The position numbers and the translations under genes are program-made. The notes below the pieces were generated by a model. It saw nothing but the letters and a program-made list of their open reading frames with translations. It did not search any database and was not told the DNA's origin. From NCBI GenBank assembly GCA_051294375.1, contig CM119271.1, forward strand, positions 12,335,235-12,399,234: 64,000 bases of DNA, given 5' to 3'. This stretch comes from Paraspadella gotoi. Its lineage: Eukaryota > Animalia > Chaetognatha. Shown here one piece after another: positions 1 to 64,000 of the stretch (its first letter is position 1; the number at the start of each line of letters is the position of its first letter).

Positions 1-133
1 AGACGCGCATGCGTCGATGGGCGAAGTCGGGCGTGGATACCCGATTTAGATTTTAGATTTTAAATTAAAATTGAAAATAAACATTTTAATTTATATTTCG
101 ATTCATTTTTTTTAAAACTTGGATATAATTTTA

Positions 134-967
134 CAGGGGTGGGACCCTATATCGAGACAAAACTTAACGTCCTGCCCTGTCTGAACGATTTGAGATACAA
201 TAATAAAATGAGTGGCAAAAGGGTTTTTTTGGCTTTTTACTTTTATATACAATGAAACAAAGAAATTTTTAAGCAACTACAAGGCGTCGTGGATGTTTTC
301 AAAACATTTGGTCGTTTTTGTGCGCGCGCATTGTATTGCATACGATAAAAGCCATACTTGTTAATATTTTTCAGTGGTCGTTTCTGAACATGACAGTGTA
401 ATTAATGTCTGATCTTCAATTCACCTGATTTTAAGTTTTTCATCCCTATCCAAATTAAACCTATTTAATTTTTTTTTCAGGAAAGGAAGACAAAATTTTA
501 GGAAGATTTTTTTTCTTATTTTTTTGACGCTTTTATTATGCATTCAGAAATCTACCTTAATTATCTAAAAATATCGTTAATAAATTGTTTGATAACAGTA
601 AGTTTTAATAAAAATTAAACCATAACAGTAACTTACCCAAACCTTACCTGCTTACTTTAAAATATTCTTAACCAAAATACCATTTACACCTTACCAGAAG
701 TACTTTCAAAAATATTTTCAACTGATATGTCTTAGAATGAGATTTAAATAATAAGTATTCAAACATTTTTCTTTCAAACCGCGCGGAGAAAACCGAGCAG
801 TTGCCTTTGCTGCAACAAAAAAAGCTTTAAATCAAAGAAAAGATTAATATATCGTTTAAAAGCTAAGAGAGAATATTATACAAATATTTATTCAGATTTT
901 AAAAATTATTAAGAGTTTTAGAGTAAGGAGTTTTTAAATTTTGTCTCGATATATGGTGCCACCCCTG
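134..967. mobile_element. Non-autonomous Tc1/mariner-type element (MITE-like)
   Basis: ~29-bp terminal inverted repeats: CAGGGGTGGGACCCTATATCGAGACAAAA at 134, and the reverse complement of TTTTGTCTCGATATATGGTGCCACCCCTG ending at 967. TA on both flanks (132-133, 968-969). AT-rich interior with no ORF. Confidence 0.85.
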
Positions 968-1215
968 TAGATTTAGATTGCTTTTTAAACTTAGATATAT
1001 TTAATATATTTATATATATTTAAGTTTAGCTTTACATTTATATTTCACTCGTTTTTTAGATTTAAATCTAGCTTTAATTTTAGATTTATATATGGAATTA
1101 TTTGACAATTTTAATTTTAAAATTTTAAATTTATGAGTTTCACTTTTTCGATTTCAAAACTTGAAATCTCGCCAAAGAGTTTGGAATAGAAACGGAAGGA
1201 AAGATTCATTAACTT

Positions 1216-1695
1216 CCGTCGCGAGTTCGTCGCGAGTTAGTCGCGAGTTCGTCGCGAGTTCGTCGCGAGTTCTAGTCGCGAGAGTACCAACTTAGTTTCC
1301 GTCGCGTGTTCGTCAGCGAGTTTCGATCGCGAGTTTCGTCGGAGTTGTCCGAGTCGTGCCGAGTTCAGTCGCCAAGTTGTAATACCAGTGTCGCAGTTCG
1401 TCGCCAGTCGTCGCAGTTCGTCGCAGAGTTCGTTCGCGAAGTTCGTCGCGATGTTACGTCAGGAGTTTCGTCCAGAGTTTCGTCCCAAGTTTCGTCGCCG
1501 AAGTTTCGTTCGCAAGTTTCGTCGCAAGTTAACGGAGCGTGTTCGAATCGCGAGTTTCGTCAGCAGGAGTATTTCGTCGCGAGTTCGTCGCGAGTTCGTC
1601 GCGGAGATTCGTCGTCGAGTTTTCAAAAAAACGTTCGACTATGTGTTCCACCGTCGCGAGTTTCGTCCCAAGTTTCGTCGCGAGTTTCATCGTTC
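1216..1695. repeat. Degenerate CpG-rich tandem repeat (~11-12 bp unit GTCGCGAGTT(T)C)
   Basis: Many imperfect copies of (C)GTCGCGAGTTC. This repeat accounts for ORFs 1306 and 1388. Confidence 0.85.
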
Positions 1696-1927
1696 TACCG
1701 TAACAATTTCCGCTCGGTCGCTTTTAAATATCCATTCTCTCGTTTTCCAAATCGTTCCGCTTTTTTCCTTTTTTTTGTTTTTGTTTTGCTGATTCAATGG
1801 TTTTTTTTTTGTTTTTTTTGGTTTCGCTTTTGTTTTTGTTTCTCGTTCGAAATTTGAAAAATGGAGGAAAACGAGAAAAGAAGAGACCGATGACGGATGA
1901 ATGGGCTCAAATACAAAAAGAGGAGAG

Positions 1928-2440
1928 GAGATGATTGGCTGGAAATGATTGGTTGGGGGAGAGATGATTGGCTGGAAACGATTCGGTTGGGGAGAGATGA
2001 GTTGGCTGGAAATGATTGGTTTGGGGAGACATTATTGGCCTGGAAATGATTGGTTGAGGAGAGAGATTATTGGCTGGAAATGATTGGTTGGGGGAGACAT
2101 TAATTGGCTGGAAATGATTGGTTAGGGGAGAGATGATTGGCTGGAATGATTGGTTGGGGGAGAGATATATTGGCTGGAAATGATTGGTTGGGGAGACATT
2201 AATTGGCTGGAAATGATTGGTTGAGGGAGAGATTATTGGCTGGAAATGATTGGTTGAGGGAGAGATTATTGGCTGGAAATTGATTGGTTAGGGGAGAGAT
2301 GATTGGCTGGAAATGATTGGTTGGGGGAGAGATTAAATTGGCTGAAAATTGATTGGTTTGGGGAGAAATTAATTGGCTGGAAATGATTGGTTGGGGGAGA
2401 GATTATGGCTGGAAATGATAGTTGGGGGGAGAGATAATAG
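1928..2440. repeat. Minisatellite, ~31-33 bp unit GAGATGATTGGCTGGAAATGATTGGTTGGGG, followed by (TTGG)n
   Basis: About 16 imperfect tandem copies with small indels. (GGTT)n continues to ~2498. Confidence 0.9.
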
Positions 2441-2619
2441 GAAAGAGGTCTGGTTGGTTGGTTGGTTGGTTGGTTGGTTGGTTGGTTAGTTGGTTGGTCT
2501 GTCCGTCCAAAGGTATTAAATAAAAAAAATTATTATATCTAATTATTAATATAAAAATGTATCCATATAAGTAAGTCACTGCGGCTCACCACTTTCACTT
2601 GCCTATTCCTGTAGTTGCT

Positions 2620-2820
2620 TCGCTTGTACTCACGGAGCAACACTATAAGTCACTTTTCGGTCAGTCTGTCTGTCTGTTGATCGGTCGGTCGGTAGGTCTG
2701 TCCTCTTACGTTAAAAATGCCCATAACTCGATTATAATTTGTTGACTTCAGGAAATCCTGAAACTACAAGGAATAAAAGACGATTTCAATGGTAATGCAC
2801 GGGCTAAGAAAGTTACTGAG
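2620..2820 (+). mobile_element. DINE-1/HINE-like (Helentron-associated) interspersed element; related copies at ~13060-13300 (+), ~51318-51612 (+), ~53100-53567 (-), ~61580-61630 (-)
   Basis: Copies share AAGTCACTTTTCGGTC followed by a (GTCG/GTCT)n microsatellite. Two copies end in GGGC(G/A)CAACAC..TTGAATTACCGTTCTTGTT. The Helentron assignment is inferred from this layout only. Confidence 0.6.
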
Positions 2821-3689
2821 GCTCAACACATTGGATGAACCGATGTTGTATTTCAAATTTTAATCGATTTCGTAATTGCGCCATAAGTTTTTTCCTGATT
2901 ATGAAGTCGATGTTAAAAGTATAGACCAGTGGAGAAGAAATGAAGAAAGGAGAAAGGAGTAAGGGCAAAGGGCTAAGGCTAAGGGCAAACATAAGTTGCT
3001 TGCCAGTTTGATTGATGATTATAACATGACAAGTTTTTTTTTCTAAATCCATCTTTGCATGGCAGCGTGGAGAGAGAGATTCGGTCTGAAACTGCGTCAC
3101 CAGTAACAACATCAGGGGGCGGCTGTGGCGGCTGCTGCGGCGGCTGTGGATGCGGCGTTGAAGCGGCGAAAAGGAAACGGGACCGCGAAATGTCAAAAAT
3201 TCTTTCCTTGGCGCCGCATTTGCTCCCTTGGCGCCCGGAAGGGGAACAACTAAATGTACTCGGGTGATAGATGACAGTTTGTAGTGATCGTGTCTTTAGA
3301 TGTCGTTAGATGATATATGACAAATAATGAATGATAGATTTATAGGTGTCATTTGATTTGTGATAGATGACGGGTGATAGTTTATAGAAGACAATGATAG
3401 TTATGGATGATAGATGGAAATACTAAGACTAAGTAAAAGGTGATAGATAACAAGTGACAGATAATGACCAAAAATGCGATGAAAAAAATTGTTGCTTTTA
3501 CTTAAAACGATTAGGAATTACAAATTGAAATTATGAAGACGACAACGACAACGATAACGACGACGACGACGACGACGACGACAATAAAATCGCAATCCTT
3601 ATAAAATTCTCGGGAGAAAAAAAATCATCGCAACGAACTTTTAATGAGTCGCACCTTTTTCGTATTGAAGCAGAGATGAAAATATCGTG

Positions 3690-3726
<37 letters not shown>

Positions 3727-3871
3727 CTCCTCTCTTGTCTTCTTCGCATACTTGTTTCATTAGACTCACGTGAAAATTCAAGGAGAATCCCTTGTTTGTT
3801 GTTCCTTTCTAACTCTCAGTCTCTATCTCTCATCCTGCTCTTCCTCAATCGCCCTCATCTCTCTCTTTCTC

Positions 3872-3930
<59 letters not shown>

Positions 3931-4232
3931 CTTCTCTCTCCTCCTTCTCTCATTAGTTCCTTTTTTGTTGTTTACAAAATTATTTTTCTTCTTTCGTGGT
4001 TTAAATGTTTTTTACCTTTTTCCCCCCCACCCTTTTTCTTTTCTTTTCTTTTCTTTTCTTTACTTTCTCTTTTTTACATTTTTTCTTCTTCTTTCTTTTC
4101 TTTTCTTTTCTTTTTCCTTTTCTCTTTTCCTCTCTCCTCATCTCTCCTCCTTCCTCCCCCCTCCCCTCTCCCCCCCTCTCCCCCCTCGCTGTGCGGCTCG
4201 TCTTTTTTCTAGATTCAAAAGGGAATTCTCGA

Positions 4233-5582
4233 ATGGCCCGCCTCTTTAAACGTGGGAGACGGGGATTGGGGATTGGGTATGAGGATTGGGGATGTGGGAA
4301 TGAGTAAGGGTGGGATTGGGGGAGAAGAGACGGGGAATGGGGAAGGGGAATACGGAAGGGGAATACGGATGAGTAAGGGGAGTTGGGAAGGGGATTGGGA
4401 ATGAGTAAGGGGATTGGGGAAGAGAAAGCGGGGATTGTGGGGAAGGAAATACGGATGAGTAAGGGGATTGGGCATGTGGATTGGGGAATGATAAGGTGAG
4501 GGGATTGGGGAGAGAACCGGGCGATTTTGGGGGGGGGGAAAAAGGACAAATATGGAAGGGGATTAATGGATGAGTAAGGGGATTGAGGGGGAGGAAAAAT
4601 GGAAGGGGATATGGATGAGTAAGGGGATTGGGGATGTAGATTGAGTGAAATGGAGTTAAGGGATTTGGAAGAAGAGAACGGCGGGGATGGGGAAGGGGAA
4701 AATGGAAGGGGAATATGGATGGAGTAAGGGAATTGGGGATGTGTGATTGGGAATGAGTACAGCTGGGACTTGGGGAAGCGAAGAACATGGTGAGATTGGG
4801 TGAGGGAACATCGGAGAGGGGAATACGTGATGGAGTATGGGGATTGGGAAGGGGATTGGGAATGAGTAAGGTTGGGATTGGGGAAGGCAATTGGGGCACT
4901 TGGGGAAGGGAAACTATGGAAGGGGATATACGGAGTGAGTATACGGGGGGGAAAAAATTGGGTGGGTTTTTTATAATGTTCGGATTGGGATGCGAGTAAT
5001 GTTGGGATTTGGGGGAGTGAAGAAACGGTTGGAATTGGGCGGAGTGGGCGAATCACGGAAGCGGGAAATAAGGATGAGTAAGCGGGATTTGGTCGAAGGG
5101 GATTGGGATGAGTAAGGGGATGTGGGGTAAGGAGAACGGGGAAGTTGTGGAGATTACGGAACTTGAGGTAAAGGTGGAGTTGGAGATGTGGATTTTGGAT
5201 GGGGATGAGGAAGGGAACGGGGATGAAAAAAAGACCGATGTACAGACGGACAGAAAACTTAAAAGAGAACTAGAAAGAGAAAGAAAAGAGAGAAAGTCTT
5301 GGGCGACTGAAAAAGTCATCCCAAGCATCGCGACTCTGAAAGGCTGAACTGGGATGATAGATTCTTAGTAATAAAAAAAGGATAAACATTAAATTTCCCT
5401 TTTTTCTTCCATTTTCCTCCATTTTCTTCCATTTTCGCCCTCAAGCGGCGAAGACAAGAAAGAAAAAACAAAATCTGCCGAAAAAAAAAATTGGGCGAAA
5501 CTTTCGGCGATTAACTTCACAACTTTGGTGATTTTTCGAGTGTGGAAAAAAGGCGGAGAGTGATAGACAAATAAAAGAGAGC

Positions 5583-5658
<76 letters not shown>

Positions 5659-8401
5659 TTCGGAATTCAAGTAAAAAATGGGTAAAATCGGTGATGTTCG
5701 CAGGTTCAAACTAATTTTAACATCGCTGGAGAAAAAAACTTTCAAAAAAATTTAGTAAAGTTTATAATGAAGACAATCAGTGATGATTAACAATTTAGAA
5801 AAAAGTTAAAAACCCAAAGAATTGTACATTTTGTAGATTTTAAATAAGTCTTTTATCTATTTGTGTCACGTTTATTGACATGCGCTTGTCAGTCTTTTGT
5901 CACCCACTTAGCCCAACGTGTCGTTCGGGACAAAGTGCCACGACAAAGGCCCACGACAAAGTGCCACGACAAAGGCCCACGACAAAGTGCCACGACAAAG
6001 GCCCACGACAAAGTGCCACGACAAAGGCCCACAGAGTTACAGACTGACAAACTTGGAAAACGAAACACTTACAAAATAACTGACTTACAGAATGAAAGAC
6101 ATAATGACAGACTGACAGAATGACAGATTGACGAATTAACAGACTGACAGAATGACAAACTGACATAATGACAGACTGTGTCGATTGACTTCCTTGACTT
6201 GAAGGAAAAAAATGAGAATCTTAAAAAATTTAAAAAAGATGGGAACTAAAGTTAAATAACATTGAAACAAACATATATACATTATATATATAATTATATC
6301 ATTATATATGAAATACTGTAAACGAAAATATATGTAGAGTTGAATTGTTCACGCGAATAAAATTCGGGGAAACAAAAGAGGATTGGTTCAGATAGACGCA
6401 CGCCAAAGACGGACAAAGGGACGCCAAAGACGGACAAACGGACGCAAAAGACAAGAAAAAGGATCGAATTTCCAACGGACAAGATTTTCCTTTTTCAGGA
6501 ATTGAGAATCAAATTCGAAATGAACTTACGAACGCAGAGAAAGGACCTCTTTCGACTTTCGATGAGAAATCTGAATCTGTTCCCAGAATGTAAATATAAA
6601 CAAGTTTTAGCAAACAATGTCGGATCTGCCCACGATCATTAACGGTAATTAATTAATAAATTAATTAATTTGATCCGAAATGTTTGTTTTAAAGTCTTTT
6701 TGTCACTGACCACGGCAAAAGCAACGACGACGATGATGGCGACGACGACAATGATTGAATAATTAATTGATGGATTAATTGATTAATTAACTGATTAAAT
6801 TATGATTAATAATTAATATATCTTGCATTTATATTTAATATAAAAAAGAGAAGGAGGCATAATCAATTAGTGAAACGGCTCCCGGACCGTCAACCGGATT
6901 CGGCCCCGCACTCTCGACGCCTCCGTCCTTTCGTTCATATCTGAGAGACATTCCTTCATTTTTCGTTGCGGACAAAAGAGCAGTCGGGCGGAGACGTGGC
7001 GTCGCTTTTTCCCCAACAGGTCGTCCCGACGGAAGCAAATTCGTCGTCGTCGGTGACTTTCAGATGTTCGCTTTTGAGGTAAGCTTTTGAGGTAAGCTTT
7101 TGCTTGATAACGATTCCATAGAGAGCATTTTCGAAATAATTATTGTAAAGAGTGATTGAAAAGTTATTAGTTTTTAGTCTCTGGTCTTTTGATAGCTTAC
7201 GTCTTTGCGACTAAATTTGCGAGAACTTTTAAAAAGTTTGCGCTTGCATCTTTTCAGCCCCTTTGGACGCTTATGCAAGGGTGCAGCCTTCTGCTCCTCA
7301 CACTTTTTTTAATATTTTTGTTTTTAAACCTAAAAATGTTTCTTGGTTGGTGATGAATCGGACATGTGTGATTGAGTTACATTAAATCTTGTTAAACTTT
7401 TTGATGTAATAAATTTAATAAATGGATTGAACCTAATCAAACGTTTTCTTTAAAAGAACGAAAATGCCCCAAAAAAACATATCTTGTGAACTTCAATTTA
7501 TAATTTTACTCAATCTCTATTTTGATACCTCCATCTTTTTCAAAAATTAGTAGTTAAAAACACGTTAGTGCTATTAACTTCCTCGCTTAACTGATTGGTT
7601 CAAATAGCTCTTTAAACTTTTGTTTTACTGTATTTAAGACGGAAAAAAATTAAAACAAGCTAAAAAAAATGGTCATCTTTAGGAATCGTAAAAAAATAAA
7701 ATGTTACATGTTTGTCCTTTTTGGAAATATTAAGATTTTATGAAAAGAACCTCTAAAATTTTCAATAATTACTCTGCTTAAGCTATCCGAATATGCCATT
7801 TATATAATTTTTTCCGATTTTAACGTTGACTTCGATCACGGTTCTTCGTTAGGTTCAACAAGTTCGCATGTCTCGCATTTATATATGGGACAGTCGCAAC
7901 AGTCCTTAGTCCGAACCGCGTATTTAAAGCCTAAAAAAAAAGAGTTGACAAAAATAAAGGTTAAGATTTTTTTCTCGCATATGAATATTATTTTTATAAT
8001 TTGAAAATTGTGTTCATTGCTTCATTGAATAAGCATATTTAGGTAACACGGGTCTGTCAATGTAAAAAAATTGCTCATTTATGTTCAGGCCAAGCAATGA
8101 ACCCAATTTTCAAATTATAAAAATTAAAAAAAAAAACATTTCCAGAAAAGTCCTTTAACTTACCCTGTTTGTTGTTTGCCAAACAAACGGTCTTGTCGGG
8201 TTTTGGACAAGGACTCGGGCAACACTTGAATTTCTGGATGCAATGACAACTGCCCTTCCCCACGTAATCGGGAGCCCATTCTGCGCACTCATTTGCACCG
8301 CTGACGACGGGAATCGGTCCGCAAACCTCGTTGCAGTTCCTGACGGAGCAATAAAGGGCAATAGTAGTCAGTAGGTATTAACGTTTTGACATTGAGAGTA
8401 C

Positions 8402-8466
<65 letters not shown>

Positions 8467-8603
8467 CTCTTTTACGAGAGTGCTCCATTTTTGTTAGTTT
8501 ATCCCAGAATATAATATAAAAATAAAATATAATTCTAAATATAAGATGAAATGCGCGTTCTGGGAAAATGAGGCCGAAAGGTTTCCACAAAACGTCTTCG
8601 GTC

Positions 8604-8698
<95 letters not shown>

Positions 8699-11502
8699 AT
8701 TCTGAGTGAAAACGAATAAGTTTAATAAATGAAACTAATTAATCTGAAGAGAAACTGTTACTTACACTGATATGCGCTTTGATAGACTGATGTGACGCTG
8801 AAACGCAAAACGGATGTAGGGGCAAAAAAAATATTGTCAAAAATTCTCGAAATTTAATTGGTTTAACTCGATCCCGTCAAAGAAAAATGTAGGCAATTAT
8901 TTTTTCACTTTTAGAAAGAATTTTAATATCTCACCACATCCGGATTCTCGCGTAGAAATTGGTTGAGACTCATGAGCTCTCTCTTTTGAGAAACGCGTCT
9001 CAGCTGATTATTCAAAGCTGTCAATATGGAAAAATCAAGAAGAATGTTAATAGCAAAGGAGGTAATTATAACTTATGAGGAACGAATTTTCATCGTTATA
9101 TAAATAAAGTCACCGGAAAGAGACTAGATATTGAGGCGACTTACCACCGGTTTTTTTAAACATTTTTAGTTTACTGTAAAAGCCAGTATTTTTGCAAAAA
9201 GTTTTAATGGCAATCTTTGTCGCTTTAAATCAGCATTGCGCCACGTACTGGACCCACATGCAATGTTTTCTCTGTTATTGTCACGGTTTCTCTTTATAAC
9301 TCACCCCGGATGTAAGAGGCTTCAGCCAACGTCACCACGAAAACTAAAAGTAGAATGCCCTTGAGTTCCATCTTGTCTCAGGGGATAGAGCAGAGTGAGC
9401 GAGATAGAGATAGAGAGAAAGAATTTGATTCAGAGACTTTCCTAAGGAGAGAGAGAGATATTGAATTAGAAATGGCGCAGACCCGATCGGCGATCGGTAT
9501 TTATAACTTTCGTCGAGGAAAGAAAAAATGGAGGAAGGGAAGAAGAAAATTGAGAAGGAGACAATGAACAATAGGAAGAAGAAAATTGAGAAGGAGACAA
9601 TGAACAATAAAAAGAAGAAAAAGATCAATGAAAGGATTTGCTTGTAAAAGGTGAATAAAACAAAAAAACCTTACAGAGCAAGAATAGTAACAATATAACC
9701 AACTGTTTTTTAGCGAGATCGCATTAGGAATTAGATGTGAGATTTTCTATCAATTTTTAGCTATTAATCAATGATTTATGAGAGCATCACAATAACTCTG
9801 GCTTCATTGGTAAGATTGAGGCCGTAAATCCAGTCGATGGATAGAACATTTTCTCTATTTGCAATGAAAAAAGGTGGCTTCACTAATCGATCCACAGTAA
9901 GGAACCTATTGTTTTAACTTTTAACAGTCGGGCAAGTCAAAACTAATAACTATTTTTTTCTGTTTTTAATTCTTAAACTTAATTTAAACCTAAATATTTG
10001 ACCCTAATCTTATTCTTAATCTTAATCTCTAATCTCTAACCCTGAAGAGACAGTAATTATTGTTATGTGTTTATGAGAGAACCGTTCAATATAAGCAGTC
10101 CCAGAGCTTCAGATCAGGCTGTAACACCGTGTGACAGGCGGGTTAAGCGCCCCGTCCCTCTTGACCGCTAGGTGACCACCGGGCTAGAACCGTTTGGTTG
10201 GGAGACGAATGACTTGCCTCCGGCACCAATGGCCGCTGATAAACGGATGGTGGATTTTAGTCCACCATAACCCTATCCTAACTCCTAACCCTAATCCCAA
10301 ATTTCAATCTGTTATCCGTAACCCTTAACCTAATTCTTAGCCAAAAGTATAACCAAATTTCTAACCTTAACTCCATCCTTAATCATAAAACTCGAAACAA
10401 ACCTATTTCACAATTTAAGCTGAAATGGAGTACAATCTGAAAAGATGCCCCATTACAGTATTTAGTCGGGGTAGAATCATTTTGAGAAACTGCGAGTTGG
10501 TTGAATCTCAGTCTTTTACCAAAGAGACAAAGACGTCGAAACCTTTTTCTTTTCAAAGCACTTTCATGACGTCATATTATTTTTCTTTATTAATATAAAA
10601 AACAATATTAAAAAAACGATGAAAATGAAACAAAAGCAATGTTTACTTCGGCCGTATCTTAAATATTTTCAAAAGCGAATGCTCAATAAGAAATACGTAT
10701 TATATAAAACACATAATATCTTACTTTGACTTTGACTCTCTCCGATCCGGATGAACTCAAATAACAGGTTCTTTTTCGGACTTAAAATTTTCAATAAAAT
10801 AGACGCTTTCATTTTTTCTACAAACCAGCTTCATTTTTCGATAATGAGTATTATTTGTTACGAAAACGTCTTTACCAGTCGGTATACTCACGCTCTGTCT
10901 TTTGTCAATAACTTTTTGTATATTGAAGAATAGAACTTTCTTTGTTCATACTTCCTAGGACTTTAACAAAAGATTCTGTATCTATGGATGACAAGATTAA
11001 TGTATATTAAGTTAATATTTAGTCAGTATAAAGTAACATTTAAAGTGCGTTCTATAAAAAACACCAGGCAGTTAGATTAAGGCGTTATGATATTGATGTT
11101 GTTAGTGCATCAGCCTATCTGACAGCAAAACCGAAATGAATCCCAAATTATCTATTAATATGAAATTGGTACAACCAATATAATATACATATATTATATG
11201 TACAACCTATCTATCTCTCTCTCTCTCTCCCCCTCTATCTGCAGGGCGCAAACCAGGAATGGAATCACCGTTCTTGTTTCCTATGTTCCGCCATTCCCTT
11301 CCGTCATATCTCGTCGCTAAAATCTAAACCCATTGAAATCAAATGTAATCTTGAGCGAGGATGCGAACGTAAACAAAACATCGTCTTTACAAGAAACTCG
11401 TAAATCTTTAGCTTACAGATGATTACATTTTTTTCTCCGCAGAATTTTTCAATTTTTTTCTCTCGTTTTCAGCGAACCGAAGTCCTAGGTGGCCGACGCC
11501 GA

Positions 11503-11559
<57 letters not shown>

Positions 11560-12586
11560 GATGGAGACATCTTTCTTTTCTCTTTCAGGATGAATACCAA
11601 TAACAACAACAGTGAATTAGCGATCGAAGGATCCACGGATTTCTTCAATGATTTGGACGAAGGTGAACCTCAGTTGTCCTGACCTGACCTGACCCCGAGT
11701 TGAACTAACCCGGATCTCCTCCTCCTCCCTCCATTACTTTTCCTCTTCCTCCTCCTCTTCCTCCCCCTCCTCCTTCCTTCTCCTCTTCCTCCCCCTTCCT
11801 CCTCTCGTCCTTTTCCTCCTCCTCTTCCTCCCTCCATCGCTCACTTCTCCTCTTCCTCCTCCCCTCAGACCCCTTCCTCGTCCCCGAGAAGCGTCCGTCA
11901 TCCCCATCGCTCCTCGATCCGGATTCCGGCGCCGAGATTCCCGAGATTCCTGAACCGCTCGTCCTTCCGGCGAGGATTCTCGCGAAGGAAGAGAGTCCGT
12001 CGGCTGCTGCTGCCGCGACTGTCTCCGCTGCGGCTGTCGCGTCGGCGGCGGAGGCTGCGGCGGCAGAGACTCCTGCCTCGGCGACGAGCGTTTCGAACGG
12101 AGAAGGTGGGCTAAGTCAGGGACGGGTGAGGGGGGATTTACTGCGGATTGGCAGGTCCTGCGTTCCAGACCGTGTTTTGGGTCCTTTTTTGGGGCTCTTA
12201 GCAATTATTATTATTATCAAAATGCGATTATTTAATATCTATGCAAAAACTAAATGTGAACCCCGTTACGTATTGAATTGAAGTCGGCGTTAGAGTTAAA
12301 CTGGTTGAGACCCGCAAATATGGATGTATTAACATGTAAATGTAAAAAATAAATGAATCAATGAATGAGTGATTTAATCGATCTGTAATAAATAAATAAG
12401 TAAATCAAATCAATCAATCAATCGGTCATCTCTTATTTGTTCAGCTTCTTTCGTCAAGACTTGCGTCGGACTTTTCGAGCAACTGTCCAACATCGTTCTC
12501 TCCGAGTCGAAGCGGTCGTCGTCGTCGTCGTCGTCGTCTCGTCGAAGGAGCGCACCTCGGTGGAGGAAGAGAACGAGGGAACGGTC

Positions 12587-12667
<81 letters not shown>

Positions 12668-15357
12668 GCTAATATTAAATTTAATGATAAAGGAATAAAA
12701 ATGGGTTGCTTTGGAAAAAGAGAGACGACGACGACGACGACGACGACGACGACCATTTCTTTCCCGAATCCAGGACGAACTCGATGCCAAAGACTCGAGC
12801 TTCTCCGATCAAATTGTCGGTCAACCGAAGACCGACTTCGACTCTTGGATGTCGGCTCATCGAGTCGGCCTCGTAGAGATGGAGCCCGTCAAGCGGATCG
12901 CCCAGGTGAGTCCGTCTTGCGGCGGAGAGAAAGAATAAAGAATAAAGCTGAACTCTAACGATTATCAGGATTTGGCGCCGAAAATTTTAACCAATGACGA
13001 GGAAGAGGAGTCTGCCGCCGCCTCCGTCGGCTACATTCCTTGGTAAGTTTATTTCTTTTCAGTCGGTCAGTCTGTCGGTCGGTCGGTAGGTATGTCTGTC
13101 CATTGGTTTCTTATTCGTTAAAACTATTCATAACTTAATTTAATTCTTATTTAGTACGAAAGTGAGGTATCATGAGACCTTTAAGGTGCATAGTGCATAT
13201 TTAAATAAATTATAAATAAATTATAAAAAGAATGCAAGATCGAATGGCAATGAAAGAATTCTACTGTGGGCGCAACACCCTTGAATTACCGTTCTTGTTA
13301 TCTATATTTACTATTATTAATTATTAATTATTTTACCAAAAAAAAATCAAATAAATTTATAATTAACCTCTTCTTTTGATATCAGGGCTGTCTCGTCATT
13401 GTTCGACTTGATGGACGTCGACAACGACGACGACGACAACGACGGCGTCGACCTTCGCGATCACAATAACAACAATAACAACAACAACAATAACAACAAT
13501 AACAACAATATGAGCATTACTTTACCCGGGTATCGCGACCAAAGCCAATGGCACACGCGAGGCCACGATTATGCTTTTAACACCTCCAACAACGCCGACC
13601 CTCAGGCCCGGTTCAAGAATTTCGCCTCTGGAATGGGTGAGTAGAGGCCCGGTTCGAGCATTTCAACCTTAAGACTAGCAGCTAATAGGCCCGGTTCGAG
13701 CATTTAACCCTTAGACTAAGAGCAATCAGGCCTATCATGAGTTCAGGTCCCGTTATAGCATTTCGCTTCCGAGTTGTGTGAATGAAAGTTCATTAGGCCC
13801 GTTTTAAGCATTTCGGACTTAATAAGTTCATGGTTTATTAGCCAATTCTAATCTGTTTAAAGGCGTTTTGGATAATTGACAAAGTTTGAAAAGTGAAAAG
13901 AAAGTTTGCAATAAAGAGAGACTGTATTAATTCTAAATTGTAAACATAATAATTAATGTTAAACAAAATATTAACCATTTTCCACTGGTCGCCGTACTTT
14001 TAGACATGCCCCAATTTTATAATCCATAATCCAAACAGGCATGTACCAGCCCAGCGCCATCATGGCCTCCGCCGAGCGTCAACCTCCTTTCGAACGCTAC
14101 CAGAATCCCAAGACTCCGCAATGCAAGGTCGGGGGCGGGCCTGCCGGGGCGCCGGCGGCGGTGGAGGGCGGCGCTTGGTCCAGGCTGCCTGCTACGAGAG
14201 CCGGCGTTCCTTGGAGCGCGAAGAAGCAGAGGCAGCCGTGTCTCAAATCCATCAATCAAGAGCCTTACCAAGTGCTGCGGCCCAGCGGACACTGGGTACA
14301 CGGAACGCTGCAACAGCAGCCTTCGAACAAGCAGGTCGAGACTCCGCGGGAGGGGTGAAGCCTAAAGGAAGTGATTGATTGGACCGAGTACCGTCTCTCC
14401 GTTTATTCTTTAAATAGACTTGATCAAAAAACTGCGCATGAAACCTCATACGAAATTATTTCTCTTAAGTTCAAGCGTTATCTTTAGTAAGATTAGATTA
14501 GATTAGATTATATTATATTAGATTATCTTTAGTAAGATTAGATTTCTTAAGATTAGATCTCTTAAGTTCAATTGTTATCTTTAGATCATGAGATCATTAG
14601 ATTAGATTAGATTAGATCATTAATTCTTCTCCAGCTTTTTCTACTTTTCTACTCTCTCCTTTTTTCTCTCTTCATCTGTATTTACTCTCTCTCGTATTTA
14701 CGACTTACTCAGTCTTAAAAAAATACTTTTCCTTCCAAACTTACCTTTCGATCTCTCACCCACCGCGCAGGCGCAAGCGACTCGAGAAGATCCTTTCCCT
14801 CGCTACATACCCAAAGTACAGAAGTGCAGCGCTCGACCAGAATATCGAAAGAAGACGACCGACCAAGGAGTTGCGTCGTCGTGCAAGAGACCCGCGCCTA
14901 AGAAACGCCCGCTCATTGACATGAACAAGGTGACGAGGAGCAGAGAGAAGGAAGGGAGGCATGGCATGGATACGGTGGGCAACGAGCATGGCAGGGTTAA
15001 GGAATGGAGGGAAGGAAGGGACATGGACAATTGGACATGGATTAGGTTAGAATAAAGGCGACGGGTAAACTTAACTTTTGTTTAATATTAATTTAACTTG
15101 ATTACAAGCAAATTTGGTTGTGTTGTCTTTTTTTTTTAAACGTGAGTCTTTGACCCGAATTTGACTTTGACGATCTCGTTTCGTCTCCAGGTCCGTTGCA
15201 ACTGTCCAGGTCTTTACCCTCAACATCCTTCGCACGGACCTGGAAATTATTGGGACGAGGAAGACGACGACGAAGCGATTTTGGCGGGTGAGGACTCGGG
15301 AGGGTTGAAGACCGGTTCCAACGCGGTTGACTCGTACGGACAGCGTTAGGTTTTTAT

Positions 15358-15388
<31 letters not shown>

Positions 15389-17000
15389 CCCCCAAAGGGA
15401 TGTGCCAGGGCGACGACGAGACCGAGTGTGGGCAGGGAGTGGACACTATCTTCCCGCTGGAGGAATGGGCCGACGAGTGGGAGGACGGCATCACTAGCGG
15501 CGAATGTCTGAGAGGCAGATTGGCTCCCGGTAAGGATTCCATCGCCTATTGTTCATTTGTTTTTCAAGTTAATCTCTTTTTTTTTAAAACTTTTAATGTC
15601 TTTTACTTTCTATTTTGGTTTAGTTATATTCATTTAGACTTACATATTTTTTTTTTATGTTAAGGAACGTTGGAGCTCCGTCCTTGGGAAAACCCTTGTT
15701 TGGAGGAGCTTTTGAAGCGGAAAGCCAGGTTCGCTGCGGGCGCCGTTTTCGGGGGTGGGAAAACAAAAGACATAATAAAGTGAAACTAAAATTTAACTCT
15801 TTTAAATCAAAGGGGGAATGAACGATAACTATTATCTATAAATTTTAATTTTTTTAAAATTAAATTAATTTATTAATCTAATCGCCGTTTCCCCTAAACA
15901 GAATTCAAGATCTCCGTAACAAACGATGGAGCGCGTTGGACAAAGCCCGGAGCGAGGTGGCAAGGCTCAAGGCCGAGGCTGCTGCTCCCAAGGGAGAAGG
16001 TCAGCCGCCTGGGCCGTCGCCCGAGCAGGAACAGGCTGTCAGGGACGCTAAGGATGCTGAGCGAAAGGCCTTCAACGATTTCGGACAAAAGAGTTGGTCT
16101 TTGTGGGGCTGGTTCAGCCCGTCCAACTGGGCGACGGGGAGCGACGCTCAATATTCCAAGACGGTGAGAGGACATGACATGACATGACATGACATGAAAT
16201 GACATGACATGACATGACATGACATGAAATGACATGACATGACATGAAATGAAATGACATGACATGACATGAAATGACATGACCTGAAATGAAATGACAT
16301 GAAATGACATGACTTATGTCGTCCTATGTTCGTTTTGTTTTTCTGTTTTCTTTTGTTATTTGTTTTGTTTATGGTTAATATTTGTTAATATTTGTTTGTT
16401 GTTTTTCGAGAAGTTTTTTTTCATTCGGACAAAAAAAAAAAAAAAACGAAAGAAGGAAAATCTCATAACCTTTTTAATCCTGGTACAATTTCAATTTCAA
16501 TCACATTTATTAAGATTGTCTTGGTCTTTGTCATCCCGATTTCACCGGTACCAGTCGTTTTTAAATAAATCGCTATGAAGCTTTTATCTGACTTAACCAC
16601 TACTAATATCGCCGCAACTGTCACCTTCAATCACCCTGCATCTCCTCGCATCTCCCTGCATCTCCCAAGAACCGGGACAGCATGACCTGCACGGTGCGAA
16701 CCTCCTCGGGTGGAAACACCTGCACGCCCGATCAACGCAAATGCGCGTCGGATCAGTACGGCAGTCGCCAGGCCTGCGCCACAAACGCCTGCAGCAGTAA
16801 CAGCGCCACCGACTCCCGCTTCAGACGCAGCAGGATCGTCACCAGCAACAACAACAACAACGAGACGAGTTCGGCGGCGGCGGCGGCGTCGGCGTCGCTG
16901 GTGGCGACGGGAAAGTGCTAAAGAGGCGGGCCGACTCGGCGCAGTCGCTTCCAAGGTGAGTGAGACAAGGAATGAAAGGTCACCGGTTCGAGCCACGGTA

Positions 17001-17061
<61 letters not shown>

Positions 17062-17274
17062 CTTCTCCTCCTCCTTTCTCTTCTCTCTCTCAGTCGCCCT
17101 CGTCGCCCGGAAGATCTCAATGACTACGAATGGGATAAAAGCGAAGATTCGATCGAAGAATTATAACCGACGAATTCTGGTAAAGAACCGACGATCGAGC
17201 ATCGAGGAGACAAAGAGAAGGATACAGCGATTGCAGATGGAACAGAACAGAAAAGAGAGGATGAGGAAGGTGAG

Positions 17275-17327
<53 letters not shown>

Positions 17328-19788
17328 CAGCGATCAGTTTCTTATTTTCTTGATTCCTCCTAGTTTCGTTTTGCTTTTTCATGATGAGAGAGAGATGGGA
17401 GTAGGTTTGATATTAGAAAAGTGAATTCTCATCGTCAACTACATCCAGGAGAGAGAAGAGAAGGAAGAGCAGCTTCGCCGCGGCGGCGGCGGCGGCGGCG
17501 GCGGCGTCTTCTCCTCCGTCTACGGATTCTTTTCCGGCGGCGGCAGCGGCAGAAGCAACAGCAACAGCACCGGCAGCGGCAACTCCGCAGCCAACAGCAA
17601 TCACAACAACCGCAGCGAAGACGAAGACGACGAAGGCGACATCTTAAGTCAACGTCTCTGCCTCATTGAATCGGAAGACGCCCTCTACAACGACAACAAC
17701 AACGCCGCCAACAGGCAAAAGCTGAAAACAAGCTAATCTTATCAATCCAAAAAAAAATGCATTGATCGGTCGATCAATCAATCAGTCGACGAACTAATTA
17801 TTTACTTGATCGATCGATTAATGGGATTAATCAATTAATAAGATTATTCAATTCAATCGACCAATCACCGAATCAATCAATCAACCATTCACATATCCCC
17901 CACCAGATGCTTCCGCCCCTGCCCTCCTTGTCCCCAAGAGGAGTGTCCCCCGCCTCCCTTCGAATGCCCCTGCAACGACATCAGTTGCCCCAAGAAACTC
18001 TCGCCGAACAAGAAGAACGTAAAGCCGTCGGACGTGTCCTTAGGCGTCGGCGACTTGGAAGTCTCCGTCAACGTGGGGGAAGATCTCAGCATAGAAGGTT
18101 CGAATGGGGCTTGTAGTCGTCGTCGTTATTGTCGTCGTTTTCGTCGTCGTCGTCGGCTAACACCGGTGGCGAATTTATTGGAAGTCGACGCAATGAAATG
18201 AATGTCGTACGACGTAATAAGTGGTTACGAAATGTCGGAGAAAATCTACTATCTATACAGTAAATGAGAATCGATTGCTTTAGATAGGATGAATTCTTAA
18301 CCGATCAATTTCATACGTAACGTTTTATTAATTACGACTAATGTTTAGTTATTTTTTAAACTATTTTTCGCTTCGGGAGAGAAAAAACGATCAGTCGATC
18401 CGGTTTTTTTTTTTTTTTTTGCTGGAAAAGTTAGTTTATTTTTTTACGAGTTCAGTTAAATAAGGGGGCAGCTCTTTATACGAAGAAACTATTTTGCTCG
18501 GAAAAAATAAAAATTAATACTAATTGAAGAAAGCTATAAGAGTGATGGAGTCCGAAGTCCGAATCGAATGAAACAAGTTTAAAATTGATTATCTTCAGTC
18601 AATACATTAATAGATAAATCTATCAATATATAAATCATTTAATCTTTCCCCGCCCCCAGGTATCGACGTGGGCGTTCGAAAGCCCCCGCCCGATCTTTCC
18701 ATGGGCTGCCCTTGCGGCGACGATGACTGCAAGAAAAAAGTCTGCAATCCTCCGCCGAAGCAATGGGGCATTTGCGAGATGCAATACGGTGAGTCGCCAA
18801 TGGCCCAATGGGTCGCCCTTGTGTCATTGTTGGTGACCGTTGATTTCTGGATTTAGAGCAAATGGCCGTCCAAGAGGCTTGCGGGGGCGAGTGCGAGCGG
18901 GACTTTTGTACGCCCGAGGACGAACCGACTCAATGTCCTTGTACGGACGGGAATTGTAAGAACAAAATCGGCGGAGACCGAGGATTTCGATTCGTTTATC
19001 CGCCAAACGATAAGATGAAGTACGATGAGGACGGATGTCCGAAGGAGACGCAGCTAGAGTGTTTCGTCACCCAAAACGGGGAGGTAATGTGGGAGAAAGA
19101 ATGATTAAAAGAGATACAGCTTGAGTATTTCGTCACCCAAAACGGGGAGGTAATAGGGAGAAAGAATGATTAAAAGAGATACAGCTTGAGTATTTCATAT
19201 TTTGGGGAAGTAATAGGGGGAAAAGGGCTGCACAAAAGATACAGCTTAAATATTACGTTGTGGAAGATAATTCGCCGATCCAAAATATAACCCAAAATAT
19301 AGAGATATGGCCGCTTTGATACAGAGAAAGAGAAAAAGGGTGCTTAAAAAAGATACAGCTCAAGTATTACGGCTTTCAAAATAAAAAGGTTTTAGGGGAA
19401 AGAACGAAAAGTGGCTTATAAAAAAGCACTTAAAAAGATATAGCTTTAGAATTACAGGGGAAAAGGGGGAGAACTGCTTAAAGGGGATACAGCTCAAAAC
19501 TGTGAGGTACGTTTAAAAAAAAGGTCCTTTTAAGGAGTGTTTCGCAACCCAAAATGGGAAGGTATCAGAATGGATAACCTCCCTTCATGCATTCTCTATT
19601 CCCCGTCAAACAGGAGCCACCTCAGGTGGTATGCAAACCCGTTGGTGGAGTGAAGCTCTTCTGCACCACCAAGGTAGTCCCGCCCTGCCCTTGTCCCGAG
19701 TTGGAGCGGATGGAGCTGGACTCTTGCGACTGCATGGGGAACGCGTGGGGCGAAGAGCTTGACGATGAGGTAGAGAGAGAGCAAAGAG

Positions 19789-19875
<87 letters not shown>

Positions 19876-20551
19876 AGAGAGAGAGAGAACGAAGAAATTT
19901 CAAATAATATAAAGCAAATAACATTAATAAACAATTAAATGATTGATCGAATGGATAAAGTAATATAAATAAAAAGATACAAGAATTGATTAAAAAATAA
20001 ATAAATAGATCAATTTATTGTTTCAATGCTTAAAAGGAGTTTCGTATGTATACCTTTTTCAAGTAATCACTGTAATGACTGAACAAATAAATAAAAGAAT
20101 GACTGAATAAATGAACGAATGAATGAACAAAGGAACAAATGAATGAATGAATGAGTGTATAAAACTCTTACCAACCTACTCAACCGAAACTTTAACGATA
20201 ACCTTCAACTTGACAACCGGTTTCCTCACAAACGGGTTTTTCGTCCTTCTCCCCTTTATCCAATTGTTTTTTTCTTTTTTCCAATAAATTTATTTGTCGC
20301 CTTTAAAAAAAAAAATAATGAAACTATGAAGTCCAACGCGAGCGGGAAAATCTTTCTGGGTCATTTTTGCCGCGATGTTCCCTTTTGGGACGACGAGGTT
20401 TCCTGGAAGACATGGAATCCCGATCTGACGCCATGTTTTCTCGACGTGGTCCCGGCATGGATTCCATGCATCTACCTTCTCTTCGCTTTGATGATTCGAA
20501 GGCCCAACATTTTTGGTTTCATTTCGAGAAAAAAGGAGAAACAGCGAACTA

Positions 20552-20591
<40 letters not shown>

Positions 20592-23500
20592 TATGAAACA
20601 CCAAAGACGGATAAACTCGGCCCAACTCTGTCTCTGTCTCGTTTTCGTCAGTATCGTCGTAACGAAATTGATTTTGCGCGTCACGATGGCTCTTTCCTCG
20701 TCGTCGTCGTCGTCGTCGTCGTCTCACCGATTTTCCCGCCATTTCTCTTTCTCCGTCGCTTTCGTCGTTGACGAGACGATCGCGTTGACTTCATCCATCT
20801 TGGCGACGATGTTGGCCGACGCCCAGCGCCGCCACGCCCACTACGCTACTTCCGCCACCTCTCTCACGTTTTGGACGCTCGTCTTTTGTCTTCATTTGTT
20901 ACGAGTTCAACATCACGCGAGGAACGATGAAGGTGAAACTCACGGTCCTCGTGAGTTGAGTGATTCGTTGGCCTTCGGTGATTATTTTTCGGCCGTCGTC
21001 TCTTTGGCTCTGATTCTCACCAACTGTTTGAGAAGCGTCGGTCTTAAAGGGAGCGACTACGACCGAGCCTGCGCCTTTTCGAGATGGACATTTTTCTGGA
21101 TCGTTCCGACTTTGATGAAAGGAGCGAAAGAGGATCTGGACATGTCCGATTTGGACCCTTTGCCGGACGAATACGCGACGAAGACTCTGTTGAAGAATTA
21201 CGAGAAGAGGTCAAGGTCGAGTGGGGAGATTGGGAGAAATTCATCGTCCCCTGTTTTAAGTCTGATTCGATGTTACCAAATGGAATTGATATTACTTTGC
21301 GCCGTGAGAATCTTTTACACTTTGATTCAATTGATAAAACCTTTGAGTCTCGGTTGGATCATCGATCGACTTTCGAATCGAGATGGAAAAATCCATGACG
21401 ACGACCAATGGAAAATTTCTTTTTTCTTTTTTATTATTTTTTTCCTTTCGATCCTCGAATGTTTCTTCGCTTGGAATTTCTGGTGGTTCATGAATTTTCT
21501 CGCCGTCAAAGTTCAGAATTCGGCGATGATTCTAGTGTTTAGGAAGAGTCTGAGCCTCGATCCCGTCGTGCGCATGCGCTTTACGACCGGGGAAATTGTC
21601 AACTTGATGAGCGTCGACGCGAGGAAATTCTTTACGGGACTGGAAATGCTCGTCGCCGGATTAGTTTATCCTCTGAAATTGATTTTGGTCACCTGGCTTC
21701 TTTACAACCAACTAGGCGCGGCCATCTTCGCCGGTTACGCCGTCTTGATCTTTTGTCTCCCTCTCACGATTTTGGCGGGAAAGAGGATCGTGGGACTTCG
21801 ACGGGAAAACATGATCGTGAAAGACGAAAGAGTCAAGTTGTTGAAGGAACTTTTGTGCGGGATTAAAGTCGTCAAATTCAACGCTTGGGAAAAGTTATTC
21901 GTGGATAAAGTATCGAAAATTCGCGAGAAAGAATTGGAATCTTTGAAACGAGTTTCTTATTGGAAAGCGGCGTTGGAATTTAATTATCGAGCGGCGCCTT
22001 CGTTGGTCAACGTCGTCGCCTTTCTCTTTTTCGTTTTATCCTCGAAGGATAATTTATTGACGCCTAAAAAGGCTTTCGTTTCTCTAGTTCTTTTCGATTT
22101 ATTTCTCGTTCTCATGTGGGGAATTCCTGAGGCGATTTATCAAAACGCTTCGATGTGGATCGCGGGTGGGAGGATCGACGCGTTTTTGAAAGAGGAAGAT
22201 AGAGAGAGAGACGATTATGAGTGTATGGATAGAGATGCGACGGTGAGGATCGAGAAGGCGAGCTTTTCTTGGAACGACAACGACGATAAGATTTGCCTTT
22301 GGGACGTCAGCCTCGATTTAAAACGTGGCGAATCGTTGGCCGTCATCGGCCCCGTGGGTTCGGGAAAATCCACGCTGCTCCTCGCTCTGTTGAGAGAAGT
22401 GAACAAAATTGGAGGACGAATTAATGTGACGAAAAACGTTGCCTACGTCCCTCAGCGACCCTGGATCCAAAACTGTAGCGTTAAAGACAACGTTTTATTC
22501 GGAAAAGACATGGATCCTAAACTGTATCGCGAGGCGTTGAGAGCCTGCGCTCTGGAGCGAGATCTTACGGTCTTTCCGGCCGGAGACGAAACTGAGATCG
22601 GAGAAAGAGGAGTAAATCTCTCTGGCGGACAAAAGATGAGAATATCTTTGGCCAGAGCGATTTACGCCGACGCCGAGTTGTATCTTCTGGACGATCCGCT
22701 CGCCTCGGTGGATCGAAGCGTCGCCGACCACATCTTCGAGAACGTCTTGTCTTTGAGGGGAATGTTGAGAGGGAAGAGTCGCATTCTGGTCACGAACGAT
22801 GCGTCGCGCTTGGTCGATGTGGACAAGCTTTTGTGCTTGCAAGATGGGAGAGTCGTTCGATGCGGAAACGCGAAAGAGTTGATGAGTGAAAATCCGGAAT
22901 TTTCAGCCAAGGATAAAATATTAAATGTGAAGGATAAAGTTGATAAAAAGAGTTTGAACACGAAAGACAAACGATGTTATTCTTCGTTTCAATCGGGAAA
23001 ATTGATCGCCAATGAAACTCCGATTCGTGGCGTCGTTTCGATGGACGTTTTCGTCACTTATTTTAAGAAATTCGGCGGTGGAATGACCCTGGGCTTTGCC
23101 CTTACCTTTTGCGTCAGGCAATTTTTGGAATCATCCGCGAGCGTGAAGCTTTCCCATTGGGTAGACGAATTGACCAATGAGAGTGGAGGAAATATTTCTT
23201 CATCTTTTACAGTCTACGAAAGAAACCAAATCAACTTGATCGTTTACTCTCTTCTCCGTATAATTTCTCCGGCGTTTCTCGGCCTCGCCATGATCTTTCA
23301 CACTCGCGGGGCCATCAACGCCGCACGTCGCCTTCAAGAAGATCTCCTCAAACGGGTCGTCGTTTATCCGATGTCCACCTTCGACACGGTGCCTCTGGGT
23401 CGCATCATGAATCGATTTTCGTCCGACGTGGAAGTCGTCGACTCGACTCTTCCGGAAAAGGTCTTTATCGTCGTGGAGAGCTTCGCGATTACGACCTTCG

Positions 23501-26500
23501 CTCTTCTCGTCATCTCGTGGAAGAAGCCCTCGTTTCTTGCCGTGGTCGCCGTCCTCGTTCTCTGCTGCTCTCCCGTCAAGCGTTTGTACATTGAAGGCAC
23601 CCGTCAGCTTAAGCGGCTCGAGTTTATCTCTAGATCGCCGATATTCTCCGCCTTTCACGAGGCGTTGGACGGGATTTCTATCATAAGGGCCTTTCGTCAA
23701 GAGGTTCGGTTTGAGGAAGAATGCGTCGCTCATATGGACGATAACATGCGACCATCCTTCTTGCTGTGGGGAGCCAATCGATGGATCTCGTTCAACTTGG
23801 GAATTCTTGGCTGTTTTGTTCTTCTTATCTGTTCCCTCTACGTGATTTTATCAAAAACGATATCAGCCGGAGAGGCGGGACTCATAATCAGCTTGGCTTT
23901 GCAAATAACGGAGGCCATTGGCTATTCATTCCGGGAAATCGCCTTCACTGAAAACTTGTTCGTCGCCGTGGAGCGATTAAAGGAATATGCGGGTTGGTCG
24001 ACGGAAGGTTCGTTGGAAAATCAGGATCTGGAGTCGAGTTGGCGACCGAGGATGGGACGCATCAAGTTTGAGAATTACGGCGCGAGCTACAGAAAAAATC
24101 TTGGCTTGGCCCTTGAAGGATTGAACTTTTGCATCGAGGGTGGAAAAAGAGTAGGAGTTGTTGGCAGAACGGGAGCCGGAAAATCCAGTCTGGCTCTGGC
24201 CCTTTTTCGAATCTTCGAAACTACGGAAGGTTGGATCGAGATCGATGGCTGGAAAATAAAAGACATTCCTCTACGGCGACTTCGCTCCAGCTTGTCCATC
24301 ATCCCGCAAGATCCCGTCATATTCTCAGGAACTCTGCGTTGGAATTTGGATCCTTGTAATCGACACGACGATGACGAACTGTGGAGAGTCTTGAGTCTGG
24401 TAAATCTCGATATCTTTGTAGCCGAGACTCGGGATGGTCTGGATACGATCTGCTCCGAGGGCGGGGAGAATCTTTCTCTGGGTCAGCGTCAACTAGTTTG
24501 TCTGGCTCGCGCGATCCTTAGCGACGCTCAAATCCTTGTGTTGGACGAAGCGACGGCGTCGGTGGACGTGGAGACGGATCGCGTCATTCAACGGACGATT
24601 CGTCGCGAGTTTCTTGGTCGGTCGGTCATCACCATCGCGCATCGATTGGACACCGTGATGGATTACGACGTCGTCATCGTCATGGAAGATGGAAAAGTTG
24701 TGGAGTTCGACGATCCGAAAAAATTGATAGAGGATGACAATTCCGCGTTTTATTCTTTGACTAAAAATTTTGAGAGAAAAGAGGAATGAAGTGAGAATTA
24801 ATTTGAGGAGTGGTGTAGAATATTTTTTACTTCGTTTCGAAAACTGATCTTTTGTTTATCCCGCATTCGCGAGAAACCAGTCTTTTCTCTCTCGTCCTAT
24901 TTTTAATTCGGTTCACAGACGATATCCTGCACGTTACCGTTTTTTGCTGCTTCGAATTTAATGCCAAATTCTCTGCTTATTCAACGCCGTTTATTTCGAA
25001 AGTTAAAATGTATATTTTTATGCTTATGTTATCGCCAAATTTCTATAAAGTTCGACGTGTATACCAGGTCCGTCTTAATGGTTTTTAACTCGTTTTTAAT
25101 AAGTTTTTAATGCGTTTATAATTCGAACATTTTATATTAAATCGTTGTATAATCTGTTTCACAGTCCAGCGGCTGCTTTCTCGGATCCCATTCCGACGCT
25201 TTTTGCGATGCTTTACGGCTGCTTTCTCGGATCCCATTCCGACGCTTTTTGCGATGCTTTACGGCTGCTTTCTCGGATCCCATTCCGACGCTTTTTCCGA
25301 TGCTTTACGGCTGCTTTCTCGGATCCCATTCCGACGCTTTTGCGATGTTTTACGGCTGCTTTCTCGGATCCCATTCCGACGCTTTTTCCGATGCTTTACG
25401 GCTGCTTTCTCGGATCTCTTTCCGATGCTTTTTCCGATGCTTTACGGCTGCTTTCTCGGATCCCATTCCGACGCTTTTTGCGATGCTTTACGGCTGCTTT
25501 CTCGGATCCCATTCCGACGCTTTTTCCGATGCTTTACGGCTGCTTTCTCGGATCTCTTTCCGATGCTTTTTCCGATGCTTTTTCCGATGCATTACGGCTG
25601 CCCTTACGATTTTATTACGGGAATTCATTATGGTTCTATACAATTGGATGTTTGCTTATTTTGAACGTTTATACTTCGTTATGTTATGTTATATTACAAC
25701 AATATATGATGCTAAACTGTAAAACACGTCTTCAATGCTTAAAGTCATACAAAGTGAATAGCCCGCACCTAGGTTTAGTAGGAAAACCTAACAAGTGGCA
25801 TTGGCTGGGAAGATGGGTATCTAGCTAAAGGTAGGTTCTAACTAGTCTCTCATCAGGGAAAAGAGGTAAGAAGGGTAAGGAATATATTGGTAATAGGTAA
25901 ATAGCTATAACAAAGGGAACAAGGGTACATAAAAGGGAGAGAAGGGAGAGGGAAGGTTTGCAGACCCGAGACCGAGAGAAGAGTTGAGAGAGTGAGTCCG
26001 ATCTCCAAGACTCTATCCGTGACTCCGGGGATGAAGAGGAGGGGACGACGAAGGGAGGAGAGGAGGAGGAGACGTTGAGGGGGGGAGAGATGATCCGGGG
26101 GGGGGGAGAAAGGCCCTGGTGATAGGGTGAGCATTAGGCTTAGCAAATTTTAAAAAAGTTTTTTACAGAATTTAGCACTATAATACAAATAGTCCCTATA
26201 TGCTACTAATTTTTTTCTATCTTGTTTTTTGAAAAAATCGATCAATAAGTGCTTGCAACTCTTCAAAATTGCAAAAAAACGGTTTTTTCATTAAAAATGA
26301 TAGATATCTTAAAAAATATCAGTCGGAATCAAATTAACCTGCATCCAATTTAAGAGCGGAAAAAAATACTCATTTTAATACTTTATTTTTAAAAACCAAA
26401 AAAATACTTTTCCAATTATTGATGTTTAAAAAACGGGAGTTCTCGGCATTTTTAAGTCACATTTTTTATTTTCCTTTTATAACTTTGAAAATAATATAAA

Positions 26501-29500
26501 ATAAGGTATAAAACAGACTAAATCCTCTAGAGTAAACCTTGGGCTTCTATTGGCGTAAATAGGTATTGTTTTTTTAATTTTGTTCAGGAGCTATGAATGT
26601 TAAATCCTGAAAAAATTTTAAAAAATTATTTATTTATTATTTTTGTCTGTGTGCTTACAATTTGAATGTTTATATATCTTCATTATCTACAAACATAAGC
26701 TTTAATTTGAGACCTCTCCCAACTTTTTACGATTTTCATTATTGAATTATACTAAAAATAAATTTTTTTAAAAAAAAAGATTAATCAATTAGTACTTTTC
26801 AAATGGATATTTTTTTAAAATAAAGATACAAAAATACAGTTCTACTTATAAGGGGGCTTAAAAACCAAATGTTAAAATAAAAATAATATAAAATTATATA
26901 AAAAATAAATAAAACAGATTATTAACTTTATTTTTTATAAAAATATATGATGTTTAATTAAAATAATCTCAAATAAAATAACAGGTATATAGTAGTTGAG
27001 TGTTTTAATTTAATCTCATATCCAGCTTTTAATAGCAATAATATTTGTTATTATTTACGAAAAAAATTATTTTGTAAAAAAAATATATCATTAAAAAATG
27101 TTAAAATCTTTTTCTGATCTTTAATTTTAGAATATTTACCCACTTTATCTTCATTCCCAATCCTATAAAGTAGTAGTTTGACTAAAGCTACAGGGTTTAG
27201 CCATAGCATAGCCATAGTGAGTACTTTTTCAAAAACTACCTTACAAATATGTAATTTAAGTAGATATCCAGAATAATAACCTGTTTTCAAAAAGTATAGA
27301 ATAATTCTTACTTTTTATATGACGTATCAAATTTTAAGAGCTTTTTATGGAGACGAATAATTTATTTGCCAACAATTTTATTATTAGACGAACATGTTTC
27401 GGCTCACAATTTGAGCCTTCATCAGCGTCAAAGTTCTTTGTGAATTACTCACAAATTTTTCTTCAAGCTTATGCTCTGTAGATAATGATAGATGTATAGA
27501 CATTAAAATTGTAAGCATTTTCACTAAACTATTTAAAAAATTTTATAAAAAATTTTCAAAAACTTTAATGAGCATTTAAAAAAAACCTGCCTTTATCGAA
27601 TTTTACTGACCTACCACATTAAGTGTCTCATGGGTATACTTTAAGATTTTATAGGTTTCAGAGATGGCACTTTTTTTGTTTCTTTCACATCCTCTCTGCT
27701 CTACCGTGTCTTATTATTGTTATTAGCAAGGCTTATGGCGCCACCCTCGAGGTTATTATAGATCAATTTACTAATAAATAATATTAAAAAACATATATGA
27801 ATATAAACATAACAGTAGAATTATTGTTAACTTAAATTCAAAGAATAGTATTAGAAAAATCTTTCAAAAATGCAATTATTTCCTTTTTTTTAGTTCTGAA
27901 ATATTAATGTATTTAATAATTTTAGTAATATACATGTATACATATAATTTATAAAAAAAATTAAAATATCTAGAACTATGTATAATTAACCAGAAAAGCT
28001 TAAAAATAACTAATTTTATTCTAGAACCATTTTATTTAAAAAAACAACAGCTATTTTTGAACCAGAAGTGGTACGCCACATAAAGTGGCGTGGAAAGTCC
28101 ATAAATCACAACCTGAAAATTTTTCATTGTGATATTCGTTTTTTTAAATTAAAATTGGAATAAGAAACTTTGCGAGAACTAACAACTTTTCTAAAGTAGG
28201 ATATTTTTGGGAGCCCTATTATACTTGTTAATATTTTGGAACATTTTTATTAATAATATATATCAAATATTGAGTGAGCTACTGTATTATTATTATTTGT
28301 AAATATTTTTTTTCATAATAATAACAAATATTATTACTATTAAAGCTGGATATGAGATTGAATTAAAATACTCAACGAATATATATATATATACCTGTTA
28401 TTTTATTTGAGATTAAGTTTTAATTAAACATCATATATTTTTTATAATAAAATAAAGTTAATAATCTGTTTTATTTATTTTTTATTATAATTTTATATTA
28501 TTTTTATTTTAAACATTTGTTTTAAAGCCTTATAAGTAGAACTGTATTTTGTATCTTTATTTTTAAAAAAAATATTCCATTTGAAAGTACTAATTGATTA
28601 ATTTTTTTTTTTTTAAATTTTATTTTTACGTATAATTCAATAATGAAAAATCGTAAAAAGTTGGGAGAGGTCTTAAATTAAAAGCTTATGTTTTGTAGAT
28701 AATGATAGATATATAAACATTCAAATTGTAAGCACACAGACAAAAATAATAAATAAATATTTTTTAAAATTTTTTTCAGGATTTACAATTCATAGCTCCT
28801 GAACAAAATTAAAAAACTATACCTATTTACGCCAATAGAAAGCCCAATGATTACTCTAGAGGATTTAGTCTGTTTTATACCTTATTTTATATCATTTTCA
28901 AAGTTATAAAGGGAAAATAAAAAAATGTGACTTAAAAATGCCGAGAACTCGGTTTTTTAAACATCAATAATTGGAAAAGTATTTTTTGGATTTTTAAAAA
29001 TAAAGTATGTAAAATGAAGTATTTTTTCCGCTCTTTAAATTGACGCAGGTTAAATTTGATTCCGACTGATATTTTTTAAGATATCTATCATTTTTTAATG
29101 AAAAAAAACCGTTTTTTTTGCAAATTTTGAAGAGTTGCAAGCACTTATTGATCGATTTTTCAAAAAACAAAGATAGAAAAAAATTAGTAAGCATATAGGG
29201 GACTAATTTGTACTATAGTGCTAAATTCTGTAAAAAACTTTATAAAATTTGCTAAGGCCTAGTGAGCATCAATCTTGATTGGACAATGGACAATGGAAAT
29301 TGGACATTGGAAATTGGACAATGGAAATTAGACATTGGATATTGGACATTGGATAATGGAAATTGGACAATGGACAATGGAAATTGGACAGTGGACGGGC
29401 GAAACTGAATGTGGATTGCTAATTGTCGTTGCGTGGATTATAAAGAAAATTAATACTTAATTTTTTAAAAAAATTATGTAAAAGCTATTTAAAAATATAG

Positions 29501-29617
29501 TTTCTGCCTCAAAACACGAAGTTTATTCAAAAAACTGAATTTTTTAGTAATAATTTTATTTTTTAACTGTTTTCGTCTTGATCCAAACCTGAAACTTAAA
29601 ACTTAAAATGTAAGAAA

Positions 29618-29688
<71 letters not shown>

Positions 29689-32600
29689 GAGAGAGAGGCT
29701 TCTAACCATTCCCAATCATTGAGCCAGGACGAGCCGTGCGGTCCTCCAGAGCCGGCGAAGGAGCCGCCCGACGAATGCTCCAACGAGGATGTTGAAGGAG
29801 GCGGAGCCAAAGGGGAAGAGTTCGAGTGGGACTATTGGGACGTGAGTTGAAGGGGTCGGGGTATGGAAGAGGGGCAGGGCTTCGGTGATGAACATGACAA
29901 ATACATAAAAGAATTTATGAGTTTTTTTTTTATCGGAAAACATGTATTGAAATAAAGAAATACGTGAAAAAAATTTCATAGAAAATAATAAATCCAAATT
30001 ATATAATTGTGGTAATATTTAAAAACCATCAATAGGTGTTTTTAATCCTTTTACATCAAAAACCACCTGACCGCCTGACCTATTGCCTTTCTCCCCCTCC
30101 ACCACCCCCCACGTGGACCCAGGGTCCGTGCGGAGATGATTCCCCGGAGGAGAAGAGTAACTCGGAATGCGGAGAATACATGGCGGTGCGCAAGGAGACT
30201 GGCATGGGAAATAAGGCGGTGGCGACGGCCAAAGCCTTGGAGGCGTTCGAGCAGGAAAAGTTGCGTCAAGTAAAATTGGCGCAGATGGCGTCGCAACGAA
30301 AAGAGAGATTGGCGGAACTGAGGGCAGAGGGACTGACCGACCCGGAAATTTGGGATATTCTTTGCGCCGGAGACGATAAGGGTCCGTGCGCTCTGGCCGG
30401 AGAATTTCCGCACCAAGATGCTTGCGATCCCGATCCGCCCCTCGTGGGCTGCCCCTGCCCGGATCCTCAATGCCCGAAGCGGGCCCCGTTCGATTATCAA
30501 ATGCACGAAGTCGATCTCTCCAAAATCGTAGGCGAGTTTTGAGTATCGTTTATTTTATCTTTAAATATTTAAATCGTTTATTTTATGGTGGACTAAAATC
30601 CACCAACCGTTCATCAGCGGCCATTGGTGGCAAGTCATTCGCCTCCCAACCCAAAGGTCCGGGGTTCTAGCCCGGTGGTCGTCTGGCAGTTAAGAGGGAC
30701 GGGGCGCTTAACCCGCCTGTAACATGGTGTTACAGCCTGATCCGAAGCTCAGGGACTGCTTATATTGAACGGTTCTATCACTAACTCATAACAATAATTA
30801 CTGTCTCTTCAATTTTAATCTTTAATTCGTGGCAAACGATAAGACTTAGTTCAGATCAGAATAATTTTATTCGCAACAAGAGACAAAACGTGAATGAAGG
30901 AAAAATATCAGGAGATGCTAAGACTAAGACAAAGGAAAAACGGTTAAGCCAGTTGGTGAATGAGGTCAATGACCTAAGAAACGATTAAACGGTGGTAAGT
31001 GAATGAGGGAGAAAGAGTTCATGCGTGTTCTTAGTGAGGAGAAATATCGGTTGACCACAAATTAATCTTTCTATCTCTCTGTGTTATTTTTTTCTATCCT
31101 CTTTCTTTCTTGCTTTTTATTTTTATCTTTTTATCTTGCTTTATTTCTTTTCTTAGACTTAGGGAGAGAGAGCGAGACAGAGACACACAGAGAGAGAGAG
31201 AGGTCCAGCAAAGCTAAATCCCCTGCTCCCTCTTCTTTTCCCACTCAGACAAGAAACTCTTACGCAGCGCTGAGAAATACTTAGCGAGCGACGCCTTCAA
31301 GACGATGGAATGCGAATTACGGAATCCAACTTATTACGACATCAACAAATGTTATCCAAAGAGAAAAGGAAATAAATGTCCTTGTCCAGAATGCGTCACT
31401 GAAGAGGACAAAGCTTGGGCCGAGGTCCGTCCTTGGAAAAAGGACAAAGGACAAGAGTGTTTTTTTTTGTTGGGTTTTTGTTTTCAGTAATTGTTATTAT
31501 TATCGTCTTTCTCTATTTATCTTTTTTTTATTTATCTTTTTCAGTCTCTCTTTCTCTCTCTCTCCCTTCAGTTGGAAAAGATGAGGATCGGCCCTCCCCC
31601 CGAGTGTCCGTGCCGCGACCCCAAGTGTCCGAAAAAAGATCCAAAGAACGATGAAGAAAATCAGGAAGAGAAGGACGAATGCGGACCGTGCGATATGAAG
31701 GGTACGGGGAATGCCGTACATGACGTCTGTATTAACGAGAATAGAATGGCAACAGCCGGGTTGCCTGTGATGCCCATTGGGATGGGGGATCTCACTGATG
31801 GCTTTGGGGGCTTCCGACCCTCAGTGACGCCTCCTGTCACTGGCGCTGTAACCCTAGGACGGTCTCACTTTGCCAACGCAGAGGGAAGTCGTCAAGACTG
31901 TGGATGGAACACTACGACTGGGCTGGTATGATCCCCCTCTGAGCCAATAGATTTGGCTGAACTAGCGGTGTGAATATATATATGTATATATATATATCTA
32001 GATTATTAAAGTGACTTGACAAAAGTCTCGCCCAATTTTATAAACATTCTGTCATCCCATCATTGTTCACCGATGCGACGCTTTCAGATGATTTGTCAAG
32101 ATTAATTACTGTAAATTCTCTAATGATACATGATATTTAACCAAATATCGGCCGCGTTCTTCTAGAAATTGGATTTTTTTTTCATAATCACGTCAGCTTA
32201 TTGTTATTTAACGTTTATTCTAACTTATATTTCTTAGCTCTTATGATTTATTAGTTACGAAAGTTGCAAAATTACCCGTTTCACTATACTTTACAAATAA
32301 TGCGAAAATTATACAATCGTTGGTTTCATTCGTATGTAACAGAATGAAACGCATGTGTCACATGAACAAATTACCCGTTGTAATAACTGTCTCTGTCTCT
32401 GTCTGTCTCTATCTCGCAAGGCTACTACCCTCCTCAATCCGGATGCCCGACCATCGTTCGATGCGATCTCATCTGCAATCCTTGCGACAAGAAGGAAGAA
32501 TGCGACAATTCGAAAGCGAAGAAGCCGGAGCCTCGATACAAGTGCGGACCCTGCAGCCTCAAACACCCCATGCCGCCGCAGGTCTGAAATTAAAACGAGG

Positions 32601-32830
32601 CTCGGCGCTGGATCGATTCCGAGCGTGTGAAGGTCTCATCGTCTGACTTACTCCTATTCTTAATTCCTTATTCCGCAACATCTGCTCAGTCGGCGTGCCC
32701 CGACTATGACTGCCACAACTGCGCCCTCGTATGTCACGTTTGCGGCTGCAGACCCAAGTTGTGTCCAAAGTGTGAAGAGGGAAATCCTCCGCCTCCGCCG
32801 GTTGTTCTCAGAGAGAGAGAGAGAGAGAGA

Positions 32831-32865
<35 letters not shown>

Positions 32866-35800
32866 TCAGCCAGATGCTTAGATGGATAGCGAGTGAAATT
32901 AGTGATTAACGCAGTAACCGGTTTCCACTAAAGCCTGAGTCATGATTCAATGTGGCCCGAGAAATGACCTCTTTTTTTAAACTTCGTGTTAACAAAGAAT
33001 ATTTAAAAAATGTTATTAACCTAAAGAAAATAATGCTTATTTTTATTAATACATATTCTTAACTTTCCCCATTGCTCCTCATCTCGCCGCCATCTCCAGG
33101 AGGGCGTACCTTGCCCTCCCTGTTCAATTCCGGGTCCTTACCCAAAACAATCGGACTGCAAATTGCTTCATCCCTGCGACTGGGAACATCCCTGCATGTG
33201 CGACCCCGCGTCCGGTGACCCTATCAATCCCGAGCGATGCGGTCCATGTCAATACAAACATACTCCGGGTTATCCGCCTCAGGTAATAAGAGTCAACGTC
33301 GTTTGGAATAAAGAAGTTAGGTTTGAAGAGGGGTTGCGAGATAAATGTCTCCAACATGAATGAACCTTGTCGAAAATGCTTAAACAATAGTGATATATCA
33401 TCTAGTTTTGAAATGACTCGATACGTATTCGTTCTACGAGGGGACTATCTCGCTCTCAAAGCTTTCTTAGGCGGTAGACGGTCAAACCTTTGAGAGGTTG
33501 CAGACAGAATGACGCATAATGTTGTTCAAAAAAAATTTAAAAAGGAGTAAAAAAAAAAAAAAAAAAAGGGGGGAGAGTCACCAGTCGTGGCCACTGGCCA
33601 GTCCCTCTTCGTGGCTCAGTCTCCCCTCTCTTTTGTCATCCGCTAGAAGAGAGTGGATGTCGCGTTTTCTTCGTTGTCGTGACCGTTGAAAACCTCGTAA
33701 CCCTTTACTAACGTGAACGTTGATCGTATTTTATCTTTCGAACCCCAGAGTGGTTGTCCCGGCGAACCTGGGGAATGCGAGAAGATTCGAGATCCGCAGG
33801 AGAGAAAATGTTGCGAGTTGAAAAAGGCTAAAGGAGGGAAACTCGGATTGGCGGTGAGATGAAAATGAGGGAGCCTGGTTGAATGAATTGTAAATGAATA
33901 TATGAAATTGGTACAACCAATATAAAAATGATCCATTCATTTAATAAATAAGCTATCTTGCCCCTGACTTTGGACAGGCTTTGGTGGTTTAAGGCCTCCA
34001 TCACTCTTACAAGCTAATGACATAGCAAGTCCCTGCAAGCTTTCAATCAAGACTCTCTCACAGTCTCGTTTATTCACTCCCAGAGTACCTGGCTTCCCTA
34101 TCAATGAAGTGGTATAATATTTCAAAGAATGTTTCAATTGTATGAAAAGACCACTCCCTTAAGTATTAGATCGGGGAATACTTATTGTAATCCGCACTAG
34201 CATCAAAATACAAAGAGCTGAATTTTATGAAATTGGTACAACAAATATAAAAATTATCCATTCATTTAATAAATAAGCTATCTTGCCCCTGAAATTTGGA
34301 AAATTACTCGTTCGATTATAATTTATAACTATCGTATCGAATTCTTTCATTTCGTTTTGTTTGAGATTAGAAGAAAAACAAGATTTATCATCGTTGTCGC
34401 TAACAAATCTTGTTTTTCTTCTGATTTATAACTATAAAACGCTAGATTTATCTATGCAAATATTCTGGCGACTCGAATTAACTTCAGTCATTCAAACATA
34501 AAACAGGATGCGTCAAAAATCTCCCTGTTGGACGAGTTCGAGAAGCGAGATTTGGACGGACAAGAACGGATGGTCTACAACGATGGAGGAATTGAGGTGT
34601 GGAGATAAATCTCTTATAATTGGAAGATGAGACTTAATTTAAATAAATAATTAATGAATTAATTCAACTTTGAAGCTTTCTCAATTTTTATGGTTGGTTG
34701 AAAATGTTTCTACTCAATAAACTGATTCCAATAAAAGCGCATATATAACAAAGAGAGCCTTTTTTTTACTTTAAATTTTAATAATCCAAAAAAATTAATA
34801 AATCGGATTAAATTAGACATTTCATAACAAATTCAACAAATTTTTTTTAACGACACATTTTGGTTTTTTTTTTTTTTTTCAACAGGGATTCTTTCTCAGC
34901 GAAGACAAGGAAAATCTGAGAGGAGATGCGGGGGAGCAATTGCAAGGATTCGATGGTGAGAGAAAGAAAAAAGAATTGAATTCAAAAGGAACCATCGATT
35001 CGTTAAGACTTTTTCTAAGACTTTTACGAAACGCCCCGGTTCAACTTAAATTCTGAATTAAATTCGTTTTTAGTTTTAAAAATTAAGTTAAAAAAAATTA
35101 TAAGGTTTAGGATTTAATTTAAATCAGAGATGTGGAAGCGATCGATATATAGCCGCTGCCAATCCGGCGCTTCCAAGACCCCTCCCGCTCCCGTTTTTCG
35201 GTGCAATCCTTACTTTTTTAGCCCGGATCGCTTTCGGTTTCGAGTGCACATCGCTTCCTTCTTTTAGAAATTTTATATTGTTATTATTTTAAAAATACTC
35301 TCTTTAGACAGGTAATTCATTGGTAAAATAATTTTTAAACAATCTTTTTTGTTAATAAATAACAAGTGAAATTTTTACTATGAAAAATTGTAAGATTTTA
35401 AGATTGTAATAATCGTTCGAGTGGAAATGAGTTTAAAAATGAAAAAAAACAAAACCTTTTTCCCTATTTGCGCTTTCTTTTTTATTAAATATAAATACAA
35501 GCTGCATTAATTATTCAATTGATCAATTAATTAATCAATCAATCAATCAACTAAACCACTAATCAATCAAAATCACTTAAAAATTAATGAATCAATTTTT
35601 ATCAATTATTAAATAATCAATTAATTTATCAATCAACTAATTAATAAATTTATTTATCAATAATTATTAAAAGAACTAATTAATTAATCAATCAATTAAT
35701 CAATCAATTAAACAATGTCAGTGTTATCATTGTCATCTCCAACGTCGTTGTTGCTTTTGTCCTGGTCAGTGACCTGACAAAAAGACCTAAAAATTAACAG

Positions 35801-38800
35801 GCCTGATATGAATTTATTTTATTGATCAATCAATCATTCAATTAATCATGATGGTGCTATCCTCGTTGTCATCATAATCATCATCAGGGATCGTTTTATA
35901 AATGAAAAGACAAAAAAACAAACAAGTTTGAGCTAACAATGCCAGAACTGATCAATTAATTAATTATTCAATCAATTAATCAAATTTCAATCAATCAATC
36001 AAAAATTAAGCATCAATCAATTTTGTCATCGTCGGTATTATCATTGTCGTGGTTGCCATCATTAATTATTTAATTAATTAAACTCTTTTATCTTTGTTGT
36101 ACATTGCAAAACTGTATCTTTATCATTTATTTATCCTTGTTGTTTTGTTTCTCTCTCACTCTCTCTCTCTCTTTAACAAGTTTCACTTCTTTTCACAACT
36201 CACTCAATCTGGCCTTACCTTCAACCTGTCCTCACATCTGACCACTATTCTGTCTCACCACTTTGTTGAAAACTTTTACCTTTTCTCTTTTCTCTCTCTC
36301 TCTCTCTCTCACACTCTCTTTTACACAAATTTATTATTGAATGTCATATGCTGATGAAGGCTTGAAGTAAAACAAGCCGAAACATTCCAACTATTAAATA
36401 AAAATCGTTGTTACAAAATTAAAATTCTTTGCTTTCTCTAAATTAATTAATTGAAATATTTTTTATAATGTTTGCGGTGACTCAAAACAAAAATTTATAG
36501 AAAAATTTGAGGCGTGTTTTTTGTGAAAAAGAAAACCTGGTATTATCAAAAACAGTAAAAAAGTAAAAAATGATAAAAATAATAACAACAACAACTAGTA
36601 TTTACATTGGCTGAGAAAAAGGTCAGCCATAACAAAGATTGGGTAAAAACAGGTCATTCTTATTGACCACTACTGTACTACGGCTCACAAAGTACAAAGA
36701 CTTCGTCGTCGTTTTCGTCATTGTATTCATCGTCGTTGTCGTCTTTGTTCAAATAATTTGAGCTCCCAAATGTTCGATGTTATTATTTTAATTAATTATA
36801 TGTAATTAATTAAAAATTTTTTTTTTCAATTAATTAATCAATTAATTACCGCTAATGATCGTGGGCAGATCCGGCATTGTTTGCTCAAACTTTTTTATTA
36901 ATAATTTTGATTTATTTATTTTATATATTTTTTTTATTTGCTTTTTTGTTCAGTGCAAGAGGGGAAAAAAAAAGAAAGATAGAGAGAGAGTGTGTGTTAG
37001 AGATTTAAGTATGTATAAGCATAATATTATGCAATATTGCCAATAAAACAGATCAATCCTTTTGGTTTAAACTTGTTTATTAACATGAAAAATGTTATGG
37101 ATTTAAAAAAAGGAGACTTAATTTAAAGAAAAATAATAAGAAATAAAATATTTTTAGTTTTATAGAATTAAAAAAGTTAATTTAAATTTTAATTTAAGTT
37201 AATTACAGTTTTTTTCAGATAGAAAAAATCTTTTTTTAGCTCAGATTTTATTTGAAATATATAAAAAGATAATTAAAAAAATAAATATGTAATTTTTTTT
37301 CATAGATTCTCGACCAAAGAGGAAAAGAGAATAAAAGAGAAAAAAAAATAAAAAGAAGAGAATAAGAAAAGTGAATAAAAAAATTAAGGAGCAAACAATT
37401 TTAAATGTTGAAAATAAATATTGAAAACAATTTTTAAAAAAAAATCAAGAAAGAGCAGGGGGTTGCAAAGATTTTAATACATTAAATACCTTTCATTTCT
37501 AACCAATAAAAACAAATGACCAGGAAGCGAACACGCAGGGTTATATAGCTTCCGGGTTCAATCCTTTTTTTCTCAATTTTTCTATCGCTCCCGGTTTCGG
37601 GTTCTCTTCAAAAAATCGGCCGCTTCCACAGTGTTCGGTTTCGCTTTCCGGATCGCGTTCACATCTCTGATTTAAATTCAAGGATTTTGGTTAGGAAATA
37701 AAAAATAATAATTAAAAATAAATTACAATTTTTAAAAAAATATATAAAGATTAAATATTGACTTAAAATTAAATTGAAATAGAGCGTTATCGACAAATAG
37801 TGCCGGAGAGGATAGTCGATAATCAATGTTACGATGTCCCCCAGGTTGCCCGATAGATGATTCAAACTCGGGTCACCCAGCCTGCGCCAAAGCCATAGAA
37901 CTCGGGACTCGAGTCATTTGCGTAGGAAACAAGAAACCAGTTTGGATCGACACAAAGACGAGGAGGAAGAAGAGATAATGGCAAAGACTCGCAAAAAGAA
38001 GCAAGACGTTGGTGGCCGGCAATCGATCTTGCAATCAGGAAGAGCCGGAAGATGTGGAAGAAGCGACGCCGATCAACCTGGCGGCCTTGAAGAGATCGAG
38101 AAGTTGCGCCGATGGCGGCGGAGAAAGAGGCTGCGGCGGCGGCGGGGCGTCGGCGGCGGCGGCGTCGAAGACGACCACCATGGCCTTGACGTCCGCTCCA
38201 TCGCGACCCCGCAACAACAACAACAACAAGGGGGAAGCGACGGCGACGATGAAGGTCGAGGCGAAGTCGTGGATCTCGATTTGAGTCCGGAAGAGTTGTG
38301 GAACTGGACAAGGCGTTGGAGGCCAAAGAGATTCGAGAGGCGACGAGGAAGAAGCTGCTCAAGATGGCCGCCTTGGAGGTGTTGAGGGAAGAGATCAGGT
38401 TGAGGGAGAAGAAAGAGGCGGCGGAGGAGGAATCGGGAGCGGCGGCTGCTGCGGGGAGAACCGCGGCGGAACCGAAGCGAACGCTGGCGGAAGAAATGAA
38501 CGACATGGACGAGAATTGCAACAAATCTTGTACCTTTTTGGGGATGGAGATCACTTGTGAGGCGTTGGGGGGGGGAGAGAGGAGTTTGAATGGGATCCGG
38601 TGGGGGGGGCGGGGGGGGGCGAAGGATAGTATTGGGAGTATCGTTTGGCAAATATGAGGGGGCGGGCGGGGAGGTAAAAATATTCTTTCTCTACTTTTTA
38701 AAAATGTTTATTAATTTTTTTTTTTTTTTTTTGTCAGCGTTTTTGCCCGCGTTCATGCGACCGAAGATGAAATGTATGGAAACCGTGGAGTGGGAAAAGT

Positions 38801-39930
38801 TGGAAGCGCAGGTGGAAAGAGAAAGAGAGAGAGAAAGAGGGAAAGAAAGAGAAAAAGTTGGATAGAAAGAAAGAACGTTGGAAAGAAAGAATAAAGAAAG
38901 TTGGAAGAAAGAAAGTCGGAAGGAAAGAATAAAGAAAGTAAGAAAGAACGTTGGAAAGAAAGAAAGAAAGTTGGAAAAAAGAAAGAACTTTGGAAAGAAA
39001 GAATAAAGAAAGTAGTAAAGAAAGAATAAAAAAAGTTGGAAAGAAAGAAAGGGAAAGAAAGACAGATAGACAGAAGATTCGACTGCCCGCTCCCCTCTCT
39101 TCTCCTCCTCCCCCAGTCCGAGTTTCATCCCAAACTCTGACTTCGTCGGCCTCAATTTCATCGAGGATGTTGGGATCCCGACGGAAGACTGGAAATCCTC
39201 GGGCGTCGTCCATCGAACGTCGCTTCTCAAGCCCGGCGCCGTCGGGCACCGCGAGGGGTTGGCGGGCGCCGCGGAAGAGGCGAAGGCGCCCGAGACGAAA
39301 GCGGAAAGGCGCCAAGTGGGCGTGGTCAAGGCGCGGAGGGAAATCGGGATCGTCAATCAAGAAACGGACGGGAGGAAAACGATCGGTGGGGGGGATTTAA
39401 TTTTACGATAAAGAAAGAAATTTATAAATAAAAAAATAAAGTAATTTATCTTTCCCTCGATGATAAATTAAAGGTCTCCTCAAACTGCGCAGATTGTCCG
39501 CAGATCGAGAAGTCATCGACAAATCCTTTGATGCGACGGAATTAAAAACGTCCCAGGTCGATGATTCATTTTTTTGAACCAAGATTAATTTTAAAGCCAT
39601 TTTAATTTGCTAATTATTGTTTTCTATATTTAATTGAGCCTAAACTTAGATGCGAACTGGATGAAGGGCGACGAGTCGTGACGCTCCATGTTAAAAACTA
39701 AACATCTTTTACGCTCATCCGAGTTTTATTTAAACATTTTTTAACTCTGATCTTTCCCCCCCCCCCACCCGAGCAGAAAGAAAATAGGAATTGAGAAGAT
39801 CCTGGACCACGCCCAACGACGCCGCCACCGCCACCTGTCGAGACTGGCCAGTTCCGGTTTCCGATCTAAGATTGGCGTCGAGTTGGAATTAGCTAATGAC
39901 GGCGACTTTATAAGAAATAAAAAAATATGA
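4233..39930 (+). CDS. Large multi-exon Cys/Pro-rich protein of unknown family (host gene A)
   Basis: Largely phase-compatible GT-AG exons traced by hand. Core: 11589-11661, 11869-~12105, ~12444-12583, ~12774-12905, 12969-13042, ~13386-13637, ~14039-14334, 14771-14929, 15191-15287, ~15398-15529, 15665-15728, 17907-18097, 18660-18788, 18857-19083, 19614-19769, 29728-29841, 30123-30531, 31249-31424, 31572-31701, 32421-32581, ~32690-32799, ~33100-33282, 33749-33853, 34507-34596, ~34886-34954, ~37845-38556, 38738-38811, ~39117-39329. Tentative 5' exons: 4213-4251, 6499-6589, 6871-7078, 11245-11368, 11473-11503. Several apparent 1-nt frameshifts. Both ends uncertain. Confidence 0.7.
4255..5130. repeat. 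G-rich degenerate tandem array (core GATGAGTAAGGGGATTGGG)
   Basis: Repeated ATGAGTAAGGGG/GGGATTGGG units with a strong G skew on +. Accounts for the Pro-rich minus-strand ORFs at 4001-5056. Confidence 0.85.
5928..6032. repeat. 26-bp tandem repeat GACAAAGTGCCACGACAAAGGCCCAC x4
   Basis: Four near-perfect copies, each built from two 13-bp subunits. Confidence 0.95.
7836..9371 (-). CDS. Small secreted cysteine-rich precursor (signal peptide + KR-terminated propeptide + 14-Cys domain)
   Basis: Exons 9371-9305 (MELKGILLLVFVVTLAEASYIR), 9003-8935, 8797-8766, 8339-8164 and 7930-7836 (TGA). Donors are gtgagt/gtgaga/gtaagt/gtaagt and acceptors cag/tag. Exons 2-5 are phase-compatible. Intron 1 is off by 1 nt (GGGG homopolymer error or a missed microexon). 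Confidence 0.75.
8605..8697. repeat. (TTA)n microsatellite
   Basis: About 30 perfect units. Confidence 0.95.
10043..10270 (-). mobile_element. tRNA-derived SINE, copy 1
   Basis: Reverse-complement homolog of 30583-30811. Flanked by degenerate TAACCC-like tracts. Confidence 0.75.
15902..17736 (+). CDS. Alternative or terminal exon block of host gene A (15902-16163, 16670-16955, 17094-17269, 17449-17736)
   Basis: Canonical splice sites, phase-compatible with the 15728 donor. Ends ...RQKLKTS-TAA at 17736. The frame is ambiguous around 16910-17165. Confidence 0.55.
16170..16312. repeat. (GACAT/GAAAT)n pentanucleotide repeat
   Basis: About 28 units immediately after the 16163 donor. Confidence 0.95.
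20326..24789 (+). CDS. ABCC1: Intronless long-form multidrug resistance-associated protein (ABCC1/2/3-like MRP)
   Basis: MRP1-like N-terminus (FCRDVPFWD..WKTWNPDLTPCF) with TMD0. NBD1 has GPVGSGKS, LSGGQ and LYLLDD; NBD2 has GRTGAGKS, LSLGQRQL, ILVLDEATA and IAHRL. First in-frame ATG at 20326, ~1487 aa. Exact ortholog not determinable. Confidence 0.95.
25171..25600. repeat. 46-bp minisatellite GGCTGCTTTCTCGGATCCCATTCCGACGCTTTTT(G/C)CGATGCTTTAC x~9
   Basis: Copies start at 25171, 25217, 25263 and so on. Accounts for three overlapping ORFs. Confidence 0.95.
26135..29261. mobile_element. Foldback-like non-autonomous DNA transposon with ~0.9 kb TIRs and 8-bp TSD
   Basis: 26135-~27050 is the near-perfect reverse complement of ~28320-29261. 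TSD GTGAGCAT at 26127-26134 and 29262-29269. Ends TAGG..CCTA. No transposase ORF. Confidence 0.92.
27387..27429 (-). ncRNA. Minimal type I hammerhead ribozyme (Penelope-like-element style)
   Basis: Minus strand reads GACG-CTGATGA-A-GGCTCA-AATTG-TGAGCC-GAAA-CATG-TT-CGTC: complete core, 4-bp stem I, 6-bp stem II and palindromic ACATGT stem III. AATAAA follows downstream. Confidence 0.75.
29279..29395. repeat. 7-bp tandem repeat TGGACAA/TGGAAAT
   Basis: About 16 imperfect units. Confidence 0.9.
30583..30811 (+). mobile_element. tRNA-derived SINE, copy 2
   Basis: 5' hairpin TGGTGGACTAAAATCCACCA, a tRNA-like head with CGCCTCCCA (Gly-CCC-like arm) and B-box-like GGTTCTAGCCC. Second copy at 10043-10270. 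Confidence 0.75.
31746..31978 (+). mobile_element. GC-rich structured interspersed repeat (possible RTE-clade 5' UTR-derived element), copy 1
   Basis: Highly similar to 41338-41584, with several hairpins. The RTE resemblance is from memory and unverified. Confidence 0.65.
33901..34299. repeat. ~325-bp dispersed repeat unit with partial second tandem copy; inverted copies at ~53228-53476 and ~62785-62897
   Basis: TATGAAATTGGTACAAC..TAAGCTATCTTGCCCCTGA at 33901 and 34226. Reverse-complement matches elsewhere and short fragments at ~11159 and ~54173. Confidence 0.8.
35125..37669. mobile_element. Non-autonomous hAT-like DNA transposon
   Basis: TIRs CAGAGATGTGGAAGCGATC and the reverse complement of GATCGCGTTCACATCTCTG. 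8-bp TSD ATTTAAAT at 35117-35124 and 37670-37677. Subterminal CGCTTCC/GGAAGCG motifs. Internal pieces are shared, inverted, with ~6600-6800. Confidence 0.88.
36339..36387 (+). ncRNA. Hammerhead ribozyme-like core (probably degenerate)
   Basis: CTGATGA-A-GGCTTG-AAGTAAAA-CAAGCC-GAAA-CATTC. Stem II is intact and stem I is poor. AATAAA follows downstream. Confidence 0.5.
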
Positions 39931-40445
39931 ATACATGTCGAGAAAAAAAAACTTTTATAAAAACTTTTTTTGTATTTCCGTCATGAAAATAAAAAGGAGC
40001 AATCATGCGTACGTTTGTCTCCAAGTCCAGGGTAATTGGCAATTTTTAACGATTCCAGTACAAGCACGAGTAAAGCTTTCTAGTAAAAGCGACTAACCGG
40101 GAATTTTCCATTTTGTTTTATACAAATGTGTAAATAATAACGAATGTAAAATGTAAGAAAAAAAAAACAATACGAAAAATAAAAAAAATGAGTCAATTTT
40201 TGGTCAAAGGCTCTTTTGCTTTTTTTGGGGGGGGGAAAGTAAACCCGCAAATAGAAAAAAGAAGAAAAAATAGACTAAGATTAAATCAGATAGGGTCAGA
40301 TCTTCTCAGATCAGGTCAGATCTGGTCAGGACAAATCGTTGTAGACTAGTTCAAATCAGATTGGGTCAGATCTTCTTAGATCAGGTCAGATCCTCGTAGA
40401 CTAGATCAAATCAGATCTGGTCAGGTCAAATCCTCGTAGACTAGA

Positions 40446-43400
40446 TCAGACCAGATCCTCGTAGGCTGGAGGCAAATCTCTGGATCTCGAGGCGTCGATA
40501 GTTTGGAAGACTCGACCTTCGCCCAGATCGATGGCGCTGTAAGATGGCGGAAGGGAATTGTAGGTGGCGTCGGCGTCGGTCGTCGAAGCGCGTCTCTTAG
40601 CGTCGTCGTCGTCGTCTTCGTCGTCGTCTTCTTCCCGCGTCGAGTTGCCGGCGGCGATGGCGGCGAAATTTGGCGGCGGCGGCGGCGAGTCGAAGTTAGC
40701 GGTTGCCTCCGAGTCGGCGAGGGAGCCTGATTGAGAAAGAGAAATGGATCGTTGGAAAAATGATTGCGTCACTCAATTTCGTAAGAGAATGAACTGGAAT
40801 ATAAACTCTAAATGATACTAGATATGTACAGTCCTGTGCAAAAAAAACAAAAAAAACTCAAGCACAAAACTAAAAAAATAAGCAAGCTGGACTATTGGGA
40901 GCTAAAAAATAAAAAAACGTTAGCGATTTTCTTACTAGGGTAAAAAATCTGAAGTTGTTTTATCAGAAAATTTAGCCACAGTATTTGATAATTGTATTTA
41001 ACTTCCATTCGAAATCCGCGTCAAAACCTTAGAAACATGGACCCATTTTTCTGGGGCAATCCAGTTATCCAGCTATCCCTCCGGATGTCTATTATAATTA
41101 TTTTTCTTTTTTAATTTACTTCAAGTATTGTAAAATATCAAAAGAAAAAAGATTAATCTTAAATTTATCAGATTTTTTCTTATTCACCTCTGCGATAGAC
41201 TACTTCATTTTAAAAAATCACTACTCCTAAACCAATAGCCCGATTTTAATAACAATTTATGGCAAACTTATTATCTTTCAATAATCAATAATCAAGTTTA
41301 TAGGGTGATTTTTAAAGACTAAAATAAAGTGGCCCGTATGGCAACAGCCGGGTTGCCTGTGATGCCCATTGGGATGGGGCATCTCACTATTGGCTTTGGG
41401 GGCTTCCGACCCTCAGTGACGCCTCCAGTCACTGGCGCGGTAACCCTAGGACGGTCTCGCTTTGCCAACGCAGAGGGAAGTCGTTAGGACTGTGGATGGA
41501 ACACTACGCTTGGGATGGTGTGTTCCCCCTCTGAGCCAACGGATTTTGGCTGAAAGATGGTGGACGTGAGGTGGTGTGAATATACCGCCACACCCGTTTT
41601 ATTTGCACAGGTCGCTACTTGTAAAAAACTAGTTGTGGAGTCCACAGTTTCGTTGTTATAAGCGTCCACAGCGTATTAATTGATAATATTCTCTAGCCGA
41701 AGTTAAGCCCGACCGTGTTGAAATACAAACTCTTTAAAAAAAATCAGTGTTCGCGGAAAAAACACCTGTTTTCTTTTTAAAACATGAGGGATTGAGAGCG
41801 GGGAAGCAGTTGCAGCCCCCATGAGATTTTTGTTCTTTGAAAATGCGTGTTAAAAAAAAAAAAAAAAAAGTATTGACCGCTCATTCGTCTAAATTAATGA
41901 ATCTTCCCCCCTCCTAAAAAAACCCCACTTTTTTTCTGTCAAACCATGAAGAATCACCCGCGAAAATTAAAAAAAAAAACCAAAAAACCGACGAATCATT
42001 CTAACTTTATAATTTAGTTAAAAAAAGATTAAACGGACAAAAAAAAAAATCTTTCACTTGGTAGGAAGTCATAAAAGTCAGGATGGACGACGAAATCTCG
42101 ACTTGTCCTCCGCCTCCAAGAAAAACCGCCAAGCGACCGCCGACTCCGCCCGACGGTGGATGGGGTTGGGTCGTTGTCGCTTCCGCCTTTTTCGTCAACG
42201 TCCTTCTTTCGGGCGACACGTCGGCGTTTCCGGTTCTTTTGCCGGAACTCTCGGCCTCGTTCCAATCGAGTCCGAGCGTCATCTCGTGGGCTGGGTCACT
42301 TCGTTACGGTCTCTGCTGCGTCACGGGTCCGTTGGTTGGACGGCTCATCAATCGTCACGGATGTAAAGTCGCCACGTTGCTGGGGACGATCGTAGTTTTC
42401 TTGGGCGGCGTGGCGGCGTCGTTAGCGCCGGACGTGACGCTGCTCATCCTCTTACTCGGCGTCATTCAAGGCATCGGCGTTGGTTTCGCCTTTCTTCCTC
42501 CCATCGTCGCCGTCGGAACTTATTTCGAAAAACGGCGCGCTATCGCCACCGGCGTCGCGAGTTGCGGCGCCGGAATCGGCGGAGTCTTCTTCCCGCCGCT
42601 CATCAAATACCTGGCGGAAGAATGGAGTTGGCGCGGCGCGGTTCTCGTCAACGCGGCGCTCATGTTGCACGTCGGCGCATGCGCGTTGCTCTTTAGAAAA
42701 TTGGAAGACAATTCCTCGGAAGAAGTGACGCCGATGATCGTTAAGTTGAATTACGAAGACACGAGACGAATCGTGAATGATCCAGTTTCTCACGATAGCC
42801 TCACTCTCGTCAATGTCAAAAACTCATTCGACTCAATCGAAATCGAGGCTACGAGGAAAAGCAGCCTCGTTTCCGTCACGCCCACTCCCCAACCCTCTAG
42901 TCGACGAAGCTCAAGGGTGGCGACGATCGAAAGTAGTCTTCTAAACTCGCCCATCCCAGAGGAGCCTTCGAGCGAGGAAGTCGAGTCTCGTCTGCCCGCG
43001 ATCGTTGAAGACTTGGTCGACGACGGCGACGGGAAATCCGCGACGAGTTGGACCGACGCAAATAGAAAAGGCATGCTCCATCCTCTCTACTCTCCCGACG
43101 AAGGAATGCGAAGTTTTCGATCGAGCGGAAGCTCGAAAGGAATTCTTCATCGACGCGATATTCAATTCGATCCCTTCGATCTTTTTCTCTCTTCGTCGAG
43201 AAGAAATTCGCGACGTCAAACCGTCGGGTTCAACATGAACGCTTATTATTTAATAGAGAATCGAGGAAAGAGCAGGCGTGGCCAACACTCCTCCAAGATC
43301 GATCACAAACGATTCTCTCTTCATTCCGTCCCGACGAAAGTCTCGTTGGCTTGGATCGAGGGAACCGGATCAGAGCCGGATCCCGACGTGGCCTTGAAGT

Positions 43401-45341
43401 ATCGCCCGCCGAGACTGAAGACGTCCACGAGATTCTCTTGGTCGAAACCCAGCGACGGTCGTCCCAAACAACACAAATACAGACCTCTGGATCGCAAAGA
43501 CGTTCTCTACGGGAGCTCCATTCTCAATTTGGATCATTTCGAGTCTAAGAGAAGCGGCGTCGTCGATCCGCGAGATTTGATCAGCGTCTTGGAGTCTCCC
43601 GACGATGACGTCGCCGACGAGATGACGTTGAGTCAAAGTCCATCGTTTTGGGTCCATTGCGTGGTCAACGCCGTCTACATGTTCGCCTTCTGCATCCCAA
43701 CAACATTTTTGGTCGACTACGCGTCGTCGGTGGGCGTGGCAGCCTCCGAATCAAGTTATCTTCTTTCACTGATGGGCTGCGTCGGCTGCTGCGTGCGAAT
43801 CGGCGTCGGATTCGTCGCCGATATGACCGACTGGCGGGGAATTCGATTGAGCGGCGCCGGGATGGTGCTCGGCGGCGTTGCGACGCTCGTGGCGCCGGCT
43901 TTGCCGATGAACTTTCTCCTTCTCGCCGTTTACGCGTCGGTCTTTACCGTCGGCAGCGGGACTTACCTCGCGCTGCAATCCATCGTCATCGTCGACCTCT
44001 TTGGCATCGAACGCTTGACGGACGGATTCGGAGCTCTCCAACTCTTCCGAGGAATCGGCGCCATGATCGGTCCGCCCCTCGGAGGATACGTCGTCGACGT
44101 CGTGGGTCATTACGGATGGACTTTTGGGTTGAGCGGGATCTTGATGATTGCTTCCGGTTTGGCGGAAGTCGCGGTGGATAAAATGGCGGCGCGCGAGGGG
44201 GCGCGTCGGAGGAGGATTAATAAGATAAAGCATTTGGAAATGTTGTTGATATCGCCCAAGGACAGGCTCATTTGAATTGTAATCCTTGTACATAATAATG
44301 ATTATAAATACTCGGGTCATCGACTTTTGTCCCCCCCCCCCGCCGAGTAGAGCAGAAACGAAGGTTGCTTAAAAATCTGTACAATTGAGAGGACTATTAC
44401 AATAAATTTGGTGAAACCAATCAACATTAAAAAATGTTAATTGTTATCCATTCATTCGATAAATCGCCTATTAAATACCTCGCTAAGCTTTCTTGCCTCC
44501 AGAGTTCAAGAATTTGCTACTGTGGGCTCGTGGTTTACGTCATCCATTCCTCTTACAAAATAATAAAAGAACAACACTGATATTCAACAAATAAAAGAAC
44601 AACACGGATATTCAACAAATAAAAGAACAACACGGATATTCAACAAATAAAAGAACAACACGGATATACAACAAACCAGAGTAAGGCGGTGGGGCTTCGT
44701 AGGGCGGAGGAGCTTCAACGACGCCGATCATCTCTTCCGGATTTTGACTGCGATTGACTTCGCTATCTGGAGTCGATTGCGGCGCGTCTGTGAATGAATG
44801 AATGAATGAATGAATGAATGAATGAATGAATGAATGAATGAATGAATGAAAGAAAGAATGAAAAAGAAGCAAAAATAAATAAATTGAAATTTTTTAAAAA
44901 AAGTTAAAAGAGTTGAGATAATAAACGAATGGATGAAAGAACTAATAAATGAACGAATGAACGAACAAAGTAAGAAATAAAAAGTAACGAATGAACGGAC
45001 TAACGAATGAACAAACGAACAAAGAAAAAGAACGAAGAAGCAAGCGAACAGACGAACCCGGTAAAAAAAAAGGAACGAATGAACGAAAGGCCCTTCTTCC
45101 CTCCGTCCAGCTCACCGACTAGATCGAGCACGACCTGCAAGACCCGTTCGCACTGTCTCGCCCGCGCTCTGATTATGGATTTGGAGAGCGTGTAGAGAAG
45201 GAGTCCGGAGGCGAGGGTGAAGATGCCGAGGGTCACGAGAGAAGAGGCCAATCGATTCGGGGCTTTGTGGAAGAACCCGCCGAGGAACAGCATGAAGATG
45301 CCTTTTGGAGGCAGAGGGAGAGAGACGTGTTGAGGACCATT

Positions 45342-45388
<47 letters not shown>

Positions 45389-46581
45389 AGACGACAGAAT
45401 AGCTCAAAAAGTCTCCTTTATTTAATTTAAGGTTAGTTGAATATTTAATTAATAAATTATTACGATACATACATCATCTTCTCTCCTTTACTTATTCAAC
45501 GCCAGTTACAGTACCTGCATGGATGCATGCTACCGAGAGCCAAAAAATCCGATGAACGCAAGCTAAACTCCAGTGCGAGTAAATTTCTTGAAACCTTAAT
45601 AAATTTAATTATTGTAAAAAAAAAAAAAGATTTATTATTGAGTTAAGCTTATGTTTGGGCAACATTCTCACTTGGCCTGTACCTCCAAGGTCGGGCGAAC
45701 GTTCTTTGGCTTCTTTGTCGAGATTGAGAGAGAAAAATCCAAGACGCGGAATCTGGTTCAATTGAAGGAACCACGTCCGTTCCTGACGATAGGATTGGCT
45801 GGGTCAATCTCTCTCTCTCTCTCTCACCCTCGTTTTGCGCGCGGAGATTCGATCGATCGATCGGCCGCCCACTTCGCGTAACGAATGGAGAGAGGGTGAC
45901 GCTCCGCCCCCTGAAAGAAATTGCATATATATTATAATAGTCAGGACAAGGTAAAAATAACTTTTTTTTCATTAAATTATCGAAGACATTTAAGTTTTCA
46001 ATATTAAGTAAAAACATTACTACATGTTAACTAATTACTTGTAACGCGACAACATAACGTGACCCAAGACAAGTTAATTCTGACGACGTAAATCAAACAT
46101 ACGATTTCAAAAAACACAAACCTCGTCCGATCCGAGGTTTCGGATATCAACCCGAGTCCCAGCGTTTGCGTCGCGTCAGAATTCCGCACGTGCGTCAACG
46201 CTCTCTCCAACGCTCGTTCGGACGATCGATCAGTCCGTCTCGCCGTCGCCGCGTCACTTCCGTCCACGGGCGGCACGAGTCGCGACGCAGAGATAGGCGC
46301 CGCCGCGTGGCGCCGGTCCGAAGGCAGCCACGAGGGTCTTTGGTCGGAGCGAGCTCTCGAACCCGTCGTCCGTCGGGAGGAGGAAGCGGCTCCGCGGGGA
46401 CGACGCTGTCTCTGCTCCTCCTGCGCCTGAACAGGCAGCGGTTTGATTGATAAGTAGAAAATTAAATAGATTATTAAGAATAATAAGTAGAAAATTAAAT
46501 AGATTATTAAGAATATTAAAAATAATTAAGAATTATTTCAATTTCCCACTCGATACTCACATCCCTCAGACTCTCACGCAT
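40446..46581 (-). CDS. Two-TM membrane protein with four PY motifs (candidate NEDD4-family adaptor; host gene B)
   Basis: Phase-consistent exons 46581-46561, ~46426-46122, ~45910-45828, ~45782-45672, ~45560-45513, ~45302-45117, 44787-44677 and 40726-40446. TM segments IFWLSVACIHAGIFMLFLGGFF and LASSLVTLGIFTLASGLLLYTL. Tail contains PPPY, PPPY, PPSY and PPAY. Confidence 0.8.
40829..41615. mobile_element. Possible degenerate Tc1-like MITE
   Basis: TA-CAGTCCTGTGCAAAAAAAAC versus GTTTTATTTGCACAGGTCGC-TA (imperfect TIR). Confidence 0.4.
41338..41584 (+). mobile_element. GC-rich structured interspersed repeat, copy 2
   Basis: Homolog of 31746-31978. Confidence 0.65.
42083..44275 (+). CDS. SLC16A: Intronless monocarboxylate transporter (SLC16/MCT family, MFS) with long central loop
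   Basis: PPDGGWGWVVV signature, YFEKRRAIATG, WSWRGA, DLFGIERL and IGPPLGG. Two 6-TM halves separated by a ~300 aa loop. 730 aa. Member number not assignable. Confidence 0.95.
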   Translation: MDDEISTCPPPPRKTAKRPPTPPDGGWGWVVVASAFFVNVLLSGDTSAFPVLLPELSASFQSSPSVISWAGSLRYGLCCVTGPLVGRLINRHGCKVATLLGTIVVFLGGVAASLAPDVTLLILLLGVIQGIGVGFAFLPPIVAVGTYFEKRRAIATGVASCGAGIGGVFFPPLIKYLAEEWSWRGAVLVNAALMLHVGACALLFRKLEDNSSEEVTPMIVKLNYEDTRRIVNDPVSHDSLTLVNVKNSFDSIEIEATRKSSLVSVTPTPQPSSRRSSRVATIESSLLNSPIPEEPSSEEVESRLPAIVEDLVDDGDGKSATSWTDANRKGMLHPLYSPDEGMRSFRSSGSSKGILHRRDIQFDPFDLFLSSSRRNSRRQTVGFNMNAYYLIENRGKSRRGQHSSKIDHKRFSLHSVPTKVSLAWIEGTGSEPDPDVALKYRPPRLKTSTRFSWSKPSDGRPKQHKYRPLDRKDVLYGSSILNLDHFESKRSGVVDPRDLISVLESPDDDVADEMTLSQSPSFWVHCVVNAVYMFAFCIPTTFLVDYASSVGVAASESSYLLSLMGCVGCCVRIGVGFVADMTDWRGIRLSGAGMVLGGVATLVAPALPMNFLLLAVYASVFTVGSGTYLALQSIVIVDLFGIERLTDGFGALQLFRGIGAMIGPPLGGYVVDVVGHYGWTFGLSGILMIASGLAEVAVDKMAAREGARRRRINKIKHLEMLLISPKDRLI

Positions 46582-47035
46582 TTGTGAAGTCAAAAAATGC
46601 AACATTTTTTTAAATTTTTACGTCGTTAAAGTTAAATACTGTTCGTAATGCATTATTCGTCTCTTTACGAAAGAGACTGAAAATTTAATTATGCTCCAAC
46701 CTGTAAACAAAACAAGATAGGTCATAAATAATATAATAATTGTGGAAAAAAAACAAACGCAGAATAGCTATGCCGTAGCCAGTCTACCGAGTGTTAAATG
46801 ATAGGAAAAAGAACACACCGATAGAGGCTCGATTTTATTAAAAGGAAGCGAGGAAACAAACTTTTAGTCTCATAAGTCTAACTAAGTCTTATAGAAGAAT
46901 CATTTTTTAGGTAACTAACCGAATTCAAACAAGACTAAACGCTAACTATTGTAACTCAGGAAGGAAACGGCGGCTTCCACAAAAACACAAAAACAAATCA
47001 GAATTAAATAAAAGAAATAAAAAAAGAAAAAGAAA

Positions 47036-50000
47036 TCACTGGACGTCGTCTTCATCTTCTTCATCTTCGTCGCGTCTTTTGTTTCGATATTTTTTCCGAT
47101 CGATTTTTCGACGACTCGAACGAAAACTGCTCGACGGCGCCGGATCGGCTTCCGTCAAAGCGGCGTCATTGTGAGCGGCGTCTTCGATCACGGGCGATTT
47201 CCCCAGTTCCGTTTTTTTAGCGCAGTCCTTCTCGGAGGAGTCGGTGTCTTTGTTGACGGCTTCCTTTTTGAAAGCGTCCATGTTGACAGGGACTGCGTCG
47301 ACAGCCTCCATATTGACAGCGTTTTTATCGTCTATTAAGGCAGCATCCTGTTCTGCATCATCCATATCGGATGAGTCTTGCGAAAAGGGGACTTCTATCC
47401 CCGTTTGATTAGCGAGGTTGACCGAAGACGACGACGGAAACAACGACGAAGGGGATTTTTTCATGGGCGAGTTTTTTAATGAAGAATCGGAAGACGACGA
47501 TGACGGCGACGACGATGAAGACGACGACTCATCGTCGGAATTATCGTCGTCGTCGGAAGAAGAAGACGACGACGAAGACGAAGACGCTGCCTCAACTTCG
47601 CCCCGAAACCTCTTGCGCAAAGCCGCCCGAGCCGCGGCGAATTTTCCTCGCTTTTCCTTAATTCTCCTTTTACGACGAATCGTCGCTGGCTCCTCTTCAT
47701 CGTCGGCATCATCTTCTTGAAATCGCCCCTCATATTGTCTACCTTCTTCCGTTAACAACATCCGCCCTCGCTCTTCCCGCGCTCGATCTTCCTTTGCCCT
47801 TTTAATCATGTTCATCAATTTGACGCAACGTTTTCGCCGAGCGGCGATTTCGTCCCTGGCGGCGGCGTCATCGCCACCGCCTTCGCCTCCAGAGGTCGTC
47901 TCGGCGGCGCGAAATCCGTCCGGCGAATTCGGAGTGGGCGTGGCGCTACGTCGCGCGTCGTCGTCGTCGCTAGTCTCGGGCGAGGAGAGGACAAAACGAG
48001 AGAGGGATTCCGCCTCCACCTCTTCCTCCATCGTGGCGCGAGACTCCCGCTCGCCCGCCACGTACTCGCCGATGGGAGCGACGCCTTCGCAGGCGCTCGA
48101 GCCGCTCGACCATCCCTCCATCTCTCGTTGGACGAGGGAATCGAAGAAGGCGATCATGCGGGGATCTTCTTCCTCCGAACGCGCGCTGATAAACAAGGAT
48201 AAAACAAACATAAAAAATAAAATAATAATTCGTTGATAATAAGCTTATGACATCATTTTTATCACTGGGTCCCCATAACTGCACCCTTTTCAGAAGAGTG
48301 AAGAAAAAATATGGAATTTTGCAGTTGTATTTATTGCCAGTTAGTATAAGCATACAAAATTACACATCAAAGGACATGCTTAATGGTGGAGCGATTTAAA
48401 CTTGAGACTATTTTCACATCTCTTTACCTGTAATCATGATTGATGTACTGCCCAGTCGACCTCACCAAATCCATGTAATCCTCGTGCGTGAATCTCCGCC
48501 TCGTTTCCATCTCTTCGATCTTAGTCAAAGTCAGCGACTGCTTGGACCACCGGCCATCCTTGACGAGCATCTTCTGCCTAGAGACTTCTTCGAGACGAGC
48601 GTCGTCGTCCTCGTCGTCGTCGTCGGCGGAAGGATTGAAGGGGCTCCAGAGGCTGACGACCTTCTCCACGCCCGAGGAGCAGACGACGAAGCGTTCCGGA
48701 TCGAACCGGACTTGATTGACTATGGAGCGATGTCCGCGTAGCACGTGATGGGCGTGGCGCACCCACGTCTTCTCCTGCGCGGCGCGCTCCGTCGGCACCT
48801 TCCACAAGTAGACGTTGAAGTCGTCGGATCCGGACATGACGAACTCGTCGTCGGCGCCAGCGAAACTGCAGCTCTTGAGGGTGCAGGAGTTGAAGTAGCC
48901 AGCTTGGTCGAACTGGCACCAGGCTGTTGGACTCTCGGTCTTGTAAAGGGACGGCGCCATGCGACGCCGCAAAACGACCACCCTCTCTCCGTCGCCGCTG
49001 AACCGAGCGTTCATGCAGGAGAGCTGTTCGCGGCGCTGGCGGCGGTCGAAGCGGCGCGGCGCGATCTCGTATCGAAGGAGTTGAGAATTTGGTCGACGGA
49101 CGTCCCAAAGTTGAGCGCCGACTTTGCCGTTGGCCGTGACGAAGAGTCGTGGCGACGCCGGGTTGAACATGACGGAATGGAAGGGCGACGCCGCTAGCGC
49201 CAGTGCCAACGCCGGGCGCGGTTCTCGGAGGTCGTAGAGTTGACAACGCCCATCGTCGCAGGCCGTGGCGAAGAGAAGAGGGTTCGTTGGGTCGGGAGAG
49301 ATGCAATAGATGGCGTCTTCGTAGAGGTAGACGTCTTTCGTCGCCCCTTGAAAAAAGTCAAGTTTAATTTCATAAGTATTTATTCACTTTTATCAATACA
49401 AAGAATAAGATCATATAGCCCTTTTCTCTCTTTATCTTTCTTTCTACTTCTTGACCCCCTCTTTTCTTTTCTTTCTTTATTTTTTTCTTCATCAATCATC
49501 ATATCTTTTTATTTTCTTTTTTTCTCTCTCTCTCTTGCTCCGTCTTTCTGTCACCCGTCTCAAGGTCGTGAACGATAATTTGCTCATCGTTTCCTCCACT
49601 AAAGATCGTCCGATCCTCGCGATCGAAAGCAAGACAAAATATGTTGCTATTGTGTTCCCCGCCCATGCAGGTCGGAGAGACGCTGCCGAGTCGGCCCAGC
49701 GCCTCGTCGACGCGCCAGAGCAGCACTCGACGATCGTCTCCGCCCGAGACGAGTCGGCGTCCGTCGTGGGAGAACTCGACTGCATTCACGCAACCGTAGT
49801 GACCTGACGTGAGGACGGAAAAGAACCAATGATTAAAGAAAAGAAAGATTAAAGAAAAGAAAGATTACAAGATTTGTAAAAGAAATTGTAATAAGATTTA
49901 TAAATTTTATCCGAAAATAGAACTGCAGCAGTTTAATTTTGATTATTAATTTAACCATTGTTAAAATTTTTTTTTTTCATTAATCTCATTTGCATATTGC

Positions 50001-50352
50001 ATATTATAGTTAATTTTATGATCCTGAAGCAACAATGCAGAAAGTTATATCCTAAAGTGAGAATACGATTAGAAATGACCATATGCTTAAGTCACATCCC
50101 ATAATTTATTAATCCTAAATAACAACACTCCCTATATTTTAGATAATTGCAAATAGACAAATCGCGTTTTAAAACTTAACCTTTTAATTCCTTGCGGTAA
50201 AGTGAGGCGACATTTTCGAAAGAATTTTTGAGAAATTGTGAGGTGGAGAATCGTCGCTCGCCAACGCAGCGATCGAAAATGTTTTGTGGATGAGATTTGA
50301 CGATTTTAAATTCTTTGTTTTTGTCTCGTGAAAATCGAGTTTTCTTCTTCAT
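47036..50352 (-). CDS. DCAF5: DDB1- and CUL4-associated factor 5 (WDR22)
   Basis: Exons 50352-50181, ~49803-49555, ~49347-48428 and ~48185-47036. Motifs LYRKELKGHYGCVNAVEFS, VSGGDDRRVLLW, GEHNSNIFCLAF, YFNSCTLKSCSF, GHRSIVNQVRF and EEDPRMIAFFDSLVQRE. Confidence 0.93.
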
Positions 50353-50825
50353 GGTTTTTATTTTCTTAAAAATAGGAATAAGCTATCATTGCTGGTGGAG
50401 TTTTAATAATACAAAATACATTATATATGTTTATTTTGAAGGAAGGATAAATCAGGTTTTATTAGTAAGCAAGAGTCGTCAATACTCAATACATAATTAC
50501 TCGTCTATGATACAGAGTAAGAAATTTTAAGAGAATAAGTCGTAATAAATGTTAATAATTGAACAAACATGAGACGAAAAGAAAAATTAAGGTTTATAAT
50601 AATGTATATAAACGCAAATACATAAAAAATCAAAAACGGCGGTAAAAAGCAAAATACCTAATACGACCAAGATTCAAATGGAATGAAAGTAAAAACAAAA
50701 AAAAATTCAATGACGTTAAATGACTAATAATCTTTAAACAATCGTATCATTACAAAACAACGAACGATACATGGTTGAAAAAAAAAAAGAAAAAGAAAAA
50801 AACCAAACAAACAAAACTGGAAAGA

Positions 50826-53800
50826 CTAGAACCGATGAAAACAAAACGGAACACTTTTCCATCGCCATCCCACCCGTCCCCCCCCTAAATTCCCCCACCC
50901 CCCCCAACCGGAAAAAAAAAAGAGAAGGGGTTCTTCTTCAAGCTCTCTCCAAAAATTTTCCATCATGAAGAGTTTGACGAGTCCTCCGTCGTAGGCGCCG
51001 ATCTCCTTGAGCGTCTTGACGAGATTCCACCGGAAGTCGCCTTTCCCGTAGACGAGCATCTCCCACTCCGTCTCGGAGAGAGCCGGCATCTTTTTACCTT
51101 CGGGATCGAAGGCGTACATCGTGTTGAGATTGAGATGGAGGTTGGGAGGGAGGTAAGAGGTGTCCACCTGGGGGGAGGGAGGAGGGGGTTTAATGAAATA
51201 TATACGAAAAGCTGTCACGACCCCGAGGTTAAGCAAAAATTCATCAATGATATTCATTTATAATTATCAAGGTAACAAGGACACGACTGATATTCGGAGC
51301 AATTGTTAACCAATTATGTACTCGCGGAGCAACTTTTCACTTTTCGGTCGGTCGCTCTGTCTGTCTGTTAAAAATATATATAATTGGCCTATAATTTGCT
51401 CATTTGTTAAGATAGGAAATAAAATCTAATGGACTGCTAGCGCCGTCTTCAAGAATTCGTAAAACTATAAGAAATAAAAGATAAAATTCCGATGCTAAGA
51501 AAGTTATTGTAATTATGTCATGTCGCGTCATTTCACGTCATATCATGTCACGAGAAATACACGTGATAAGGCAGTCACTGGGGCACAACACATTTGAATT
51601 ACCGTTCTTGTTTTTATTACTAATTACTTATTACTTTTCAATTCCCCAAACAATCGCTCAACCATCACATCAATAAACCATCATTAAACCATCTCTAAAT
51701 CATCATCAAATACATAACTTAATTATAGCTAAACCATCACTAAACAAACAATCAACATCAATTAACCATCATCAATTAACCATCATCATTAACCCATCGT
51801 CGCATCATCCTTTAAACCATCACCTTAGAGTCCGCAATGGAGACAAGAGCCAAGGTCTTGAGCGATGGAGAAAGATCGAGCACATGGACGTCGTAGAAGC
51901 AACTGCTGGCCAAAGGATCGTTCTTCATTTGCCACCAAAGAAACTTGAATCGAACGTCCTTCAATTCCTCCTCGGTCAACTTCACTTCCGGGATTTGACG
52001 CAGGCTCGTCCGGACGCGTTCGGCGAAGGCGTTGGCGACAGAGTCCGCTCCGACGGGACGATCGGCGGCGTCGGCGGAACGGCTGGGGTCTGCGGTAGCG
52101 CCAGAAGCGGAGGCCTCCGTCGCCGCCTCCGCGACGGGCGCGGCATTGGCGGGCGGCGCCCGAGCGTCCTCCAGGCTGACGTTCTCCAGCGCCTGGCGGA
52201 CTTGTCGTTCTCCGTGAGCGATTTCTCGATCGGAAAAGGCGGCGGCAGAATCGAAGCAGGCGCGGGCCTCTTCGCCTGCCGCGAGCACCGCGCCTTTGCC
52301 GATTCCAGCGCCTCCGCCGACACCCTTGACTTTCTCTTCTTCTTCGTCCGATTCGAATTCGCCGCCTTCCGGTTCGCCAGTCAATTCCATATCCCAACAA
52401 TAATTGCATCGACACGACAAGTCGTATTCGTTCCCGCGGAACCAGAAGCCGTCCTTGCGCCGGAGCCGGGCCAGGTTGCGCGGGCCGTAGCCTCCTACGA
52501 TCACGATCTTTCCGTCAACGGCGAGGATCTGAGCGTCGCGTCGCCGCGCCGGCGATTCGCCCGCAGCCTCGATCAGATCCCACCGCAGCTCCGCCGCGTC
52601 GAAGCGGATTACGTCGCACTGGAGCTCCCAGGGGCTGAGGTTGCCCAGCTGAGAGGGAGGCTCTCCGCAGCAGCCGAACATGTAGACGTGGCCTTTGAGG
52701 ACGACGGAGGGTTGGACGCGATCGGGAACGTCGCCCGTGACGCGGACTTTGGTCCATTCCTTTGTTTCGAGGTCCAGGCTTGTGTGAGGAAAAAGAAGGG
52801 AGAAGGAGGGAGGGAAGATGGCGCTATTAGACAGGGATTTAAATGAGATAAAAAAAAGAGAGAAGCAAAAGAAAAGTAAGGAAAAATAAAAAGACAAAAT
52901 AAAAGAAAGAGAGAAGGTAAAAAAAAAAGTAAGAGAGAGAAAAATAAAAAAGGAAAAAAAAGAAATAAAAACAGTAATTCCAATTTTTTGCGCCGTAGTA
53001 ACTTTATTTTTGTCTATTTCTCTTTGATCACATAATAAAACGACATGACCTGACACTTTCTTAGCCTGTCTATATATGACATGCACTGCATCAAAATTAC
53101 GTCGTTTATTTTTTATAGTTTTAGGATTTCGTGAAGGCGGCGGTCGCAGTCCCTTAGATTTTAGGTTTTTTCTGTCTTAACAAATGAGCAACCAACTATA
53201 GACAAATTATATACGATTTAATAATACGATCTAATACTTAAGGGAGAGGCCCTTTCATACAATTAAAACATTTTTGGAAACATTATACCACTTCATTGAT
53301 AGGGAAACTAAGTATTCTGGGAGTAAATAAACGAGACTGTGAGAGAGTCTTGATTGAAAGCTTGCAGGGACGTGCTATATCATTATCTTAAACCACCAAA
53401 TCCTGTCCAAATTCAGGGGCAAGATAGTTTATTTATTAAAGGAATAGATAATTTATATATTGGTTATACCAATTTTATACATTTTTAATGTAAGTGGGAC
53501 CGACCGTCGGACAGACACACCGACCGACCGAAAAGTGACTTAGAGTACTCGCGGCGCAATTTAAAAACAGAAGGCGGAAAATGAGGGATTGAACAGAAGA
53601 AGAAAAGAAAAAGAACGAGAGACTCAGAGAAGAAGAGAGAGAAGAAAAGAGACAAAACAGAGAGAGCAATAAATCAGAAATAAAGAAAGAGAGAATGAAA
53701 GAAATCTCTCTCTCTCTCTCCCTCACCGATAAGCGTCGTTCAACTTGGCCTCGATGAAATTGTGAAAGGCCCTCTCGTTGAAGAGATAGGCCGTCTTCCC

Positions 53801-54816
53801 GTCGGGTCCGGGCATGAGGCGGGACCCGAGAAAGGCCTGACCCATGCGGAGCACGTCGCGCTGTCGAAAGCCGATGAGGTGCGTCTCGAGGCTGGTCCAC
53901 TCTCGCGTCGCCAGATCGAAGGAGTAGAAGCGAATCGGGTTGTCGTGTGGAGGAATTTCTTGAACGTTGTCGTATCTTGATGAGGGGATTTAAAGTGGTG
54001 GAAGAGAGATATTTAATGAAGATAATGATTAATATCTATCATTTGCTCAAATAAACGCTATAGTCATGATAATCAATTAGCTGGGTAATTAATTGAAACG
54101 TTTCAAAACATGAACATCAATTTTTGAAAATTGTTTTTGTTTCAAAAATATTTTGTAATAGCTTCAAATGATATGAAATTGGTACAAAAACTAATAAAAA
54201 ATAAATTAATTATAGTTTCTGCAACGAAGCTATTGACAACGAAGCTATTGGGAATTGAAATTGAATTAAATTTGAATTGAAATTGAATTCTCCCCCCTCT
54301 GCCTCACCTCCCAGTCCCCCCATGTTCCCTTTCTCGAAAGTCCAACAGATTCTCGAAAGAGGCGGAGCTGTAGATGATGTACTTATCCCCGACTCTGCAA
54401 GCGCTCCTGTAGACCGAGTCCGAGTCCAGCCGCGGGACCTCGTAGCCCCGATGATCCGGGACGGTCCAGCGGTCCTCGGAGAGAGAGTAGACGGGCACGA
54501 ACTCGTAGAGGATGAGTCCAAAGTGTTGACGGAAGAAGACGAAGATCTCCCCGTCGCGAAGGAAAACCTTGTCGACGTCGAGGCGAAGAAACGCGGGCAG
54601 ATCGCAAGCGAAGGAACAGAGTTCCTTCCAAGGAAGATTCTCTTTGATGTTGTATCTCCAGACGGTCAAGGCCTTGGTGGGACTCTGGTCCACGTAGGCT
54701 ACGCGATAGACGTTCTTGCCTTCGCTGACGTAATGCGCCGCGCCCGTGTCGATGGACGAGAGACCGAAATCCTCGCAGAGGAACTTGTCCATTCCGCGAG
54801 AGATCCAGGCCGCCAT
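50826..54816 (-). CDS. KLHDC3: Divergent kelch-domain protein with C-terminal BC/cullin-2 box (KLHDC3-like)
   Basis: Phase-consistent exons 54816-54308, 53975-53727, 52778-51824 and 51167-50826. Kelch-type motifs (HVYMFG, FDAAELRW, IVIVGG). DVHVLDLSPSLKTLA..VDTSYLPPNL resembles the KLHDC3 C-terminus. The extreme 3' end is uncertain. Confidence 0.7.
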
Positions 54817-55355
54817 TTTATCGTCGGTGGCGGCGAAAAAATGGAAAGGAGGAAGTTTGTAAGCGATTCTCTTTATCGATCGATTCGAGGATTATTCTGG
54901 GGAGGGTTCAGAAGCGGGAGAAATTGTAAAATATTGTAAAAATAACCAGAGCAACTTTTATAGACGTAATCTTTTAAAAATATATAGCTAAAATATATAA
55001 CATTGCTGAAAAAGGGGGGAAAAAACGATGAATTGCAACAGTCAACAAATTAACAGGGTTTGTTTGTTTACTGGACGGAAAAAGATGCTTTGAAAATAAA
55101 TTTCGCGAAGTAAAAAAGAATCGTTCAGTTGGGAAGGAATGTTGAATAATTAAAAATAATTAAAATTGCAATCGAAAGTTAAATATTATGATCGAATTTC
55201 TTTGTGCGTTCCGCTCTTTTCTTCTTGTGCACGTTTCTTTTAAAAATAACATTTGTTATTGATGTCGAAAACATTAGTACATATCAAATGGATAAAATTT
55301 AATAAAGGCACATGTATCGGTGGCAAGTATGTATCTTAAGTTAGAACTCTCAAGA

Positions 55356-58300
55356 CTACGTAAAGTTTCCGTCTCCTTGCAAGAGCGCCGCTCTCTTGTT
55401 CAGACTCTGCACTTGGGATTTGAGGGACGCGATCGTTTCCTCCAACTGACATCTCAAATCGCTTGGCAACATCTTGGATATTTTCTCTTCTTGCTCCAAT
55501 TTGATTTGCGTGATTTGATCCTCCCACTCCAACCGTTGATGCTCAGTGTTTCGCTCCAACCATCGATTTTTCTCTCTCTGTTTTTCTATCTCTTGATGCA
55601 ACGAAAGATTTTCAGTTTTCCACTCGTTCTTCTCCAGCTCCAGCTCTGTCCTATGTCGCTCCATCAACTCCTCCGCTTCCGTCCGACGTCTCTCTTCCTC
55701 GAGACGAAAATCGCTCCTCGCCGTCGCCAACTCCTGCGCAAGCGTTTCGCTCCTACGCATCTCCGCGTCGACTCTGCTCCTATATTCATCCTCGATCTTC
55801 TTTAACTTCTGCCCGGCGTTCCCGAGCGTCGTCTCCATATCCGCCGCGTGCTGTTTGGCCTGAATCAATCTCTGTTGCTCCATCTCGCTCCGGTGCTTCC
55901 GGACGAGCTCTTCCAGACTGTTCTTGGCTTCGTTCAAGCTCTCCTCGTTCTTGGCGTTGGATTCACGAATCTCCTGCGCGTAACGAGAGTGACAATCGGC
56001 GAGATGTTGACGAGCATCTTTGAGTTGCTCCTCCAATTCCGCGAGGACGCCATCGTCGGCTTCTTTCTTCGTCCCCCACTCTTCCACGATCCTTTCCATT
56101 TCCGAGAAATGCAGACTCTTCAACTGCTCGATCTCTTCCTCCTTCGCCTTCCGCAGCACCTCCTTCTCCAACATGGCGTCCTTGGTCAGCGTCAGACGCA
56201 GCGTCTCCGCTTCCGCCCGCAGCCGATCTATCTCCCGCTGCGCCGCGCTCCGTTCCTCCTCCATCTGTCGCCGCATTTCTTTCCCCTGCTTCTCCCTGGC
56301 GACGCGCGACTTTTCCAGATCTGATTCGACCGTCCTCATCTGCGCCTTCATCTCCTCGTAGGTCCTCTCGGCGGACTGTTGGATGTTCGTCTGAAAATCG
56401 GCCAACGTTTTCTCCGATTTTTCGACCTGCGATTCCAATTCTGCCTTCAACCTCTCGTTCTCTCTCTTCTTCGCCTTTAAACTTTCTTCCAATCGAACGA
56501 CTCTAGCGTTCAACTCCGTCTCGCTCTCTCTCGCTCTCTTCTCCATCCTTTGCGAGTCTTGTTCCAGACTGTGCAGAGTGTCGGCCAACTTCTCCAGCGT
56601 GGCTTTATTCTCTTCAGTCTCCACTACGAGTCGATCTCTCCTCTGCTCCGCGGCAGCTTTCTCTTCCTCGCTCCGCCTCAGCCGCTCCTTCGCCGCCTCC
56701 AATTCCCGACGCAGCAGATCCGCGTTTGACTTGTATCCTTCTTCGATCCGCAGCAGCCTGTCCTCGTGTTCCTTCCTCTCCGAAGCCGCTTCTTTCTCTA
56801 ATCTCTTCTTCTCCTCCTCCATCTGCTTCATCTTCTCCCCCATCTCGTCTCCCCTCGCTTCCATCAACGCCATCTCTTGTATCATCCTCTGCCGACCCGA
56901 CGCCGCCAATTCCGCGTCTTCCGTCAACGCCGCGATTCTCCGCTCGAGATCTTTGACGACGAGGGCGTTGTCGTCGGCTTCCTTGGCGTAGTCGGCCTCC
57001 ATCTTGGCGAGGCGCTCGTTGGTCTCCCTCAGCAACTCCTCCATGTTCATCGTGTTCTGCTTCTGCAGCTGAAACTTTTCCTGCTCGAAGGCGGCGACGA
57101 CGTCGTTGATCTTCCGCTGGCAATCGTCCGCGCGGCTCTGCTGCGTCTCCTCCGCCAGGCGACGCAGCTCGTCCAGCTGCTTCTCTTTGGTCTCCCGCAG
57201 CTGCGCGGATTCGCGGACGAGGTTGTCGAGCTTCTTCTGCGTGACTCTGGCTCGATCCTCGTGCTCGCGAATTTTGCTTCGATATTCGACTCTTATCTCT
57301 TCGATCTCTGAGTTTTTTCGTTCGAGGATTTTCTGGACGTCGTCGTCGTGTCGCTGCTGCAGTTTTAACTTCTCTTCTTGGAACTTCGCCTCGAGGACCT
57401 TCAGTGAAGTAAAAATTAAAATTAAAAGAATATAAAATATAACTGTAAAATGGACAAGGCAATATTTTAAAAAGACAACTTTTAAATATTAAGATTTCAT
57501 TACGTGGCAATTTTTTTTTCTATTAAATTGGGCAAAACCGTAAAAAAATTTTTCGTTTTTGTAAGGACGATTTGAAATGTTCTGCATGAAATAATAAATA
57601 AAAAGAAAAAATCATTAAAACAGATTTAAAATTTCTTTTATCCACTTTACAAAGATTAAAACTCTGATCTCAGAATTAAAATTGACATTATGCAACTTAA
57701 ATTAAACTAATTTATAACGTTTTTAAAATGTTTTGAATATTTTTACAATAAAAATGCTCAATTTGTATTTAAAACTTTTGACTAGACCTTCATCTTCATC
57801 TCAGATCCTTTGTCCAAATTTCGCCGAAGCGAATTCTCTCGATTCTCCGTCGTCAACGGACGCCGCGCGGGGGCGTCCACGGGCGTCGCGTCGCTGTCCG
57901 AGGTGACGCCGCCGCTCACGACTTTGCTCTCCCACCATCTCGCGACGGAAACGTCTTCACGGATCCCATGACCCGCGGAGGCGACGCTCGTGTCCGTCGT
58001 CTCGTGTCCCTCGTCGCGATTCGACAAATCCCGACGTTTACGAAAAGAGTTTCGCTCCTCGAGGTCGCGGGTTCGATCCTGGCTCAAATCGTAACGACTC
58101 AGATTGGCGATCTGAGCCTCTGGCTTTTCGTTGAAGGGTCCGTCGAGGTGACCAAGAGTCTTCAGCATGTGCAGCATCAGTTTGGCGTGGTCGTTGCGAT
58201 TCCGGCGACCGGAGACGCCCCCGAAAGTCTCCTCGCACAATTTCTTGATCCAAACGGCGCATTTTTGTCTTTCGCTTTTGTGCGGAAGTTGTAAGACGTA

Positions 58301-58375
58301 AAATTTCATCGAGGCTAAAATTCCGTCGAATTCCGCGTCCAATTTTTTCGTGACGTTGTCGAACGGAGCCGACAT
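55356..58375 (-). CDS. CEP112: Centrosomal protein of 112 kDa (CCDC46)
   Basis: Exons 58375-57788 (LDAEFD..MKFYVLQLPHKSERQKCAVWIKKLCE..RRNRN) and 57398-55356 (EAKFQEEKLKLQQRHDDDVQKILERKN, long coiled coil, MLPSDLRCQLEETIASLKSQV). Confidence 0.92.
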
Positions 58376-59552
58376 CTTGTTTTTAAACTATTAAGCTACT
58401 ATATTATAGGCAAAGGGCAATTTAAAATCATATTTATGGAAATATTTTGTTGTTCGAAAGAATTTTGATTTATTTTTAACAAAATTTCTTCTGCTGAGTC
58501 ATTTTCTCTCCTCTGTTGTTTAGATGCTCATTTGGTTTTTTCCGACGCCGTCAGAGTCTGACATCTGGGGAGAAAAAACTTTAAACAAGAATGAAAAAAG
58601 AACAATTATTTAAATAATTTTAATTTTTCAAAAAATAGATTAAAAATAGATTTTTGGCTGTTATTAATATTATATTACATTATTAATGTCAAAAGCCACT
58701 TCGACTTTGGTCTCCAATTTTTAAAATGCGTATCAAAAAAAAAAAAACTTATGAAAGTTTCCTAAGTTAATACGTTGCTTTCAAACATTTTCTTAACTCG
58801 ATAAATTATATCATATATGATTATAAACTCAATTACTATTTCCATGATTTTTTATAAAATGACAGTTTACAAAGTTGACTAACTCAAGTTTACTCGGAAA
58901 AACTGTTATGATTGTCTCGCTAATGTTGTCTCAGACAGGGTTATCTTAACAAGAATTTCATAAAATGAAAAACTGAAATGTTTTAATTCAGCAATGAACA
59001 TATAAGCGGTGATTGATGATAGTAAATAAAATCGGGAATTTTAATATAGTTTTAGATATTTTCAATAAAAATTTCCTCATTACTGAGGAAAAAGATCTGA
59101 GCGATTATGAATTAATTCTTCAATAAAAATAAATTTGTTTTATTATTTTAAATTACCGCTGAATAGATCGATCTGACAAATACTAAAATCTTTACTTTTA
59201 AAACTAATTCCATTATTAAATATATGAGATTATTAATCTACAATGGCGAGAGAAAATTAACTAAATGAAAAAAGTGATAGATAAATAAAAATTAATTAAA
59301 ATGGCGAAAGATAAAAAACAAAAGACGTCGTCAGAAATGTAATTTCTTTAAATATGAACAAAAGACTAATTGTTTATGATTTTCTTTTCTGGTTTTCCCG
59401 TTTATTCGAATCGAACGCCGCCAAACGGCGAAAATTGGAATGTGGCGACGACGAATCACTGGGCGATGATTTCCGGTCAACGACGCGTGGATGGGCGTGG
59501 TCAGTTTTGCGGCGTCATCCGTGGCTTCATAGAGGGCGCGCTCAAATCCGCG

Positions 59553-60356
59553 TCAGATGAAGCAAATGAGGGCGTTGTAGAAATCTTGAAGACACATCGA
59601 GAGCTGAGTGAAAGTAGGGCGTTCCTCCGCGGGAAGGACCCAGCAACAGGCCATCACGGCGTAGCTAAAAATAGAATTTTAATAATAAATTGAGGATATG
59701 ATAAGTTTAGAAATGTGTGATTGTTGAGTTTGATTTAGTTTTCGAAGAAACTTGGATTTAAAATTATGTATTTAAACAAACAAGTAAAAAGTAAAAAATT
59801 AAATTTTTTTTTAAAAAACGAACTTTGTATAAATCTTTCGGTAATTTAACACATTATGTTATGTCACACCGAAGCCGCTTAAACCTCCTTCAACGGTCAA
59901 GCTTGAAGTCATTTAATACATAATTATATAATATTAAAAATAAATATATATATATATATATATCTCTAATCCGACAAATAGACTCACAGTTCATCTGGGC
60001 AGTTGACGGGCTGAGCGAGTCGATACCCAGCGTTGAGATAGTTGACCATCTCGAAAGGATCCAGGTCGAGATAAGGTTGCTGGGCCAGGGTCATTAATTC
60101 CCACAACAGGACGCCGAAGGACCACTGGAAAGGGGAGGAGATGGGGTGGGTGATGGGGTGGGTGATGAGGTAGTGATGGGGTAGTGATGGGGTGGGTGAT
60201 GAGGTAGTGATGGAGTAGGTGATTGGTAAGGTTGGAGAGTAGTTAAATGTTTTCTCCTGTTTATTTCTCTCTCTTAATTCAACCCTTGGGGTCATAATAA
60301 GAGACGACGACGACGACGACGAAAAAGAGGACGACGACGACGACGACGAAAAAGAG

Positions 60357-60391
<35 letters not shown>

Positions 60392-61099
60392 TTGCGAGAA
60401 AATAACTCGACTCCGAACCACGAAGGGAACAATAGAAACAATGAGCGAGTGTTGTAAACGAAATCGACGACGACGACAACGACGACGACGAAGAGGAAGA
60501 CGACGACGACGACGACGACGAAATTAACAACGACGATGGCTGCGTAAAGTGAAAAAAAAGTAGGAGACTAAAAAGAGACGAAATTAACAACAAAGACAAA
60601 CAGAAATCGAGACGAGCGGAGACGAAAATGACGACGAAGTCGACGATGAAGACGACGATGATGACGACGACGATGACGATGACAACGAAGATGACGACGA
60701 AAACGACGAAAACGAAGACGACAACAACGCTAACCACTCATCAACCAATCATCAACCACTCATCAACCACTGATCAACCAATCATCAATCACTCATTAAC
60801 CACTCATCAACCAATCATTAATCACTCACCAATCACTCATCAATCACTCATCAACCAATCATCAATCACTCACCAATCACTCATCAACCACTCATCAACC
60901 ACTCATCAACCACTCATCAACCACTCAACAACCACTCACCACGTCGGACGCCGTCGAAAATTGCCAAAGAGCGAGCGCCTCGAGCGCCATCCACTTGACG
61001 GGTCTGTTCTCGTTATCTCCCAAACAATGATAGTCGTCGGGAAAGAGATCACGTGAGAGGGCGTGGTCGGTGATCACCGCGTTCAAGTCAGCGTCCACC
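59553..61099 (-). CDS. RYK: RYK/Derailed-like receptor tyrosine pseudokinase, 3' exons (gene continues upstream)
   Basis: Exons 61099-60940 (DHALSRDLFPDDYHCLGDNENRPVKWMALE), 60124-59988 (WSFGVLLWELMTLAQQPY..GYRLAQPVNCPDEL) and 59664-59553 (YAVMACCW..ERPTF..LICFI-stop). Confidence 0.93.
60733..60938. repeat. Tandem repeat (ACCACTCATCA)n at the start of a RYK intron
   Basis: Minus strand reads GTGAGTGGTTGTTGAGTGGTTGATGAGTGG... Confidence 0.9.
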
Positions 61100-63569
61100 C
61101 TGCAAACGGGGGGGGGTGAAAGTTTTTTGTCAATATCTGTCAAACTGTGAGCGCTTCTTACTATTTCCAAGTGTCGAACTATTTTAATTTTTGACATTAA
61201 ATTTTGTACAATGTACAATTTTTTATGATCCGCAAAAAAAAAGGTGGAAAAAATGAGACAAGCTTTTTTTTTTTAAATTCTTTTAAAATAAAAATTGATT
61301 GCATTCGTTGATTTTTTATATGTGCAATTGTTTGATGTACCTAAGTATTTATTGCACTATTATTTATAAATCCGTTTGGTTTAAAATTTCTGTCAGAGTT
61401 GAAGGTGGAAGGAAAAAAGAAAATAAATGTTTAGGGAAAGAATTAAGAGTTCAAGGTTTATCAAAATTATTTATATGATAGATAAGTTTAATAGATAAAA
61501 TTAATGTACATATAAAATGTCGAATAACTCGTATGAGTAGATTAAACATAATTAAAAAGATTAAGTAAAAAAAAAATAACGGATGGACAGACCGACCGAA
61601 AAAGTGACTTCTCGAGTCGGCCTCCACGAGTATGAGCGACGGCGGTTTTTTAAAAAATGCGAAGTTGAAAATGGAAGAAGGAAAAGTCGTAAAAAGATTA
61701 AGAAGGTGAGAGAAGAGAAGAGAAGAGAAGAAAAAATTAAGAAGGTGAGAGAAGAGAAGAAAAGAGACGAAAAGAAAAGAAAGAAGACAGAAAAATAGAG
61801 AAGTGAAGAGAAGATAAAGAGAGAGAGAAGAGAAGAGAGAGAAGAGAGAAGAGAAGAGAACGAGTAAGAGAAGAGAAGGAGGCATATACTTGAAGTACTT
61901 GAAGTATACTTGAAGACCCAATTTCGGTCACTCTATTGTTTTTCCGGCTGCCGGCTATTGTTCTCCTCCGTCCGCGGCTCAGGTCGCGGACCTGTCCCGA
62001 ACTGCCCCGACGGGTCATTTTCTCTCTTCTCTTCTCTTCTCTTCCTCTCGCGGCGGCATCTGATCAGAGTCCGCGATACCCAACGGAGCTGAAAGTCGCG
62101 ATCTGCTCTTTCCTTTAATCCCAAAAGAATAAAAGATATAAACAAGAAAATAATAAACAAATTAATGAAAAAAGAAGGAAGGAGAATAAGGAAAGAAAGA
62201 AAAAACAGAGATATTAAGAAAGAAAGAGAGAAAGAAAGAAAGAAAGAAGGCGGAAAAAATAGAAAAAAAAAGAAAAACGAAAGAAGGAATAAAAATAAGT
62301 GAATTAAATTAAAAAAATAAAGTAAATTAGCACTGCCAAATCACGAATTAAGGAATAAATTAACAACCCTATTCATTTAGATTTTAATTTCTTTTTATTT
62401 ATTAATTTTTTAAATTTTCTATCTTCCATGATTTTTGAATTTTCTGACTTATTCTTTTTTCCCTTATTTTTGTTTATTTTTTTTAATTTTCATTTTCATT
62501 TGTTTTATTGGTATTTAATATTTTTTAACTGAAACTGTTTGCTCGGGCTTTTGTTTCAGCTTTGCTCCACTCTAGTAAAAGGCGACCTCTCAAACAATTT
62601 GGCACAAAGACAGCTTTCCCAGACAAAAGATATAGTTAAAAACTTTGCAAGACTTTTTTTTTTAAAAAAAATTATATTTAGCTAATCCAATTAAAATTAA
62701 AAGGAAATAAATTCAACTAAATGTTTAAGTGATGAAAAAATATTTTGTTTTTATTTGATAGTGTTTTAAATTTAAAACTACTGCCATATCATTATCTTGT
62801 AAGAGTGATGGGGCCTATAAAGCCACCAAAGCCTGTCAAAGTCAGGGGCAAGAATAGCTATTTATTTAAATGAATGGATAATTTTTATATTGGTTGTAAA
62901 AGTATTTATATTAGTAAAAAGGAAATTTTGTGAAGAGAAATCACAGCGCAGCAACAACTCGGACTTGCTGGTTTCTGTTTAATTCGTTAGTTTCTTTAAA
63001 ATTTTAGTCAAAAGCAAACATTTTTACTTATTTTAATTAATAGTTTTTTAATTTTGTGCTCTGTTTTAAATTTTTTTCATAATTGTAAACAAAGTTTACT
63101 TATTATTTTATCATCGCTTATTAACTATTTAATATTAAAAATAAAATCTTGATCGTCGTCAGCCAAAATAAATAATTTGAAAAACGAACGATGTTAAAAA
63201 CAATTCAAACATTGTAATTAAGTTTATCTCTCTCTCTTCAAAATGCCAGTTTTTAGTTCCTTGTATTCCAAAAGTTATTTTATATTATGAGCAGTTTTTG
63301 CCAAAAAATGATACATATTTTAAAAAATTATAAAACTATATAAAATATTGCAACAATTTTCTTTGCTTTGTTTCACTTTCAGGTTGATCCTTTTTACCAG
63401 GTTTTTAAATTTTTTTTTATTATTTAATATAAATATTTCATAGAAAATAAGTAAAAAGAATTTTCCCGTCCGCGACCACGATCTCCGGACGTAGTCCTAT
63501 TGATTCGCGGATTTCCGCGATCAGAGATTATTTCTTCTCGATCCGCGACCTCAAGTCCCGGCGGCAAAG

Positions 63570-63927
63570 ATTGGCGGCCGATGTGGTCGGCCATGGTGGA
63601 CAAAAGGCTCGGTGGCCGGACACCGTGGCTTCCTCGCCCGCGAATCTCGAGTATACCCATGAGAGAAGAGAAGAGAAGAGAAGAGAAGAGAAGAGAAGAG
63701 AAGAGAAGAGAAGAGAGAGAAGAGAAAGAAGAGAGGAGAAGAGAAGGAAGAGAAGAGAAGAGAAGAGAAGAGAAGAGAGAGAAGATAAAAGAGAAAAGAA
63801 AAGAAATGAAAAAAAGGAAGTTTTTTGTGATGCTGAACTCATTCAAATTCTCGCGCGCAAAACCGAACAAAAGAGCAGAAGAGAGAAAATAAGAAAAAAA
63901 TACTATTAACTCTCACCGGCAGCGACA
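63570..63927 (-). CDS. Probable upstream RYK kinase exons (12-nt microexon plus an indel-damaged exon)
   Basis: tag|GTGTCGCTGCCG|gtgag at ~63927-63916. Then FAGEEATVSGH followed by a frame-broken ELVHMA-HIA-like stretch resembling RYK DLVHMAIQIA. Confidence 0.4.
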
Positions 63928-64000
63928 CCTAACGGGAAGAATGAAGTGGGAGAGAGAGAGAGAGAGAGAGAGATGACAAAAAAAAGGTGAGCAATGCGAC

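What the first reader, a model, noticed from the sequence alone, without database searches (positions are those of the whole stretch)
19614..29841. Full-length intronless MRP/ABCC gene nested on the SAME strand inside a ~10 kb intron of a Cys/Pro-rich gene
Seen: exon 19614-19769 (..CDCMGNAWGEELDDE|gtagag, phase 0, no stop) has no partner exon before ABCC. Exon 29728-29841 (cag|DEPCGPPEPAKEPPDEC.., phase 0, no start) continues the same style of protein, and CPCxDxxC motifs occur on both sides. The 4.46 kb intact ABCC ORF lies between them. Known: animal ABCC1-type genes usually have around 30 exons, and most nested genes are antisense. Inference: ABCC is a retroposed or intron-stripped gene. 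The host must read through its poly(A) site, which suggests mutually exclusive expression or use of ABCC as an alternative last exon.
Basis: partly seen in the sequence, partly recalled or inferred. Interest (0 to 1): 0.8.

Follow-up and report, generated by a model that had tools for sequence, protein, structure and literature searches.

The report
Intronless transporter gene inside host intron
A complete, intron-free drug-pump (MRP/ABCC) gene lies on the same strand inside a 10-kb intron of an unrelated cysteine/proline-rich gene whose flanking exons are found spliced together in RNA; it is a real but familiar kind of gene-within-a-gene, likely a retroposed copy with its own promoter.

Summary
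The nesting is real. An intact single-exon ABCC1/3-like frame (20326-24789, 1487 aa) lies in a 9,958-nt intron (19770-29727; median of 29 modelled host introns 289 nt). One RNA contig runs from exon 19614-19769 straight into exon 29728 (27 letters). Five transcript-length homologues (1432-1867 aa, two clusters) carry both halves in one protein. A 3.1-kb foldback transposon also inflates the intron. Likely mechanism: an RNA-derived ABCC copy landed in a short intron, uses its own promoter, and is skipped by the host. Nothing seen supports ABCC as an alternative last exon. Origin is unproven: no parent gene could be sought, there is no poly(A) tail, and neighbours are also intron-poor (MCT-like 0 introns, DUF4485 gene 1). 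ABCC's own transcript was not tested. In Drosophila about 29% of nested genes are same-strand, and about 72% of those are single-exon (PMC3814207), so this is a new, large member of a known kind. The scan noted like cases on other genomes (e.g. e1-10608720).

The parts
11589..19769 (+). Host gene, 5' part: 19 modelled exons. Boundaries of the first exons (11589-13042) are tentative, and 16670-17269 holds at least one 1-nt indel against RNA.
   Evidence: 8 RNA joints in run X1 between 14330 and 19612; colinear tblastn with P0122/P0123; 7 exons 13386-16163 open in one frame; my first boundaries for exons 2-3 did not keep the frame
19614..19769 (+). Host exon before the long intron (ends ...GNAWGEELDDE), phase-0 GT donor
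   Evidence: homologue residues 899-950
19770..29727 (+). 9,958-nt GT-AG intron, 34 times the median of the 29 modelled host introns; (GA)n tracts at both ends (19795-19873, 29623-29674)
20158..20164 (+). TATAAAA 168 nt before the ABCC ATG: candidate promoter element, weak (29 such words on the + strand of the window)
   Evidence: inference
20326..24789 (+). Single-exon ABCC1/3-like (long MRP) ORF, 1487 aa: TMD0-TMD1-NBD1-TMD2-NBD2. An out-of-frame ATG at 20318 opens a 3-codon frame over the start.
25136..25141 (+). ATTAAA, first poly(A)-signal-like hexamer after the ABCC stop; no AATAAA until 26757
   Evidence: use as a signal is inferred
20022..25743 (+). 13-nt exact direct repeat at 20022-20034 and 25731-25743 flanking ABCC: possible target-site duplication, weak
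   Evidence: 9 of 500 shuffles reach 13 nt; found after the fact; no poly(A) before the right copy
25170..25600 (+). Tandem array of a 46-nt unit, about 10 copies
   Evidence: family D1
26135..29261 (.). Non-coding foldback DNA transposon: arms of about 950-970 nt, 91% alike; 8-nt target duplication (26127-26134 = 29262-29269); longest stop-free stretch 87 codons. The hAT-like label is recalled.
29728..29841 (+). Host exon after the long intron (DEPCGPP...EWDYWD)
   Evidence: RNA loose end; homologue residues 955-990
29728..38775 (+). Host gene, 3' part: 11 modelled exons to 37978, plus exons at 38304-38555 and 38731-38775 that match the homologue's C-terminus; exact last exon not settled
   Evidence: no RNA laid here

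Best explanation
An intact single-exon MRP1/3-like ABC exporter gene sits on the sense strand inside one intron of a roughly 30-exon, family-less Cys/Pro-rich gene that splices across it, and it is likely an RNA-derived (retroposed) copy, likely transcribed from its own promoter. Shown: the open frame, its transporter motifs, the host splice 19769-29728, one host protein across both halves. Inferred: the copy landed in what was a short GA-tract intron; a foldback transposon added 3.1 kb independently. Inferred: having no splice sites of its own and only a weak poly(A) signal, ABCC is removed with the host intron, while its own mRNA would start near 20190 and end near 25150, probably in other cell types than the host's. 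Predicted: the protein is an ATP-driven exporter of glutathione conjugates and organic anions with one working ATP site, as in MRP1. The host is likely a disulphide-cross-linked structural protein (about 9% Cys, 11.5% Pro); a likeness to sperm-tail Cys/Pro proteins is recalled, not tested.
For: RNA: 8 joints in X1 match modelled host introns, and the one loose end listed at 19770 is exon 29728. Five long homologues read NAWGEEIDDE straight on into the next exon's sequence; their contigs (5.7-6.2 kb) are transcript-sized. ABCC: best solved relatives ABCC3 854 and ABCC1 839 bits, then ABCC2 785, Ycf1 731, ABCC4 663. It falls among 30 animal or unnamed MRP1-like rows (SH-aLRT 92, unstarred), on the longest branch, 2.67 against a median of 0.64. 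NBD1 LSGGQ and NBD2 Walker A/B (DE) and H-loop are present. At least 66% of the ORF's sampled words are in run X1. No AATAAA between the stop and 26757. This is the only host intron of 29 with GA tracts at both ends; three others have them near the donor only. Drosophila: 72.5% of same-strand nested genes are single-exon, and 42% of young duplicated same-strand ones arose via RNA against 17% of opposite-strand ones (P = 0.054; PMC3814207 passages).
Against: No parent gene, poly(A) tail or convincing target duplication. Un-nested neighbours are intron-poor too: MCT-like 0 introns in 2.2 kb, DUF4485 gene 1 in 2.6 kb, DCAF5-like 3 in 2.5 kb, so lack of introns need not date from the nesting. The chaetognath genome paper found no burst of retrotransposition among duplicates (PMC12460157 passage; that this window is an arrow worm comes from earlier notes). 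ABCC words in X1 could come from host pre-mRNA or DNA: faint intronic contigs exist (depth 3-8). The TATA-like word is common (29 in the window). TMD0 is below the Pfam cut-off (22.7 of 27 bits) and holds Asp and Ser runs; the NBD1 H-loop has Asn where 106 of 120 listed hits have His. No close orthologue was found.
Confidence: 0.6

Rival explanations
1. The ABCC gene lost its introns earlier, in a lineage-wide stripping of conserved genes, and was then moved into the intron at DNA level, or the young host gene grew around it by gaining exons on both sides. Expression as in the main reading.
For: Intron-poor conserved neighbours against about 5 introns per kb in the host; no poly(A) tail; the host has no Pfam family (0 for 5 long homologues) and few relatives, so it may be the younger gene; PMC12460157 reports no retrotransposition burst.
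Against: Intron-poor neighbours can themselves be old retrocopies; three of four still keep introns, whereas ABCC has none over 4.46 kb; no terminal inverted repeats were seen around ABCC.
Confidence: 0.2
2. ABCC has no promoter and is cut out of the host's pre-mRNA by spliced-leader trans-splicing plus intronic polyadenylation: an operon inside an intron.
For: Earlier notes mark the genome as an arrow worm; there about half of genes are trans-spliced and 18% lie in operons (PMC12460157 passage). Two AGs upstream of ABCC (20037, 20064) score 2.8 and 2.2, within the lowest 5 of 30 modelled acceptors and like those before the MCT-like and DCAF5-like starts.
Against: Ten ATGs lie between the AG at 20064 and the ABCC start, whereas each of the five other genes checked has an AG within 80 nt of its ATG with none between; published chaetognath operons are genes under 250 bp apart, not nested.
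Confidence: 0.08
3. Assembly artefact: the true intron is short (donor, GA tract, acceptor) and the 9.7-kb block was placed between two GA tracts by mistake.
For: Both ends of the block are (GA)n tracts, where assemblies often break; other GA-bearing host introns are 179-299 nt; the assembly has at least one exonic indel against RNA (17159); RNA and homologues cannot show intron length.
Against: It needs two false joins; the window has no N; GA tracts after donors and before acceptors are common here (22 tracts of 16 nt or more on either strand).
Confidence: 0.06
4. ABCC is an alternative last exon that gives a host-ABCC fusion protein.
For: The AG just after the ATG (next base 20332) and four well-scoring AGs inside the ORF are in phase 0 with the donor.
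Against: The 20332 site scores -11.1; the internal ones would cut off TMD0 or more; no such loose end is among the rows shown (46 hidden); 5 of 5 long homologues lack ABC sequence at the junction.
Confidence: 0.03
5. A recent, unexpressed retrocopy that has not yet decayed.
For: Perfect 13-nt flanking repeat; no protein-level or transcript evidence specific to it; longest branch in the tree.
Against: 1487 open codons with the working ATP site intact; a fresh copy implies a near-identical parent with the same long branch, which could not be checked.
Confidence: 0.03

Closest known systems
Same-strand single-exon nested genes of Drosophila (Lee and Chang 2013, PMC3814207; Assis 2016, PMC5174743; passages read)
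   Same: Protein-coding gene wholly inside a host intron, sense strand, no introns, fast-evolving; the class is explained by selection against mis-splicing.
   Different: CDS 4,464 nt against a median of about 818 nt; here the guest is the conserved-family gene and the host is the family-less one; independent expression not shown.
Long MRPs ABCC1/ABCC3 (PDB 8vt4, 8hvh)
   Same: TMD0-TMD1-NBD1-TMD2-NBD2, degenerate NBD1 Walker B (DD), LSGGQ in NBD1, DE and H-loop in NBD2; 33-36% identity over most of the length.
   Different: No introns (human ABCC1 has about 31 exons, recalled); weak TMD0 with Asp and Ser runs; shorter NBD1-TMD2 linker; Asn at the NBD1 H-loop; orthology to ABCC1, 2 or 3 unresolved.
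Chaetognath SL-resolved operons (PMC2481426, PMC12460157; passages read)
   Same: Same-strand genes close together in a genome that earlier notes assign to arrow worms.
   Different: Operon genes lie head to tail, under 250 bp apart; this gene is inside an intron and lacks a clean upstream acceptor.

Membership tests
Nested (intronic) gene, same strand | Lies between two exons that are spliced together | tested here: met
   RNA loose end 19770 to 29729; 5 of 5 long homologues continuous across the site
Nested (intronic) gene, same strand | Genomic contiguity of host exons and guest | not testable with these tools
   No DNA run listed, no genome; no N in the window, GA tracts at both ends
Nested (intronic) gene, same strand | Guest has its own start and end of transcription | tested here: inconclusive
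ABCC long MRP (ABCC1/2/3-like) | Two ABC_membrane and two ABC_tran domains | tested here: met
   2 stretches each, above cut-off
ABCC long MRP (ABCC1/2/3-like) | N-terminal TMD0 | tested here: inconclusive
   PF24357 E 1.2e-4, 22.7 bits against a cut-off of 27; 4 hydrophobic peaks before residue 250, against 5 and 4 in two reference MRP1s
ABCC long MRP (ABCC1/2/3-like) | Asymmetric ATP sites (NBD1 Walker B ending DD, NBD1 LSGGQ; NBD2 DE, H-loop, altered signature) | tested here: met
   motif meanings from established knowledge
ABCC long MRP (ABCC1/2/3-like) | Groups with animal MRP1-like proteins | tested here: inconclusive
   SH-aLRT 92, unstarred, long branch, quick tree of 41 of 43 chosen rows; no AU test
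ABCC long MRP (ABCC1/2/3-like) | ATP-dependent export of glutathione conjugates | not testable with these tools
   needs a vesicle transport assay
Retrogene | No introns in the coding sequence | tested here: met
Retrogene | Intron-bearing parent elsewhere in the genome or in relatives | not testable with these tools
   no close orthologue
Retrogene | Poly(A) remnant | tested here: not met
   none seen between the stop and the transposon; expected to decay in old copies
Retrogene | Target-site duplication | tested here: inconclusive
   13-nt repeat, 9 of 500 shuffles, found after the fact
SL-resolved operon gene | Spliced leader on the mRNA, acceptor just upstream of the ATG | tested here: inconclusive
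   nearest acceptor-like AG is 262 nt upstream with 10 ATGs between; mRNA 5' end not seen

The most novel reading that the evidence does not exclude
ABCC is a promoterless guest: its mRNA is cut out of the host's intron by spliced-leader trans-splicing and intronic polyadenylation, so one pre-mRNA yields either the 1,800-residue structural protein or a full-length drug exporter. That would be an operon folded inside an intron, in a phylum whose known operons are head to tail.
Probability: 0.08. Interest if true: 0.65.

Novelty: new member of a known kind. Interest (0 to 1): 0.3.

Why it matters
It is a well-supported, unusually large example of sense-strand nesting: a 4.5-kb detoxification pump skipped inside the intron of a likely abundant transcript. 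It fits, and does not overturn, the rule that sense-strand guests are intronless. It warns annotators that the host will be split in two or fused to ABCC. The host, a family-less Cys/Pro-rich protein of about 1,800 residues conserved at about 52% in unnamed relatives, is undescribed as far as these searches reach. If the trans-splicing reading held, the locus would be a direct test of how trans-splicing competes with cis-splicing on one pre-mRNA.

Tried and rejected
No whole genome is held, so no search for paralogues or a parent. No RNA holder is on record as RNA; X1 is a guess that its spliced joints support. X2 and X3 gave only short repeat-type matches. Reads were laid on 14001-20100 only, so ABCC coverage, its ends, and the far side of the junction are open. 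Metagenome scans: TMD1 of ABCC, 48 pattern matches, 0 confirmed; host exon alignment, 599 matches, 0 confirmed; so no synteny test. ABCC homologue searches (top 120 of 211 and of 453 listed, only about 8,000 candidates scored each) gave nothing above 42% among near-length proteins or 52% among shorter ones; the exact ABCC and MCT-like proteins are not in the collection. Host: no Pfam family, no ESM Atlas hit in 2 searches, 5 short unnamed relatives among 1.84 billion representatives. Rfam: 0 matches in 19700-29900. The promoter scan is bacterial and uninformative. The home-made acceptor matrix ranks the true acceptor only 15th of 530 AGs in the intron, so it cannot exclude sites. Horizontal transfer from fungi or bacteria was considered as a cause of intronlessness and set aside (animal MRPs score highest; tree), without an AU test. 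Capture by the transposon was rejected: ABCC lies outside its arms. Two separate Cys-rich genes was rejected. Literature searches listed no paper on this locus, on an intronless nested ABCC1-type gene, or on nested genes in chaetognaths ('nested' 0 times in the main text and 3 PDF supplements of PMC12460157; its spreadsheet could not be read and may bear on gene models).
Full report
The observation. Exon 19614-19769 ends in phase 0 at a GT donor, exon 29728-29841 starts in phase 0 after CAG, and between them lie 9,958 nt with one long open frame, 20326-24789 (1487 codons). The other 28 host introns I modelled are 63-2,889 nt, and the median of all 29 is 289.

The host is one gene. Run X1 holds 0.79 of the sampled words of 17800-25000. 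Laid on 14001-20100 it shows 8 joints that match modelled introns: 7 GT-AG, and one that reads GC-AG within its 3-letter slack. Contigs on exons carry depth figures near 2,900-3,300, those on intron pieces 3-8. The tool warns that contig depth cannot rank genes, so I take this only as spliced RNA with a faint unspliced or DNA background. The one loose end listed behind 19770 is 27 letters identical to 29729-29755. That is one contig, below the tool's 31-letter bar, and 46 loose-end rows were not shown. Two inferences strengthen it. The bin 19713-19916 averages 925, which is what a contig of depth about 3,200 ending at 19770 gives. And a 31-letter-word assembly (word size recalled) would end this path after exactly 28 exon letters, where the spliced and unspliced paths merge.

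Independent support comes from proteins. A search with one upstream exon found two unnamed proteins of 1,780 and 1,854 aa; their clusters add three more of 1,432-1,867 aa, all on 5.7-6.2-kb contigs. Both searched proteins align colinearly with exons from about 12,400 to 38,775 on both sides of the intron. The 16 exons 17449-37978 form one frame of 883 codons, 51-53% identical to 5 of 5 long homologues, each of which runs from NAWGEEIDDE directly into the next exon's sequence. The host has no Pfam family and no Atlas hit. Its core is 8.7% Cys and 11.5% Pro with five CPCxDxxC motifs. A cross-linked structural role is my inference.

The guest. It has two ABC_membrane and two ABC_tran domains and a weak TMD0 match. 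Solved relatives rank ABCC3 and ABCC1 first, then ABCC2, Ycf1 and ABCC4. The best database hits are animal MRP1/3 at 33-36% over most of the length, with no close orthologue. In a quick tree of TMD2-NBD2 (41 of 43 chosen rows; 2 dropped for short coverage) it lies among animal MRP1-like rows with SH-aLRT 92, on the longest branch, so its place is unsure. The motifs of the working ATP site are intact; the NBD1 H-loop is Asn where 106 of 120 listed hits have His.

The rest of the intron. A non-coding foldback element fills 26135-29261, with arms 91% alike and an 8-nt target duplication. A 46-nt tandem array follows the ABCC 3' region. The intron has 17 AATAAA, none between the ABCC stop and 26757; the first variant is ATTAAA at 25136. 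A TATAAAA lies 168 nt before the ATG, one of 29 in the window. The nearest acceptor-like AG upstream is 262 nt away with 10 ATGs between, while each of five other genes has an AG within 80 nt of its start and none between. The in-frame AG just after the ATG scores -11.1 on a matrix built from the host's acceptors (leave-one-out range -1.2 to 16.7). That matrix ranks the true acceptor 15th of 530, so it is weak. A 13-nt direct repeat flanks ABCC (9 of 500 shuffles), with no poly(A) before it. This intron alone has GA tracts at both ends, which fits an insertion into a short GA-bearing intron and also leaves a small chance of a misjoin.

How it likely works. Shown: the host splices across the block, and the ABCC frame is intact. 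Inferred: ABCC came by an RNA intermediate, has its own promoter inside the intron, and is tolerated because it brings no splice sites and a weak poly(A) signal (0.6). Against a specific retroposition here, neighbours are intron-poor: MCT-like 0, DUF4485 gene 1, DCAF5-like 3 and Kelch-like 3 introns in my models, which have no RNA behind them. Earlier intron loss is therefore the main rival (0.2). Trans-splicing from host pre-mRNA (0.08), misassembly (0.06), alternative last exon (0.03) and an unexpressed young copy (0.03) follow.

Comparison with what is known. In Drosophila 71% of nested genes are antisense; of the same-strand ones about 72% are single-exon, median CDS about 818 nt, and nested pairs are less co-expressed than neighbours (PMC3814207; PMC5174743; passages). 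Nested genes typically make up 5-10% of genes, 12.4% in a glass sponge (PMC10282587, passages). Earlier notes of this scan assign the genome to arrow worms; I did not test this. There, nearly half of genes are trans-spliced, 18% are in operons, and no burst of retrotransposition was found (PMC12460157, passages and three PDF supplements searched; PMC2481426, passages). Six literature searches (listings only) showed no paper on this locus or on a nested intronless ABCC1-type gene. The scan has noted like arrangements in other genomes and antisense nesting in this one.

Verdict. What stands out is the size of the guest and the undescribed host. Interest 0.3.

Noticed in passing
window 17159: The RNA contig lacks one base present in the window; the window's frame hits a stop here while the homologue match changes frame at this point: likely an assembly indel or an allele. 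Exon 16670-16955 also fits no single frame well.
   Followed up: partly
window 17715-17906 and 30532-31248: Two GC-AG introns in the host model; the first has RNA support, the second only frame continuity.
   Followed up: partly
window 15448-15492: Loose ends in X1 continue with similar but different sequence on both sides of the FPLEEWADEWEDG segment: a paralogue of the host, or a related organism, in the same run.
   Followed up: no
window 42083-44275: Second intronless transporter: MCT-like (SLC16) ORF of 730 aa, not nested, with an AG 14-18 nt before its ATG.
   Followed up: partly
window 47036-58375 (minus): DUF4485 gene (2 exons, 876 aa), Kelch-like gene and DCAF5-like gene lie head to tail and intron-poor; operon-like, no RNA laid.
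   Followed up: partly
window 59500-61100 (minus): Exons of a receptor tyrosine kinase read by eye, Ryk-like (name recalled, no call).
   Followed up: no
window 31730-31975 and 41330-41580: Two similar copies of a dispersed repeat of about 240 nt, seen by eye; another pair at about 10080-10270 and 30600-30790 is inverted.
   Followed up: no
window 1200-5200: Irregular satellite arrays that look like uncorrected long-read sequence.
   Followed up: no
window 37845-38775: The modelled exon 37845-37978 ends in a stop, yet homologue matches continue at 38304-38555 and 38731-38775: alternative 3' ends or a wrong boundary in my model.
   Followed up: partly
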